This document shows positions 1 to 64,000 of a stretch of DNA of 64,000 bases, piece after piece. The translations under genes were made by a program, and so were the position numbers. The notes beneath the pieces were generated by a model. The model did not search any database, was not told the origin of the DNA, and saw only the letters and a list, made by a program, of their open reading frames with translations. Where the stretch lies: NCBI GenBank assembly GCA_973895155.1, contig OZ316895.1, forward strand, positions 18,547,880-18,611,879. The letters run 5' to 3'. Origin of the DNA: Marsupella aquatica. Lineage: Eukaryota; Plantae; Marchantiophyta. Positions within the stretch are counted from its first letter, which is position 1. Every line of letters starts with the position of its first letter.

Positions 1-2011
1 AACTGTACTCAATTGATCAAATAGCCACATTGTCAATTCAGATGCAGCCGAGATGATCGACAATATCTTTCAAGAAATTGCTAATCAGCATTCCTTTTCC
101 AAGTACGTACATCCAGGAAGGCGCGGCCTTAAAACCGACAAACGACACTATTGAATACCTGCTAAGTTCCCGTTGCCATTCCATGAATCTCTCACTTTTC
201 ACCACAGCCCTACGCGTTCCTGTTGACTGCACAAGTGTCGAAGGCTCATCAGGAGGACATGTCAAAGAGCCGTGCACAACGACGACTTCGAAAACATCTG
301 GAAACGAAACAAAAGATGGCTGCTTTTCAACTACGCTGATGAACATTTGTCCTGGGTTGTACAACGCTACGAAGCCTGCCCGAAGCATGGGGTCAGAAAG
401 CGCTTGGTCTCTTCCAGGCAAAATGGGTTCGACCCGTTTGTTACTCGATACAGGTGAGAGTGGCGGAGGAGGTTATGAAGGTGTGAGAATATCATTACGC
501 AGCGCTCACCAAGGCTAGGTGACAGGCGAGGCATGAAAGCACGCTGAAGAAAGAAAGAAAGAAAAATCAAGATCCCTAAGTCACAATGACGCAGGACCGA
601 CCATACCTCTCCTACTGCTGCAGTCGCTGTAGCCATGCCAGGAGCTCGTCCGAGCCTGCAGACCAGAGAAAGAAGCCAATCACCAAAGAAAATGATGAAA
701 GAACTTGCCAACTCTTCTTATTTTCTGATGCGTCGTCAGGTGCACCAGCGCCCACACTCTGCAGAAATGGTAACCGCAGCATCCGGAATTACCAAGCCAC
801 AATTCTTCAGTGCTCAGGTACACCGAATCCCGCTAGTCACTACTCGCTCGTCTTTGAGGAGACTTGGAGCACATTTTTCTGTCCGGCGAGCTTATCGGGA
901 AAACAAGGAGTAGTAGGAGTAGTAACAACAGTTCCAAATGGAGATTCTAACAACGATGTATCGACAGGCAGCACCCCTCACCTGCAAATTTACGAGGAAA
1001 GCGATATGAGAAAGAAACAGAGAAGTAGGCAAGGCAAGGGAGGGGGACCAAGCGAGGAGTAGACGAAATTCATATTGCTCTCAAATCCTGTAGAAGAGCA
1101 ATGGCTGACAAGGACTCGTGAAATATCTCAGTCGACCCTTAAGTGTGTAAAGTCAATGTCTGACCTGACTCGCTTCTTAGTCGCAGTTGGTTATGAGCTT
1201 CACGGTTGCTCTCGAAATTTTCAAATTCGACAAACTACAACCGGAAGGTAGGGAATGGAGGTGATCTTACCAAACACAGGCAGGCCCAGTCACGCGGATG
1301 CTACCCAGCAATCGAGCAAGCAGGAAGATAAATTGAAACAAAGAACAGTGAAGGCGGTAGAAATTGTTCAATCTAAAGGTAAGGGAAGCGTGCACGTGGT
1401 ATTTGGGTGTGAAGTCTGGACTTGATGACGAAGCTTTCGGAAGTACTAAGAGAAAAACTAGTGGGAGCAAACTCCCATCACAGCAACAAGATCGCGGGGC
1501 ATATCTAATTGGGGAGCAAATAGGACTCGAGAAGGACTACATCACTTTACATCCAAATCCGCTGCCAATTCCAAAAAGGGCAGAAACGATGGATAGATGA
1601 TGGATGGATGGCTGATGGATATAATGATAAGTCGAACATTGAGCCGAGCGTCTACTCGGGGTCAGCTTAGTTGATCCGGTACAAGAAGCCCTGGGGCGCA
1701 CAAGTACGGGTACAACAAAACTTATCGCAACCAGGAGAATGGCATATATAAAAGGTAGCAATCCCCACGACCAGAGTCCTCCCTTCTTTCCACTCTTTGT
1801 ACTGGTAGGAGAGTATCCAGAATAATCCTCCCCAACCCCAGCGAAGAAAGAAAGAAATAATAAACCCGCCTCTTTACCTCCGTCGTAATCTCCTTCCTGC
1901 TTCCTGTGAATAGATACGAATGGATAAATGACAGGAGGACCGTCTAAACACAACTTTCACAATACACACCCAAGCACTTTCGCTTTTCCCCAGTTATGCG
2001 TTTCTCTGTCG

Positions 2012-2090
2012 TCACCTCGCCTCATCTCATCTCACCTCACCTCACCTCACCTCACCTCAGGTTACCTCCCCTCCCCTCCCCTCCCCTCGC
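2012..2090. repeat. Pentanucleotide microsatellite (CTCAC/CTCAT/CCCCT units)
   Basis: Visible runs ctcatctcatctcacctcacctcac and cccctcccctcc. Confidence 0.85.
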
Positions 2091-3182
2091 CTACTCGAGC
2101 TCAGATGATAGGCGAGCACACCCGATTCCTCCCCTCGTCGGATTCTTATACTTTACAGTTCACAAGGTGGAGACAAATGGAGGAGAAAAAAATAGAGATT
2201 GCTCTTGATTCGTCAGACGGCCACCGCGTGTCAGGAACAAACAAATCACGGATTCTCTCAGGAGGGAACGAAAGTGACGGACGATATCGAGGGAAATGCA
2301 CAACCCCCAGGGGCTCAAGGATAGAGAACGAGCGAACAAAGACAGAATATCACCCGGACAGTAAATTAAGAACAATGAAGGCGAAGCGAAGGATCTCCCA
2401 GCAGAGAGGGAGAGTGGTCAGTCACATTTTTGAGTGTTCTTCTCCCTCGCTCGCTGTCTCCTACGTCTGCCTGTGTGGTAGTTTCGTCTCGCGCGGCACA
2501 GAATCACTCCCTCTCTCCCTCCGAAACACGGGCAAAGAGGGGCAGCCTGGGCCGGGTCGGACAAGTAAGAGCATGGCAGGGCGAGGCACGGCAGGGCAGG
2601 GAGGTATCGGGGTAAATTTCTCCTTTGAACCAGGCAGGGACAGGACGAAGACAGTGAGGGGAAGGCTGATGTCAAAATCCTGGGAACCGACATAAAACCC
2701 GAAGGTATAACTCCGTACTTTGAATAAACTTCCAAGGTCACAGCAGGCATGCCCGGACAGGAGGTCAAGGGGTATTTGTAAAGTGCGAGCAAACACTAAA
2801 AATTTTACTCACACTAGGGAAAAAATATTCTTGCATGACCCCTATTTTACTACATCCCTGGCTATCAAATACCTGGTTGGTAACATCCCTTTCGGGAACT
2901 CTCCTTTTTGCTAGCGAGGGAACTCTCCTTTTTGCTAGCGAGCTCGCTAGCCATCTGGAGTCTTTAAAAAAACACCAAAAGTATAAAAGGCACCAAAAAG
3001 TAAATGAAATTTGAAACCATTAGTGTCTTGCTAATAACATTCTCCACGCTATTAAAATCTCCTCTTTGCTTGCAACATAGAATACCTTAAGGTAAAGTAT
3101 CGTATTAGAAATTTAGGATACAGGTCAGTGAGGAGGAATTCTATGGTGCAAGCAAACAGGAGATTTTGCTAGTGAGGCACTA

Positions 3183-3502
3183 GGGCGTCTCATATATGAA
3201 AAAAAAGCTTCATACATGGGCGGCCCGAGACGCAGTCGGGCGCACCGCGACAGGGTTGATCCGGGCCAACATTGTTTTGAGTATTGAATTATGACACGAG
3301 TCGCGGGTGCAAATGCCAATGGCCTATTGTTTGTTGGCCTTTTATTCGTTGTTCATTTTTTGTAATCCCAGTTGGGCGGGGCTTTCCCGGGCGTGACTGG
3401 TTGGGCACCACAATTGGTGCCCGACCAGTCCTGTCCAGAGGCCCAGGTGCCGATACTTCCCGGCACGGAAAATTACTCAAACACCCTATATGTGAGACGC
3501 CC
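3183..3502. mobile_element. MITE, 320 bp, TA-flanked
   Basis: TIRs gggcgtctcatatat (3183-3197) and atatgtgagacgccc (3488-3502); TA on both sides; internal hairpin ggttgggcacca-caat-tggtgcccgacc. Confidence 0.7.
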
Positions 3503-3633
3503 TACTATTGTTAGCGAGGCTCATTTTCTGGTCAGTCACAATACATTCCAGGAAAACCATGGCCCAAATTTCAGAGTTTGCCCTCTCTTACAATAATCAA
3601 AGTAATATAACAAGAACAAAGCATGCATGATTC

Positions 3634-4068
3634 TCATATGCATTCCATACTTGAGTCTCCACACATTGACATTGGAAAACAATCACGGAACAACAGACAA
3701 TTCATAAAAACTTGGTCCATCTTTACATTGAAAGTATGGGTCTCAAAAAATTCCACACAGTAAAATTGTAAGAGTTGATGGTAACCTTGACATCCAGGAT
3801 TCTGCACTTCAATCGCGGCCCCCTCCTCAATCTCGGCCCCCTCCTCCTCGGCAGGAGCATTGGCCTCAATACTCTCCAAGTATTCTATAAACCTGGATTC
3901 CTTTGTTCCTTGTCCTCCCATGAATTGCCAGCTATGGTTGAATGCTTGAACTAGTGAATGTGTCAAACGTAGGGCTCGATGCACCTTCTCCAACTCCTCT
4001 GGATCCTCCAGGCCCACCTTCAATGCATCAAAGTTCACACTACAGGGAAGATAGCCTGGATACGACAT
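3634..4068 (-). CDS. Hypothetical 144-aa ORF inside the CACTA left arm
   Basis: Clean ATG-stop ORF with protein-like composition and an acidic EEGA repeat; no domain recognised. Confidence 0.3.
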   Translation of the reverse strand: MSYPGYLPCSVNFDALKVGLEDPEELEKVHRALRLTHSLVQAFNHSWQFMGGQGTKESRFIEYLESIEANAPAEEEGAEIEEGAAIEVQNPGCQGYHQLLQFYCVEFFETHTFNVKMDQVFMNCLLFRDCFPMSMCGDSSMECI

Positions 4069-4330
4069 GGCAAACTATTCTGTGAGCGATTCTGTGAGGA
4101 GGCAAGGAGAGGTAAGGATTAGAGGTGGGGTGGGGAATGTTGAATGTGAGTCACATTTGAAGACTCCCTCGATACTCCCCCGATGTTTCCCAAAGGATAT
4201 GACCAGGAATGCCCAACCTCTCGGATCCGTCGTTCCCCTAATTATACATCGTTAAAGACATTACCGCAACGACGGACCGAGATTACCTAGTATGCAGCAA
4301 TGTTAATCTAGATAAACGCCATTCTCCGTG

Positions 4331-4983
4331 TGTGACGCCGCCGGTACGGCGGTTAATGAGTGATTCGGTCTAACTACGCTCGGCACGCGCGTTAGGAGTG
4401 TCTTAGACCACTATTATTAGCATAACGACAGTATTTAGGTAATCATTATGGGTAGGATATCATTAGGCAATAAGGGGGAATTCAGGTTCGGACTGGCGGC
4501 TGGTCGCTATTCCCACACCCGGGTTACGAGCGTGGAGGGGCCCCTCCCTCGGGTCCGTATAACGAACTTAAGGAAGCGGCCACTGACACGCGCTGACTTA
4601 GACCGGCGGAGTGGCCGGCACACCACAAGCGTGAGCGGTTCAGCCTATGGGCGTCGAGGAGACGTCGGGGGATCGACAAGCCCTCAAGGTATAAAAGGGG
4701 AGCCAACCCTTTGTAGTGCACCAGTCCATCAGTCCACGCGCCAGCTTCGACCCCAGCTCTCTCGTTCGCTCTAAGTCGCCACTACTATCTCCTCTGAATG
4801 TCGCACATGATCCTCTCCAGCTCGGCCATTCGATTTTGGACGCAGTTCCTATCTACCGGAAGGCACTTGGCCGACTCATTGAAACACGCCAACCCGCGCC
4901 GATACGAAATCGAACGCGAGTACGAGCGAGCCATCCGCCTAGCAGGACGACACCACTACATCCTTAACTTTGACTACCCGTCT
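4331..4983 (+). repeat. Family A 5' LTR remnant (first ~650 bp)
   Basis: Matches 6694-7346 with about 11 substitutions counted by eye; TATAAAA at about 4690. Confidence 0.9.
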
Positions 4984-6726
4984 GTGCTTAGTCAGCTTGA
5001 TACAGACGGACGCGATCACCCCATCTACTTCGCTAGCCGACAATTATTCACAGTCAAAAAAAATTATTCCCCCACGGATCGAGAGGCACTGGGCATAATC
5101 TACTCATGTAAGAAGTTCCGGCACTATCTGCTCGGCTACAAGGTCATCTTCCACACGGATCACGACAGCCTGAAGTACATGGTCAACAAAGCAGACGTAA
5201 CGGGATGGATAGCCCGTTGGGTGCTACTTCTCCAGGAATTTAACTATGAAGTTCGGGTTCGGCCAGGAAAGGCACACCTCAACGCCGACTTCTTTTCATG
5301 GCTGGACGGCGTACCAGTCGATCAGCCAATTGATGATATTTTTCCGGATGAGGAGTTGTTCCACGTAGGGGAGGGGACACCAACGTCGTACGGCTCGATA
5401 ATCACCTTCCTTTTAACAGGCCGCATCCCTGACGGCATCAATCAGGAGGTCGCCGCTGTGTTTCTACGGAAAGCCGGGCCTTACGTCATGGTACAGGGTC
5501 ACCTACATAAGGAAGGAGTTAATGGGAAGTTACGATGCTGCTTGGAGTATAAGGAGACGCTTATCGTGATGCGGGCCTTGCATGAAGAAGAAGCTGGAGG
5601 CCATTTCGCGGCGGTCACGACAGCCCGAAAGATTCTGGACTCGGGGTATTGGTGGCCGACGTTGCATCGGGATGTACAGCGCTTCATTAAGGGCTGTGAC
5701 CTGTGTCAGCGGGCTGGGGCCCCGAGACGGGCTCATCATCACCCGCTCACATTTGTGCTTCCATTGGCACCATTCAAAAAATGGGGAATTGATTATATCG
5801 GGCCGTTTACTCCCGTTACCCGAAGGCGAAGATGCAGGTACATCCTACTAGCTATTGATTACTCCACCAAGTGGGTCGAAGCGCGGGCTACGGTAAAGGA
5901 CGATGCCGCAACCAGTGCCAGATTCTTATACGAACAGATTTTCACCCGATTCGGCCCGCCCTTAGAATTGGTAAGCGACCGTGGAACCCACTTCCTCAAT
6001 GACACCATAGCCCAGCTTACGGAGCGTTACCTAGTCAAGCACCGCAAGACTACCCCGTATCATCCTAAAGCCAATGGGATGGCGGAGAGAGCAAATGGTA
6101 TCATTGCGAAGATCCTCAACAAAACTGTAGCTGCGCACAAAATGGATTGGGATGATAAGTTGTACGCAGCGGTGTACTCGTATAATCTCGCTTACAAAAC
6201 TACTACGAGTCACAGCCCGTACTTTCTCGTGTTCGGCCAACATTCGTTGGTCCCCGTCGAGTTTGAAATACACACTCCACGAGTCAGCATTCGGGATCGC
6301 TTACCTGAATCTGAAAGTTCGTCAGACCGAGCTTATCAGATTGAAGCCTTGGAAGAAGCACGGCTACTAGCAGCTCGACACGCCGTGAAGAAACAGGCAA
6401 CTTTGAAGAAGCAGCACGACAAGGGACTACGGAGGGTCGACGTCGTGGCAGGCGATCTAGTCCTTCTATATGATAGTAGGTACATGCAGTTTCCAGGGAA
6501 GCTTCATACCCGGTGGTTAGGGCCCTTCCTTGTCAATCAGATCTACCATAACGGATCTTTAGAGCTTGCGACGTATGCCGGCGATTTACTCCCCACGCGA
6601 ATCAGCTACGATCGTGTAAAAAAGTACCACCATCAAGATGACGATGCCGAGAGTGATGTTCACGAGGACGCTTCACAATTAAGCAGGGAGCTATGTGACG
6701 CCGCCAGTACGGCGGTTAATGAGTGA
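4798..6726 (+). CDS. Chimeric ORF: first ~62 aa of the LTR gene fused in frame to C-terminal RNase H plus complete integrase
   Basis: MSH..NFDYPS from the LTR ORF, then VLSQLD..HPIYFASR (RH), H..H..CDLC zinc motif and IDY/VSDRG/AERAN DDE residues; no stop in 642 codons. Confidence 0.85.
   Translation: MSHMILSSSAIRFWTQFLSTGRHLADSLKHANPRRYEIEREYERAIRLAGRHHYILNFDYPSVLSQLDTDGRDHPIYFASRQLFTVKKNYSPTDREALGIIYSCKKFRHYLLGYKVIFHTDHDSLKYMVNKADVTGWIARWVLLLQEFNYEVRVRPGKAHLNADFFSWLDGVPVDQPIDDIFPDEELFHVGEGTPTSYGSIITFLLTGRIPDGINQEVAAVFLRKAGPYVMVQGHLHKEGVNGKLRCCLEYKETLIVMRALHEEEAGGHFAAVTTARKILDSGYWWPTLHRDVQRFIKGCDLCQRAGAPRRAHHHPLTFVLPLAPFKKWGIDYIGPFTPVTRRRRCRYILLAIDYSTKWVEARATVKDDAATSARFLYEQIFTRFGPPLELVSDRGTHFLNDTIAQLTERYLVKHRKTTPYHPKANGMAERANGIIAKILNKTVAAHKMDWDDKLYAAVYSYNLAYKTTTSHSPYFLVFGQHSLVPVEFEIHTPRVSIRDRLPESESSSDRAYQIEALEEARLLAARHAVKKQATLKKQHDKGLRRVDVVAGDLVLLYDSRYMQFPGKLHTRWLGPFLVNQIYHNGSLELATYAGDLLPTRISYDRVKKYHHQDDDAESDVHEDASQLSRELCDAASTAVNE
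6681..6690 (+). promoter_or_regulatory. Polypurine tract
   Basis: aagcagggag 3 nt before the 3' LTR; same at 52010-52019. Confidence 0.8.
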
Positions 6727-9591
6727 TTCGGTCTAACTACGCTCGGCACACGCGTTAGGAGTGTCTTAGACCGCTATTATTAGCATAACGACAGTATTTA
6801 GGTAATCATTATGGGTAGGATATCATTAGGCAATAAGGGGGAATTCAGGTTCGGACTGGCGGCTGGTCGCTATTCGCACACCCGGATTACGAGCGTGGAG
6901 GGGCCCCTCCCTCGGGTCCGTATAATGAACTTAAGGAAGCGGCCACTGACACGCGCTGACTCAGACCGGCGGAGTGGCCGGCACACCACAAGCGTGAGCG
7001 GTTCAGCCTATGGGCGTCGAGGAGACGTCGGGGGATCGACAAGCCCTCAAGGTATAAAAGGGGAGCCAACCCTTTGTAGTGCACCAGTCCATCAGTCCAC
7101 GCACCAGCTTCGACCCCAGCTCTCTCGTTCGCTCTAAGTCGCCACTACTATCTCCTCTAAATATCGCACATGATCCTCTCCAGCTCGGCCATTCGATTTT
7201 GGACGCAGTTCCTATCTACCGGAAGGCACTTGGCCGACTCATTGAAACATGCCAACCCGCGCCGATACGAAATCGAACGCGAGTACGAGCGAGCCATCCG
7301 CCTAGCAGGACGACACCACTACATCCTTAACTTTGACTACCCGTCTCAGAGCGAGCTTTACCGACCAGCAAAGGTATCCGGGTACTTCTTCAACGGAGAC
7401 AAATATATCGGGTTCTGGGAAGCATTGCTTCGGCTTCCGGATGAGGTCTTCAATATCCCGGGTACGATCGACTTGCAGCGACATCACTTTGACCACATCC
7501 CTGCTCATGTTCGGGCTATCATCAACAGCGAGTCTAGCACTACCCGTTCGACAAGATCGTCTGCACTCGCTTCGGAGAACTTCTACCAGCACCTGCAGAG
7601 CTTCACAAGAACTCGGCCAACAACCAACATGACCAACTCAGTCGTACCCGTACCCGTACAACCTCAGGCTCAGCTTCAGCTTCAGCCTCAGCCGCAGCCT
7701 AGCCAAACCCCACCACCGATCGCCCAGCCAGCACAAGTACGATCCGTCATCAACGCTGTGGATCTTAGCGATGACGACGAGGCTACCCTACCCTTGACCA
7801 GGCGGCCCAGAGGAACAAGCGCTCAGGGGGCCGATACCATATCGTCCCCACCCCCTGCTCTGACCCCAGGAGCGGCCCCGGCAGACAACATGGTGACCGT
7901 GGCCGACCCGGGCCCGTTACTAACGACAGTAGCACTACCCAGGCCCGATCGGGAGGATGGGGAGGTGTCACCTTCCCCAAGCCAGTCACGGGGGAAGAAG
8001 AGGAAGGAATCCGCCACTACGTCCGGGTTACCCTTGGCCACGGTAGCCGTGGCCAAGGTGACGATGCACCGCATGGGGGAAAACGTTCACAAAAACATCC
8101 TCCATCCCAAGCATGCAGTGTACCTGAAGACTCAGGGATTCGAGCACCTCGCCTCCCTTCCCTGGAACACTTGCAGGTACTACGGGGAGGACATGACGGA
8201 GTTCATCAGGAATTATGACGACGCGCGTCAACATACTCGGCTACGGGGAAGGAGTATGTCCCTCACGGAAGAACGGCTCAGGATGATCTTCGGGTTGCCC
8301 GAAGGTGACCATCGAGTCAAATCACGGGCTCCCGGGGGCAAGGGAGCCAAGTACCAATCTTCAAGTTTTCCCTCAGAGGGAGCAGTGGACAACGGGTTTA
8401 TGATGAAAACCTGCCTCATCCCCGAGATAGCTGAGCGACTGGAGTTCCAGAGGTACGCCCTCCACATGATGGAACCCCGGGGGGAGATCTCCGCCGCCCA
8501 GGTTATCCAGGTCGAGAACTATCAACCTAGGAGGTGGACGTCGTACTTCACTAAGAAATTCCATGAAGAGATGGAGCGGCGAAGGAAGACGCTGTACATT
8601 GGCGGGAAGGCGTATTTCGCTAGCCACATCGAGATCATTCTTGAGTGGTACGCCCGGTTTGATCGACGAACCCTTCCCCGTGTCAACGTTACAAAGCTGG
8701 TCCCAGCTAGGTGGGTTTTCCCAGCCTTGGAGAGACGGCCCCAGCCCGAGGCCCGAAGTCCAGCAGACACGCCAGCTTCACCCACCCCACCTCCACAAAT
8801 AGCTGTAGTTGTAACCGAGGAGGTACCGGATGGGTCGGGTGTCGCAACCGTTGATGCGACCCAATAGGCCGGGCTAAGTACAGAAGTCGGTACGGCAAAG
8901 GTCTTACCCGAGCCTGGTTCTCCCAAAGACCCACCGGTGGCTATTCCGGAGAACCGGACATTGCTACAGGAGGACGCTCCAGCCCCTTCCAACGTTACGT
9001 CCCCAGGGCTGGACGTCACTGCCCCGGCCCCCGCGCGTGTGGACGTCTGCCCGTGCCCAACTCCGGACAGGCACAACCTGGACCACCCGGAACTCTTCGT
9101 ACCGGGTACATTTCTGAACGGGCTTCTGGGAGATTTCTCTCATCAAATTGCCCGGGATACTGGGGAGTTCATGGCCCGGAAGGTAGCCTGTTTCTTCAAT
9201 CAGGAGTTGGTTGCCGCAGTAAAGGTAGGTCGGGCCCAGTCAGAGACCCTTCAGAGGATAGAGCGGTACCGGGTAGAGTCCGTGTACCTAAAGAACAAAG
9301 TTGCAGCTCAAGAGGCTGAGCTTCGGCAACTACGACCCAAGGTTGCAGCCGCCGATGAGTTGTTAGCAAAGGCGCACGCTCTTACCGCCCTAGCCGAACA
9401 GGCCAAAGCTGGGAACGAAGCCGAGATTACACGACTCCGGAACCAGATTGACAGTTTGAAGAATCAAACTGTCACTTGGCAGAAAGACCTGGAGGAGGCC
9501 GAGGAACGGGCCCAGTGGGACACGGCGGAGATAGCCACGCTGTAGGCCGAGGTGGCGCGGCTCCAAACCGAGGCCGAGAGGCAGGACCAGC

Positions 9592-11994
9592 TGTCACGCG
9601 ATTGACATGGGTCTTAACACCAAAGACGTCACTATGGGTGCCAAAACCATCTCCTTGTACCTGAGGATCACGAAGGGATGCTGTGAAGGCCGGTAAACAC
9701 CAATTTATGCCCTTAACACCAGACTATCATAACAAGACTCCGTCACACATCACCCAAGCTCAATCCCTAAGAACCAAGGTTGGGAATCAGATCCGCGCTC
9801 ATGATAGTTCTGGTGAGAAGGAGTCTTCATATCGGGCCCGTACACACAGGGCCTAGCGCTATGGTGCGCATAGGTCTATATGTATGCTTACTGTCATAGG
9901 TATGTTTCTATTCCGCCGTCGGAATGTACCCATAAACCAGTGACTCTTGACTGATTCCCGGCTTAGGGACTTCTAAGCCATTGCCCCACCACTCTGCCAT
10001 TCCACTCTCAGCAATCAGAGCTATGACAGTCCTCACCCAGCCCGCTTCAATGCACCCTGTACACCTCTCAGTGGCGCTGCTAGTCCCATCATACACTTAG
10101 ATTGCCTCACACACACACACATCCATGAGAGAAATGAGGCCTGAGAGGAAAACTCAATTAGATTCAACGATGTGCACAATAGTTCACTAAGAACACTTGA
10201 TCCGAACAATAGGCCCGAAGGCTGTCTACTCCAGATTGCAGCGTGCTTGCCCCGCAAGCCCCATGCTTGCCATGCAAGCTCAATCCTGAACCTGAGCCCG
10301 GCTCACTCCAGATTGCGACGGCATATTGGACTCAAACCAATCCCGTACTTGCCTTGCAAACTCAATCCTGAACTCAACCTCCTTCACTGCACTTCATTCT
10401 TGGGGGCACATACAGATCTCACACCTCCAATTCAGAACGTCAAGTTACGCATACATAGTTGACTCGACTTCAAAGCTGGTACCAGGCCTAACGGCGATCT
10501 ACCCCAGACTGCAATGAGGCCCGGCCTCACGCTTGCCCTGCAAGCTCCGCTCTGGCCATAGATCCTTAGTGCTCTCCACCAGACAAAGGCCGGGACTCCC
10601 CATGGATCACGTAGCCTTGCCAGACTGAACTGTAAATGCTCCTCCTGCTGCCCCTCAATCAGTGTCTCAGCCTCCCTAATGTGCTCACCACAAATCAAAT
10701 GGACATCCTCCCCACAGTTTACAATCACCAATACATCACCTATCACCAAGGCTCTGTATCGGGGGAAAAGAACCCAGTTGTGCTACTCACTAGAAAGAGC
10801 CACAATCCAGCTCGCAAACCTAGCAACCCGTTGCTGTGAAGCTTGGCTGATTACTCCCTGAGTAATAGCACAACCAAGCTCTCCCCAACACGCAGCGTCC
10901 AAGTCCAGCCTTGCTTGCACAGAGCTCCTCCTTGCTGCTCAGTCTAAGTGAGATCACACAACTGAAGTGCCCCCCCCATCTCTACCGGGGGGCTGCTCTA
11001 TATACTCTCATACTGAGCCCAAATGGCTAGGTACTATGTTGCTGGAGCCCCATCCCAGCCCTAACAGAGCCGCCACTATCTCTAACTACTGAACCCTAAC
11101 TCGCAGCTTTATTTCTATCTCGAATTGGCTATGTACTTCGGATTTGGCCCTCCTCCATGGTTTTCGCGAGCTTACGCCTCCTCTCCCGATTTCTGTATTC
11201 AACCATTTGCTGCGTGGATAGCAGCGTTGGAAGCGGCTTGAGCTCCTCTTTCCAACGAGGTCAATTATAGCCGATTTGGTCAAATACACAGAGAGTTATG
11301 CCCCCGCAACCGAGAGGGGGTACTCACTGTTGCGCTAACCCGAGTTACATAGCTAACCCGAGTTCGGCTAACCTAGCTATCCTATCTAACCCGAGTAGAG
11401 CTAACCCGTGGTCTCGGGTTAGGCCGCTACCCGCTATCCGCTAACCTAGCCTAAGCTGAGCCCGAACCCGAGCTTACCTATGCTAACCTGAGCCCGAGTT
11501 TAGGCTAACCCGAGTTCAATCTAATCCGAACCTAGGTTAAGCCTAAGCTGAAGCTGTGCTGACCTAAGCTAAGCTGAAGCCGTGCTTACCTGAGCTAAGC
11601 TGAAGCCGTGCTCACATAAGCTAAGCCGTGATCGAGTTTGGGTTAACCCGAAACTGAAGCCGAATCCGCTAATTCCGGCTATAAGTTAACCCGTCACACT
11701 AATCAGGCCGTATCTCTCTTAATACACCTCCGTTTCCCGAGTGTTTTATATCGATTTTACTCGCCTTGACCAGATCTTTCCAATGCTCTTTACAGATCCG
11801 GATTTGGTGACATATTGAAAGAGATATGGTCGTCGACCACCCGCGACATAGTTTTTATTTCCCTACTCTTAACGCCATGATTGCCCTTATTCTTGCCATC
11901 TTGCTAATTGTTATGTAATATCAATAGCTACTCCTTGCATACAGCAACCTACTTAATCAGATTACAAAATAAGGACCATGTCATTGGCGTCACA
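9592..11994 (-). mobile_element. Solo LTR, family C (2403 bp, no long ORF)
   Basis: tgtcacgcg...gcgtcaca with perfect TSD CCAGC (9587-9591, 11995-11999). Minus strand reads tgtgacgcc..cgtgaca like family A; minus-strand TATATA at 10999-11004. Confidence 0.9.
11334..11693. repeat. Degenerate tandem array (GCTAACCCGAG / GCTAAGCTGAAGCC units) in the family C LTR
   Basis: Repeated taacccgag and ctaagctgaagcc units, some inverted (ctcgggttag, gggttaaccc). Confidence 0.8.
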
Positions 11995-13096
11995 CCAGCT
12001 GGCGGGTAAACTGACAAGTGACGCCCAGCAGTTGGAGGAGGCTTGTCAGGAGGCAGCAGAGGAGACGGACGCGGTGAGGCAAGAGAACGAATCTCTGCTG
12101 GACCAGGTCCAGCTCCTCAAAGCGGACAATGACAGGCTCCGAAGGCAGCGGGATGGCCGCTCCCATTCAGGTGGCTCTGGCAAGCGTGCCAGGCATTAGC
12201 GGCAGAGTAGGAATAGAGTAGGATTAGGACTAGCTTAGTCAGGCTCTTGGGACAGGCACCTGCCTCAGGTATAGCATCGCTGCAGTGCTGTCCAGCCTGC
12301 ATAGATTAGGATCTTCTAATAAGACACAGCCGTTTCTGGCCTGACTGTCAGCTTAGTTAGGACCGTAGTCAGTGAATCTTCGGCAAGAGGACACCCCGTC
12401 CCTCGGCCCTTAGTATTTAGTGCACCCCCTCGGTAGAGACGGGGGGGGGTTTTAGTTGCAAAGTTGGGCGTCCGCGGTATGTGCGGGGAGTCCCGACCTC
12501 TGGGAATGAAAGAGTACCAAGGGGAGGGGGTAGGACTAAGCTCGCCGGGCGAGTGTGGAGCCGGGCTCCGTTGTAGTGTGCACCCTCGGCCTTGAACCTG
12601 TTCATTCCGGGGCTGTCGGGTCAACTAAGTGTACGCATATGTTCCCTTTGTAGTAAAATCCTTTCCCATCATTTTCCTTCGTGTAAATCGAGATTGTATG
12701 CATGTGCGCGTGTATGTGTGTGGGTTTCTCGTATATGGGTGGCAGTGCCAGGCCGAACGCACTACCCGAGACGTGCACAGGGTGCAGCCTGCGGGTAAGT
12801 GGTTGCGAGCACGGGTTGAGGACCTGTATCATCGAATCCGGATCGAAGGCGGACAGCACGAAGGCTTAGAAGCCCTTAAGCCGGGGTCGATCCTGCTATC
12901 GACTAAGGTACGTTCCGGCGGCGGAACACAAACCATACCTAGGAGGTGTCCGTATTTAGCAGTATGCGCACTTAGCGCTAGTTTACGAGAATAAGGTGCA
13001 TTACGTGCTTCCCTTCCTGCCCGAACCCTCAGATTTACGAGGGATATGCCCGTCTAAGCTGAAGTCTGAGTTAAAGCCGCAGCCGATGACGTGACA

Positions 13097-13390
13097 CACA
13101 TCTTGTTTCAACAATGTCTGACCTTTGGTCGATATGGCATATCTGTCAAGCTAGACCCTAGGTATGTTGAGATGGATGGTTACCCACCTCGCACTGGAAA
13201 CTTGGCGGGTTACATCAATAGCACTGTGGGTTGTCAGCGTTTAGGCTTTAGGCCAAACGCTGAGTGGCACGAGTACCTTGACCAGACCCACCCTCGTTTG
13301 CCACAAGCTTGTACTCATTACATCTTGACCCATGCTAGCCGCACCATTTGAGCAGGGGAAGAGATTTTTGTAGATTATGATTGGCATTGA
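13097..13390 (+). pseudogene. SET-domain C-terminal half
   Basis: DGYPPRTGNLAGYINS..PNA..ASRTI*AGEEIFVDY resembles the SET motifs GN.ARFINH..PN and RDI..GEEL..DY; one stop; 5' half missing. Confidence 0.75.
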
Positions 13391-14499
13391 GGATGTACAT
13401 GATATATTCATCATATATGGACCCATTGTTGCCTATTGCATTACATTATATTTAATTAAATTTTTGATTATGATGTTGTATTAAATATGAATTTTAACAA
13501 TTGTAGGATGGTGCATATATTACCCTTCCACCTCATCCATCCATGATGATGATGTCAGCACGTGCCTTTCACCTACGTGCCACTCTGCATTTTTCTGATG
13601 AGGAAGATGTTGAGGGGGATAACGTGGAGCCTGGTGATATGGATAGTGACCATGGGGAGTATACCATGATGCATATGATGGAGAGGAGGGGGATGCACCC
13701 ATTCTTGAAGAGGATGCTTTTGCCCACCTTGTGGACGTTCACTTTGGACCACATGCACCTGAGGGTGAGAGGCCTACCATGGAAGTAGACCAGGAAGATT
13801 GGGACCAGTTGGAAATGGAAGCCAGAACTCCACTCTTCCTGGATTCTCCATCATCACGGTAAGTCTCATGATTGAATAGTATGTATATAGTTGAGGGTAT
13901 GCCCCAGCCCAACTAGCTAGTGAATGTGTGGACCATTACTTACCACACCCAATGTCATACCTCAAACTAATTGTGTACACGTACAATTCCCTGGTTTCAC
14001 AAATGCAAGTTGGATGCCACTTTGTTGATGTTGAATTTGCAGGGAGTTTTCAACACTTCAGACATCCATACAGATGCACTATTCCAGCTATTCCACAAAA
14101 AACTCTTGCCACAACCAAACACTCTCCCTGGGTGTGTGAGGGAGGCTAAGAAGTTGTTAACCTCAATTGGATTGGCTTTAGAGACTATCCACATGTGTCC
14201 AAGTGGTTGCATCCTGTACAGAGGGACATACTATGAGCATACACAGTGCCTAGAGGCACAATGTAAGCTTCCACGATACCGGCCTGATACCATCTGCAAA
14301 GAAATTCCAAAGAAGGTGATGTCCTCCTCTTGCTGGCATTGCAAGACATTTGCTATAGAATAAATTTAGGACGAGTCCATAGAGTTATGTTTGACAGAAT
14401 GTTGTTGTGATGCCTAGACAGGAATCACTCGGCCGGTTAAGTGGGTAAAGCAGGAAGGCACCCTAGGAACACCTTAGTATAGTGACAAAACAAGGAAAA

Positions 14500-14505
14500 T
14501 ATAAA
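14500..14505 (+). promoter_or_regulatory. Candidate TATA box for the family B LTR gene
   Basis: TATAAA ~95 bp into the LTR, conserved in the other B copies. Confidence 0.45.
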
Positions 14506-14778
14506 CAATTAGGGGCAACCATGGAACCCGGGCAGAGGCCGGAGGTAAGGCTGAGGGTGAAAACCCGATTAGGGTTAGGGCGCGTTAAGCATCGGCGGCT
14601 AGGAAGGATCAACGGGAAGAAGGACCGGCAGAGGAGAGGGGTAAGGAGCACTTGCAGGAGATGGTGGCTCATTTGCGAGCACGAACTAGGCAGACGACTA
14701 CGGGAGGCCAACTACTGTCAGCTGCTTAGGCAAGCACTCGGGGAGAGAGTAGATACCGACGATCGACCTAAGGAGGGT

Positions 14779-17700
14779 ATGAGCAACGTCAATCAAGCGG
14801 CACATTTCTGGGGATGCCTGTTTGAACGGGCAACTGAGTACATCAAGACTTACGAGGACGAGGAGTCAGAAAGGGCAGCTCGAGAACGGCAGGAGCTCGC
14901 TCGATTGTGGGAGCTGCACAAGACGGCTTTCTTAGGAGGCGAACTCATCAAGGACGATTTCCTGTGGACGCCTACTTCCAATCAACTCGACGATCTTCTG
15001 TTTTGCAAAGACAGCGTCGTCGGCATCCGAGAGGCCATCAAGAACTGCAACGACATACACTGGGAATTAAAGGGTAGCACGGAAAGGTGGACCCAGGCAA
15101 CGGTGCTAGGAGAAACCTCCACGGCAGCAGAGATGAAGAGGAAGGGGGCCGTCAACGATGAAGCCACCCCGGCAAAAAGAACGAGGTCGGCGGCACCAAA
15201 GAAGCCAGCCGAGCAGCAGAGCAGGAGGCAGGGAGAAGCCGAAGAGGAGGAGGTCGATCCCATCAAGGCCATTCCAACCAGGGATGACACCTGGAAGGGC
15301 TGGGCGGCAACCCTACCGGTGGAGGTGCAACTACATTTTGCACGGGAGGAGGATGCATGCTTTACGGCCATGCAGACCAAGAAGTACCAAGGCTTCATGG
15401 CCGGATCCGGCTTGGAGGCCTTTGTAAGATTACCATGGCTGAAACCGGAGGTACCGGAGTCAGACCTATTAGAATTCGTGGGGTCATGGGAACCCGAGAC
15501 CAATTGCACGAGGATATATGGGAGGGATTTCTATCTTACTCCCAAGGTAATTGCCGAAGTGTTTGGCCTGCCGATAGGCAATAAGACCAAAGTTGATACC
15601 AGGAAGACCTTGCCTGACAAGGAGTTCCGGTCGTTCCCCGGGCCATCAACGAAGAATGGCTTCTTCCGGAACACCTGCACCAACCCGCACATAGGAGAGA
15701 TGATCGACTTCTTGCGGGTGACCATGCATTGTAACTTGCCGAGGGCAGAGATCGGCAAGGCACAGGTCTATCTGGCAGAAAGGCCAGACCCAAGCCGGGA
15801 CTACAATGGGTACCTCCTCAACCAATTGAAGAAGATCTTAAAGGAGGAGCAGCAGGTAATCGGCATGGGGAGCGTGTCGCGGCTTGGCTATCACATGCCG
15901 CTGTTGTGCCGGTATGCCAGAGGTCAGACTTTTGCCCCGGTACTTCCCCTGCAGGTAAGGGCACCCGAGGAAGCTCCAACGCCGAGGCCGTTGGCTGAGA
16001 AGCCTCAACCACCTGTTAGTCCTACGATCGAGCAGGTGTTTAGGCCCAGGAAGGAAGACTTGCCGATGCAGCAACCAGGCATGCAGAGTCTGCTGAAACT
16101 ACTGGAGAAAGAAAAGAAATCGGCATCGGCAACAACAACGGCAACGGCAACAATGCAGGACACTACTACAGAGGTAGGCCTACACTGGCTCACAAGAGAA
16201 AACCCCTTTGCTGGAGACAAGGAGAGAATCAGGCCGGAATCCAAGCCAGGTGTTCGAATGTACGTGGGAACCTCAAGCTCCGAATCTGAGGCAGAATTGC
16301 CTGAAGCTCCTACCGACGAAGAGGAGAGGGAGAAGCCGGACGTCCAAGAGGTAGAGGAGGCAGTGGAGGACTGCAGCCATGATAATTCCGGCTATGGGTC
16401 GGACCATCACGTTCCAGGAGTAAGGACCTGTGGCCGGTTTGTCCCCACACTTCCAAGGGTAGTGCGAGGGGACCCCAACCAGCAGAGTAGCCCTGAGTCT
16501 CCCCCACCAGATGTTGCTCCCCCGAGCTTCGACGGCATAAAACAGACGGTGCAGGAATTTCAGGAGCGAATCAAGCAGGAGGAAGAGGCCGCCCTGGCTA
16601 AGGAAAAGGATTTACCCGGAGGAGATTGGCCGGAGGACATTAGGCGGCTAGCCGAAAAAGGAAGCAAACCTCTAGCCACGATTGAAGAGATCCGCAGGAC
16701 GGCTTGGGAGCAGAGGCCACGATGGGCGATGCCGATCACTTCTACTTACTCCACCTACGCTAAGAATAGAGCCATGGAGTATGGTGAGATGTGTGGGGAA
16801 CTTGCGCTCGGCATCTTTGGAGAGGAGTTGGAGGTAGGACCCTTTTTCCATAGGGAGCAGTTGGAGAAGCACCAATTAGAAGAAGCGGTGGCTTTAGAGA
16901 GAAGCAAGAAGGACGAGGTCATTCGGCGGCTTAGGAGGATGGAAGCCGAGATTGAAGATCTAAGGGCGGCCAAGAAAGCCCAAGATGAACTGCGGATTAA
17001 ACGACATGAGCTGAACATCATGCAGGGGCAGTTGGACACCGCACAGGCTGAAAATCAGAATATCAAGGATAAACTGACTCAGACGCAGGAAGAGTTGGCC
17101 GACACGATCAAAGAGAGGGAGAAGTGGAAGCAAGAGCTGAAGAATACAGAGGAGGCCCACATAACAGCCAACAGCCGGGCCATGGCGGAAACCCAAAGAA
17201 AGGAATGGGCGTTGAAAGGGGAGCTCGAGAAAATCCGCGGAGCCCTTGAGCAGAAGGAGGTCGAGTTAGGGAAATCCTATCAAGGGATTATGGCGCTGCA
17301 GCAGGAGCTTGCGTCCCTGACGGCCAGCTTCAAGGCCGACCTAAGGGAGAAGGACGAGATGCTCGAACAGACTTACGCCAAGATGAACCAGATGGAGTCT
17401 GTCATCATTGCAGAGCTCGACAAGGAGCTAAGAGCAACCCAGGAGGAGAGGGCTACCTTGAAGAAGGAATTGGAGGAAGCCCACAGGGAGCAGGAGGAGG
17501 CCAAAAACGAGCTGGAGGGGGCACGTAAGGACCTGGATGAAACCCAAGAGGAGTTGGAGGAAATCACGAGGAAGATGGAGAACCTACAGCGGCGGGCCGA
17601 CAACCAAACAGAGCGGCTGAAGAAACAAGCCGCAGTATTTAAATGCTTAGCTGCAGCAGGTCCATCTCCCGTTGGGACAAACCAGTTACCAGGGGTGGTA

Positions 17701-18144
17701 ATTGCCGAAGGACAAGCCGCGTCAACTGCACCAGTGCCGGAAGTAAGTGGGAAGGGGAAGGGACCAGCTGCCGAGCCACCAACGAAGAAGAAGCGGAAAC
17801 CTTCAGGGTCAAGGAGTAATACGACTTCACAGGCCGTGGTGATCAAGGAGGTAGACCCAGCACCGACCCCAGACAGGGTCACGGCTAAGGATCCAACTAC
17901 CCTAGGGGAAGGGGAGGCCGAAGCCGAGGGAGTGGCTGAAGCCGAAGCCGTGGGAGTGGCTGAGGCCGAAGCCGTGGGTATTGCCGAGGCCGGTGTCGAG
18001 GCTGAAGCCGAAGGTGGACCCAGTCAGGCCGATGGAGAGTTGACTCAGTCAAGGGCAGGTAATCTGTCAGTAGGCGGGCCAACGGTAGTGGCTGAGGAGG
18101 AAGTGTTGGGGGCGTCCATTGAGGATCCACCACCGGTGTCGTGA
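14779..18144 (+). CDS. Intact family B LTR-encoded protein (~1121 aa from MSNVNQ; frame open from 14482), conserved core plus coiled coil
   Basis: No stop over 1220 codons; start chosen by alignment to the family A N-terminus; long E/K/Q-rich heptad region and KKKRK basic patch. Confidence 0.88.
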   Translation: MSNVNQAAHFWGCLFERATEYIKTYEDEESERAARERQELARLWELHKTAFLGGELIKDDFLWTPTSNQLDDLLFCKDSVVGIREAIKNCNDIHWELKGSTERWTQATVLGETSTAAEMKRKGAVNDEATPAKRTRSAAPKKPAEQQSRRQGEAEEEEVDPIKAIPTRDDTWKGWAATLPVEVQLHFAREEDACFTAMQTKKYQGFMAGSGLEAFVRLPWLKPEVPESDLLEFVGSWEPETNCTRIYGRDFYLTPKVIAEVFGLPIGNKTKVDTRKTLPDKEFRSFPGPSTKNGFFRNTCTNPHIGEMIDFLRVTMHCNLPRAEIGKAQVYLAERPDPSRDYNGYLLNQLKKILKEEQQVIGMGSVSRLGYHMPLLCRYARGQTFAPVLPLQVRAPEEAPTPRPLAEKPQPPVSPTIEQVFRPRKEDLPMQQPGMQSLLKLLEKEKKSASATTTATATMQDTTTEVGLHWLTRENPFAGDKERIRPESKPGVRMYVGTSSSESEAELPEAPTDEEEREKPDVQEVEEAVEDCSHDNSGYGSDHHVPGVRTCGRFVPTLPRVVRGDPNQQSSPESPPPDVAPPSFDGIKQTVQEFQERIKQEEEAALAKEKDLPGGDWPEDIRRLAEKGSKPLATIEEIRRTAWEQRPRWAMPITSTYSTYAKNRAMEYGEMCGELALGIFGEELEVGPFFHREQLEKHQLEEAVALERSKKDEVIRRLRRMEAEIEDLRAAKKAQDELRIKRHELNIMQGQLDTAQAENQNIKDKLTQTQEELADTIKEREKWKQELKNTEEAHITANSRAMAETQRKEWALKGELEKIRGALEQKEVELGKSYQGIMALQQELASLTASFKADLREKDEMLEQTYAKMNQMESVIIAELDKELRATQEERATLKKELEEAHREQEEAKNELEGARKDLDETQEELEEITRKMENLQRRADNQTERLKKQAAVFKCLAAAGPSPVGTNQLPGVVIAEGQAASTAPVPEVSGKGKGPAAEPPTKKKRKPSGSRSNTTSQAVVIKEVDPAPTPDRVTAKDPTTLGEGEAEAEGVAEAEAVGVAEAEAVGIAEAGVEAEAEGGPSQADGELTQSRAGNLSVGGPTVVAEEEVLGASIEDPPPVS

Positions 18145-21033
18145 CGGTGCAAGGGCGCCGTTCCTTTTAGGGAGGGCGGACGTGGAGGGAGGAGGCGTGA
18201 GTGGGCAGGGCGGGCGCGGATCTCCACGTTTAGGATTAGGATCAGAACCAGGAGCGGCCCTGACACTTAGCTTAGTGGGATTGCGGTCCCACTGGTAGGA
18301 GCAACACTTGTGCTCCTGCCTTGCTGTACATAGGTAGATTCGGGCAAGTAGATTACTGTCAGGTAGATTAGGCTTACGATGCAAAGAATGGCGGATCCAC
18401 TACCAGGATAAGTACCTGGGCAGCGGGGAGCTCAGGGCCTCTTCTTTAGCAAGTTTTTAGTTTGCACCAGCCGGGCTGGGATCAAGTAGTACGAGAAGCT
18501 CTCGGTTAGTCATACAGTGACCCTTGTGTATATTCATGTTTCCTCATGCCTAAGAGCTGAATAGAGTTGGCCTCACGGCTTAGTTCGCAGAACTTGTGTA
18601 TGAGATGTACTGTTTGTATGGCAAGTGCATGGTATGACTCAGTCAGAATGAGTCATTTTGCTATTTGTGTGTCGCATTAACTTGTGTGAAGAGTGCCCAC
18701 ATCAACAGAAGGAAGGAAAGTAAGCAGGGGAGTGAGAGTTGGATGTGTCGAGCTGAGAGAGGTCTTAGCGGCTTAACCAAGCCTATTGGGGATCATTCCG
18801 ACGGCGGAATCCAAACATACCTAACAAGAAGACAGGGGAAGACAGGGGAAGGCCTATATTAGGCCGGCTACGTATCTCATGACCCGATGAAGGATCTGTC
18901 CAGTATATGTGTGTAAAATGTTAATAGTAGTAGCAGAAGGTTAGCAGCGTCCCATGCCGCTAAGCCGCGGAAACGGCCTCGCCAAGCACGAAACCTGCGG
19001 GAATCGGCTTGAGCTGGGGGGTTTCTTGGGTTTAGGGAGCCATGGGACGCACCACAGTTGTTTCAATTATTCAAACCTACTTTTGTCCATTTTCCTCGTC
19101 ATTTCCAATGTATGCACACGTACGTGAATTTCTTCAGATGTAACTTACTCTTTGACTGACAAGTAAGGTTTTTACGTTGTCTAGCACATGGTTACCATAT
19201 ATTTATGTTGTGTATTACAATGTTAAATGAAGCACGCAACATTACTAACGTTGCTAAGAAACTTTACTTTGTATGGTACGTTGTATGGGTGAATTGACGT
19301 CGTGGGAGACAAAGTAAAGTTTTATTTAACGTTAGAGTGATGGTTATGACACTGTTTATGGTAGGTCTTTAGGTATTTCCCGATCACACCCCGACTACAA
19401 CATCTTTATCGACGGAAACATTTATCAACACTTCAAACGTGGCATGCTGAGAACAAATCTCCACCAGGGATTATGCGATATCACCACGATAGTCTAGCAT
19501 GGAAGCACATCGACAACACTTGGCCAGATTTTTCTAGGGATCCAAGGAATGTTCAATTGGGGTTAGCAATAGATGGGGTAAACCCATACAAGCAACGACG
19601 GAAGAGTAAGTCCATATGGCCAGTTCTTTTGCTCAATCCAAATATCCCTCCATGGTTGGCGATGAAGAAGGGTCATGTTGTCCTCCTTGCTATCATTCTG
19701 GGTCCTCAGGCCTGTAAGAATCCAGACATTTGCTTGGCTTCAGCTTATGAAGAGTTGCAAAAGCTATGGGAGTTTGGGGCAGTGACCACAGATGTGACTC
19801 GTACACCAGATAATGGGAGGACATTTAATATGAGAGCAATGATCACCCATTGCACCACGGATGGTCCAGGTAATTCTCAGTCATAGAAATATTTCAGACA
19901 TGCATTGTGCATGGTTCTATTGCATATGCCAATGGTTTTTGGCCTGAATGTTTTAAATTCATTCACAGGTATGGGCACAATATCTGGCTTGAAGGTGGCC
20001 AGTTCTTCAGCTTGCCCTTCATGTGGTCCTGAGTTGCATGAGAGGTACTCTAAGCATCTACACAAAACCACATATGAGGGTAGTAGGGTCCGTTTGCCAA
20101 TGGGCGATATATTGCAACATAACACCACACATTGGGCTGGGACTGAGTTTAGGCCATGTCCCAATGGGCCTTCAACTGAGGGTCAAATTCAAATGGCAGA
20201 GAAAGTGGAGGCAAAGTTACTTCAACCTAAGCATTATGGTGTCAATTGTCGCTCAGCTTTGTGGGACTTGCCTTATTGGAGGGTAAGTAAAATTAGATTA
20301 AATCTATTTTAAGTTAGTGACTTGTAGTATTCTCTTTTTGAGTTTCTGACTAGCAAAACCTAGATCTTCATCTTGCAGAGACTCCAGATCAGATGGTTGT
20401 TGGACCCCATGCATATTGAAGTAAATGTTGCCAAGAATCTGGTGAAGCACATTTATGGGAGGAATGATATTGACTCATGCAGTCTGAGAGGATGCAAAGC
20501 AGGTTGGAGTGGTGAAGAGTTGTTGGATAACTCGAGATGGGGAGAAGCCACCTACTCCTTGGGTTTTGCCAAAAGAGATTTTGAAGGAGATGAACTGGAT
20601 GATATGTGAAATGAAGTTCTCTAGCCATTACGGAGCCGGCTTCTGTGGGTGCACTACAAGGGATGACCACATACCCCCAATAGGCTTGAAGTCTCACGAT
20701 CATCACAAGTTGATTCAGCATGTGTTACCTGCTGTCTTGCATTCTTGCGATGATTATAGAGAGTGAAGCCTACTCTGATTGATAGTATATGAGATGTGCT
20801 CCATTTTTAGGTTAGCATAGTTTTGTTGGCATATATTTATGATATGATCATTGCATATTTTTATGATACTAATAATTTGACAAAATTTTGAGTACCCCAT
20901 ACAAGTGGGTATGCGCCAAGGAAATAAAGGGGAGTGAGATTCCCAAGATGAGGGAATGGTCGGCCAGTGTTATGTGCAATATGGAGAAGGTGTTTAACCC
21001 ATGTATTTTTGATATGAAGTTGCATTTGCTATG

Positions 21034-21568
21034 TGTCGTGACATATAGTATCGTAGCCATAGTGTATCAAAAACATACAAAGCACTGGCAATGCACATGT
21101 GCAAGCTGCTAGCAACCAACATGCATAGAAAAAGTCCCATCACATTTACAAGTGCCAAGAAAAAGCAAATGAGGTGGTATGTACGTAGTGGAGGTGTAAA
21201 CCTCTGTATCATAAAAGGCGTAAGAGAAACAAGCATACTGAAATCGAATCAAAAACCGGCGGGATGCCAAGATCAGTCGGGAACATCTAACAAATCATTG
21301 TGTGAATCCCGTGTACGGAACCGACGAGCACTGTCTGAGCTCTGTCAACAGCAATTCAAGAAGAACTGAAAACCAACAACGAAAGACATGCCCTAAGTAA
21401 ACAAAGTCCTGGCGTCACACTAACAAGCGCGTTTGCTTCAAGAACGCCTGGAATTTGCTATAAAAACATGTCGCTAACTCAAGTAGTACACTAGCCCTAA
21501 CTACATACCTAGCGGGCATGTGAGGGACATGCCGATGTGCATAAGAGGCACTGTCCCTCGGCATGACA
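21034..21568 (-). repeat. Probable LTR (535 bp) of the PHD-integrase Gypsy element, inserted in the transposase
   Basis: tgtcgtg...catgaca inverted termini; the transposase frame is lost here just after HLL. Confidence 0.65.
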
Positions 21569-21570
21569 AC

Positions 21571-21747
21571 TGTTGTGACATATAGTATCGTAGCCATAGT
21601 GTATCAAAAACATACAAAGCATTGGCAATGCACATGTGCAAGCTGCTAGCAACCAACATGCATAGAAAAAGTCCCATCACATTTACAAGTGCCAAGAAAA
21701 AGCAAATGAGGTGGTATGTACGTAGTGGATGTGTAAACCTCTGTATC
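21571..21747 (-). repeat. 177-bp second copy of 21034-21210
   Basis: Near-identical direct repeat, next to a C-run that is PPT-like on the minus strand. Confidence 0.85.
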
Positions 21748-21949
21748 CCCCCCAGACCACAGCCAAAAGGAGGGCTGAAGAAAAGTCAGGTAGCACATGG
21801 AGCACAGGAAGGGCAAAACCATAACCCTTCTGGCACCTGGTAAGTTCAAGCTGAAGGTAGAAAAGATGGTACCCTCCATTGCAATTGTCACACAGCAGCA
21901 TCCGGTCAGCAACATCCGGTCAGCATCATCAATTTGTAAACACACTTTG

Positions 21950-24900
21950 TGTGGTGCGTCCCATGGCTCCCCAAACCCAAGAAAACCCCTTGCTCAAGCC
22001 GATTCCCGCAGGTTTCGTCCTCGGCGAGGCCGTTTCCACGGCTTAGCGGCATGGGACGCTGCTAACTCTCCTTCTACTACTATAAACATTTTACACACAT
22101 ATACTGGACAGATCCTTCATCGGGTCATGAGATACTTAGCCGGCCTATTCTAGGCCTTCCCTTGTATTCCTCTCCTGGTCTTCCATTAGGTATGTTTGGA
22201 TTCTGCCACCGGAATGATCCCCAATTGGCTTGGTTAAGCCGCTAAGACCTCTCTCAGCTCGACACATCCAACTCTCACTCCCTTGCTACTTCCCTTCATT
22301 GATGTGGGCACTCTTCACACAAGTTAATGCGACACACAAATAGCAAAATGACTCCTTCTAACTGAGTTATACCATGCACTTGCCATACAAACAGTACATC
22401 TCATACACAAGCTTTGCGAACTAAGCCATGAGGCCAAATCTATTCAGTTCTTAGGCATGAGGAAACATGAATATACACAAGGGTCACTGTATAACTAACC
22501 GAGAGCTTCTCTTACTACTTGATCCCAGCCCTGCTGGTGCAACTAAAAACTTGCTAAAGAAGAGGCCCTTGACTCCCCGCTGCCCAGGTATTTATCCTGG
22601 CAGCGGATCTGTCCAGAACTTCACTGCATAAGCTTGATCTATCCTACCTGTAATCTACCTAACTGTACAGCGAGGCAGGAGCACAAGTGTTGCTCCTACC
22701 AGTGGATCCGCCATCCCACTAATCTAAGTGTCAGGGCCGTCTCCTGGTCTTGATCCTAATCCTAAACTTGGAGATCTGAGCCCGCCCTGCCCACTCACGC
22801 CTCCTACCTCCACGTTCGCCCTTCTTAAAAGGAACGGTGCCCTTGCACCGTCACGGCACCGGTGGCGGATCCTCAATGGACGCCCCCAACGCCTCCCCCG
22901 CAGCCACTACCGTCGGTCCGCCCTCTGACAGATTACCTGCCCCGGACCGAGTCAACTCTTCATTGGCTTGACTGGGTCCACCCTCGGCTTCGGCCCCAGC
23001 ATCGGTCACGGCCCTCGATACGGCTTCGGCCTCCTCGACATGTTCTAGTGGAGAATCCGGTACCTTGGCTTCATCAATAGCTATCCCGGCCTCGGCCTTG
23101 CCATCCCCACCTTCTTCAACAGGTGGATCTACTGTCGTGATCATGCCGGAGGGTGGTGTCGGGTTGACCTCCTGGGTTACAACGGTTTGGTAAGCCGTAT
23201 AACTCCCAGACCCAGAAGGTTTCCGCTTCTTTTTCTTCCCTGTTTCGGTAGCTGGTCCCTTCCCCTTGCTACCTACCTCCGGCACCGGGGCATGTGTCGA
23301 TCTCGGCGTGTCTTTTGGCCAGTACCCCTCCTGGTAATGGAGTTCCCACAATTGGAGTTGGACCAGATAAAGCTAAGCACTTAAATACTGCGGCCTGTTT
23401 CTTCAGCCGCTCCGTTTGGTTGTTGGCCCGCCTCTGTAAGTTCTCCATCTTCTTGGTGGTTTCCTCCAACTCAACCTGGGCTTCCTCCAGGTCCTTCCAT
23501 CCCTCCTGCAGCTCCTTTCTGGCTTCCTCCAATTCCAATTTTAAGGTAGCCCTCTCCTCCTGGGTTGCTCTTAGCTCATTGTCGAGCTCCGCTACGACCT
23601 CAGACTCCATCTTATTCATCTTGGCATAAGTCTGGTCGAGCTGGTCGTCCTTCTCACGCAGGTCGGCCTTGAAGCTGGCCGTCAGGGACGCAAGCTCCTG
23701 CTGCAGTGCAATAATCCCTTGATAGGATTTCCCTAACTTGGCCTCCTTTTGCTCAAGGGCTCCGCGGATATCCTCAAGCTCTCCTTTCAACACCCTCTCC
23801 TTTCTCTGAGTCTCCGCCATGGCCCGGTTGTTGGCGGTTATGTGGGCCTCCTCTACATCCCTCAGCTCCTGCTTCCACTTTTCCCTGTCCTTGACCGCGC
23901 CGGCCAACTCTCCTTGGGTCCGAGTCAGTTTATCTTTGATAATCTGATTGCCAGACTGAGTGGCATCCAATTGTCCTTGCATGATGTTTAGCTCATGCCG
24001 CTTAATCCGCAGCTCATCTTGGGCTTTCTTGGCCGCCTGTAGGTCGTCCACCTCGGCTTCCATCTCCCTAAGCCGCCGGATGACCTCGTCCTTCTTGCTT
24101 CTCTCCAAAGCCACCGCTTCTTCTAATCGGTGTTTCTCCAACATCTTCCTCTGGAAAAAAAGGTCCCTGCTCCAACTCCTCCCCAAAGATGCTGAGCACC
24201 AGGTCCCCACACATCTCCCCGTACTCCATGGCTCTATCTTTAGCATAGGTGGAGTAAGTAGAAGTCATTGGCATCAACCACCTTGGCCTCTGTTCCCAAG
24301 CCGCCTTGCGGATTTCTTCTAGGTGGCAAGAGGGTTGCTTCTTTTTTTGGCAAGCCGCCTGATGTCCTCCGGCCAATCTCCTCCTGGTAAATCTTTTTCC
24401 CTAGCCAGGGCTGCTTTCTCTTCCTCCCTAAGTCGCTCCTGAAATTCTTGTGCTGTCTGCTTTATGCCATCAAAGCTCGGGGGAGCAACCTCTGGTGGGG
24501 GAGACTCGGGGCTACTCTGCTGGGTGGGGTCCCCTCGAACTACTCTTGGAAGTGTGGGGATAAATCGGCCACAGGTCCTTACTCCTCGAACATGATGATC
24601 CGACCCATAGCCGGAGTTATCATTGCTGTAGTCCTCCACCGCCTCCTCCACTGCTTGGACTCTCGGCTTCCCCCTCTGTTCCCCTGGTCCTGTAGTGAAA
24701 ACGGCCTCACAGATCACGGGCTCTGGTTCCTCCTCTGGTTTCCAGGCTGTCCTCTCCCTCTGCTTTCCGCGGGAAGGAGCCTTAGGCTGCTCTGCCTCCG
24801 ATTCGGGGCTTGAGGCTCCCACATACATTAGAACTCCCGGCTTGTGTTCCGGCCTCCTTCTCTCCTTGGCTCCGGTAAAGGGGTTTTCCCTCCTGAGTCG

Positions 24901-26680
24901 GCTTAGGCCGGCCTCTAGGGCAGTGTCCTGTACCGGTGCCGTTGCCGTTGCCGGTGCCGGTGCCGTTCTCTCCTACTCTAGCAATTTCAGCAGATTCTGC
25001 ATGCCTGATTGCTGCATCAGCAAGTCTTCTTTCCTTGGCTGAAACACCTGCTCGATCGTAGGACTGGCAGGCTGGTTGGGCTCTTCTATTGCTGGCCTTT
25101 GCTCCGAAACCTCCTCCGGTGCCCTTGCCGATAGGGGAAGTACTGGGCAAAGATTTGACTTCTGGCATACCGGCACAATAGCGGCATGTGATAGCCAAGC
25201 CGGGACACGCTTCCCACGCCGATCACCTGCTGTTCCTCCTTCAAGATCTTCTTCAGTTGGTTGAGGAGGTACCCGTTGTAATCCCGGCTTGGGTTTGGCC
25301 TTTCTGCCAAGTAGACCTGAGCCTTGCCAATCTCTGCCCTCGGCAAGTTACAATGCATGGTCACCCACAAGAAATCGATCATCTCTCCGATGTGCGGGTT
25401 GGTGCAGGTGTTCCGGAAGAAGCCATTCTTCGTTGATGGTCCTGGGAACGACCGGAACTCCTTGTCAGGTAAGGTCTTCCTGGTATCAACCTTGGTCTTA
25501 TTACCCATCGGCAAGCCAAACACCTCGGCAATCACCTAAGGAGTGAGATAGAAATCCTTCCCATACACCCTCGTGGAATTGGTCTCGGGTTCCTATGATC
25601 CCACAAATTCTAATAAGTCGGAGTCCAGCACCTCCGGCTTCAGCCATGGTGATCTTACAAAGGCTTCCAAGCCGGATCCGGCCATGAAGCCCTAGTACTT
25701 CTTGGTCTGCATGGCCGTAAAGCATGCATCCTCCTCCCGTGCAAAATGTAATTGCACTTCCTCTAGTAGGGTCGCCGCCCAGCCTTTCCAGGTGTCATCC
25801 TTTGTTGGAATGGCATTGATGGGATCGACCTCCTCCTCTTCGGCTTCTCCCTGCCTCCTATTCTGCTGCTTTGCTGGCTTCCTTGGTGCCGCCGACCTCG
25901 TTCTTTTTACCGGGGTGGCCTCTTCGTTGTTGTTTCCTTTCCTCTTCATCTCGGCTACTATGGATGTTTCTCCTAGCACAGTTGCCTTTGTCCACCCCTC
26001 CGTACTACCCTTCAACTCCCAGTGCGCGTCGTTGCAGAGGTTGATGGCTTCCCAAATGCCGATGATTCTATCTTCGCACAACAGAAGGTCATCGAGCTGA
26101 TTGGCAGTAGGAGTCCACAAGAACTCGGCCTTGATGAGTTCTCCTCCTAAGAAGGCAGACTTTTGCAGATCCCACAGTCGAGCGAGCTCCTGCCGTTCTC
26201 GAGCTGCTCTCTCCGATTCTTCGTCCTCGTAAGTCCTAATGTACTCAGTTGCCCGTTCGAACAGGCATCCCCAAAAATGTGCCGCTTGATTGACATTGCT
26301 CATACCCTCCTTGACTCGATCGTTGGTATCTGCTCCCGCCCAGAGTGGTTGCCTAAGCAGCTGACAGTAGTTGGCCTTCCGTAGTTGTCTGCCCAGTTTG
26401 TGCTTGCAAATGAGCCACCATTCCTCGCGAGCGGTCCTTACCCCTCTCCTCCTCTGGTCTTTCCTCCCGTTGGTTACCCCTAGCCGCCGATGCTTAGCGC
26501 GCCCTAACCCTAATCGTGTTCTCTCCCCCGACGTCCTTCCCTCCGGCCTCGGCCCGGGTTCCATAGTCATCCTTAATTGTTTATATTTTCCTTGTTTTTG
26601 TTATTGTACTAATGTGTTTATAGGGTACACCTCCGTTTTCCCCACCTAACTGGCCTAGTGATTCCTGGCTAGGCATCACA
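21950..26680 (-). mobile_element. Solo LTR, family B (4731 bp)
   Basis: Reverse-complement B termini with perfect TSD CTTTG. Confidence 0.93.
22851..26303 (-). pseudogene. Family B LTR gene, degraded
   Basis: Fragments 25692-26570, 25086-25535, 24319-24828, 23269-24246 and 22851-23351 match the intact B protein. Confidence 0.88.
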
Positions 26681-28474
26681 CTTTGCATGGGTAATCAATA
26701 GGTGGGATCCAAGTAGAAGTGACAATGGTGGGATCTAGGTTAGGCAGATGACAAGAGGCGCAATTCTTGGCATTGTCAGCAATTGTGCGCCCATCTGCCC
26801 CTTGTAACTCTAGCACTCTAGACGGTTGAATAGCCTTAACCCTAAGAATGGTACGACTGGTAGAGGTGTCCAGGGTGTTGTTAGCTTGCCGCTGCAAGTA
26901 CACAAAATCTCCCACATCAAACTTCCTGACCTTGGGCTGAAAAGTGCCCCCTCGTGTGTGTGCATAACGTAGTGTGTCCCTATGTTGTGCAATGCCAAAT
27001 TCTCCATGGCCATGGGCATAACCCTCTTGAATAGGGCAGCCCTCTCAGAGATCACATCAGACCAAGTCACAGCTGAATCCAAGTCCACCACCTGAAGCAT
27101 GTGAGCAGCAATAGTAGAAGGCAGAACTGGGTGACGACCAAGCAACAAAAAGTAGGGAGAAAAGTTAGACAATGATGCATGTCTAGACATCCTATACCCC
27201 ATGGCAATGTAGGGTAAGGCCAGGTCCCAATCCTCCTTGTTTTTGGTGAGGCAAATCTTCCAGAGGCCCTTCTTGCATGTCTGAACCATGTGCTCTGCCA
27301 AGCCATTTTCCTGTGGGTGATCTCGTGATGTCCGGCGATGATCAATGAGGGCATGATCAAGCAGCTCCTGGAACTCTCCTCTAAACTCTGAGCCCTGGTC
27401 AGTGAGACATTCTGCACAAGCTCCAAAGCGGCTAAGAACTTCTTGAAGGAATGCTTGGCTGGTGCTATGAGAGGTCTTATCCGGCTATGCCACAAGTTCT
27501 ATCCCCTTGGAGAAATGCTCTATCATGATCATGATGTAGAGATTACCCCGAGACATGAGGGGTAATTCTCCACCCAAATCACATGACCAGCAATAAAACA
27601 TGCTTGTGGTGCGTCCCATGGATCCCTAAACCCAACAAACCCCCCTGCACAAGCCGATTCCCGTAGGTTTTGCTCTCGGCGAGGCCGGTTCCGCGGCTTA
27701 GCGGCATGGGACGCTGCTAACTTCATTCTACTAACATTTTACACACATATACTGGACAGATCCTTCATCGGGTCATGAGATACGTAGCCGACCTCTTCTA
27801 TGTCTTCCCTTGGCCTCCTCTCTTTGTCTTCCTTTAGGTATGTTTGGATTCCGCCGTCGGAATGATCCCCAATTGGCTTGGGTAAACCGCTAAGACCTCT
27901 CTCAGCTTGACACATCCAACTCTTACTACGTTGCTTACTCCCTTCTTGGTTGATGCGGGCAATCTTCAAACAAGTTAATGCGACACACAAATAGCAAAAT
28001 GACTCCTTCTGATTGAGTTATACCATGCACTTGCCATACAAATAGTACTTCTCATACACAAGATCTGTGAACTAAGCCGTGAGGCCAACTCTATTCATCT
28101 CTTAGGCATGAGGAAACATGAATATACACAATGGTCACCGTATAACTAACCAAGAGCTTCTTTTACTACTTGATCCCAGCCCTGCTGGTGCACTAAAAAC
28201 TTGCTAAAGAATAAGACCCTCAACTCCCCGCTGCCCAGGTACTTATCCTGGCAGTGGATCCGCCTAATTCCTTGCAGCGTAAGCCTAATCTACCTAACTA
28301 TAAACTACCTACGTACAGCGAGGCAGGAGCACAACTGTTGTTCGGATCCGCAATCTCACTAATCTAAGTGTCAGGGCCGTCTCTTGGTCTTGATCCTAAT
28401 TCTAAACTTGGAGATTTGAGCCCGCCCTGCCCACTCACGCCTCCTTAAAAGGAGTGGCCCTCCACCACGTACTG

Positions 28475-31400
28475 TCATGGTAGCGGTGGCTGATCCTCAA
28501 TGGACGCCCCCAATGCTTCCTCCGCAACCACTGCCGTAGGTGCATCCTCTGACAGATTACCTGCCCCAGACCCAGTCAACTCACCCACGGCCTGACCGGG
28601 TCCACCCTCGGCTTCGGCCTCAGCATTGGCCACGGCCTCTAATACGGCTACGGCCTCCCCGACATGCTCTAGTGGTGGATCCGGTACCCCGGCTTCATCA
28701 CTGAGTGTCTTGGCCTCGGCTTTGCCATCCCCACCTTCTAGGGCAGTTGGATCCTTTGCCATGACCCTGCCTGCGGTTGGTGTCGGGTTTACTTCCTTGG
28801 TCCCGATGGCTTGAGAAGTCGCATTACTCCTTGATCCATAAGGTTTCCGCTTCTTCTTCTTCCTTGGTTTGGCAGCTGGTCCCTTCCCCTTGCCACTTAC
28901 TTCTGGCACTTGTGCGAGTGTCGCGGCTTGTCCTTCGGCCAGTACTACTCCTAGCAACTTGGTTCCCCCATTTGGAGTTGGACTTGATGAAGCCAAGCAC
29001 TTTAATATTGCGGCTTGTTTCTTTAGCCGCTCCATTTGGTTGTCGGCTCGCCGCTATAAGTTCTCCATCTTCCTCGTGCTTTCATCCAACTCCTCCTGCA
29101 CTTTGTCCAGGTCCTTGCGCGCCTCCTCTAGCTCCTTCTGGGCTTCCTCCAACTCTTTCTAGGCTTCCTCCAATTCCTTCTTTAAGGTGGCCCTCTCCTC
29201 CTGGGTTGCTCTTAGCTCCTTCTCGAGCTCCGTTACGACCTCAGACTCTATTTTATTCATCTTGGCATAAGTCTGATCAAGCTGGTCGTCTTTCTCACGC
29301 AGGTCGGCCTTGAAGCTGGCCGTCAGGGATGCAAGCTCCTGCCACAACACAATAATCCCTTGATAGGATTTCCCTAACTTGGCCTCCTTCTGCTCAAGGG
29401 TTCCACGGATATCCTTGAGCTCCCCCTTCAACGCCCTCTCCCTTCTCTGGGTTTCCGCCATGGCTCGATTGTTGGCTGCTATGTGGGCCTCCTCTACGTC
29501 CCTCAGCTCCCACTTCCACTTCTCCCTCTCCTTGACCGCATTGGCCAACTCCCCTTGGGTTCGAGTCAGTTTATCCTTGATAATCTGATTATCAGACTGA
29601 GCGGTATCCAATTGCCCCTGCATGATGTTTAGCTCATGCCGCTTAATCCGCAACTCATCTTGGGCTTTCCTGTCCACCTTCGGGTCTTCCACCTTGGCTT
29701 CCCTTGCCCTAAGCCGACGGATGACCTCGTCCTTCTTTCTTCTCTCCAAAGCCACCACTTCTTCTAATCGGCATTTTTCCAACATTTCCCTCTGGAAAAA
29801 AGGTCCCTGCTCCAACTTCTCCCCAAAGATGTTGAGCGCAAGTTCCCCACACATCTCCCCGTACTCCATGGCTCTTTCTTTAGCATAGGTGGAGTGAGTA
29901 GAAGTCATCGGCATCAACCACCGCGGCCTTTGTTCCCAAGCCGCCTTGCGGATTTCTTCTATCGTGGCTGGAGGGCTACTTTGTTTTTCTGCAAGCCGCC
30001 TGATGTCCTCTGGCCATTCTCCTCTTGGTAAATCTTTCTCCCTAGCCAGGGCTGCCTTCTCTTCCTCCTTGAGTCGCTCCTGAAATTCTTGTGCCATTTC
30101 TTTTATGCCGTCAAAGCTCGGGGGAGAGAAATCTGGTGGGGGACACTCGGGGCTGCTCTACTGGGTGGGGTCCCCTCGAACTACTCTTGGAAGCGTAGGG
30201 ATGAAATGGCCATGGGTCCTTATTCCGGGGACATGATGGTCCGACCCGTAGCCGGAGTCATCATTGCCGTAGTCCTCCACCACCTCCTCCCCAACTTGGA
30301 CTACCGACTCCCCTCGCTGCTCTCCTGGTCTTGTTGTGAACACGGCTTCCTGCCAATCATAGCTCACAGGTCCTAGTTCCTCCTCCGGCTTCCAGGCTGT
30401 CTTCTCCCTCTGTTTCCCGTGAATAGGAGCCTTAGGCTGCCTTCCCTCGGCTTCTGGACTTGAGGCTCCTACATACATTCGAACCCCCGGCTCGTGTTCC
30501 GGCCTCCTTCTTTCCTTGGCTCCGGTAAAGGGGTTTTCCTTCATGAGTCGGCTTAGACCGACATTTGAAGTAGTGTCCTGTACCTGTGCCGTTGCCGTTG
30601 CCATTGCCATTCTCTTTTCCTTCTCCAGCAATTTCAGCAAATTCTGCATGCTTGGTTGCTGCATTGGCAAGTCTTTCATCCTTGGCCTAAACACCTGCTC
30701 GGTTGTAGGACTGTCGGGCTGGTTTGGTTTCTCTGTTGCCGACCTCTATTCCGGAACCTCCTTTGGTGCCCTTGCTTGCAGTGGAAGTACCGGGGCAAAG
30801 ATCTGACTTCGGGCATACCGGCACAATAGCGGCATGTGATAGCCAAGCCGGGACACGCTTCCCATGCCGATCGCCTATAGTTCCTCCTTCAAGATCTTCT
30901 TCAGTTGGGTGAGGAGGTACCCGTTGTAGTCCCGGCTTGGGTCTGGCCTCTCCGCCAGGTAGACTTGTGCCTTGCCGATCTTTGCTCTCGGCAAGTTGTA
31001 GTGCATGGTTACCCGCAAGAAATCAATCATTTCTCCGATGTGCGGGTTGGTGCAGGTGTTTTGGAAGAAGCCATTCTTTGTTGATAGCCCTGGAAACGAC
31101 CGGAACTCCTTGTCTGGCAAGGTCTTCCTGGTATCTACTTTGGTCTTATTGCCCATTGGCAAGCCAAACGCTTTGGCAATCACCCGGGGAGTGAGATAGA
31201 AATCCTTCCCATACACCCTTGTGGAATTGGTCTTGGGCTCCCATGATCCTATGAATTCTAATAAGTCTGAATCCGGCACCTCCGGCTTTAACCATGGTAA
31301 TTTCACGAAGGCTTCCAAGTCAGATTTGGCCATGAAGCCCTAGTATTTCTGAGTCTGCATAGCCATAAAGCATGCATCCTCTTCACGTGCAAAGTGTAAT

Positions 31401-31946
31401 TGCACTTTCTCGGGGAGGGTCGCCGCCCCGCCTTTCCAGGTGTCATCCCTTATTGGAACGACATTAATGGGGTCAACCCTCTTCTTTGGCTTCTCCCTGC
31501 CTCCTGCTTCCCTGCTCGGCTGGCTTCTTGGGTGCCACCGACCTCATTCTTTTTGTAGGGGTGGCCTCTTCATTGATGTTCCCTTTCCTCTTCATAGCGG
31601 CTGCCGTGGATGTTTCTCCTAGCACGGTTGCCTTTGTCCACCCCTTTGTGCTACCCTTCAACTCCCAGTGTATGTCGTTGCAGCGGTTGATGGCCTCCCG
31701 GATGCCGACAATTCTGTTCTCGCAAAACAGAAGGTCGTCTAGCTCGTTGCCAATAGGTGTCCACAGGAATTCGGCCTTGATGAGTCCTCCTAAGAAGGCA
31801 GACTTCTACAGCTCCCATAGTCGAGCGAGCTTGTGCCTTTCTCGAGCTGCTCTCTCCGATTCTTTGTCTTCGTAGGTCCCAATGTACTCAGTTGCCCGTT
31901 CGAACAGGCATCCCCAAAAATGAGCAGCTTGATTGACGTTGCTCAT
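28475..31946 (-). pseudogene. Family B LTR gene, degraded
   Basis: Fragments 30875-31333, 30158-30694, 29159-30097 and 28475-29035. Confidence 0.88.
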
Positions 31947-32081
31947 ACCCTTCTTGAGTTGATTGTCAGTATCTGCTCCCACCCCAAGTGCTTGCCTAAG
32001 CAGCTGACAGTAGTTGGCCTCCCGTAGTCATCTGCTTAGTTTGTGCTTGCAAATGAGCCACCATTCCTTGCGATCGGTCCT

Positions 32082-35000
32082 TGTGACGCCGCCGGTACGG
32101 CGGTTAATGAGTGATTCAGTCTAACTGCGCTCGGCACGCGCATTAGGTGGGTCTTAGGCCGCTATTATTAGCATAACGACAGTATTTAGGTAATCATTAG
32201 GGGTAGGACATCATTAGGCAATAAGGGGGACTTCAGGTTCGGGCTGGCGGCGGGTCGCTATTCGCACACCCGGGTTACGAGCGTGGAGGGGCCCCTCCCT
32301 CGGGTCCGTATAACAAACTTAAGGAAGCGGCCACTGACGCACGCTGACTCAGACCGGCGGAGTGGCCGGTACACCACAAGCGTGAGCGGTTCAACCTATG
32401 GGCGTCGAGGAGACGTCGGGGATCGACAAGCCCTCAAAGTATAAAAGGGGAGCCAACCCTTTTGTAGTGCACCAATCCATCAGTCCGTGCGCCAGCTTTG
32501 ACCCCAGCTCTCTCGTTCTCTCTAGGTCGCCACTACTATCTCCTCTGAATGTCGCACACGATCCTCTCCAGCTCGGCCATTCGATTCTGGACGCAGTTCC
32601 TATCTACCGGAAGGCACTTGGCCGATTCATTGAAACACGCCAACCCGCGCCAATACGAGATCGAACGCGAATACGAGAGAGCCATCCGCCTAGCAGGACG
32701 ACACCACTACGTCCTTAACTTTGACTACCCGTCTCAGAGCGAGCTTTACCGACCAGCTGAGGTATCTGGGTACTTCTTCAACGGAGACAAATATATCGGG
32801 TTCTGGGAAGCATTGCTTCGGCTTCCGGACGAGGTCTTCAATATCCCGGGTACAATCGACCTGCAGCGACATCACTTCGACCATATCCCTGCCCAGGTTC
32901 GGGCTGTCATTAACGGCGAGTCCAGTACCAACCGTTCGACAAGGGCGTCCACACTCGCTTCGGAGAACTTCTACCAGCACCTACAGAGCTTCATGGGAAC
33001 TCGGCCATCAACCAACATGACCAACTCAGCCGGACCCGTACCCGTACCCGTGCCCATGCAACCTCAGCTTCAGCTTCAGCCTCAGCCGCGGCCTAGCCAA
33101 ACCCCACCACCTATCACCCAGCCAGCACAGGTACGCTCCGTCATCAACGCTGTGGATCTTAGCGATGACGACGAGGCTACCCCACCCTTGACCAGGCGGC
33201 CCAGAGGAACAAGCGCTCTGGGGGCCGACACTATATCGTCCCCACCCCCTGCTCTGACCCCAGGACCGGCCGTGGCCGCCCCGGGCCCGTTACCAACCGC
33301 AGTGGCACTCCCCAGGCCCGATCGGGAGGATGGGGAAGTATCACCTTCCCCGAGTCAGTCACGGGGAAAGAAGAGGAAGGAATCCGCCAGTGCATCCGGG
33401 TTACCGTTGGCCACGGTAGCCGTAGCCAAGGTAACGATGCATCGCATGGGGGAAAACGTTCACAGCAACATCCTCCATCCCAAGCATGCGGTGTACCTGA
33501 AGACTCAGGGATTTGAGCACCTCGCCTCTCTCCCCTGGAACACTTGCAGGTACTACGGGGAGGACATGACAGAATTCGTCAAGAATTATGACGACGTACG
33601 TCAATAGACTCGGCTGCGGGGGAAGGAATATGTCCCTCACAGAAGAACGGCTCAAGATGATCTTCGGGTTACCCGAAGGTGACCATCGAGTCGAATCACG
33701 GGCTCCCGGGGGCAAGGGGGCCAAGTACCAATCTTCAAGTTTTCCCTCAGAGGGATCAGTGGACAACGGGTTCATGATGAGGACCTGCCTCATGCCCGAG
33801 ATAGCTGAGCGGCTGGAGTTCCAGAGGTACGCTCTCCACATGATGGAACCCCGGGGGGAGATCTCCGCCGCCCAGGTCATCCAGGTCGAGAACTATCGAC
33901 CTAGGAAATGGGCGTCGTACTTCGCTAAGAAATTCCATGAAGAGATGGAGCGGCGAAGGAAGACGCTGTACATTGGCGGGAAAGCGTATTTCGCTAGCCA
34001 CATCGAAATCATTCTTGAGTGGTACGCCCGGTTTGATCGACGAACCCTTCCTCGCATCAACGTTACAAAGCTGGTCCCAGCTAGGTGGGTTTTTCCGGCA
34101 TTGGAGAGACGGCCCCAACCCGAGGCTCGAAGTCCAGTGGACACGCCAGCTTCACCCACCCCACCTCCACAAATAGCTGTAATCGTAACCGAGGAGGCAC
34201 CGGAGGGGTTGGTCATCGCAACCGTTGATGCGACCCAACTAGCCGGGCTAAGTACAGAAGTTGGTACGGCAGAGGTCTTACCCGAACCCGGGTCTCCCAA
34301 GGACCCGCCGGTGGCAATTCCGGAGAACCGGACATCGCTGTAGGAGGACACTCCAGCCCCTTCCAACGTTATGTCCCCAGGGCTGGACGTCACTGCCCCG
34401 GCCCCTGCGCGTGTTGATGTCTGCCCGTGCCCAAATCCGGACAGGCACAACTTGGACCACCCGGAACTCTTCGTACAGGGTACGTTTCTGAACGGGCTTC
34501 TGGGAGATTTCTCTCATCAAATTGCCCGGGATACCGGGGAGTTCATGGCCCGGAAGGTAGCCTGTTTCTTCAATCAGGAGTTGGTTGCCGCCGTAAAGGC
34601 AGGTCGGGCCCAGTCGGAGGCCCTTCAGAGGATAGAGCGGTACCGGGTGGAGTCCGTGTACCTAAAGAACGAAGTGGCGGCTCAAGAGGCTGAGCTTCTA
34701 CAACTACGACCCAAGGTTGCAGCCGCCGATGAGTTGTTAGCAAAGGCGTACGCTCTTACCGCCCTAGCCGAACAGGCCAAAGCTGGGAACGAGGCCGATA
34801 TTACACGACTCCGGAACCAGATTGACAGTTTGAAGAAACAAGCTGTCACCTGGCAGAAAGACCTGGAGGAGGCCGAGGAGCGAGCCCAGCGGGACGCGAC
34901 GGAGATAGCCACGCTGCAGGCCGAGATGGCGCGGCTCCAAACCGAGGCCGAGAAGCAGGACCAGCTGGCGGGTAAACTGACGAGCGACGCCCAGCAGCTG

Positions 35001-36067
35001 GAGGAGGCATGTCAGGAGGCAGCAGAGGAGACGGACGCGGCGAGGCGAGAGAACGAATCTCTGCTGGACCAGCTCCAGCTCCTCAAAGCGAACAATAACA
35101 GGCTTCGAAGGCAGCGGGATGGCCGTTCCCATTCGGGCGGCTCTGGCAAGCGTGCCAGGCATTAGCGGCGGAGTAGGAATAGATTAGGATTAGGATTGGC
35201 TTAGTCAGGCTCTTGGGACAGGCACCTGCCTTAGGTACAGCAGCGCTGCCCTGCTGTCCAGCCTGCGTAGATTAGGATCTTCTAATAAGACACAGCCGTT
35301 TTCTGGCCTGACTGTCAGCTTAGTTAGGACCTTGGTCAGCGGATCTTCGGTGGGAGGACGCCTCGTTCCTCGGCTCTTAGTATTTAGTGCACCCCTCGGT
35401 AGAGGCAAGGGGGGGGGGTTTTTAGTTTCAGAGTCGGACATCCGCGGGACATGCGGGGAGTCCCAACCTCTGGGAATGACAGAGTACCAAGGGGAGGGGG
35501 TAGGACTAAGCTCGTCGGGCGAGTGCGGAGCCGGGCTCCGTTGTAGTGTGCACCCTTGGCCTTGAACCTGTGCATTCCAAGGCTGTCGTGTCAACTAAGT
35601 GTACGCATATGTTCCCTTTGTAGTAAAATCCTTTCCCATCATTTTTCCTTCGTGTAAATCGAGATTGTATGCATGTGTGCGCATATGTGTGTGGGTTTCT
35701 CGTATATGGGTGGCAGCGCCGGGCCGAACGCACTACCCGAGACGTGCACAGGGTGCAGCCTGCGGGTAAGTGGTTGCGAGCACGGGTTGAGGACCTGTAT
35801 CATCGAATCCGGATCGAAGGCGGACAGCACGAAGGCTTAGAAGCCCTTAAGCCGGGGTCGATCCTGCTATCGACTAAGGTACGTTCCGGCGGCGGAACAC
35901 AAACCATACCTAGGAGGTGTCCGTATTTAGCAGTATGCGCACTTAGCGCTAGTTTACGAGAATAAGGTGCATTACGTGCTTCCCTTCCTGCCCGAACCCT
36001 CAGATTTACGAGGGATGTGCCCGTCTAAGCTGAAGTCTGAGTTAAGGCCGAAGCCTACGACGTGACA
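32082..36067 (+). mobile_element. Solo LTR, family A (3986 bp)
   Basis: tgtgacgcc...cgtgaca with perfect TSD GTCCT. Confidence 0.95.
32549..35165 (+). pseudogene. Family A LTR gene, disrupted
   Basis: Fragments 32549-33607, 33588-34343 and 34371-35165; two CAG>TAG stops and a 1-bp frameshift. Confidence 0.88.
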
Positions 36068-36302
36068 GTCCTTACCCCCCCTTTGCCTGGTCTTCCTTCC
36101 CGTTGGTTACCCATAGCCGCCGGTACTTAGCGCGCCCTAACCCTAATCGTGTTCCCTCCCCCGGCGTCCTTACTTCCGGCCTCGGCTCGGGTTCCATAGT
36201 CACCCTTAATTGTTTATATTTTCCAGTTTTTTGTTACTATACTAATGTGTTTCCAGGGTACACTACTGATTTTACTATTTAAACTGGCCTAGTGATTCCT
36301 GG

Positions 36303-39300
36303 CTAGGCATCACATAGCTCCCCACTTAATTGTGAAGCGTCCTTGCGAACAACTTCATCTTCGTCCATATAGTATTTCTTGAGGCGGTCGTAGTGAATGT
36401 GAACTGGGTACACATCTCTTGTTATGTTGGCCAATTGCACGGAGCCATTGGAGAACTTCATGGTTACCCTGAAGGGTCCTAACCAGCGAGTGTAAAGTTT
36501 GCCTAGAAACCTACTATATCTACTGTCATAAAGTAATACAAGATCTCCTGTGTGAATACTAATTGGTTTCAACTTTTTATCATACTGTTGCTTCATGGTA
36601 TTCTGTCTATATTCTACTCTCTCAGCTGAAATCATTCTTGCCTCTTCTAAGGCTTCTAATCTATATTCTCGCTCCTTTAGGCTTTCCTCCTCTGAGACTC
36701 TCTCCTCCATTGTAACTTGAAATGTAGGAATCTCAAGTTGCATGGGTACCAGAGCTTCCTGCCCAAAGGTTAAGAAAAAAGGTGTATGACCGATAGTGGA
36801 TTTATAGGCTAAATTGTAAGCAAAAACAACATCAAACAATTTATCATCCCAATTGAGTTTGTTCTGGGCTACGGTCTTATTTAATATCTTTCCTATAATT
36901 CCATTGGCTCGTTTTGTCAACCCATTTGCCTTTGGGTGGTAAGGAGTAGTAGGCCTATGTCTAACTAAATATTGCTCATTTAACTGACTAATTATATTAT
37001 TCAAAAAATGGGTTCCTCTATCACTAACTAATTCTAGGGGTGCGCCATACCTGGTGAAGATATGCTCATACATGAATCAAGCCGTAGTAATTGCATCATC
37101 CTTCGTTGTCGGCCTGGCCTCCACCCATTTAGTTGCATAATCCGTGGCCAGGATTATGTACTTGTTCCTCCGAGGATGGGTTAATGGTTTCAGGGGTCCA
37201 ATGTAATCAATATATACCCCACTTCTCAAATGGTGCCAGAGGTAGAATAGGGTGCAGTGGATGTCTTGTGGACGCCCTTGGTCCTCCCGCTCGTTGACAA
37301 GGATCGCATTGTTTGATAAACTGATAGACATCCTTGTGCAAGGTGGGCCACCAGTAACCAAAATTTAATATCTTTTTAGACGTGGTTATTGGAGCAAAAT
37401 GTCCTCCGGCTTCCTCTCCATGCATAGCCCGTAAGACTTGTTTTACCTCTCCCTTCTCCAAACACCTTTGAATCGTGCCGTTGATTCCATACCTGTGTAG
37501 CACGCCCTTAATGCACTGATACTGTCTGACCTTCCGCAGAAGACTGCGGCTTGTTCTCGACTTAGCCTTGGCTGTAATCTGGATGTGCTGAGAAATTGTA
37601 AAATTTCAGGGTACCATGTATCAGTTATTTCCACCACGAATAGCTCCTCGTCGGGGAATCGATCATCGATGCAATCCGTGGCAGGTTCACCTGTGATCCT
37701 TGAAAAGAAGTCGGCATTGGCATGTAGCTTTCCCGACTTGATTTTTAGCTCGTAGTCAAATTCCTATAATAGCAAAATCCATCTTGCTACCCTGCTTGTA
37801 AGGTCTGGTTTATTTACTAGGTACTTCAAACTTTCATGATCAGTATGAAAGATTACCTTGTACCCTAGCAAATAATGCCTAAACTTTTTACATGAATAAA
37901 TGATTCCTAATGCTTCTCTTTCTGTGGTGGAGTAGTTTCGTTCGGCATCGGCAAGCTGGTGGCTTGCAAAGTATATAGGATGGTCCCTTCCTTTCTCATC
38001 TAACTGACTTAGTACTAAGCCGATACAGAAACCTTAGACATCTACAAAGACGTGGAAATCCTTGTTCCAGTCTGGTGCTATCATGATTGGGGCCTCTACT
38101 AACATTTGCTTTAATTCCACCACAGCTGTTACTCGTTCTGGTGTGGGTTCAAAGTCTACACCTGCCTTGAGCATATTGGTTAATGGTAAAGCTAGCTTGG
38201 CAAAATCCTTGATGAACCGGCGATAATACCCAATGCACCCCAAGAAGGATCTCACATCCTTTATGTTCTTAGGTTGCATAATATCTAGCCATACTGCTAG
38301 CTTACCCTTGTCAATCTCAATGCCCTTCTTAGATACCTTGTGACCTAGCAGCACACCTTTTGTTACTCCAAAGAAACATTTATCTGGGTGTAACTTGAGA
38401 CCTACCGCTCTGCATCTCATGAAGGTCTTCCTTAGGTATTTAGCATGTTTCGATGCCTTCCCAAATACTGCAAAGTCGTCAATGAAGATTTCCATGAACT
38501 TTCTTAAGTAGTCATGGAAAATGTTCACCATTAATCGTTGGAACATAGCTGGTGCATTACAGAGTCCAAATGACATACGATTGAAGACATAGATCCCCCA
38601 TTCCGTGATGAAGGCCGTCTTGATTTGGTCCTCCTGCCTAATCTTGATTTGGTTATAACCAGAGTACCCATCCATGAATGAGTATAGTTCATGACTGGCT
38701 ACCATGTCTAGCACCATATCAGTAAAGGGTAAAGGAAAATGGTCCTTCAACGTAGCCTCATTTAACTTCCTGTAATCCTGACAAACTCGGATCTTGGGTT
38801 TACCATCGGGTCCAGCTTTCTTGGGAACTATCACAATTGGAGACACCCAGTCTGAGTGTAGGACTGGAGTGATGAATCCGGCTTCCAATAGCTTGTTGAT
38901 TTCAGTTTTAACCATCAGGGAATACTTAGGGTTCATCCTTCGAATTGGTTGTCAAAATAATTTAGCCCCTAACATGAGATCAATTTGGTGTTCTCCTAAT
39001 TTTGGGTCTACTCCCTTCAGGTCTTGGTGACTCCATGCAAACACATCCTGAAATTCAATCAGTAATTCACTGATTTCTTTCTCAAGCTCAGGTGCTAGGT
39101 CCCGTCCCAAGTTCAATTCCCTTCCTTCTCCTAAGTCGAGCTTCCGGTATTGCCGTGCTTGGATCATATTAATTTGCTTCTTCAAATTTGGGTCCAGCTC
39201 GGTTTCTAGCCTCTCTAGTCTCATACCTCCATAAACTAGAATCTCAGCTGCACTAGCCGAGTCGGTTGACTTGATTTCTCCCTTGTTATCCACAGACTGT

Positions 39301-40495
39301 TCCCTTGCCGGTCTATTCGATTTTGAATTGGTGGTCAGCTTTCCTTCCTGACTCGATTCTGGGTTGTTTCTGTGCATCTCCTCCATCCCTGCTTCCTGGG
39401 TTTCAGGCCATTGTGCTCTTCCGGCTTCTAGTAGGGCCTCAATTTGTTCTGCCCTCGTGATCGGCTTGTAAGCCGATCCCTCAAATTTTAATTTGTTGCC
39501 GATGATAGACGGCGTTGTGGATCCTGTCGGCTCTGCCACAACGCCTGAGGAAAATCCATTGTCCCTGCTACAACTCTCCTCTTAGCCGTTTCATCCAACT
39601 GGTCCACCTCTCGTGCTTCCTCCGGAATTGAAGCTAAAAAGGTGGACTCTATGGCAAAGCAATCCTCGGTTTCTTCTTCACATTCTTCCAAGTCACTCTT
39701 CATAGGTTCTTGCCATAGTCCGCTGGGGGACACTTCTGGTCCGAAGACACTTTCTTTGGTTAGATAAGTGAGGCATTCTAGCCAACGTACCTCATCGACT
39801 GACTCCAGTCCATTGTCGTACCCGTCTACCTCTCTCATGCTTCTCCTATGGTCATCCTTGGTGTCCCAGGATACCGTGATAGAGGGGGTCCCAAAAATGA
39901 ACTCCTTCTTACCCCAATCATCTATTACCTTGGCTAGGTACAGCCATGGCCTGCCAATTAATAGTCGGAATGACATAGGATTTACCGGCTTCATCACTAC
40001 ATAGTTAATGCTAAAGAAAATACCTCCTATCTCTATCTTGATGCCGGTTAACACTCCCGTGGGAATGGCCTGATACCCATTGGCCATGTTCAACACTCTT
40101 CCAGTCATCTTCGGTGTTAGACCCCACCCTTTTGCTATTGAATCAATCATAATACATACCCCTGATCCTCCATCGATGGGAACTCGTAGTGATATTTCTC
40201 CTTGAATCATTAATGGTAATGCTGGGGCTCCTTGATCTTCTTCTATCATCAGCACGTCGGATCTGGTTGCTACCTTGGGTAATCTTGGCTTGCCGAGAAT
40301 GGCCTTCCTTAACTGTTTCCGAAAGTACGGGCTATTTTTCAACAATTGACCTACTATTGCCGAGACTCTAGATTCTAGTACATCTTTAGCCAGGTCATAG
40401 GGGACTATCGGCTTTTCTTCTGGTGGTGTCTCTATCTTGGTTTTGGCTTGTTTCACGTTGGTTTCCACTGGCGTTAGATTTTCAGAAGCAAACAA
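36303..40495 (-). pseudogene. Family B pol (PR-RT-RH-INT), degraded
   Basis: PIDGGSG protease, HFPLPFTD..FIDDF RT, FHVFVDV RH, VSDRGTHF integrase; stops and frameshifts. Confidence 0.93.
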
Positions 40496-42302
40496 TGCTT
40501 TTGCTCATTTCACGTCCTTGGCTATGGCTTCGATATTCTCCATGGTTTCTAATTCTTGGAGTTGTTCCTTAACACTAGCCGTAATAGAGGGGTAGAACAA
40601 CTTAGGGTGATCTCGATTGAAATCGCTGTCCTGTGAAGGATTGGGGTCACTAGTGAGCTCATGGCTTACCTGTGTTGCCGGCGCCTTTCCTTCCCTTCCG
40701 TTGATGTTGACAAAGAGTCGATCTTTTCTTCTTTAACCTTCCCTTTATTTTTGGCCAGCCGATCCCACCTTTCCTTCCTTCTAGTGGATCGAGTAGAGAC
40801 TCGGTAGCAATCATGATCCAAATCCTCTTCTGAGAATGTTGATAGGGCCTCGGCCTCATCATCAGATGGTCCAAACTCTGCCTCGGCATCCATTTGCCAT
40901 TCAAGTTTGATGTGGTTGATTTGAACTCCTCCTGGGGTAGTACCTGGAGGCAAGACTTTGACCGGCAAGAGCTTATGATTTGCGGCCAGTCTTGCCAACC
41001 AAGTAGGACATTGTCCTAGTATGTGACCCTCCTGTCTACATCCCATACATAGCTGAGCTGGTTGTCCATCACCTTGTTTGCGTGCATTTGGGCTTTCTTT
41101 AGCAAAATGGCCAGGTTGACCACAATTATAGCATGCCGCAAATCTTTGCACATTCGGTCTAGGAGGTACTGACGGATTCTGAATAATCCGAGGATACATT
41201 TCTCGTGGATTGTTCCTTAATCCTGACCAGAGAGATGCAGGTCGGTTGGATAGGTCTCGTGCTCCAGTCTCATTGATGCCAAAAACACTATCAGCGGCAT
41301 CCCCTAGGAAGTACTTTACTTCTCCCTAACATGGTCTAACTTCAGCTACATGCCGAACATGACTAGTATTGAGTTTAGGACATGCATCCTTATGGTGTCC
41401 GGTTTTATAACATAAGGCACACCATACAGAGCTATCCTCCAGTACTACTTTCTTCTTTGGCTTTACCTCTTCTATTATAGCCTTCAGCTACTCGGTAAGA
41501 GCTATGATATTATCTGTCATTTTAGCCTCTAGCTTGACTTTCAACTTCCCCCTCCTTCTACCCTTCTTTTCGTAGATTTTTCTTCTTCAGGACTAGAAGA
41601 TGACTCACTCTTGCTACTTCCACTATCCGAGCTTGAGTTATCACTTCTTGACTTCTTAGAATGTTTCTTTTTCTTATCTTTTTTCTTATGGGATGATCCT
41701 TCCTCCGACGAGGAACTCTCAGATTTGAGCTGTTTCTTCCGGCTTGTGATATCTGAATTAATGTACAATTGAATATCTCTAATTGCCATGGCTAAAGTCT
41801 CTGGGTTCTCTTTCCTAATTGCAAAACTCATCTTCTATGGCAAAGCATTCACCAACCATTGAAGTTGCATACCTTCAGATGCATTGGTCTTTGTACGTCG
41901 TACCAGCTTTTGAAAGCGTTACAAGAACTTCCTAAAGGATTTGTTGTGACGCCGCCGGTACGGCGGTTAATGAGTGATTCAGTCTAACTGCGCTCGGCAC
42001 GCGCATTAGGTGGGTCTTAGGCCGCTATTATTAGCATAACGACAGTATTTAGGTAATCATTAGGGGTAGGACATCATTAGGCAATAAGGGGGACTTCAGG
42101 TTCGGGCTGGCGGCGGGTCGCTATTCGCACACCCGGGTTACGAGCGTGGAGGGGCCCCTCCCTCGGGTCCATATAACGAACTTAAGGAAGCGGCCACTGA
42201 CGCACGCTGACTCAGACCGGCGGAGTGGCCGGTACACCACAAGCGTGAGCGGTTCAACCTATGGGCGTCGAGGAGACGTCGGGGATCGACAAGCCCTCAA
42301 AG

Positions 42303-42330
42303 TATAAAAGGGGAGCCAACCCTTTGTAGT
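42303..42330 (+). promoter_or_regulatory. Upstream TATA module (P1) ahead of the LTR gene
   Basis: TATAAAAGGGG-agccaa-CCCTTT, 108 bp before ATG 42411; present in all A copies. Confidence 0.6.
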
Positions 42331-42410
42331 GCACCAGTCCATCAGTCCGCGCGCCAGCTTCGACCCCAGCTCTCTCGTTCTCTCTAGGTCGCCACTACTA
42401 TCTCCTCTGA

Positions 42411-45032
42411 ATGTCGCACACGATCCTCTCCAGCTCGGCCATTCGATTCTGGACGCAGTTCCTATCTACCGGAAGGCACTTGGCCGATTCATTGAAACAC
42501 GCCAACCCGCGCCGATACGAGATCGAACGCGAATACGAGAGAGCCATCCGCCTAGCAGGACGACACCACTACGTCCTTAACTTTGACTACCCATCTCAGA
42601 GCGAGCTTTACCGACCAGCTGAGGTATCTGGGTACTTCTTCAACGGAGACAAATATATCAGGTTCTGGGAAGCATTGCTTCGGCTTCCGGACGAGGTCTT
42701 CAATATCCCGGGTACAATCGACCTGCAGCGACATCACTTCGACCACATCCCTGCCCAGGTTCGGGCTGTCATTAATAGCGAGTCCAGTACCAACCGTTCG
42801 ACAAGGGCGTCCGCACTCGCTTCGGAGAACTTCTACCAGCACCTACAGAGCTTCATGGGAACTCGGCCATCAACCAACATGACCAACTCAGCCGGACCCG
42901 TACCCGTACCCGTACCCGTGCCCATGCAACCTCAGCTTCAGCTTCAGCCTTAGCCGCGGCCTAGCCAAACCCCACCACCTATCACCCAGCCAGCACAGGT
43001 ATGCTCCGTCATCAACGCTGTGGATCTTAGCGATGACGACGAGGCTACCCCACCCTTGACCAGGCGGCCCAGAGGAACAAGCGCTCGGGGGGCCGACACT
43101 ATATCGTCCCCACCCCCTGCTCTGACCCCAGGAGCGGCCGTGGCCGCCCCGGGCCCGTTACCAACCGCAGTGGCACTCCCCAGGCCTGATCGGGAGGATG
43201 GGGAAGTATCACCTTCCCCGAGTCAGTCACGGGGAAAGAAGAGGAAGGAATCCGCCAGTGCATCCGGGTTACCGTTGGCCACGGTAGCCGTAGCCAAGGT
43301 AACGATGCATCGCATGGGGGAAAACGTTCACAGCAACATCCTCCATCCCAAGCATGCGGTGTACCTGAAGACTCAGGGATTTGAGCACCTCACCTCTCTC
43401 CCCTGGAACACTTGCAGGTACTACGGGGAGGACATGACAGAATTCGTCAAGAATTATGATGACGTACGTCAACAGACTCGGCTGCGGGGAAGGAATATGT
43501 CCCTCACAGAAGAACGGCTCAAGATGATCTTCGGGTTACCCGAAGGTGACCATCGAGTCGAATCACGGGCTCCCGGGGGCAAGGGGGCCAAGTACCAATC
43601 TTCAAGTTTTCCCTCAGAGGGATCAGTGGACAACGGGTTCGTGATGAGGACCTGCCTCATGCCCGAGATAGCTGAGCGGCTGGAGTTCCAGAGGTACGCT
43701 CTCCACATGATGGAACCCCGGGGGGAGATCTCCGCCGCCCAGGTCATCCAGGTCGAGAACTATCGACCTAGGAAATGGGCGTCGTACTTCGCTAAGAAAT
43801 TCCATGAAGAGATGGAGCGGCGAAGGGAGACGCTGTACATTGGCGGGAAAGCGTATTTCGCTAGCCACATCGAAATCATTCTTGAGTGGTACGCCCGGTT
43901 TGATCGACGAACCCTTCCCCGCATCAACATTACAAAGCTGGTCCCAGCTAGGTGGGTTTTTCCGGCATTGGAGAGACGGCCCCAACCCGAGGCCCGAAGT
44001 CCAGTGGACACGCCAGCTTCACCCACCCCACCTCCACAAATAGCTGTAATTGTAACCGAGGAGGCGCCGGAGGGGTCGGTCGTCGCAACCGTTGATGCGA
44101 CCCAACTAGCCGGGCTAAGTACAGAAGTTGGTACGGCATAGGTCTTACCCGAACCCGGGTCTCCCAAGGACCCGCCGGTGGCAATTCCGGAGAACCGGAC
44201 ATCGCTGCAGGAGGACACTCCAGCCCCTTCCAACGTTATGTCCCCAGGGCTGGACGTCACTACCCCGGCCCCTGCGCGTGTTGATGTCTGCCCGTGCCCA
44301 AATCCGGACAGGCACAACTTGGACCACCCGGAACTCTTCGTACAGGGTACGTTTCTGAACGGGCTTCTGGGAGATTTCTCTCATCAAATTGCCCGGGATA
44401 CCGGGGAGTTCATGGCCAGGAAGGTAGCCTGTTTCTTCAATCAGGAGTTGGTTGCCGCCGTAAAGGCAGGTCGGGCCCAGTCGGAGGCCCTTCAGAGGAT
44501 AGAGCGGTACCGGGTGGAGTCCGTGTACCTAAAGAACGAAGTGGCGGCTCAAGAGGCTGAGCGTCTGCAACTACGACCCAAGGTTGCAGCCGCCGATGAG
44601 TTGTTAGCAAAGGCGTACGCTCTTACCGCCCTAGCCGAACAGGCCAAAGCTGGGAACGAGGCCGAGATTACACGACTCCGGAACCAGATTGACAGTTTGA
44701 AGAAACAAGCTGTCACCTGGCAGAAAGACCTGGAGGAGGCCGAGGAGCGAGCCCAGCGGGACGCGAAGGAGATAGTCACGCTGCAGGCCGAGATGGCGCG
44801 GCTCCAAACCGAGGCCGAGAAGCAGGACCAGCTGGCGAGTAAACTGACGAGCGACGCCCAGCAGCTGGAGGAGGCATGTCAGGAGGCAGCAGAGGAGACG
44901 GACGCGGCGAGGCGAGAGAACGAATCTCTACTGGACCAGGTCCAGCTCCTCAAAGCGGACAATGACAGGCTTCGAAGGCAGCGGGATGGCCGTTCCCATT
45001 CGGGCGGCTCTGGCAAGCGTGCCAGGCATTAG
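42411..45032 (+). pseudogene. Family A LTR gene (873 codons), two in-frame stops
   Basis: Single frame with TAG at 42951 and 44139. Confidence 0.9.
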
Positions 45033-45247
45033 CGGCGGAGTAGGAATAGATTAGGATTAGGATTGGCTTAGTCAGGCTCTTGGGACAGGCACCTGCCTTA
45101 GGTACAGCAGCGCTGCCCTGCTGTCCAGCCTGCGTAGATTAGGATCTTCTAATAAGACACAGCCGTTTTCCGGCCTGACTGTCAGCTTAGTTAGGACCTT
45201 GGTCAGCGGATCTTCGGCGGGAGGACGCCCCGTTCCTCGGCTCTTAG

Positions 45248-45293
45248 TATTTAGTGCACCCCTCGGTAGAGGCAAGGGGGGGGTTTTTAGTTT
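45248..45293 (+). promoter_or_regulatory. Downstream TATA-like module (P2), candidate genomic-RNA promoter
   Basis: TATTTA-gtgca-CCCCTCGGTAGAG..GGGGGG-ttttagtt; resembles the sequence after the family C TATATA. Confidence 0.5.
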
Positions 45294-45944
45294 CAGAGTC
45301 GGACATCCGCGGGACATGCGGGGAGTCCCGACCTCTGGGAATGACAGAGTACCAAGGGGAGGGGGTAGGACTAAGCTCGCCGGGCGAGTGCGGAGCCGGG
45401 CTCCGTTGTAGTGTGCACCCTTGGCCTTGAACCTGTGCATTCCAGGGCTGTCGTGTCAACTAAGTGTACGCATATGTTCCCTTTGTAGTAAAATCCTTTC
45501 CCATCATTTTTCCTTCGTGTAAATCGAGATTGTATGCATGTGTGCGCATATGTGTGTGGGTTTCTCGTATATGGGTGGCAGCACCGGGCCGAACGCACTA
45601 CCCGAGACGTGCACAGGGTGCAGCTTGCGGGTAAGTGGTTGCGAGCACGGGTTGAGGACCTGTATCATCGAATCCGGATCGAAGGCGGACAGCACGAAGG
45701 CTTAGAAGCCCTTAAGCCCGGGTCAATCCTGCTATCGACTAAGGTACGTTCCGGCGGCGGAACACAAACCATACCTAGGAGGTGTCCGTATTTAGCAGTA
45801 TGCGCACTTAGCGCTAGTTTACGAGAATAAGGTGCATTACGTGCTTCCCTTCCTGCCCAAACCCTCAGATTTACGAGGGATGTGCCCGTCTAAGCTGAAG
45901 TCTGAGTTAAGGCCGAAGCCTACGACGTGACATAGCCTTTGTTT

Positions 45945-45964
45945 TGGCGCTAGATGGAGGGGGC
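45945..45964 (+). promoter_or_regulatory. Primer-binding site
   Basis: TGGCGCTAGATGGAGGGGGC, 12 nt after the LTR; identical in family B. Confidence 0.8.
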
Positions 45965-46055
45965 ACTCTACATATCATAGAGGGGAGACATGTGCGTATT
46001 CACCTAGGCAGGATACATCAGGACGTAGTACTAACCATTGCATTTATATGAGTAA

Positions 46056-48134
46056 ATGCCCGTCACTCGTTCTCAAGCAGCTTACTTGAGGAGATTGACC
46101 AGCGAACGAGAAAGTGCAACCACAACAAGCTCCGACTCGTCGGGCTCGGAGGACTCGCAATCGTCCCGACATATGAACATACCCCCAGGATCTTCGGGGT
46201 CCGGTTCGACCGGCCCTGCTGCGGTTCCACCACCACCACCACCACCACCACCACCTATGGCAGCCGCTCCACCGGTGGCCCGCGCTGCTCAGGCGCCTCC
46301 ACAAATATCGCAACGATCGCGATTTCATTATCGACCTTTCAAAGGGCGTCATGGGGATGATCCGGATGAATGGTTGGATGAGTTTGAAGCCACTGCTAAA
46401 GCTAATGGGGAAGACGCCATTAAGCTAACCGTCCTCCCGGGAGTAATGCGGGGAGAAGCTCGTCCATGGTACAACTCGTTACCACCCGGGACTACCTGGG
46501 CACAATTCCAAGCTGCATTGCTGCAGGAGTTTCGTGCCATTGGATCAGAACAGCGTTCTCTATTAAAGATTGGCCAGCTTCGCATGGGAAAAAAAGAGTC
46601 CCTGCGGAAGTTCATTCAGAAGTTTCAAAAACTTGCGGCCAAGATCCGGCCCAGGCCAGGAGACGCGCTCCAGCTTACATGGTTCCTTCATGGTTTGCCC
46701 ACGAATATGCAATTCTGGGTACGCCAGAATAATCCAATTTCAATGCAGGCGGCCATAGCGTGCGCCGAAACTTACCGGGAGTCCACCTATAACTCCCGGC
46801 GGAGCCAGCGAGCACGCCGCAGGAAGGGTAAGTATGAAACCTTCAGTGACAGTGACTCCGAATCGGACGACGAGAGGAAGAAGAAACGGAAGAAGAAGAA
46901 GAAACATCGTTCGACCTCGTCCAGCTCCGAGACGGAATCCAGTTCGGATTCAGCTTCAAGCATCGGATCCTCTACCTCCAGTTCATCAGGAAGTGACTTG
47001 GAGAGCGAAAGCCGGAGCAAAAAGAAGAAGAGACGAGTGAAGAAGGAGGGGAAGATTAAACCCCGGGCGCGAAGAACGATACCAGATCCAAAGGCTGCCA
47101 AAGCAGACAAGCTGAACGAAATCACGGATCGACTCAAAGCACTGTCAATACATCTTGCGGAGAAGCCGGTGGAGAAGAAGAAGCCATCTGAGATTCGAGC
47201 CCATGCGTAGTGTTCAAAGTGCTTCCAATCCGGCCATGTGGTGCAGGAATGCCCAAGGTGGAAGAACCGAGTTCACCAAGTAGAGCTGGATGATGTTGAC
47301 AACCCGGGCCCCGAATCAGAGTCCACGGAGTATTTCTTTGAGGACCCTCCTGATTCTGTGTACCAGATTTCAACGGTTGGTCCGCGTAATTTAGCTGGTA
47401 GAACTGCGTACCCCTACCCAAGTAATGGCCGGAGTTTCCAGGTTATCAGTAACCCGAGCATCCCTCCTAAGCCAGGGATTTGGCGGTCCCCGGTTTGTTA
47501 CAACTGTGAAAAGCCAGGACACTTTGCGAGGGAATGCACCGAACCAAGACGTCAGGGAGATGGCCGAGGCACCCCACTATGTCAAGTTTGCAAAACGGAG
47601 GCTCATTCCACGGCCAACTGTCCGTTGGTAATCGTTGCTCGAACAAGTGCGGCTAGACCGGCCTAGGCTGGACCAGTCACGAGCGATGCAGTCGTCCAAA
47701 TGATTGCTGTAGAATGGCAAGATGACAACACCGAGTGGGTGAATCTGGTGGACGTGGCGGAACACCCTAATCCATTGGATGAGGCCGAGTGCTACCGAGT
47801 GTCGACAAGGGCCGAACGGAAGGAAGAAAAGACGGAGGAGAAACGGAGGAAAAAGCAAGATACTACTCCGGTGCAGCCAGCGATAAATATACCCCCGGAA
47901 AAGGACGATGACTACCGACGGGACGACCCGAAGCTGTTTTTCCCCCGCATCGAAGAATTGGTAAAGAAACAGCTGGAGGCTTACGAAGCTCGGGAATACC
48001 AGAAGGCAATCGATAAGGACATCAAAGCAGCCGAGACAGCCCGACGTTAGGAGCAAGAAAAGCAAGATAAACAAGAGGAAGCCAAGCAGTAGCCAACGAA
48101 AGAAACAAAGGAGGACTATGATATTAAGGAGGAC
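46056..48134 (+). pseudogene. gag: Family A gag region (same frame as pol; four TAG stops)
   Basis: DPDEWLDEFE..GEARPWY capsid-like block; three CX2CX4HX4C knuckles; all fragments share the pol frame. Confidence 0.9.
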
Positions 48135-51100
48135 GTGAAGAGTTGCCCGGTTACAGCGACGGTGGGGCAACTGCTGCAGAACAACCCACAGTACAGACGA
48201 CAACTGAGGGAGTTGCTCATGGGTCGCCGAAGGAGAAGACTACCCCGAGTTGGGAGTGCGGACTGCAACATGATATGCGAGGACCTTGGAGCGCCGGACA
48301 TCTCGATCGAAATTAATAACTGTACCATCAAGATGGTTCTTGTAGACGGAAGAGCGGGAGTCAACATCATGACTGAAGAAACGTCAGTCAAGTTAGGATA
48401 CCTCACGTATCAACCCACGGCCCGAGCTATCAGATTAGCAAACGGGGCAAGGGTCCTCCCATTAGGCACGCTCACACGAGTGCTCACTCTGGTGGGAGGG
48501 GTAGAGTTCTATCTCAACTTCTTAGTCATGAGGCCGGTTCATCCCTCCTCTTATCCGGTTCTTCTGGGCAGGCCGTGGCTGTACGGTGGCCGTGTAGTCA
48601 CGGATTGGGGAAAGAAGGAGCTACGGTTCGAGGAACCCACCGTACGGGTATCCTGGGCAATGGACGATTATCAGGGAGAAACCCCACAAGGACCCGAGGA
48701 ATATGATTCGGAGACCTCGGAGGAAGAGGAACTCAATATGATCGAACTCATCTCGTCCCTATCCGAGGAAGATGTCTTCGGAGTTGAAGCAACCCGAGAA
48801 ACACATCTCCTAAATTACCCGAGGGCTGCCATTGAGTCCACCCCAAGTACATCTACTGTCGGGGATGAGGAAACGCACGAACAACTCATCGAGACGGAGG
48901 ACACGGCTCCAGCCAAGCAGGGAGCCGAGGCTACTCCTTCCATTTCAGAGCCTTGTAACCATGAACCAGCCCAACAACCGCCTGAGGCCGAAAACTCGAG
49001 ACCGAGACATAAAAAGCGAGTCTCATGGGATCCGTCCATTCCGCAATTGGAGGAAGTAAACCCCATCCCGAGACCAATCCCGGTCCCACCCATGTACGGA
49101 GGGGTTCGGTTAGCTGAGCTTGACGCGAGCCTGGACCCGAGTCTGCGAAACCAGGTTGAAGTCATCAGGAAGGAGCACTACCGGAAGTACACTATTGGGA
49201 TGGACAAATCTTTTAACCTGGGCCACGCTTTGACGGGGAAGGTTGAAAAAGCCATCCAAGCTTTGCTCAAGGAATATGAAGATGTGTTTGCATGGAGTCA
49301 TCATGATTTAACAGGCGTCTCCCCCGAGTTGGGAGAACACACAATCGATCTGAACCTAGGAGCCCATGCGGTACGACAGCGACAACGTCGCATGAATCCG
49401 AGGTACTCCATCTTAGTGAAGGAGGAAATTGATCGTCTCCTCGCCGCCGATATCATTTACCCGGTAATGGCCAGCGACTGGGTCTCTCCCATTGTCATTG
49501 TACCAAAGAAGGGAGGTACGGATGGAAAACCTAAGATTCGTATCTGTCAGGACTACCGTAAGCTGAATGACGCAACCCGAAAAGACCATTACCCATTACC
49601 ATTCACGGATATGGTTCTAGATATGGTGGCCCGAAATGAAATCTATACATTTCTTGACGGGTATTCAGGTTATAACCAAATCTGGATTCGTCTCGCGGAT
49701 CAGCTCAAAACAACTTTCACTACGGAGTGGGGAACGTTCGCATTTCGGAGGATGCCTTTTGGTCTGTGTAACGCCCCGGCTATGTTTCAGCGCCTTATGA
49801 TGAATATCTTCCACGATTTCCTACGGGAATTTTTGGAGATATTTATCGATGACTTTGCCATCTTCGGAACCGTTGCCATGCACCCCGAACACCTACGACG
49901 AACGTTGCAACGATGCCGAGATGTTAACCTCAAACTACATCCCGCCAAATGCTTCTTCGGGGTAGAGGAGGGGGTGTTACTCGGGCATCGTGTGTCCAAA
50001 CGGGGCATTGAGGTGGACCAAGAGAAAGTTGCGGCCTGGATGGCGGTGGTGTTCCCCTTGGATCAAAAAGCAGTACGATCCTTCTTGGGCTGCGTAGGGT
50101 ATTACCGCCGGTTCATTAAAGACTTTGCTAAAATTGCGTTGCCCTTAACTGAGATGATGAAGAAGGACGCAGCGGTCGAGGAGACACCCCGGAGACGGAT
50201 TGCTTTTGAGGAACTCCGTAAACGACTCACCACCGCGCCTATCATGGTCACCCCAGACTGGAATAAGGAGTTCCACGTGTATGTCGATGTGTCAGGGTTC
50301 TGTATCGGATCCGTACTTAGTCAGCTAGATGAGGATGGACGTGATCACCCCATCTATTTCGCTAGCCGTCAACTATTTGCAGCCGAAAAGAATTATTCCC
50401 CCACTGATCGAGAAGCTTTGGGAATAATCTACTCGTGTAAAAAGTTCCGACACTATCTGCTAGGCTACAAGGTCATTTTCCACACGGATCATGATAGCCT
50501 GAAGTACATGGTCAACAAAGCGGATGTGACAGGACGGATAGCCCGGTGGGTGCTACTTCTCCAGGAATTTCATTACGAAGTTCAGGTTCGGCCAGGAAGG
50601 GTACACCTCAATGCCGATTTCTTTTCACGACTGGACGGCGTACCAGTCGATCAGCCAATTGATGATATTTTTCCGGATGAGGAGTTGTTCCACGTGGGGG
50701 AAGGGACACCAACGTGGTACGGCTCAATAATCACCTTCCTTTTAACGGGCCGCATCCCTGACGGCATCAATCAGGAGGCCGCCGCTGTGTTTTTACGGAA
50801 AGCCGGGCCTTACGTCATGATACAGGGTCACCTACATAAGGAAGGTATTAACGGAAAGTTACGACGCTGCTTAGAGTATAAGGAGACACTTATCGTGATA
50901 CGGGCCCTGCATGAAGAAGAAGCTGGAGGCCATTTCGCGGCAGTTACGATAGCCCGAAAGATTCTGGACTCGGGGTATTGGTGGCCTACGTTGCATCGGG
51001 ATGTACAGTGCTTCATTAAGGGCTGTGACTTGTGTCAGCGAGCGGGGGCCCCGAGGCGGGCTCATCATCACCCGCTCACATCTGTGCTTCCATTGGCACC

Positions 51101-52055
51101 ATTCGAAAAATGGGGAATTGATTATATCGGACCGTTCACTCCCGTTACCCGAAGGCGAAGGTGCAAGTACATCCTATTAGCTATTGATTACTCCACCAAA
51201 TGGGTCCAAGCGCGGGCTACGGTAAAGGACGACGCCGCAACCAGTGCCAGATTCTTATACGAACAGATTTTCACCCGATTCGGACCGCCCTTAGAATTGG
51301 TAAGCGACCGTGGAACCCACTTCCTCAATGACACCGTAGCCCAGCTTACGGAGCGTTACCTAGTCAAGCACCGCAAGACTACCCCATATCATCCTAAAGC
51401 CAACGGGATGGCGGAGAGAGCAAATGGTATCATTGGGAAGATCCTCAACAAAACTGTAGCTGCGCACAAAACGGATTGGGATGATAAGTTGTACGCGGCG
51501 GTGTACTCGTATAATCTAGCTTACAAAACTACTACGAGTCATAGCCCGTACTTTCTGGTGTTCGGCCAACATTCGTTGGTGCCCGTCGAATTTGAAGTGC
51601 ACACTCCACGGGTCAGCATTCGGGATCGCTTACCTGAATCTGAAAGTCTGTCAGACCGAGCTTATCAGATTGAAGCCTTGGAAGAAGCACGGCTACTGGC
51701 AGCTCGACACACCGTGAAGAAACAGGCAACTTCGAAGAAGCAGCACGACAAAGGACTACGGAGGGTCGACGTCGTGGCAGGCGATCTAGTCCTTCTGTAC
51801 GATAGTAGGTACATGCAGTTTCCAGGGAAGCTGCATACCCGGTGGTTGGGGCCCTTCCTTGTCAATCAGATCTACCGAAACGGATCTTTGGAGCTTGCGA
51901 CGTATGCCGGCGATTTACTCCCCACGCGAATCAGCTACGATCGTGTAAAAAAGTACCACCATCAAGACGACGACGCCGATAGCGATGTTCGCGAGGACGC
52001 TTCACAATTAAGCAGGGAGCTATGTGACGCTGCCAGTACGGCGGTTAATGAGTGA
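48135..52055 (+). CDS. pol: Family A pol, 1306 open codons (PR-RT-RH-INT)
   Basis: LVDGRAG, HYPLPFTD, FIDDF, VYVDVS, HHCC and DDE integrase motifs; stop lies inside the 3' LTR. Confidence 0.95.
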   Translation: MKSCPVTATVGQLLQNNPQYRRQLRELLMGRRRRRLPRVGSADCNMICEDLGAPDISIEINNCTIKMVLVDGRAGVNIMTEETSVKLGYLTYQPTARAIRLANGARVLPLGTLTRVLTLVGGVEFYLNFLVMRPVHPSSYPVLLGRPWLYGGRVVTDWGKKELRFEEPTVRVSWAMDDYQGETPQGPEEYDSETSEEEELNMIELISSLSEEDVFGVEATRETHLLNYPRAAIESTPSTSTVGDEETHEQLIETEDTAPAKQGAEATPSISEPCNHEPAQQPPEAENSRPRHKKRVSWDPSIPQLEEVNPIPRPIPVPPMYGGVRLAELDASLDPSLRNQVEVIRKEHYRKYTIGMDKSFNLGHALTGKVEKAIQALLKEYEDVFAWSHHDLTGVSPELGEHTIDLNLGAHAVRQRQRRMNPRYSILVKEEIDRLLAADIIYPVMASDWVSPIVIVPKKGGTDGKPKIRICQDYRKLNDATRKDHYPLPFTDMVLDMVARNEIYTFLDGYSGYNQIWIRLADQLKTTFTTEWGTFAFRRMPFGLCNAPAMFQRLMMNIFHDFLREFLEIFIDDFAIFGTVAMHPEHLRRTLQRCRDVNLKLHPAKCFFGVEEGVLLGHRVSKRGIEVDQEKVAAWMAVVFPLDQKAVRSFLGCVGYYRRFIKDFAKIALPLTEMMKKDAAVEETPRRRIAFEELRKRLTTAPIMVTPDWNKEFHVYVDVSGFCIGSVLSQLDEDGRDHPIYFASRQLFAAEKNYSPTDREALGIIYSCKKFRHYLLGYKVIFHTDHDSLKYMVNKADVTGRIARWVLLLQEFHYEVQVRPGRVHLNADFFSRLDGVPVDQPIDDIFPDEELFHVGEGTPTWYGSIITFLLTGRIPDGINQEAAAVFLRKAGPYVMIQGHLHKEGINGKLRRCLEYKETLIVIRALHEEEAGGHFAAVTIARKILDSGYWWPTLHRDVQCFIKGCDLCQRAGAPRRAHHHPLTSVLPLAPFEKWGIDYIGPFTPVTRRRRCKYILLAIDYSTKWVQARATVKDDAATSARFLYEQIFTRFGPPLELVSDRGTHFLNDTVAQLTERYLVKHRKTTPYHPKANGMAERANGIIGKILNKTVAAHKTDWDDKLYAAVYSYNLAYKTTTSHSPYFLVFGQHSLVPVEFEVHTPRVSIRDRLPESESLSDRAYQIEALEEARLLAARHTVKKQATSKKQHDKGLRRVDVVAGDLVLLYDSRYMQFPGKLHTRWLGPFLVNQIYRNGSLELATYAGDLLPTRISYDRVKKYHHQDDDADSDVREDASQLSRELCDAASTAVNE

Positions 52056-55000
52056 TTCAGTCTAACTGCGCTCGGCACGCGCATTAGGTGGGTCTTAGGC
52101 CGCTATTATTAGCATAACGATAGTATTTAGGTAATCATTAGGGGTAGGACATCATTAGGCAATAAGGGGGACTTCAGGTTCGGGCTGGCGGCGGGTCGCT
52201 ATTCGCACACCCGGGTTACGAGCGTGGAGGGGCCCCTCCCTCGGGTCCGTATAACGAACTTAAGGAAGCGGCCACTGACGCACGCTGACTCAGACCGGCG
52301 GAGTGGCCGGTACACCACAAGCGTGAGCGGTTCAACCTATGGGTGTCAAGGAGACGTCGGGGATCGACAAGCCCTCAAAGTATAAAAGGGGAGCCAACCC
52401 TTTGTAGTGCACCAGTCCATCAGTCCGCGCGCCAGCTTCGACCCCAGCTCTCTCGTTCTCTCTAGGTCGCCACTACTATCTCCTCTGAATGTCGCACACG
52501 ATCCTCTCCAGCTCGGCCATTCAATTCTGGACGCAGTTCCTATCTACCGGAAGGCACTTGGCCGATTCATTGAAACACGCCAACCCGCGCCGATACGAGA
52601 TCGAACGCGAATACGAGAGAGCCATCCGCCTAGCAGGACGACACCACTACGTCCTTAACTTTGACTACCCATCTCAGAGCGAGCTTTACCGACCAGCTGA
52701 GGTATCTGGGTACTTCTTCAACGGAGACAAATATATCGGGTTCTTGGAAGCATTGCTTCGGCTTCCGGACGAGGTCTTCAATATCCCGGGTACAATTGAC
52801 CTGCAGCGACATCACTTTGACCACATCCCTGCCCAGGTTCGGGCTGTCATTAATGGCGAGTCCAGTACCAACCATTCGACAAGGGCGTCCGCACTCGCTT
52901 CGGAGAACTTCTACCAGCACCTACAGAGCTTCATGGGAACTCGACCATCAACCAACATGACCAACTCAGCCGGACCCGTACCCGTACCCGTGCCCATGCA
53001 ACCTCAGCTTCAGCTTCAGCCTCAGCCGCGGCCTAGCCAAACCCCACCACCTATCACCCAGCCAGCACAGGTACACTCCGTCATCAACGCTGTGGATCTT
53101 AGCGATGACGACGAGGCTACCCCACCCTTGACCAGGCGGCCCAGAGGAACAAGCGCTCGGGGGGCCGACACTATATCGTCCCCACCCCCTGCTCTGACCC
53201 CAGGAGCGGCCCCAGCAGACAACATGGTGACCGTGGCCGCCCCGGGCCCGTTACCAACCGCAGTGGCACTCCCCAGGCCCGATCGGGAGGATGGGGAAGT
53301 ATCACCTTCCCCGAGTCAGTCACGGGGAAAGAAGAGGAAGGAATCCGCCAGTGCATCCGGGTTACCGTTGGCCACGGTAGCCGTAGCCAAGGTAACGATG
53401 CATCGCATGGGGGAAAACGTTCAGAGCAACATCCTCCATCCCAAGCATGCGGTGTACCTGAAGACTCAGGGATTTGAGCACCTCGCCTCTCTCCCCTGGA
53501 ACACTTGCAGGTACTACGGGGAGGACATGACAGAATTCGTCAAGAATTATGACGACGTACGTCAACAGACTCGGCTGCGGGGAAGGAATATGTCCCTCAC
53601 AGAAGAACGGCTCAAGATGATCTTCGGGTTACCCGAAGGTGACCATCGAGTCGAATCACGGGCTCCCGGGGGCAAGGGGGCCAAGTACCAATCTTCAAGT
53701 TTTCCCTCAGAGGGATCAGTGGACAACGGGTTCGTGATGAGGACCTGCCTCATGCCCGAGATAGCTGAGCGGCTGGAGTTCCAGAGGTACGCTCTCCACA
53801 TGATGGAACCCCGGGGGGAGATCTCCGCCGCCCAGGTCATCCAGGTCGAGAACTATCGACCTAGGAAATGGGCGTCGTACTTCGCTAAGAAATTCCATGA
53901 AGAGATGGAGCGGCGAAGGGAGACGCTGTACATTGGCGGGAAAGCGTATTTCGCTAGCCACATCGAAATCATTCTTGAGTGGTACGCCCGGTTTGATCGA
54001 CGAACCCTTCCCCGCATCAACGTTACAAAGCTGGTCCCAGCTAGGTGGGTTTTTCCGGCATTGGAGAGACGGCCCCAACCCGAGGCCCGAAGTCCAGTGG
54101 ACACGCCAGCTTCACCTACCCCACCTCCACAAATAGCTGTAATCGTAATCGAGGAGGCGCCGGAGGGGTCGGTCGTCGCAACCGTTGATGCGACCCAACT
54201 AGCCGGGCTAAGTACAGAAGTTGGTACGGCATAGGTCTTACCCGAACCCGGGTCTCCCAAGGACCCGCCGGTGGCAATTCCGGAGAACCGGACATCGCTG
54301 CAGGAGGACACTCCAGCCCCTTCCAATGTTATGTCCCCAGGGCTGGACGTCACTGCCCCGGCCCCTGCGCGTGTTGATGTCTGCCCGTGCCCAAATCCGG
54401 ATAGGCACAACTTGGACCACCCGGAACTCTTCGTACAGGGTACGTTTCTGAACGGGCTTCTGGGAGATTTCTCTCATCAAATTGCCCGGGATACCGGGGA
54501 GTTCATGGCCCGGAAGGTAGCCTGTTTCTTCAATCAGGAGTTGGTTGCCGCCGTAAAGGCAGGTCGGGCCCAGTCGGAGGCCCTTCAGAGGATAGAGCGG
54601 TACCGGGTGGAGTCCGTGTACCTAAAGAACGAAGTGGCGGCTCAAGAGGCTGAGCTTCTGCAACTACGACCCAAGGTTGCAGCCGCCGATGAGTTGTTAG
54701 CAAAGGCGTACGCTCTTACCGCCCTAGCCGAACAGGCCAAAGCTGGGAACGAGGCCGAGATTACACGACTCCGGAACCAGATTGACAGTTTGAAGAAACA
54801 AGCTGTCACCTGGCAGAAAGACCTGGAGGAGGCCGAGGAGCGAGCCCAGCGGGACGCGACGGAGATAGTCACGCTGCAGGCCGAGATGGCGTGGCTCCAA
54901 ACCGAGGCCGAGAAGCAGGACCAGCTGGCGAGTAAACTGACGAGCGACGCCCAGCAGCTGGAGGAGGCATGTCAGGAGGCAGCAGAGGAGACGGACGCGG

Positions 55001-56026
55001 CGAGGCGAGAGAACGAATCTCTGCTGGACCAGGTCCAGCTCCTCAAAGCGGACAATGACAGGCTTCGAAGGCAGCGGGATGGCCGTTCCCATTCGGGCGG
55101 CTCTGGCAAGCGTGCCAGGCATTAGCGGCGGAGTAGGAATAGATTAGGATTAGGATTGGCTTAGTCAGGCTCTTGGGACAGGCACCTGCCTTAGGTACAG
55201 CAGCGCTGCCCTGCTGTCCAGCCTGCGTAGATTAGGATCTTCTAATAAGACACAGCCGTTTTCCGGCCTGACTGTCAGCTTAGTTAGGACCTTGGTCAGC
55301 GGATCTTCGGCGGGAGGACGCCCCGTTCCTCGGCTCTTAGTATTTAGTGCACCCCTCGGTAGAGGCAAGGGGGGGGGTTTTTAGTTTCAGAGTCGGACAT
55401 CCGCGGGACATGCGGGGAGTCCCGACCTCTGGGAATGACAGAGTACCAAGGGGAGGGGGTAGGACTAAGCTCGCCGGGCGAGTGCGGAGCCGGGCTCCGT
55501 TGTAGTGTGCACCCTTGGCCTTGAACCTGTGCATTCCAGGGCTGTCGTGTCAACTAAGTGTACGCATATGTTCCCTTTGTAGTAAAATCCTTTCCCATCA
55601 TTTTTCCTTCATGTAAATCGAGATTGTATGCATGTGTGCGCATATGTGTGTGGGTTTCTCGTATATGGGTGGCAGCGCCGGGCCGAACGCACTACCCGAG
55701 ACGTGCACAGGGTGTAGTCTGCGGGTAAGTGGTTGCGAGCATGGGTTGAGGACCTGTATCATTGAATCCGGATCGAAGGCGGACAGCACGAAGGCTTAGA
55801 AGCCCTTAAGCCCGGGTCGATCCTGCTATCGACTAAGGTACGTTCCGGCGGCGGAACACAAACCATACCTAGGAGGTGTCTGTATTTAGCAGTATGCGCA
55901 CTTAGCGCTAGTTTACGAGAATAAGGTGCATTACGTGCTTCCCTTCCTGCCCGAACCCTCAGATTTACGAGGGATGTGCCCGTCTAAGCTGAAGTCTGAG
56001 TTAAGGCCGAAGCCTACGACGTGACA
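52023..56026 (+). repeat. Family A 3' LTR (4004 bp)
   Basis: Follows PPT 52010-52019; TG..CA ends. Confidence 0.95.
52489..55125 (+). pseudogene. Family A LTR gene (878 codons), single in-frame stop
   Basis: 581-aa and 284-aa ORFs in one frame, separated by TAG at 54232. Confidence 0.9.
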
Positions 56027-56608
56027 TTTGTTCTCCTTGAACCGAAGTTGTCCCAACTTCAGCACTGCTAGCTCTGAGGTTCCAATAGGTCAAAACTCCT
56101 TGACAAATAGCATTTTGGAGGAATGCCAGATGGCTTGATCTTCCACATTCAATGCTTTGTACCAAGGCCTAGCCTCACCCTTGAACAGGTCGGGAAGAAT
56201 TTGCATCTTGATGGCTGATTCTCCATTTGCTGCAGTGGTTCCCTCAAAGTCATCCAACCATTTGTCTGGATCCTCATCTCCTCTCCCATGAAATGCCTTG
56301 TAATGAATGCGCGACCGTTGGCTCAGTGTGGTTCCTGGCCTCTCTTCTGGCCGTGCCTCCGGTTCCCCCATGTCGGTTGGGGACTTACTTCTCCTTACCG
56401 ACTCCTCTTATGGTATTTCTTCTTCGATGCCACTTTCAGTTACGGAGCTACTAGCTCTTTTTGCCCCTCTCAGTCGTTGTGTATCATGCCACTCGGCAAG
56501 CTGCTGCAGACAAGCTCTCTCCCGTTGAATCGCTCTTTCCTCCCTCGGCGTAGGTTCAGTCATTACCTACGCTTCCTTCCTTACTTCATATCTCACGGCT
56601 TAAAAAAT

Positions 56609-56628
56609 GCCCCCTCCATCTAGCGCCA
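56609..56628 (-). promoter_or_regulatory. Primer-binding site of the family B element
   Basis: Reverse complement TGGCGCTAGATGGAGGGGGC, 4 nt from the LTR end. Confidence 0.8.
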
Positions 56629-56632
56629 AAAA

Positions 56633-59600
56633 TGTGGTGCGTCCCATGGCTCCCTAAACCCAACAAACCCCCCTGCACAAGCCGATCCCCGTAGGTTTTG
56701 CTCTCGGCAAGGCCGGTTCCGCGGCTCAGCGGCATGGGACGCTGCTAACTTCATTCTACTAACATTTTACACACATATACTGGACAGATCCTTCATCGGG
56801 TCATGAGATACGTAGCTGACCTCTTCTATGTCTTCCCTTGGCCTCCTCTCTTGGTCTTCCTTTAGGTATGTTTGGATTCCGCCGTCAGAATGATCCCCAA
56901 TTGGCTTGGGTAAACCGCTAAGACCTCTCTCAGCTCGACACATCCAACTCTTACTACCTTGCTTACTCCCTTCTTGGTTGATGTGGGCAATTTTCAAACA
57001 AGTTAATGCGACACACAAATAGCAAAATGACTCCTTCTGACTGAGTTATACCATGCACTTGCCATACAAACAGTACTTCTCATACACAAGATCTGCGAAC
57101 TAAGCCGTGAGGCCAACTCTATTCATCTCTTAGGCATGAGGAAACATCAATATACACAAGGGTCACCGTATAACTAACCAAGAGCTTCTTTTACTATTTG
57201 ATCCCAGCCCTGCTGGTGCACTAAAAACTTGCTAAAGAAGAAGGCCCTAAACTCCCCGTTGCCCAGGTACTTATCTTGGCAGTGGATCCACCTAATTCCT
57301 TGCAGCGTAAGCCTAATCTATCCTAATTGTAATCTACCTATGTATAGCAAGGCAGGAGTACAAGTGTTGCTCTTAATTACCAGTGGATCCGCAATCCCAC
57401 TAATCTAAGTGTCAGGGCCGTCTCTTGGTCCTGATCCTAATTCTAAACTTGGAGATCTAAGCCCGCCCTGCCCACTCACGCCTCCTCCCTCCACGTCCGC
57501 CCTCCTTAAAAGGAGTGGCCCTCCACCACCATTGTCCGAGGAACCGTTTAAAGCGGTCTGAAAAACTAGTTTCAACAATGTCTTAGGGACTTACATTTAC
57601 TTTAATATCATGTATTTTTGTTTTCTTAATATGTTTCAATTCGTGTTATGAGGCTCTACTTAACATTAATTCAGTTAATTTTATTTCTTCCTTTCATTCT
57701 TCCTTCCTTTTAAGCTCTGATATAAAGTTCTTTAGGAAAATTTTAAATAAATAGGTCATTTTAAACTGAAGGTTTTAGTAAATCATTCTCATTCATCCAT
57801 TGATAACTTTTAAACAAAGCATAGCATGTTATAAGTGTGTTTAAGACCCATTCTTTATTTCCTTGTTGAAATTCACTCTTCAGCTTTAGGTTTCCATGTA
57901 CTATTCATCTTTGCTTTCATACATATCTCGTTTTTCTGAATTCAAAATTTTGATACTCTTCTTTATTCAAAGATCTCTAAAGTTTAGAGATTACAAACAA
58001 TAATTTTATGTCCTTTGCAGTTTGGTCATTCTTCAGCTGGGATTTCAGCCTCGGTTCAGATCAACTCAGGTCATTCAATTGGGTCAGGTAACGTCAGTCG
58101 TGCTTTCAAGTTCCAATTCTAATCGGGTTGCCCATTGGACTTAGTTTCTTCCAGGATTCGGGGTTCATTCATGGTCGCTTCCAGAATTCCTCAAACTCAT
58201 CCTTGACTTTTTCTTTGAGTTAGGGATCTTTTTTATTTCATGTCTTTAAGTTTTTCCATTTTTCACTTTCGTTATCCACTATAGTTCAATTCAGTTGTCC
58301 TTGACTGAATTCAATTCTTCTTCGTTCCTAATGTTCCCTTCTCTCTTTTCGCCTTTTCACTTTAACATTTACCATCACCCGTTTATTCCCTTTCTTCAAC
58401 CGAAATCCTTTATTCACTCGAAAGCTTTGAACTCAGATTGCGCTCGAACAGTATGTCTCTATGAAGTTTTAAAATTCCCCGTCCACTACTCCCCCGAATT
58501 CGTCTCTTTCTTTTCCTCTGGACTCCCGAGCACACGCCTCTTTTCTCTTTTATGATCTCTCCATAACGCTCTTCCTATCGACAACAACTTCTCATGAACT
58601 CTTCCTCTCCGTCATCCTTATTCCCTTCTTCTCTTGACACTTATCGACTGCCTCCATTAATCCTGTGGTGATGCTCCCTTTCTTTTCATTCTTCTCCGCT
58701 GAAGCTCTTTTCCCTCGAATTGCTTATCATTGCCCGTCTTCCATCTCTCATTTTCGCTGAAGTCCCTTCTTTCTCACAAAAAAAAACTTCTGCCTGACAT
58801 CAAACGAAAATCTCCCTTCCTGGCTCACTCAAAAATTTGCTTATCATCGCCCGATCGTCCCCTCGTTCACATTCAAATCCCTTGTGATCATTCCTTCCAT
58901 TCGGCCGTTTCTCCTTCTTTCACCTATTAACGCGCGACCTCTCCCTGGAGTTTTTATACTGACATGTTCTCCAAAACTTTTCTTCAAAACAAACCACGGA
59001 ATCCCAACACCTCTATCTTCTTCTCATTTCACAGCATCACGCCAGCTTCACCTTGTTCACCCGAAAAACCTCTCAACAGCTTCAACGTTCAGCAGCACGC
59101 GTCCCTTGCCATTCTCTCTCCAAAATCTTCTAAAACTATCGTGTGCGTCAGTCTTCACTCGAGAATTCCCTGAAACTCACCATCGCCACCACCAACATTC
59201 ACTGCCACTCTCATCCATTCACGATGCCTCTCCAGATTTCCTTCCCCAATCTCAAATTCCGCCTGCTTCATCCCACTCGCTTGACAGACCAACTCTTTCC
59301 ACAATAATCCCTCGACTCCTTTTTGCAGACACTCGACCGTTTTCCTTTTCCTCCCCTGAACATTCATTGCGCGCGTCACCGTTTCATCCTCATGACCCTT
59401 ATGAATTCGAATCCTCCCAGGTCACCACATGTCACTTCCACAATAAAAGTCTCAATTTTCTTTAACCTAAGCTCCAACTTTCACCCTTTTATTCCTCTCT
59501 TGTCTCACTATTTTTCTTTTAAAGTTCAGTTTGCTCTATTTTTCTCTCCTTCACAAATAGAGAACTTTATCATTTCGAGCCGGACAAAAGCAAGTCGACT

Positions 59601-61078
59601 TGATCCAGCACACTCCACTTCAATCGCCAAACATTTTTCCCGATGACACCGTCATGGTAGCGGTGGCTAATCCTCAATGGATGCCCCCAATGCTTCCTCC
59701 GCAACCACTGCCGTAGGTCCGTCCTCTGACAGATTACGTGCCCCAGACCCAGTCAACTCACCCGCGGCCTGACTGAGTCCACCCTCGGCTTTGGCCTCAG
59801 CATCGGCCACGGCCTCTAATACGGCTATGGCCTCCCCGACATGCTCTAGTGGTGGATCCGGTACCCCGGCTTCATCACTGAGTGTCTTGGCCTCGGCTTT
59901 GCCATCCCCACCTTCTAGGGCAGTTGGATCCTCTGCCGTGACCCTGCCTGCGGTTGGTGCCGGGTTTACCTCCTTGGTCACGACGGCTTGAGAAGCCGCA
60001 TTACTCCCTGATCTAGAAGGTTTCCGCTTCTTCTTCTTCCCTGGTTCAGCAGCTGGTCCCTTCCCCTTGCCACTTACTTCCGGCGCCTGTGCGAGTGTTG
60101 CGGCTTGTCCTTTGGCCAGTACTACTCCTGGCAACTTGGTTGCCCCAATTGGAGTTGGACTTGATGAAGCCAAGCACTTAAATACTGCAGCTTGTTTCTT
60201 TAGCCGCTCCGTTTGGTTGTCGGCTCGCCGTTGTAAGTTCTCCATCTTCCTCGTGCATTCCTCCAACTCCTCCTGCACTTCGTCCAGGTCCTTGCACGCC
60301 TCCTCCAGCTCCTTCTCGGCTTCCTCCAACTCTTTGTGGGCTTCCTCCAACTTCTTTAAGGTAGCCCTCTCCTCCGGGGTTGCTCTTAGCTCCTTGTCGA
60401 GGTCCGTTATGACCTCAGACTCCATTTTATTCATCTTGGCATAAGTTTGATCAAGCTGGTTGTCTTTCTCATGCAGGTCGGCCTTGAAGCTGGCTGTCAG
60501 GGATGCAAGCTCCTGCCGTAGCACAATAATCCCTTGATAGGATTTCCCTAACTTGGCCTCCTTCTGCTCAAGGGCTCCGCGGATATCCTTGAGCTCCCCC
60601 TTCAATGCCCTCTCCCTTCTCTGGGTTTCCGCCATGGCCCAATTGTTGGCTACTATGTGGACCTCCTCTACGTCCCTCAGCTCCCGCTTCCACTTCTCCC
60701 TCTCCTTGACTGCATCGGCCAACTCCCCCTGGGTTCGAGTCAGTTTATCCTTGATAATCTGATTATCAGACTGAGCGGTATCCAATTGCCCCTGAATGAT
60801 GTTTAGCTCATGCCGCTTAATCCGTAGCTCATCTTGGGCTTTCCTATCCGCCTTCAGGTCTTCCACCTCGGCTTCCCTTGCCCTAAGCCGACGGATGACC
60901 TCGTCCTTCTTGCTTCTCTCCAAAGCCACCGCTTCTTCTAATCGGCGTTTTTCCAACATCTCCCTCTGGAAAAAAGGTCCCTACTCCAACACCTCCCCAA
61001 AGATGCTGAGCGCAAGTTCCCCACACATCTCCCCGTACTCCATGGCTCTTTCTTTAGCATAGGTGGAGTGAGTAGAAG
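56633..61078 (-). repeat. Family B 5' LTR, visible 3' part, including the C-terminal LTR-gene fragment 59667-60959
   Basis: Close match to 27605-29900; interrupted at 57533 and 61079. Confidence 0.9.
57533..59648. mobile_element. Probable solo LTR of an unrelated family (2116 bp)
   Basis: tgtc...gaca ends, flanks ccat/ccgt, absent from the partner LTR, pyrimidine-rich and non-coding. Confidence 0.7.
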
Positions 61079-64000
61079 TGTGATGCCTAGCCAGGAATCA
61101 TTAGGCCAGTTTAAATAGTAAAATCAGGAGTGTACCCTAGGAAACACCTTAGTATAGTAACAAAAACAGGGAAATATAAACAATCAAGGGTGACTATGGA
61201 ACCCAACCCGAGGCCGAAAGTAAGGCCGCTGGGGGAGGGAACATGATTAGGGTTAGGGCGCGCTAAGTACCGGCGGATATGGGCAACCAACCGGAAGGAA
61301 GACCAGCCAGAGGGGGGGGGGGTAAGGACCGATCGCAAGGAATGGCGGCTCATTTGCAAGCACTAGCCAAGCGGACGACTACGGGAGGCCAACTACTGTC
61401 CGCTGCTCAGGCAAGCACTCGGGGTGGAAGCAGATACCGACAATCAACTCAAGAAGGGTATGAGCAACGTCAATCAAGCTGCTCATTTTTGGGGATGCCT
61501 GTTAGAACGGGCAACTGAGTACATTGGGACCTACGAGGACAAAGAATCGGAGAGAGCGGCTCGAGAACGGCAGGAGCTTGCTCGGCTGTGGGAGCTGCAG
61601 AAGTCTGCTTTCTTAGGAGGAGAACTCATTACGGCTGAATTCTTGTGGATGCCTACTGCCGAAGAACTCGACGATCTTCTATTTTGTGAGAACAGAATAG
61701 TCGGCATCCGGGAGGCCATCAACCGCTGCAACGACATACACTGGGAGTTGAAGGGTAGCATGGAGGGGTGGACAAAGGCAACCGTGCTAGGAGAAACATC
61801 CACAACAGCCGCTATGAAGAGGAAAGGGAACAACAACGAAGAAGTCACCCCTGCAAAAGGAATGAGGTTGGCGGCACCCAGGAAACCAGCAGAGCATGGA
61901 AGCAGGAGGCAGGCGGAAGCCGAAGAGGAGGAGGTTGACCCCATCAATGTCGTTTCAACAAGAGATGACACCTAGAAAGGCTGAGCGGCGACCCTCCCCG
62001 AGGAGGTGCAATTACACTTTGCACGAGAAGAGCATCCATGCTTTACGGCTATGCAGACTCGGAAATACCAGGGCTTCATGGCCAGATCCGGCTTGGAAGC
62101 CTTCATAAAGTTACCATGGCTAAAACCGGAGGTGTCGGATTCAGACTTACTAGAATTCATGGGATCATGGGAGCCCGAGACCAATTCCACAAGGGTGTAT
62201 GGGAAGGATTTCTATCTCACTCCCCGGGTGATTGCCGAAGTATTTGGCTTGCCGATGGGCAATAAGACCAAAGTAGATACCAGGAAGACCTTGCCAGACA
62301 AGGAGTTCCGATCGTTTCCAGGGCCATCAACAAATAATGGCTTCTTCTGAAACACCTGCACAAACCCGCACATAGGAGAAATGATCGATTTCTTGCGGGT
62401 GACCATGCATTGTAACTTGCCGAGGGCAGAGATTGGCAAGGCACAGGTCTATCTGGGGGAGAGGCCAGACCCAAGCCGAGACTACAACGGGTACCTCCTC
62501 ACCCAACTGAAGAAGATCTTGAAGGAGGAACAGCTGGTGATCGGCATGGGAAGCGTGTCCCGGCTTGGTTATCATATGCCGCTGTTATGCCGGTATGTCC
62601 AAAGTCAGATATTCACCCCGGTATTGCCCCTGCAGGCAAGAGCACCAGAGGAGGTTCCGGAACCGAGGCCGGCAACACAAAAACCGATCCAGCCCGACAG
62701 TCCTACAATCGAGCAAGTGTTTAGGCCGAGGAAGGAGGACTTGCCGATGCAACAACCAGGCATGCAGAATTTGCTGAAATTGCTGGAGAAGGAAAGGAGA
62801 ATGGCAACGGCAACGGCAACGGGACCGGTACAGAATACTGCTCCCGAAGTCGGCCTTAGCCAACTTACCAGGGGAAACCCCTTTACCGGGGTCAAGGAGA
62901 GAAGGAGGCCGGAACACGAGCCGGGAGTCCGAATGTATGTAGGAGCTTCAAGTCCAGAAGCCGAGGAAAAGTAGCCCGAACCTCCTGGTGGCGACAAGGA
63001 GAAGATGAGATAAACATGGAAGCCGGAGGAAGCAGGACCCGTGATCTATGAGGCCGTGTTCACGGCAAGACCAGGACAGCAGCGGGGGGAGCCGGTAGTC
63101 CAAGCCGAGGAGGAGGCGGTAGAAGGCTACGACAATGATGACTCCGGCTACGGGTCGGACCATCATGTTCCAGGAATAAGGACCTGTGGCAGGTTCATCC
63201 CCACTCTTCCAAGAGTAGTTCGAGGGGACCCGACCTAGTAGAGCAGCCCCAAGTCTCCCCCACCAGATGCTGCTCCCCCTAGCTTTGATGGCATAAAACA
63301 GACGGCACATGAATTTCAGGAACGACTAAGGGAGGAAGAAGAGGCAGCCCTGGCTAGGGAGAAAGATTTACCAGGAGGAGAATGGCCAGAGGACATCACG
63401 CGGCTTGCAGAAAAACAAAGCAACCCTCCAGCCATGATAGAAGAAATTCGCAAGGCGGCTTGGGAACAAAGGCCGCGGTGGATGATGCCGATGACTTCTA
63501 CTCACTCCGCCTATGCTAAAGAAAGAGCCATGGAGTATGGGGAGATGTGTGGGGAACTTGCGCTCGGCATCTTTGGGGAGGAGTTGGAACAGGGACCCTT
63601 TTTCTAGAGGGAAATGTTGGAGAAGCGCCGATTAGAAGAAGCGTCGATTAGAAGAAGCGGTGGCTTTGGAGAGAAGCAAGAAGGATGAGGTCATCCGTCA
63701 GCTTAGGGCAAGGGAAGCCGAGGTAGAAGACCTGAAGGTGGCCAAGAAAGCCCAAGATGAGCTGCAGATTAAGCGGCATGAGCTCAACATCATGCAGGGG
63801 CAATTGGATACCGCGCAGTCTGATAATCAGATTATCAAGGATAAACTGACTCGGACCCAAGGTGAGCTGGCCGATTCGATCAAGGAGAAGGAGAAGTGGA
63901 AGCCAGAGCTGAGAGACGCAGAGGAGGCCCACATAGTAGCCAACAATCGGGCCATGGCGGAAACTCAAAGAAGGGAAAGGGCGCTGAAGGGGGAACTCGA
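61079..64000 (+). mobile_element. Family B LTR inserted antisense into a family B LTR (runs off the window)
   Basis: tgtgatgcctag start at 61079 after agaag; colinear with 14406 onward. Confidence 0.9.
61460..64000 (+). pseudogene. Family B LTR gene, degraded, partial
   Basis: MSNVNQAAHFWG start; several stops. Confidence 0.88.

Follow-up and report, generated by a model that had tools for sequence, protein, structure and literature searches.

Giant LTRs of two Ty3 families

The window analysed here, a stretch of 64,000 nucleotides from the liverwort Marsupella aquatica, contains copies of two high-copy families, A and B, which carry a gene in each of their 4.0–4.7-kb LTRs (Table 1). The domain order gag-PR-RT-RH-INT is that of Ty3/gypsy elements, and in the family-A element the integrase frame continues through the polypurine tract (PPT) into the LTR. 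The unit at 14406–19056 is confirmed as a solo LTR of a Ty3 element: it runs from TG to CA, is flanked on both sides by GTTGT, a target duplication within the 4–6-bp range, and is homologous from end to end to the terminal repeats of a gag-pol element. It aligns at 81–85% with four further copies, including the 3' LTR (27605–36314) and the 5' LTR remainder (56633–61079), and the matching LTR ends adjoin PPT and primer-binding site (PBS) in the element 27605–61079; in family B both LTRs are complete. A sequence-only reading had described a 4.65-kb solo LTR with TG..CA ends and a perfect target-site duplication (TSD), homologous to the terminal repeats of the 27605–61078 element, and both statements are borne out.

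Table 1. Features of families A and B in the 64-kb window.
Feature	Position	Strand	Remarks
3' LTR of older family-B element	6694..13096	+	2.4-kb insert; ORF broken
Left target-site duplication GTTGT	14401..14405	+	flanks solo LTR
Solo LTR of family A (solo 1)	14406..19056	+	TG..CA, 4651 bp; loose ends in public runs
TATA box with context, likely LTR-gene promoter	14494..14509	+	identical in 4/4 copies
In-frame upstream extension, probably 5' UTR	14521..14778	+	dN/dS 0.92–1.94, without protein selection
Intact ORF, 1121 aa	14779..18144	+	N-terminal domain, VANC-like core, low-complexity linker, coiled coil, acidic tail
Core domain, aa 172–394	15292..15960	+	predicted VANC21-like fold, pLDDT 89.9, Z 8.1
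Long predicted coiled coil, about aa 695–955	16861..17640	+	from sequence; Pfam gives only weak coiled-coil-type matches
Basic cluster KKKRK, candidate nuclear localisation signal	17785..17799	+	family-B counterpart KKRK
Non-coding 3' part, 912 bp, probably ancestral LTR	18145..19056	+	TTAGG cluster at start; U-rich ~18445–18744
PPT-like relic just past stop, suggestive only	18153..18176	+	best forward match to L001 terminal PPT
Right target-site duplication GTTGT	19057..19061	+	flanks solo LTR
Second solo LTR, family A (solo 2)	21950..26680	-	TSD CAAAG; ORF broken by stops and frameshifts
3' LTR of full family-A element	27605..36314	-	family-B solo inside; ORF broken
Family-B solo LTR, 4.0 kb	32082..36067	+	TSD GTCCT; homologous ORF broken
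Internal region, family-A element	36303..56632	-	PBS, gag (split by nested B element), PR, RT, RH, INT
Complete family-B element	41945..56026	+	TSD TTTGT; LTRs 41945–45932 and 52023–56026, 98.9% identical, ORF in each
Family-B LTR ORF, 878 codons	52489..55125	+	a single in-frame stop in the copy given; 29% core identity with A
5' LTR remainder, family-A element	56633..61079	-	ORF codons about 654–1120; cut by 2.1-kb insert and another A copy
Further family-A LTR copy	61079..64000	+	leaves window edge; ORF broken

Loose ends in the public runs lie at 14406 (X3) and at 19056 (X2, X3 and X6); contigs of X1 and X6 carry the window's PBS directly after 19056, and in a single X2 contig position 14372 is followed at once by 19057, a junction compatible with an empty site. 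These data bear on whether the 4.65-kb units could be mobile units of their own, inserted by means of the parent's enzymes and not left over from recombination. Such an origin is very improbable: three solos with perfect TSDs do occur among the copies in 64 kb, and the LTR bins of family B are about 5–6 times deeper than the internal ones in two runs (a depth that does not give a copy number), but the solo has neither PBS nor PPT of its own, the same subfamily is also found with the PBS attached, and perfect TSDs are what intra-element recombination leaves behind.

The LTR-borne gene and its candidate expression signals

The true LTR ends enclose the ORF, and copies of it are present in both LTRs and in solos, with a homologous ORF placed in both 4-kb LTRs and in a solo of family B. 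The open frame comprises 1207 codons if counted from ATG 14521; a product of 1207 aa is rejected for the lack of protein selection over 14521–14778. From ATG 14779, dN/dS is 0.18–0.31 in six copy pairs of at least 797 codons each, with 1.0–1.4 in shifted frames. Between solo 1 and solo 2 it is 0.27 (Fisher p 5e-41); the comparisons with solo 1 give 0.09–0.12 for the core domain and 0.20–0.28 for the coiled coil. The family-B ORF gives 0.22 (p 5e-21), and the family-B integrase 0.12. Judged from these substitution patterns, the ORF at 14779–18144 is a real gene under purifying selection, and the earlier claim of an unbroken ORF of ~1120 aa is thus upheld at 1121 aa, with values well below the dN/dS near 1 that would have spoken against it. 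The purifying selection measured can stem wholly from the transposing lineage.

In the window the ORF is open in one of the three solos and in none of the six remaining LTR copies, so that eight of nine LTR copies are broken; this is the extent of the comparison of solos with other LTRs that the sequence-only reading had proposed. That reading also saw an intact gene cassette, which stands at the level of sequence (TATA, ORF and 3' part); its wider proposal is supported in that the ORF lies inside the LTR, is selected and is whole after solo formation, while action in trans is still a prediction. It did not cover the matching layout of the second family, the recognisable fold of the protein or the relatives that point to the gene's origin. 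Solo formation leaving the whole LTR gene in place is a supported observation.

Domestication, with the solo at 14406–19056 held intact by host selection, would account for this being the only intact copy among nine and for the position of 9 of 13 listed differences from most contigs at third codon positions (p 0.009; the 13 taken from 40 of 226 rows). We nevertheless regard it as highly improbable, since near-identical copies are abundant in public runs, one run shows an apparent empty site, and the open frame needs no more than youth and selection acting on the transposing lineage.

The protein has no transmembrane segment (the top 19-residue hydropathy is 0.98 in A and 1.18 in B), by which an env-like role is rejected, and basic clusters occur in both families (KKKRK and KKRK). 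Searches with the full-length protein, and for longer proteins in the range 1368–3905 aa, gave no match; Pfam returned only weak coiled-coil matches for the window LTR proteins, and the Atlas search with the N-terminal 174 aa gave no usable match. No Rfam match and no tRNA gene were found.

The TATA box mentioned in the sequence-only reading can be placed: TATAAA at 14500 and its context are conserved in the four of four copies that have that end, while a second TATA candidate, at 18854, was rejected as being present in only one of four. TTAGG occurs 10 times in the non-coding LTR parts of each family (6 of 500 shuffles); its clusters, which form no long tandem arrays, are enriched in these parts, and the second begins directly after the stop in both families. 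TTAGG is a candidate binding motif of the LTR protein; it could instead be a host telomere-repeat-factor site. A PPT-like relic at the same place is not a significant signal, as 10 of 100 shuffles of the whole LTR reach its score, and family B has no such relic.

These signals also bear on LTR anatomy. The ORF may lie in a giant R and not in U3, with the 5' promoter serving both the gene mRNA and read-through genomic RNA and the role of the protein not necessarily changed. The 5' TATA is indeed the sole one conserved in all copies, the candidate at 18854 being confined to one, and in both families a single U-rich stretch lies downstream of the ORF. A giant R is nonetheless unlikely: it requires a strong-stop DNA of about 4.5 kb, the second TTAGG cluster directly follows the stop in both families, and the 3' parts, 912 and 901 bp long, agree in size with the LTR of a related element, L001.

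A predicted VANC-like core and a probable origin of the giant LTR

The cores of A and B are homologous (29%, E 2e-19), and their predicted models have pLDDT values of 89.9 and 87.8, respectively; the two models are not independent because both were built on one alignment. Against 48,161 chains, the DNA-bound VANC21 structure is the sole one with Z of at least 5, the next reaching 2.4 or less: the family-A core matches it with Z 8.1 and rmsd 4.1 over 207 aligned residues, the family-B core with Z 8.3 and rmsd 4.0 over 207. A Z of about 8, an rmsd of 4 and 9–11% identity are middling by the tool's grading, so that the predicted models show a DUF1985-type fold at a middling score. Foldseek gave E 7e-3, probability 1.00 and TM 0.49 for family B, with other rows at 0.14 or less, and E 1.6 for family A. 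Sequence profiles gave no match to VANC21, and no Pfam cut-off was reached by the window proteins or their relatives. Weak Transposase_32 matches occur in 4 of 41 relatives and a weak DUF1985 match in one of 41 (23 bits, cut-off 35), the window protein itself having no DUF1985 match. Atlas leads for the core were DUF1985 (0.88) and PMD (0.87), and 14% of the PMD-lead cluster carry PMD; PMD (PF10536) gave no Pfam match, and the fold searches returned no PMD structure. In the viral fold library a single unnamed row matched (E 0.03), and no named one.

On the basis of the modelled fold, the LTR protein is likely a DNA-binding anti-silencing factor. The available text of PMC5735166 describes VANC as acting on related element copies, and a trans-acting role thereby gains support. 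The fold leaves the direction of the effect unfixed because it is shared by the host proteins MAIN/MAIL1, described as silencing factors in the available text of PMC5418596 and as opposing Polycomb in that of bioRxiv 2024.09.27.615353. The gene may therefore be real and have another job, such as chromatin tethering or integration targeting, RNA export or a coiled-coil particle scaffold, of importance to full elements only, the solos being inert by-products; we consider this possible, if doubtful. It is consistent with the host chromatin roles within the fold family (PMC5418596, available text), with the statement that functions of plant accessory ORFs are unknown (PMC7264820), with two of the three solos being broken and with an N-terminal domain lacking a usable match. 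Two points count against it, namely that the sole structural neighbour is a DNA-bound anti-silencing protein and that, with its own conserved TATA, the gene needs nothing from the internal region.

The relatives suggest how the gene came to lie in the LTR. L001 has pol, a PPT, a 742-aa ORF with the same core (E 8e-9), a second PPT and a 0.99-kb LTR; the context of its terminal PPT matches the pol-end PPT of A and B, and the non-coding 3' parts (912 bp in A, 901 bp in B) are of the size of its LTR. In L025 and L003 the ORF is outside LTRs of 1.6 and 1.4 kb, respectively, the homology of the L003 ORF being weak (probability 6); in all, three metagenome elements, from 9 of 64 parts of the collection scanned, have the ORF between pol and a 1.0–1.6-kb LTR. 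L003 was not accepted as another example of paired LTRs with an ORF in each: the 6.2-kb repeat begins within its internal region and its real PPT comes after the ORF, so it was judged an assembly wrap or tandem. In the RT tree, a quick, midpoint-rooted search offered 27 of 79 loci and 58 of 120 pol hits, A and B group together (98) with L001 outside. The window RTs fall in a separate 37-row clade (97) with Riccia, in a tree without labelled references; they are 40–54% identical to named angiosperm matches, and the nearest named RTs are those of Riccia. A and B share a PBS, which has no match in viral contigs and differs from that of L001, L003 and L025; the PBS of these three relatives may be of the tRNA-Asp type, as in Athila. 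Since the relatives keep the ORF between pol and LTR, the accessory gene was probably captured into the LTR.

The preferred reading, to which we give about an even chance on the modelled fold, is that both Ty3 families carry a complete accessory gene in the LTR, whose protein is a VANC-like, sequence-specific DNA-binding anti-silencing factor that would act on LTRs of its own family, even if produced from a solo. In the ancestor, pol, the accessory gene and a PPT would have preceded an LTR of about 1 kb; a shift of the plus-strand priming site to the integrase end would have turned gene and promoter into an enlarged U3, the final 0.9 kb of the giant LTR presumably being the old LTR. The gene would be expressed from the 5' TATA and its transcript ended by the LTR's own 3'-end signal, by which a solo would be self-sufficient. 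The protein, predicted to be nuclear, would bind a short motif through its core (candidate: the clustered TTAGG), multimerise through the coiled coil and counteract methylation or Polycomb marks. Solos are probably passive and decaying carriers, among which young ones could supply protein in trans; the one at 14406–19056, a young copy, could still do so. More tentatively, and with fair doubt, an anti-silencing gene of this bryophyte lineage may have moved into the LTR, so that solo formation, the main route of deletion in the host, would spare the counter-defence, and a growing stand-alone pool would keep full elements unsilenced in trans.

Comparison with known systems

Solo-LTR formation is treated as disarming LTR retrotransposons, and LTRs are annotated as non-coding. 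The selected 2.6–3.4-kb gene in each LTR of A and B means that solos can be genes, which annotation tools would take for host genes or overlook; deletion of the element body leaves a gene that, if the fold is a guide, would likely still aid relatives in escaping silencing. The MMTV sag gene is a protein gene in the U3 of an LTR, copied to both ends; it belongs to an animal retrovirus and encodes a much shorter membrane protein, whereas the product of the LTR ORF has about 1100 aa, no transmembrane segment and a probably nuclear location. For plants, no LTR-borne gene of such layout was found described in the literature, in line with the sequence-only reading; REXdb supplements and Repbase, beyond this scope, may hold such elements.

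Among plant Ty3 elements, the Athila/Tat (OTA) group carries extra ORFs, including Athila ORF-1, Ogre PMD and Retand Transposase_28 (PMC7264820 and the available text of PMC6317226). The families share with it a conserved sense accessory ORF downstream of pol in Ty3 elements other than chromoviruses, the weak Transposase_32 matches of relatives of the window ORF, and long LTRs, those of OTA being known up to about 5 kb. In contrast, the OTA ORFs are described in the internal region and are deleted by solo formation, whereas in A and B the gene sits entirely within the LTR limits, occurs twice in each element and persists in solos. The archaeal-type extra RNase H that marks Tat (TatI-III, Ogre, Retand) in the available text of PMC6317226 was not found in the family-B pol, which has only the RT-linked RNase H; Tat Z1/Z2 are liverwort lineages lacking it (PMC10508981). 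In Athila the accessory ORF lies between pol and PPT, whereas here the PPT is at the integrase end and the ORF follows it. Relatives with the gene outside the LTR offer a concrete route to giant LTRs.

The closest functional comparison is VANC21/DUF1985 of VANDAL Mutator elements (PDB 9lnj, 9lnk; PMC5735166, available text), which is like the LTR protein in the predicted core fold (Z 8.1–8.3), the coiled coil and a short motif that forms clusters outside the coding parts of the element. The differences are that VANC belongs to a Mutator-type DNA transposon and the window gene to a Ty3 LTR, that identity is 9–11% with no Pfam cut-off reached, and that the window's motif clusters are no long tandem arrays; motif binding and sequence-specific demethylation in trans, which mark VANC/DUF1985 proteins, are for the LTR protein only predicted. 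PMD-A of Gypsy and MAIN/MAIL1 are reported to resemble DUF1985 structurally (available text of PMC5418596 and bioRxiv 2024.09.27.615353), and PMD-A is, like the LTR ORF, retrotransposon-encoded, with the Atlas lead of 0.87; the window ORF differs in having no PF10536 match, and the available text of these two sources does not report an LTR location for PMD. If the more tentative reading is true, VANC-type anti-silencing would reach beyond the DNA transposons of eudicots into retrotransposons of early-diverging land plants, and it would point to anti-silencing as a function of Athila-type accessory ORFs at large. The structural resemblance to VANC21 supplies a function open to testing for a class of plant accessory ORFs that PMC7264820 states to have no known role.

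The family-A solo LTR and its gene

The unit at 14406-19056, described in the sequence-only reading as a solo LTR with TG..CA ends and a perfect TSD, homologous to the terminal repeats of the gag-pol element, is a true, recent solo LTR of family A, one of the two Ty3 families in the window that carry an ORF inside their LTRs. GTTGT flanks both sides, the ends are TG..CA, and self-comparison of the window recovered four further copies with 81-85% identity. In the full A element, whose internal region encodes gag, protease, RT, RNase H and integrase in Ty3 order, a purine tract at the integrase end precedes the first base of the unit and a PBS follows its last. The limits were checked against contigs from four public sequencing runs (X1, X2, X3, X6): for X1, X2 and X3, read depth within the unit exceeds that of the right flank by at least two orders of magnitude, loose contig ends are located at 14406 and 19056, contigs of X1 and X6 continue from 19056 into the PBS, and a contig of X2 passes straight from 14372 to 19057, the junction that an empty site would give.

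Features of families A and B and neighboring sequences in the window
Feature	Position	TSD	Remarks
Second A solo LTR	21950-26680	CAAAG	self-comparison
3' LTR of A element	27605-36314		minus-strand element; self-comparison
5' LTR of A element, part	56633-61079		minus-strand element; self-comparison
Further A LTR copy	from 61079, past window edge		self-comparison
Complete B element, nested	41945-56026	TTTGT	two LTRs of ~4.0 kb, 98.9% identical
B solo LTR	32082-36067	GTCCT	
Older B 3' LTR	6694-13096		
Internally deleted B element	4331-6726		642-aa chimeric ORF, in which a 653-bp 5' LTR start is joined in frame with RNase H-integrase
2.4-kb insert in B LTR	9594-11993		short terminal inverted-like ends; ~8 bp flanking direct repeat
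2.1-kb insert in A 5' LTR	57515-59646		directly 3' of ORF stop
177-bp direct repeat	21034-21210 / 21571-21747		repeats 98% identical; located between the A solos
Integrase fragment of more distant LTR element	26681-27604		27% to B integrase

The solo contains an open frame (14521-18144), in which selection, by pairwise counts between copies, starts only at the ATG at 14779; upstream of it dN/dS is 0.9-1.9. In six pairs, each covering at least 797 codons, dN/dS of the ORF is 0.18-0.31 against 1.0-1.4 in shifted frames, ratios that are measured between copies and do not amount to selection on solos; a value near 1, named beforehand as decisive against the gene, was thus not found. The core, the VANC-like domain of the ORF, is at 0.09-0.12 in five pairs and 0.21 in the sixth, and the ratio for the full A element's young pair of LTRs is 0.71, as expected after insertion. 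The TATA noticed earlier within the unit lies at 14500 and is identical in four of four copies; from it the LTR gene would be expressed. A selected gene is located inside the LTR, duplicated at both element ends and left whole in solos. The claim that solo formation keeps a full gene copy is borne out by 14406-19056, where the ORF is whole; in the window, one of three solos and none of six other LTR copies, A and B together, are intact, and the remaining four A copies have stops or frameshifts. Of the 13 differences proper to this solo, nine are at third positions, a bias that fits a young active sub-lineage and later selection alike.

Family B and the probable origin of the LTR gene

Each B LTR contains an ORF of ~878 codons, preceded by a TATA and a CT-rich leader, whose core shares 29% identity with the A core (E 2e-19) and whose dN/dS is 0.22 versus 0.12 for integrase. 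None of the four B ORF copies in the window is intact. The 3' LTR copy has a single stop, at which the contigs covering it in each of the four runs have a different reading, and the family frame is therefore open. A and B pol share only 58% protein identity, so the LTR-ORF layout is old and common to both. The mean depth of B LTR bins relative to internal bins is ~4.7 in X1 and ~5.9 in X2, where 2 is expected without solos, depth not being copy number.

Within 27605-64000 the two families nest repeatedly in each other (B solo in A LTR, B element in A gag, A copy in A 5' LTR) and share one PBS. In both, the integrase frame crosses the PPT and ends a short way, a few codons, inside the 3' LTR (36303-36330 and 52000-52055); a similar REDAHG peptide ends several relatives, whose LTRs may also begin directly after pol. 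The insert in the B LTR looks like a non-autonomous DNA transposon; for that in the A 5' LTR neither a second copy within the window nor a clear ORF was found.

A core profile compared with 79 pol-related loci gave one strong and three weak matches. In the metagenomic element L001, which is collapsed, the order is pol, purine tract, 742-aa ORF with an A/B-type core (E 8e-9), second purine tract, 0.99-kb LTR, PBS and gag, and the terminal PPT context closely matches the A and B PPT at the integrase end. Its two purine tracts (L001:3753-3770 and 6534-6573), with the last eight bases identical, flank the accessory gene, and a central PPT function is possible for the first. Two further metagenomic elements carry internal ORFs: L025, a full element with 1.6-kb LTRs, one of 913 aa (Transposase_32, E 3e-7; profile comparison probability 60), and L003, with a 1.4-kb LTR, one of 1226 aa with weak homology. 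Because these three elements fall outside the clade (98) that A and B form with three other proteins in a quick, midpoint-rooted RT tree, and such ORFs are internal in OTA (Athila and Tat) elements (PMC7264820; PMC6317226, in its available text), the internal position is probably ancestral. The gene would have been captured into an enlarged U3 through a shift of the priming site. The 3' non-coding parts (912 bp in A, 901 bp in B) are about as long as a plain LTR; 9 bases beyond the A ORF stop lies a PPT-like stretch that fits an old-LTR origin without being significant (10/100 shuffles), and its counterpart sought in B is missing.

Predicted fold and candidate targets of the LTR protein

A Pfam scan of the window proteins gave no match above cut-off. 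A profile built from five window cores retrieved 72 relatives; 10 were looked up, and the four for which NCBI gives an organism name all come from liverworts (three Calypogeia, one Riccia). The nearest named RT is from Riccia (62%), and by these matches a bryophyte host is likely. Transposase_32 was matched by 4/41 scanned relatives and DUF1985 by 1/41, all below cut-off; DUF1985 and PMD are described as structurally alike in the available text of bioRxiv 2024.09.27.615353 and PMC13547354.

The core models are confident (pLDDT 89.9 for A, 87.8 for B). Against 48,161 solved chains, the single match with Z of at least 5 was, for both, VANC21, the anti-silencing protein of VANDAL Mutator DNA transposons, bound to its target DNA (A: Z 8.1, rmsd 4.1, next 2.1; B: Z 8.3, rmsd 4.0, next 2.4; 207 aligned in each), scores that are middling and come from models built on one shared alignment. 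Foldseek agrees (A: E 1.6, TM 0.46; B: E 7e-3, TM 0.49; other rows at most 0.19), and the match, which stands alone, extends over the entire domain and is in line with the sequence leads. A basic cluster and a long coiled coil are present in each of the two proteins, and no transmembrane segment was found in either; the product is predicted to be a nuclear DNA-binding multimer. According to the available text of PMC5735166, VANC binds short motifs in the non-coding parts of its own transposon and strips methylation there; for the LTR gene product, anti-silencing in trans has roughly an even chance of being the function.

The top 5-mer common to the non-coding LTR parts of A and B is TTAGG, present 10 times per family on the sense strand and clustered in the 5' leader and directly after the ORF stop; any shared 5-mer was as frequent in 6/500 shuffles. 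It is a candidate target of the LTR protein or host-factor site. The best sequence common to the otherwise unalignable 3' non-coding parts (E 3e-4) is a hairpin-like motif, TTCCG..CGGAA followed by CATACCTA, at 18796-18823 (A) and ~55843-55871 (B), a candidate for a cis-acting role in packaging or priming.

Comparison with known elements

Long LTRs are reported in this retrotransposon group, with significance unknown, in the available text of PMC1142308; that of PMC10508981 and PMC13468544 describes liverwort Tat lineages without aRH and does not mention LTR ORFs. In agreement with the sequence-only reading, which knew of no plant example, the part of the literature that was searched yielded no plant element whose LTR holds an entire gene. 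MMTV sag is a precedent for an LTR-borne gene, and such genes are rare, not unique; new here are the size of the gene, its presence in two families, its traceable origin and its VANC-like fold.

What the first reader, a model, noticed from the sequence alone, without database searches (positions are those of the whole stretch)
41945..56026. Complete Gypsy element with the accessory gene duplicated in both 4-kb LTRs
Seen: LTRs make up 7992 of 14082 bp, and each holds an 873-878-codon sense ORF. The PBS and PPT sit at the inner edges of these repeats and the TSD at the outer edges, so the ORF is truly inside the LTR. Known: extra ORFs of Athila, Tat/Retand and Ogre lie in the internal region. 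Inference: plus-strand priming moved upstream of an ancestral post-pol ORF and pulled it into U3; a purine-rich tract after the B stop (~18168-18195) may be a relic PPT.
Basis: partly seen in the sequence, partly recalled or inferred. Interest (0 to 1): 0.88.

Follow-up and report, generated by a model that had tools for sequence, protein, structure and literature searches.

The report
Anti-silencing-like gene inside retrotransposon LTRs
A jumping gene, likely of a non-seed plant, carries a conserved 2.6-kb extra protein gene wholly inside both of its 4-kb end repeats and in its leftover solo repeats, and the core of that protein is predicted to fold like VANC21, which suggests it likely binds the element's own DNA to counter host silencing.

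Summary
Largely confirmed. 41945-56026 is a young Ty3/gypsy non-chromovirus (5-bp TSD, LTRs 3988/4004 bp, 98.9% identical). The extra ORF is truly inside the LTR: solo LTRs with their own TSDs carry it, and a sister family B has a homologous LTR gene. Correction: this copy is not intact (2 and 1 stops in the LTR ORFs, 4 in gag-pol). The gene is under purifying selection (dN/dS 0.22 in A, 0.19-0.29 in B). New: its ~200-aa core is predicted (pLDDT 94) to fold like the anti-silencing DNA-binding protein VANC21 (Z 8.2, next hit 2.4). In three relatives the homologue lies between pol and PPT, so the LTR position is likely derived. An ORF-less sibling solo LTR in the window (family C) has its TATA block homologous to sequence downstream of the ORF, which favours U3. 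The proposed priming shift is not supported in its simple form: the PPT/LTR junction is the ancestral one and the 'relic PPT' is weak. No RNA data were available. The scan noted the same layout before on other DNA (fungal and one other genome; untested here). I found no plant case in 10 literature searches.

The parts
41940..41944 (+). left target-site duplication (TTTGT); right copy 56027-56031
   Evidence: empty-site joint in run X3
41945..45932 (+). 5' LTR of family A, 3988 bp, TG...CA
42006..42080 (+). TTAG/ATTAGG cluster in the LTR head (6 TTAG)
42303..42312 (+). canonical TATA box followed by a CT-rich leader, 108 bp before the ORF start; likely the accessory gene's own promoter (3' copy at 52381)
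   Evidence: sequence; function inferred
42411..45032 (+). accessory ORF, 5' LTR copy, 873 codons, 2 internal stops
45051..45290 (+). TTAG cluster right after the ORF stop (10 TTAG)
45244..45285 (+). degenerate TATA-like site (45248) plus G-run, homologous to the TATA block of the ORF-less family C LTR; likely the ancestral genomic promoter (3' copy at 55341)
   Evidence: function inferred
45749..45778 (+). short motif conserved in the LTR tails of families A, B and C
45945..45962 (+). primer-binding site, identical 18-mer in family B; tRNA-Asn type by recall only; 12-nt spacer from the LTR end (11 nt in L001)
46056..52055 (+). single gag-pol frame of 1999 codons (gag, zinc knuckle, RT, RNase H, integrase; no chromodomain or extra RNase H hit), 4 stops, ends 33 bp inside the 3' LTR
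51984..52027 (+). conserved pre-PPT motif, PPT (52010-52022) and LTR start; homologous to the true PPT/LTR junction of outgroup L001
52023..56026 (+). 3' LTR, 4004 bp
52489..55125 (+). accessory ORF, 3' LTR copy, 878 codons, 1 internal stop: N-terminal helical domain (about aa 1-120), Pro-rich linker with basic cluster, VANC-like core, linker, C-terminal coiled coil; no transmembrane stretch
53386..54042 (+). conserved core domain predicted to fold like VANC21
32082..36067 (+). solo LTR of family A with own TSD (GTCCT), holding the whole ORF (one frameshift, one stop)
4331..13096 (+). older, internally deleted family A element (LTR 93% identical); no matching TSD; its LTR is split by the C solo LTR
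9592..11994 (-). solo LTR of family C, 2403 bp, TSD CCAGC, no ORF; 3' part collinear with the post-ORF tails of A and B; tandem TTAG arrays
14406..19056 (+). solo LTR of family B, 4651 bp, TSD GTTGT, with an open 1121-codon homologous ORF (14779-18144)
21950..26680 (-). second solo LTR of family B, TSD CAAAG, ORF decayed
27605..61078 (-). decayed full-length family B element; element A is inserted in its gag, the solo A LTR in its 3' LTR; same PBS and PPT motifs as A

Best explanation
This is a decaying copy of a Ty3/gypsy non-chromovirus family, likely of a non-seed land plant, whose conserved accessory gene lies wholly inside the LTR, likely in U3 behind its own promoter, and encodes a protein predicted to have a VANC21/PMD-like DNA-binding core that would bind short motifs in the LTR and counter host silencing. 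Shown: the boundaries, the presence in solo LTRs, purifying selection, the homologous gene in sister family B, the internal position in three relatives. Inferred: (1) the head TATA at LTR position 359 drives an accessory mRNA that ends at the LTR's own poly(A) region, so both LTRs and every solo LTR would be a complete gene cassette; (2) the genomic RNA starts downstream of the ORF, near the TATA/G-run block shared with family C, so gag-pol stays the first cistron and the ORF is copied from the 3' end as part of a long U3; (3) the gene got there by duplication of the PPT/LTR-start junction upstream of it, or by relocation into U3, during template switching, not by use of a new priming site; (4) the protein is nuclear, oligomerises through its coiled coil and recognises family motifs such as the TTAG(G) clusters.
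For: Solo LTRs with TSDs carry the ORF. B depth is high along all 4.65 kb and drops about 200-fold past 19056, and no listed joint skips the ORF in A or B (only the best-supported 15 joints per call are shown). dN/dS 0.22 over 872 codons for A versus the older copy (p 1e-22), 0.19-0.29 for three B pairs, 0.09-0.12 in the B core; pol control 0.13; B codons 19-104 neutral (1.0-1.7). A and B cores are 29% identical, E 1e-18; 73 relatives at E<=0.001; 3 of the 9 looked up carry names, from Calypogeia (2) and Riccia (1). Model pLDDT 93.7. Of 48161 chains only VANC21 scores Z>=5 (9lnk, Z 8.2, rmsd 4.1, 203 aligned; next 2.4); Foldseek 9lnj probability 0.99, TM 0.55. ESM Atlas lists DUF1985 and PMD clusters at 0.88; relative P0171 hits DUF1985 at E 8e-5, below cut-off. 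No hydrophobic stretch (max KD19 1.18), basic clusters present. U3: C tail versus A tail score 131.5 (0 of 100 shuffles), versus B tail 60 (0 of 100); C's TATATAG + G-run block matches the older A copy's tail 32 of 37, E 4e-5; L003's internal ORF also has its own TATA and pyrimidine-rich leader (sequence). TTAG 19 versus 7.4-7.6 expected in non-coding LTR parts of A and B (0 of 300-500 shuffles); TTAGG is not enriched in 6 of 6 outgroup repeats; L001 repeats another motif, GCGCTA. Private substitutions fall at CG 46.6, CHG 37.8, CHH 7.4 per 1000 C, so the host methylates this element.
Against: No transcript data: start and end sites are inferred. The tail TATA is degenerate in A and not recognisable in B, while the head TATA is canonical and resembles a TATA in L025's LTR. 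The VANC21 match is moderate: 9-10% identity, Foldseek E 0.025, Z 8.2 close to the level the tool calls typical for models without clear matches; Atlas scores under 0.9 are leads only; the window's own core has no Pfam hit to DUF1985, PMD or Transposase_32. The same fold is shared with host MAIN/MAIL proteins that help silence transposons (PMC13547354, PMC5418596, passages), so fold does not fix direction of effect. The ORF-less C LTR has the densest TTAG array (27 versus 13.6), each outgroup repeat has some enriched 5-mer, TTAG is also high in L071 (3 of 300), and for B 7 of 150 shuffles reach the TTAGG z-score; the motif may be a host enhancer. These copies are methylated and decaying. Only two ORF-in-LTR families, both from this genome, were seen; C may have lost the ORF rather than never had it.
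Confidence: 0.55

Rival explanations
1. The ORF lies in R/U5: the head TATA is the only LTR promoter, the accessory ORF is the first cistron of the genomic RNA, and gag-pol is made from a spliced or separately started RNA.
For: The head TATA is canonical and kept in 4 of 4 A copies, B has TATAAA in 3 of 3 full LTR heads scanned; the tail TATA is degenerate; A's leader has a TACTAAC 27 nt before the gag ATG (46029).
Against: The ORF-less C LTR has its TATA block homologous to the tail, not the head (C versus A head 33 and 99 of 100 shuffles); B's leader before gag shows no TACTAAC; it would need a minus strong-stop DNA of about 3.6 kb (inference).
Confidence: 0.25
2. One reading: plus-strand priming shifted from the LTR-proximal PPT to a second PPT right after pol, pulling the ORF into U3; the old PPT survives as a relic after the stop.
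For: L001 does have a PPT-like tract right after pol, upstream of its internal ORF; the A and B tails (900, 912 bp) are close to L001's LTR length (about 990 bp); the B tract scores 3 of 200 shuffles against L001's upstream tract.
Against: The present junction matches the outgroup's true junction on both sides, including the TGTGA start (0 of 200), which a new site would not have; the relic is absent in A, mostly absent in B3, and resembles the wrong one of L001's two tracts.
Confidence: 0.2
3. The protein is a DNA-binding accessory factor with another job (transcriptional activator of the LTR, Polycomb antagonist, or integration tether), sharing the PMD/VANC fold but not removing DNA methylation.
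For: PMD-C proteins with this fold counteract Polycomb at gene promoters (bioRxiv 2024.09.27.615353, passages); Retand TRP28 proteins were proposed as transcription regulators (PMC11963269, passages); an extra conserved N-terminal domain has no clear fold match (best Z 5.6); copies here are methylated.
Against: The only solved match is VANC21; motif clusters in non-coding parts and tandem arrays in C resemble VANC target layouts (PMC5735166, passages).
Confidence: 0.3
4. The 4-kb repeats are not true LTRs but a local duplication or assembly artefact around a shorter LTR.
For: Assembly overlaps can mimic this layout: L003 shows a duplicated ORF for that reason.
Against: TSD at outer edges, PBS and PPT at inner edges, solo copies with their own TSDs, 43 substitutions and 3 indels between the two LTRs, an empty-site joint.
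Confidence: 0.02

Closest known systems
Athila clade and other OTA non-chromoviruses with a sense extra ORF after pol (Transposase_32, PF20167; Neumann et al. 2019, PMC6317226; Vicient and Casacuberta 2020, PMC7264820)
   Same: 5-bp TSD, single gag-pol frame, no chromodomain, no extra RNase H, sense extra ORF with globular domain plus coiled coil; profile match of the core to internal ORFs of Athila-like loci (hhalign 50%, E 1.6e-4, 143 columns), two of which hit PF20167 below cut-off.
   Different: Here the ORF is inside both LTRs and the internal region is only leader plus gag-pol; RT-RNase H groups with liverwort and unnamed sequences, apart from angiosperm Athila; no transmembrane stretch.
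VANC21/VANC6 of VANDAL (Mutator-like) DNA transposons (Hosaka et al. 2017, PMC5735166; PDB 9LNJ/9LNK)
   Same: Predicted fold of the core (Z 8.2, 203 of 219 residues); coiled coil; short motifs clustered in non-coding parts of the element.
   Different: VANC is on a DNA transposon and described as dicot-specific (PMC13547354, passage); 9-10% identity; binding and demethylation not tested here; extra N-terminal domain.
PMD proteins: Gypsy-encoded PMD-A (Ogre/Tat) and host MAIN/MAIL1 (Ikeda et al. 2017, PMC5418596)
   Same: Fold family shared with VANC (PMC13547354, bioRxiv 2024.09.27.615353, passages); carried by Gypsy elements as an extra ORF.
   Different: No PMD Pfam hit here; described from angiosperms and as internal-region ORFs.
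MMTV sag, lentiviral nef, foamy-virus bel genes (recalled, not from a call)
   Same: A protein gene in or overlapping U3; for sag, present in both LTRs.
   Different: Retroviruses of animals; unrelated proteins; sag is about 1 kb against 2.6-3.4 kb here (recalled).
Phygy and Selgy (Neumann et al. 2019)
   Same: Non-seed-plant non-chromoviruses whose polyprotein fills nearly the whole internal region.
   Different: They have 4-bp TSDs, Trp/Thr or Ala primers, 4.4-10 kb length and no extra ORFs; this element has a 5-bp TSD and 14 kb.

Membership tests
Ty3/gypsy LTR retrotransposon | gag, RT, RNase H, integrase in that order between LTRs with TSD, PBS, PPT | tested here: met
   the protease region gave no Pfam hit in this copy
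non-chromovirus | no chromodomain after integrase; RT groups with Athila-type elements | tested here: met
   no chromodomain hit; 100/99 clade of 43 rows with angiosperm Athila-type proteins against 8 distant rows, midpoint root
Athila clade | RT/RH/INT phylogeny inside Athila | tested here: inconclusive
   falls outside the angiosperm group that holds the PF20167-fused protein P0088; no REXdb reference sequences were available, so clade limits are unknown
Athila clade | 5-bp TSD, no additional RNase H, single gag-pol ORF | tested here: met
   native RNase H motifs present and about 100 aa to the integrase zinc finger
Athila clade | tRNA-Asp/Asn/Ala primer | not tested
   Asn assignment is from recall; a paper search for the motif gave nothing relevant
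Athila clade | extra ORF in the internal region after pol | tested here: not met
   ORF is inside the LTR; pol runs into the 3' LTR
Tat (TatI-III, Ogre, Retand) | additional RNase H domain | tested here: not met
   aRH-less Tat Z clades exist in Marchantia (PMC10508981, passages) and were not tested against
Phygy / Selgy | 4-bp TSD, no extra ORF | tested here: not met
   5-bp TSDs at 5 insertions of A, B and C
VANC (DUF1985) anti-silencing proteins | VANC21-like fold | tested here: met
   predicted model only: Z 8.2, rmsd 4.1, 203 aligned; TM 0.55, E 0.025
VANC (DUF1985) anti-silencing proteins | Pfam DUF1985 above cut-off | tested here: not met
   no hit for the window's core; 1 of 35 relatives hits below cut-off
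VANC (DUF1985) anti-silencing proteins | encoded by a Mutator-like DNA transposon | tested here: not met
   encoded in a Gypsy LTR
VANC (DUF1985) anti-silencing proteins | family-specific short motifs clustered in non-coding regions | tested here: inconclusive
   TTAG(G) enriched in A, B and C; other motifs in outgroups; motif enrichment is common in LTRs
VANC (DUF1985) anti-silencing proteins | sequence-specific DNA binding and demethylation of the family | not testable with these tools
   needs ChIP, EMSA, methylome
U3-encoded gene | genomic start site downstream of the ORF | tested here: inconclusive
   inferred from homology with family C; no transcript mapping possible

The most novel reading that the evidence does not exclude
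A lineage of high-copy plant retrotransposons has moved a VANC-type sequence-specific anti-silencing gene into U3, so that every integration doubles it and every solo LTR left by host recombination remains a working promoter-gene-terminator cassette flanked by its own binding motifs: removal of the element to a solo LTR would not disarm it, and solo LTRs would de-silence the family in trans. It would also place the VANC/PMD fold on Gypsy elements of non-seed plants, long before the dicot VANDAL system.
Probability: 0.35. Interest if true: 0.88.

Novelty: new variant of a known kind. Interest (0 to 1): 0.74.

Why it matters
Reviews place extra ORFs of plant LTR retrotransposons in the internal region and call their function unknown. 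A 2.6-3.4 kb gene under selection inside the LTR changes what a solo LTR is: not a dead scar but possibly a live gene. The VANC21-like fold gives a concrete, testable function for this class of accessory proteins (including the Athila 'env-like' Transposase_32 type it is distantly related to), and bears on whether VANC/PMD anti-silencing began on retrotransposons.

Tried and rejected
No whole genome is held for this window. No RNA holder listed; this is no evidence on expression. Word-index searches with the whole ORF and with its first 140 aa found nothing. Pfam finds only coiled-coil noise for the ORF. No PDB sequence match; no viral fold match at E<=0.001. The N-terminal domain model (pLDDT 69) matches only generic helical bundles. 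A locus search with the domain alignment was not possible, so loci were fetched by pol; viral contigs gave none. Of 159 loci the core profile hit 1 clearly (L001) and 3 weakly (L039, L043, L025); none showed an ORF in a true LTR pair, but most are short or distant. L003 looked like a second ORF-in-LTR element and was rejected as a contig overlap: its PPT and 1.4-kb LTR follow the ORF. L008 and L039 have downstream ORFs but their LTR bounds were not found, so they are not counted as internal. Head-versus-tail similarity within A or B, and of either to L001's LTR or spacer: none (8 of 8 such pairs at chance, plus 3 cross-family pairs). Alternative genetic code: considered because all internal stops are TAG, rejected because B copy 1 and pol run over 1100 codons without one and the other window copies lack them at those places. 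Summed contig depth (LTR about 2-3 times internal) is not a copy number and was not used. Literature: searches (ORF within/encoded within the LTR) returned 0 papers; others returned none that, by title, abstract start or passages read, describes this layout in plants; 39 was irrelevant. Not held, so unseen: Tanaka et al. 2026 (VANC21 structure), Sasaki et al. 2022, Wright and Voytas 2002; Steinbauerova et al. 2011 was not looked up. [quoted passage not shown]

Full report
Observation. Self-comparison of the window gives a 4-kb direct repeat at 41945-45932 and 52023-56026. Both copies start TG and end CA, the pair is flanked by TTTGT, a PBS-like 18-mer follows the left copy after 12 nt and a PPT precedes the right copy. 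They differ by 38 transitions, 5 transversions and 3 indels (K2P 0.011). A contig of run X3 reads across the site without the 14082 bp and one TSD copy. Between them is one 1999-codon gag-pol frame with gag, zinc knuckle, RT, RNase H and integrase hits. Four of these six distinct stop positions appear among the listed rows, where nearly all depth in runs X1-X3 shows another letter (for the stop shared by both LTRs, contigs that bear it may be laid on the other LTR); the other two are not among the rows shown. The copy is structurally complete but defective. Private substitutions among A copies are concentrated at CG and CHG (46.6 and 37.8 per 1000 C, CHH 7.4), as expected for a methylated land-plant element.

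The ORF is part of the LTR. A third copy of the whole repeat at 32082-36067 has its own TSD, so the 4-kb unit recombines as an LTR. A sister family B (69% identical in RT-RNase H) has 4.65-4.73 kb LTRs, the same PBS and PPT motifs, two solo copies with TSDs, and an ORF that is open for 1121 codons in one copy. In public runs B is covered along its whole length and falls about 200-fold at its end; no listed joint removes the ORF from A or B (each shows only its 15 best joints). The ORF is a real gene: dN/dS is 0.22 for A against the older copy (872 codons, p 1e-22), 0.19-0.29 for three B pairs and 0.09-0.12 in the B core, against 0.13 for pol; the 86 codons before B's conserved start are neutral; young A pairs give 0.45-0.54, not significant.

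Lineage. The best named pol relatives are from Riccia and Marchantia (46-59%), after unnamed metagenome proteins up to 74%; named relatives of the accessory core are from Calypogeia and Riccia (3 named of 9 looked up). In a 51-row RT-RNase H tree A and B sit in a 100/99 clade with P0001, P0085, P0002; L001 and two Riccia proteins branch outside; angiosperm Athila-type proteins form a separate group (midpoint root; rows with short matches were left out). The host is therefore likely a non-seed land plant (inferred). 5-bp TSDs and the extra ORF exclude Phygy and Selgy, the lack of an extra RNase H excludes canonical Tat. It works like an Athila-type element; membership is unresolved.

What the protein is. 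A and B share a core of about 185 aa (29%, E 1e-18). A profile of it finds 73 relatives. With 45 sequences AlphaFold2 gives pLDDT 93.7. Against 48161 representative chains the single match with Z>=5 is VANC21 bound to DNA (Z 8.2, rmsd 4.1, 203 aligned; next 2.4); Foldseek ranks VANC21 first (probability 0.99, TM 0.55, E 0.025). The ESM Atlas lists DUF1985 and PMD clusters at 0.88, behind unnamed plant clusters. The profile also matches L001's internal ORF (95.6%, E 1e-8) and, more weakly, internal ORFs of Athila-like loci (50%, E 1.6e-4), two of which hit Transposase_32 below cut-off. The protein has no transmembrane stretch and has basic clusters and a C-terminal coiled coil (weak coiled-coil families), so 'env-like' does not fit. 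VANC21 binds a short motif in non-coding parts of its own transposon and removes methylation (PMC5735166, passages); VANC and host MAIN/MAIL share a fold (PMC13547354; bioRxiv 2024.09.27.615353; passages); PMD-A is Gypsy-encoded (PMC5418596, passages). The match is moderate and a fold shows no function; the same fold serves host silencing too.

Candidate target motif. TTAG occurs 19 times in the non-coding LTR parts of both A and B against about 7.5 expected (0 of 500 shuffles), on the sense strand, clustered in the head and right after the stop. TTAGG is not enriched in 6 of 6 outgroup repeats, and L001 repeats GCGCTA instead. Against this, every repeat tested has some enriched 5-mer, B's TTAGG is matched by the best 5-mer of 7 of 150 shuffles, and the ORF-less C LTR has the densest arrays. 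It is a lead only; a host enhancer is as likely.

U3 or R/U5. A canonical TATA with a CT-rich leader lies 108 bp before the ORF, which at first suggested R/U5. But the 2.4-kb insert at 9592-11994 proved to be a solo LTR of a third family, C, with TG...CA ends, a TSD and no ORF. Its 3' part is collinear with the post-ORF tails of A (0 of 100 shuffles) and B (0 of 100), and its TATATAG plus G-run block is homologous to a block 215-255 bp after A's stop; it shows no significant similarity to A's head. A TATA followed 25-30 nt later by a G-run is also seen in the LTRs of L003 and L025. L003's internal ORF has its own TATA and pyrimidine-rich leader. So the ancestral LTR promoter likely lies downstream of the ORF and the head TATA is likely the gene's own. 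A's tail TATA is degenerate and B's is not recognisable, so present use is unproven (about 70 to 30 for U3).

How it got there. In L001, L003 and L025 the homologue lies between pol and the PPT, with LTRs of 1.0-1.6 kb; the LTR position is likely derived, on sparse sampling. However, the A/B junction matches L001's true PPT/LTR junction over 45 nt on both sides of the boundary (0 of 200 shuffles), not the upstream tract, and the proposed relic is weak, absent from A and mostly absent from B3. Duplication of the junction upstream of the gene with loss of the old one, or relocation of the cassette into U3, fits better (inferred).

Novelty. Vicient and Casacuberta (PMC7264820, main text read) and Neumann et al. 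(PMC6317226, passages and additional file 5) place extra ORFs in or around the internal region; passages of PMC11728184, PMC11963269, PMC10508981, PMC12859917 and PMC12885004 name no LTR-borne gene and no VANC link for Gypsy ORFs. Ten searches found no plant case (listed under Tried and rejected); three relevant papers were not held. Genes in U3 are known from MMTV and other retroviruses (recalled), and this scan has noted the layout in fungal and one other retrotransposon (untested), with no look-alike sequence and no VANC note. Verdict: new variant of a known kind, interest 0.74.

Noticed in passing
window LTR positions 1188-1208 of the 3' LTR (about 53210-53230): A 21-bp in-frame indel differs between the two LTRs of the same element; the 5' LTR shares its state with the solo LTR and the 3' LTR with the older copy. 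This points to gene conversion or intermolecular strand transfer and makes LTR-based dating uncertain.
   Followed up: partly
window 9592-11994 (-): Family C solo LTR inserted into the older A LTR, with 26-, 16- and 33-bp tandem units built on TTAG; its internal region is unknown.
   Followed up: partly
window 45933-45944; L001 7566-7576: Unusually long spacer (11-12 nt) between LTR end and PBS in A and L001, only 4 nt in B; L001 uses a different PBS.
   Followed up: no
window 46029-46035: Branch-point-like TACTAAC shortly before the gag ATG of A; not seen in B's leader.
   Followed up: no
L001 3720-3790 and 6530-6580: Two PPT-like tracts flank the internal accessory ORF; motif GCGCTA repeats in its LTR, leader and ORF.
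   Followed up: partly
window 52023-52055: The pol frame ends 33 bp inside the 3' LTR, so the PPT is coding sequence.
   Followed up: no
window 57530-59646: 2.1-kb AT-rich insertion in the 5' LTR of the full-length B element, single copy in the window, no long ORF or Pfam hit.
   Followed up: partly
window 19365-19886: CACTA-type transposase fragment (Transposase_21, E 1e-35).
   Followed up: no
window 18211-19056, run X1: One contig runs from the end of the B LTR back to 18211, the start of the tail (depth 448 against several hundred thousand): a rare tandem duplication of the 846-bp tail or an assembly artefact.
   Followed up: no
L080-L159: Many Gypsy elements sit in contigs of prokaryote genome bins, which points to eukaryotic contamination of those bins.
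   Followed up: no
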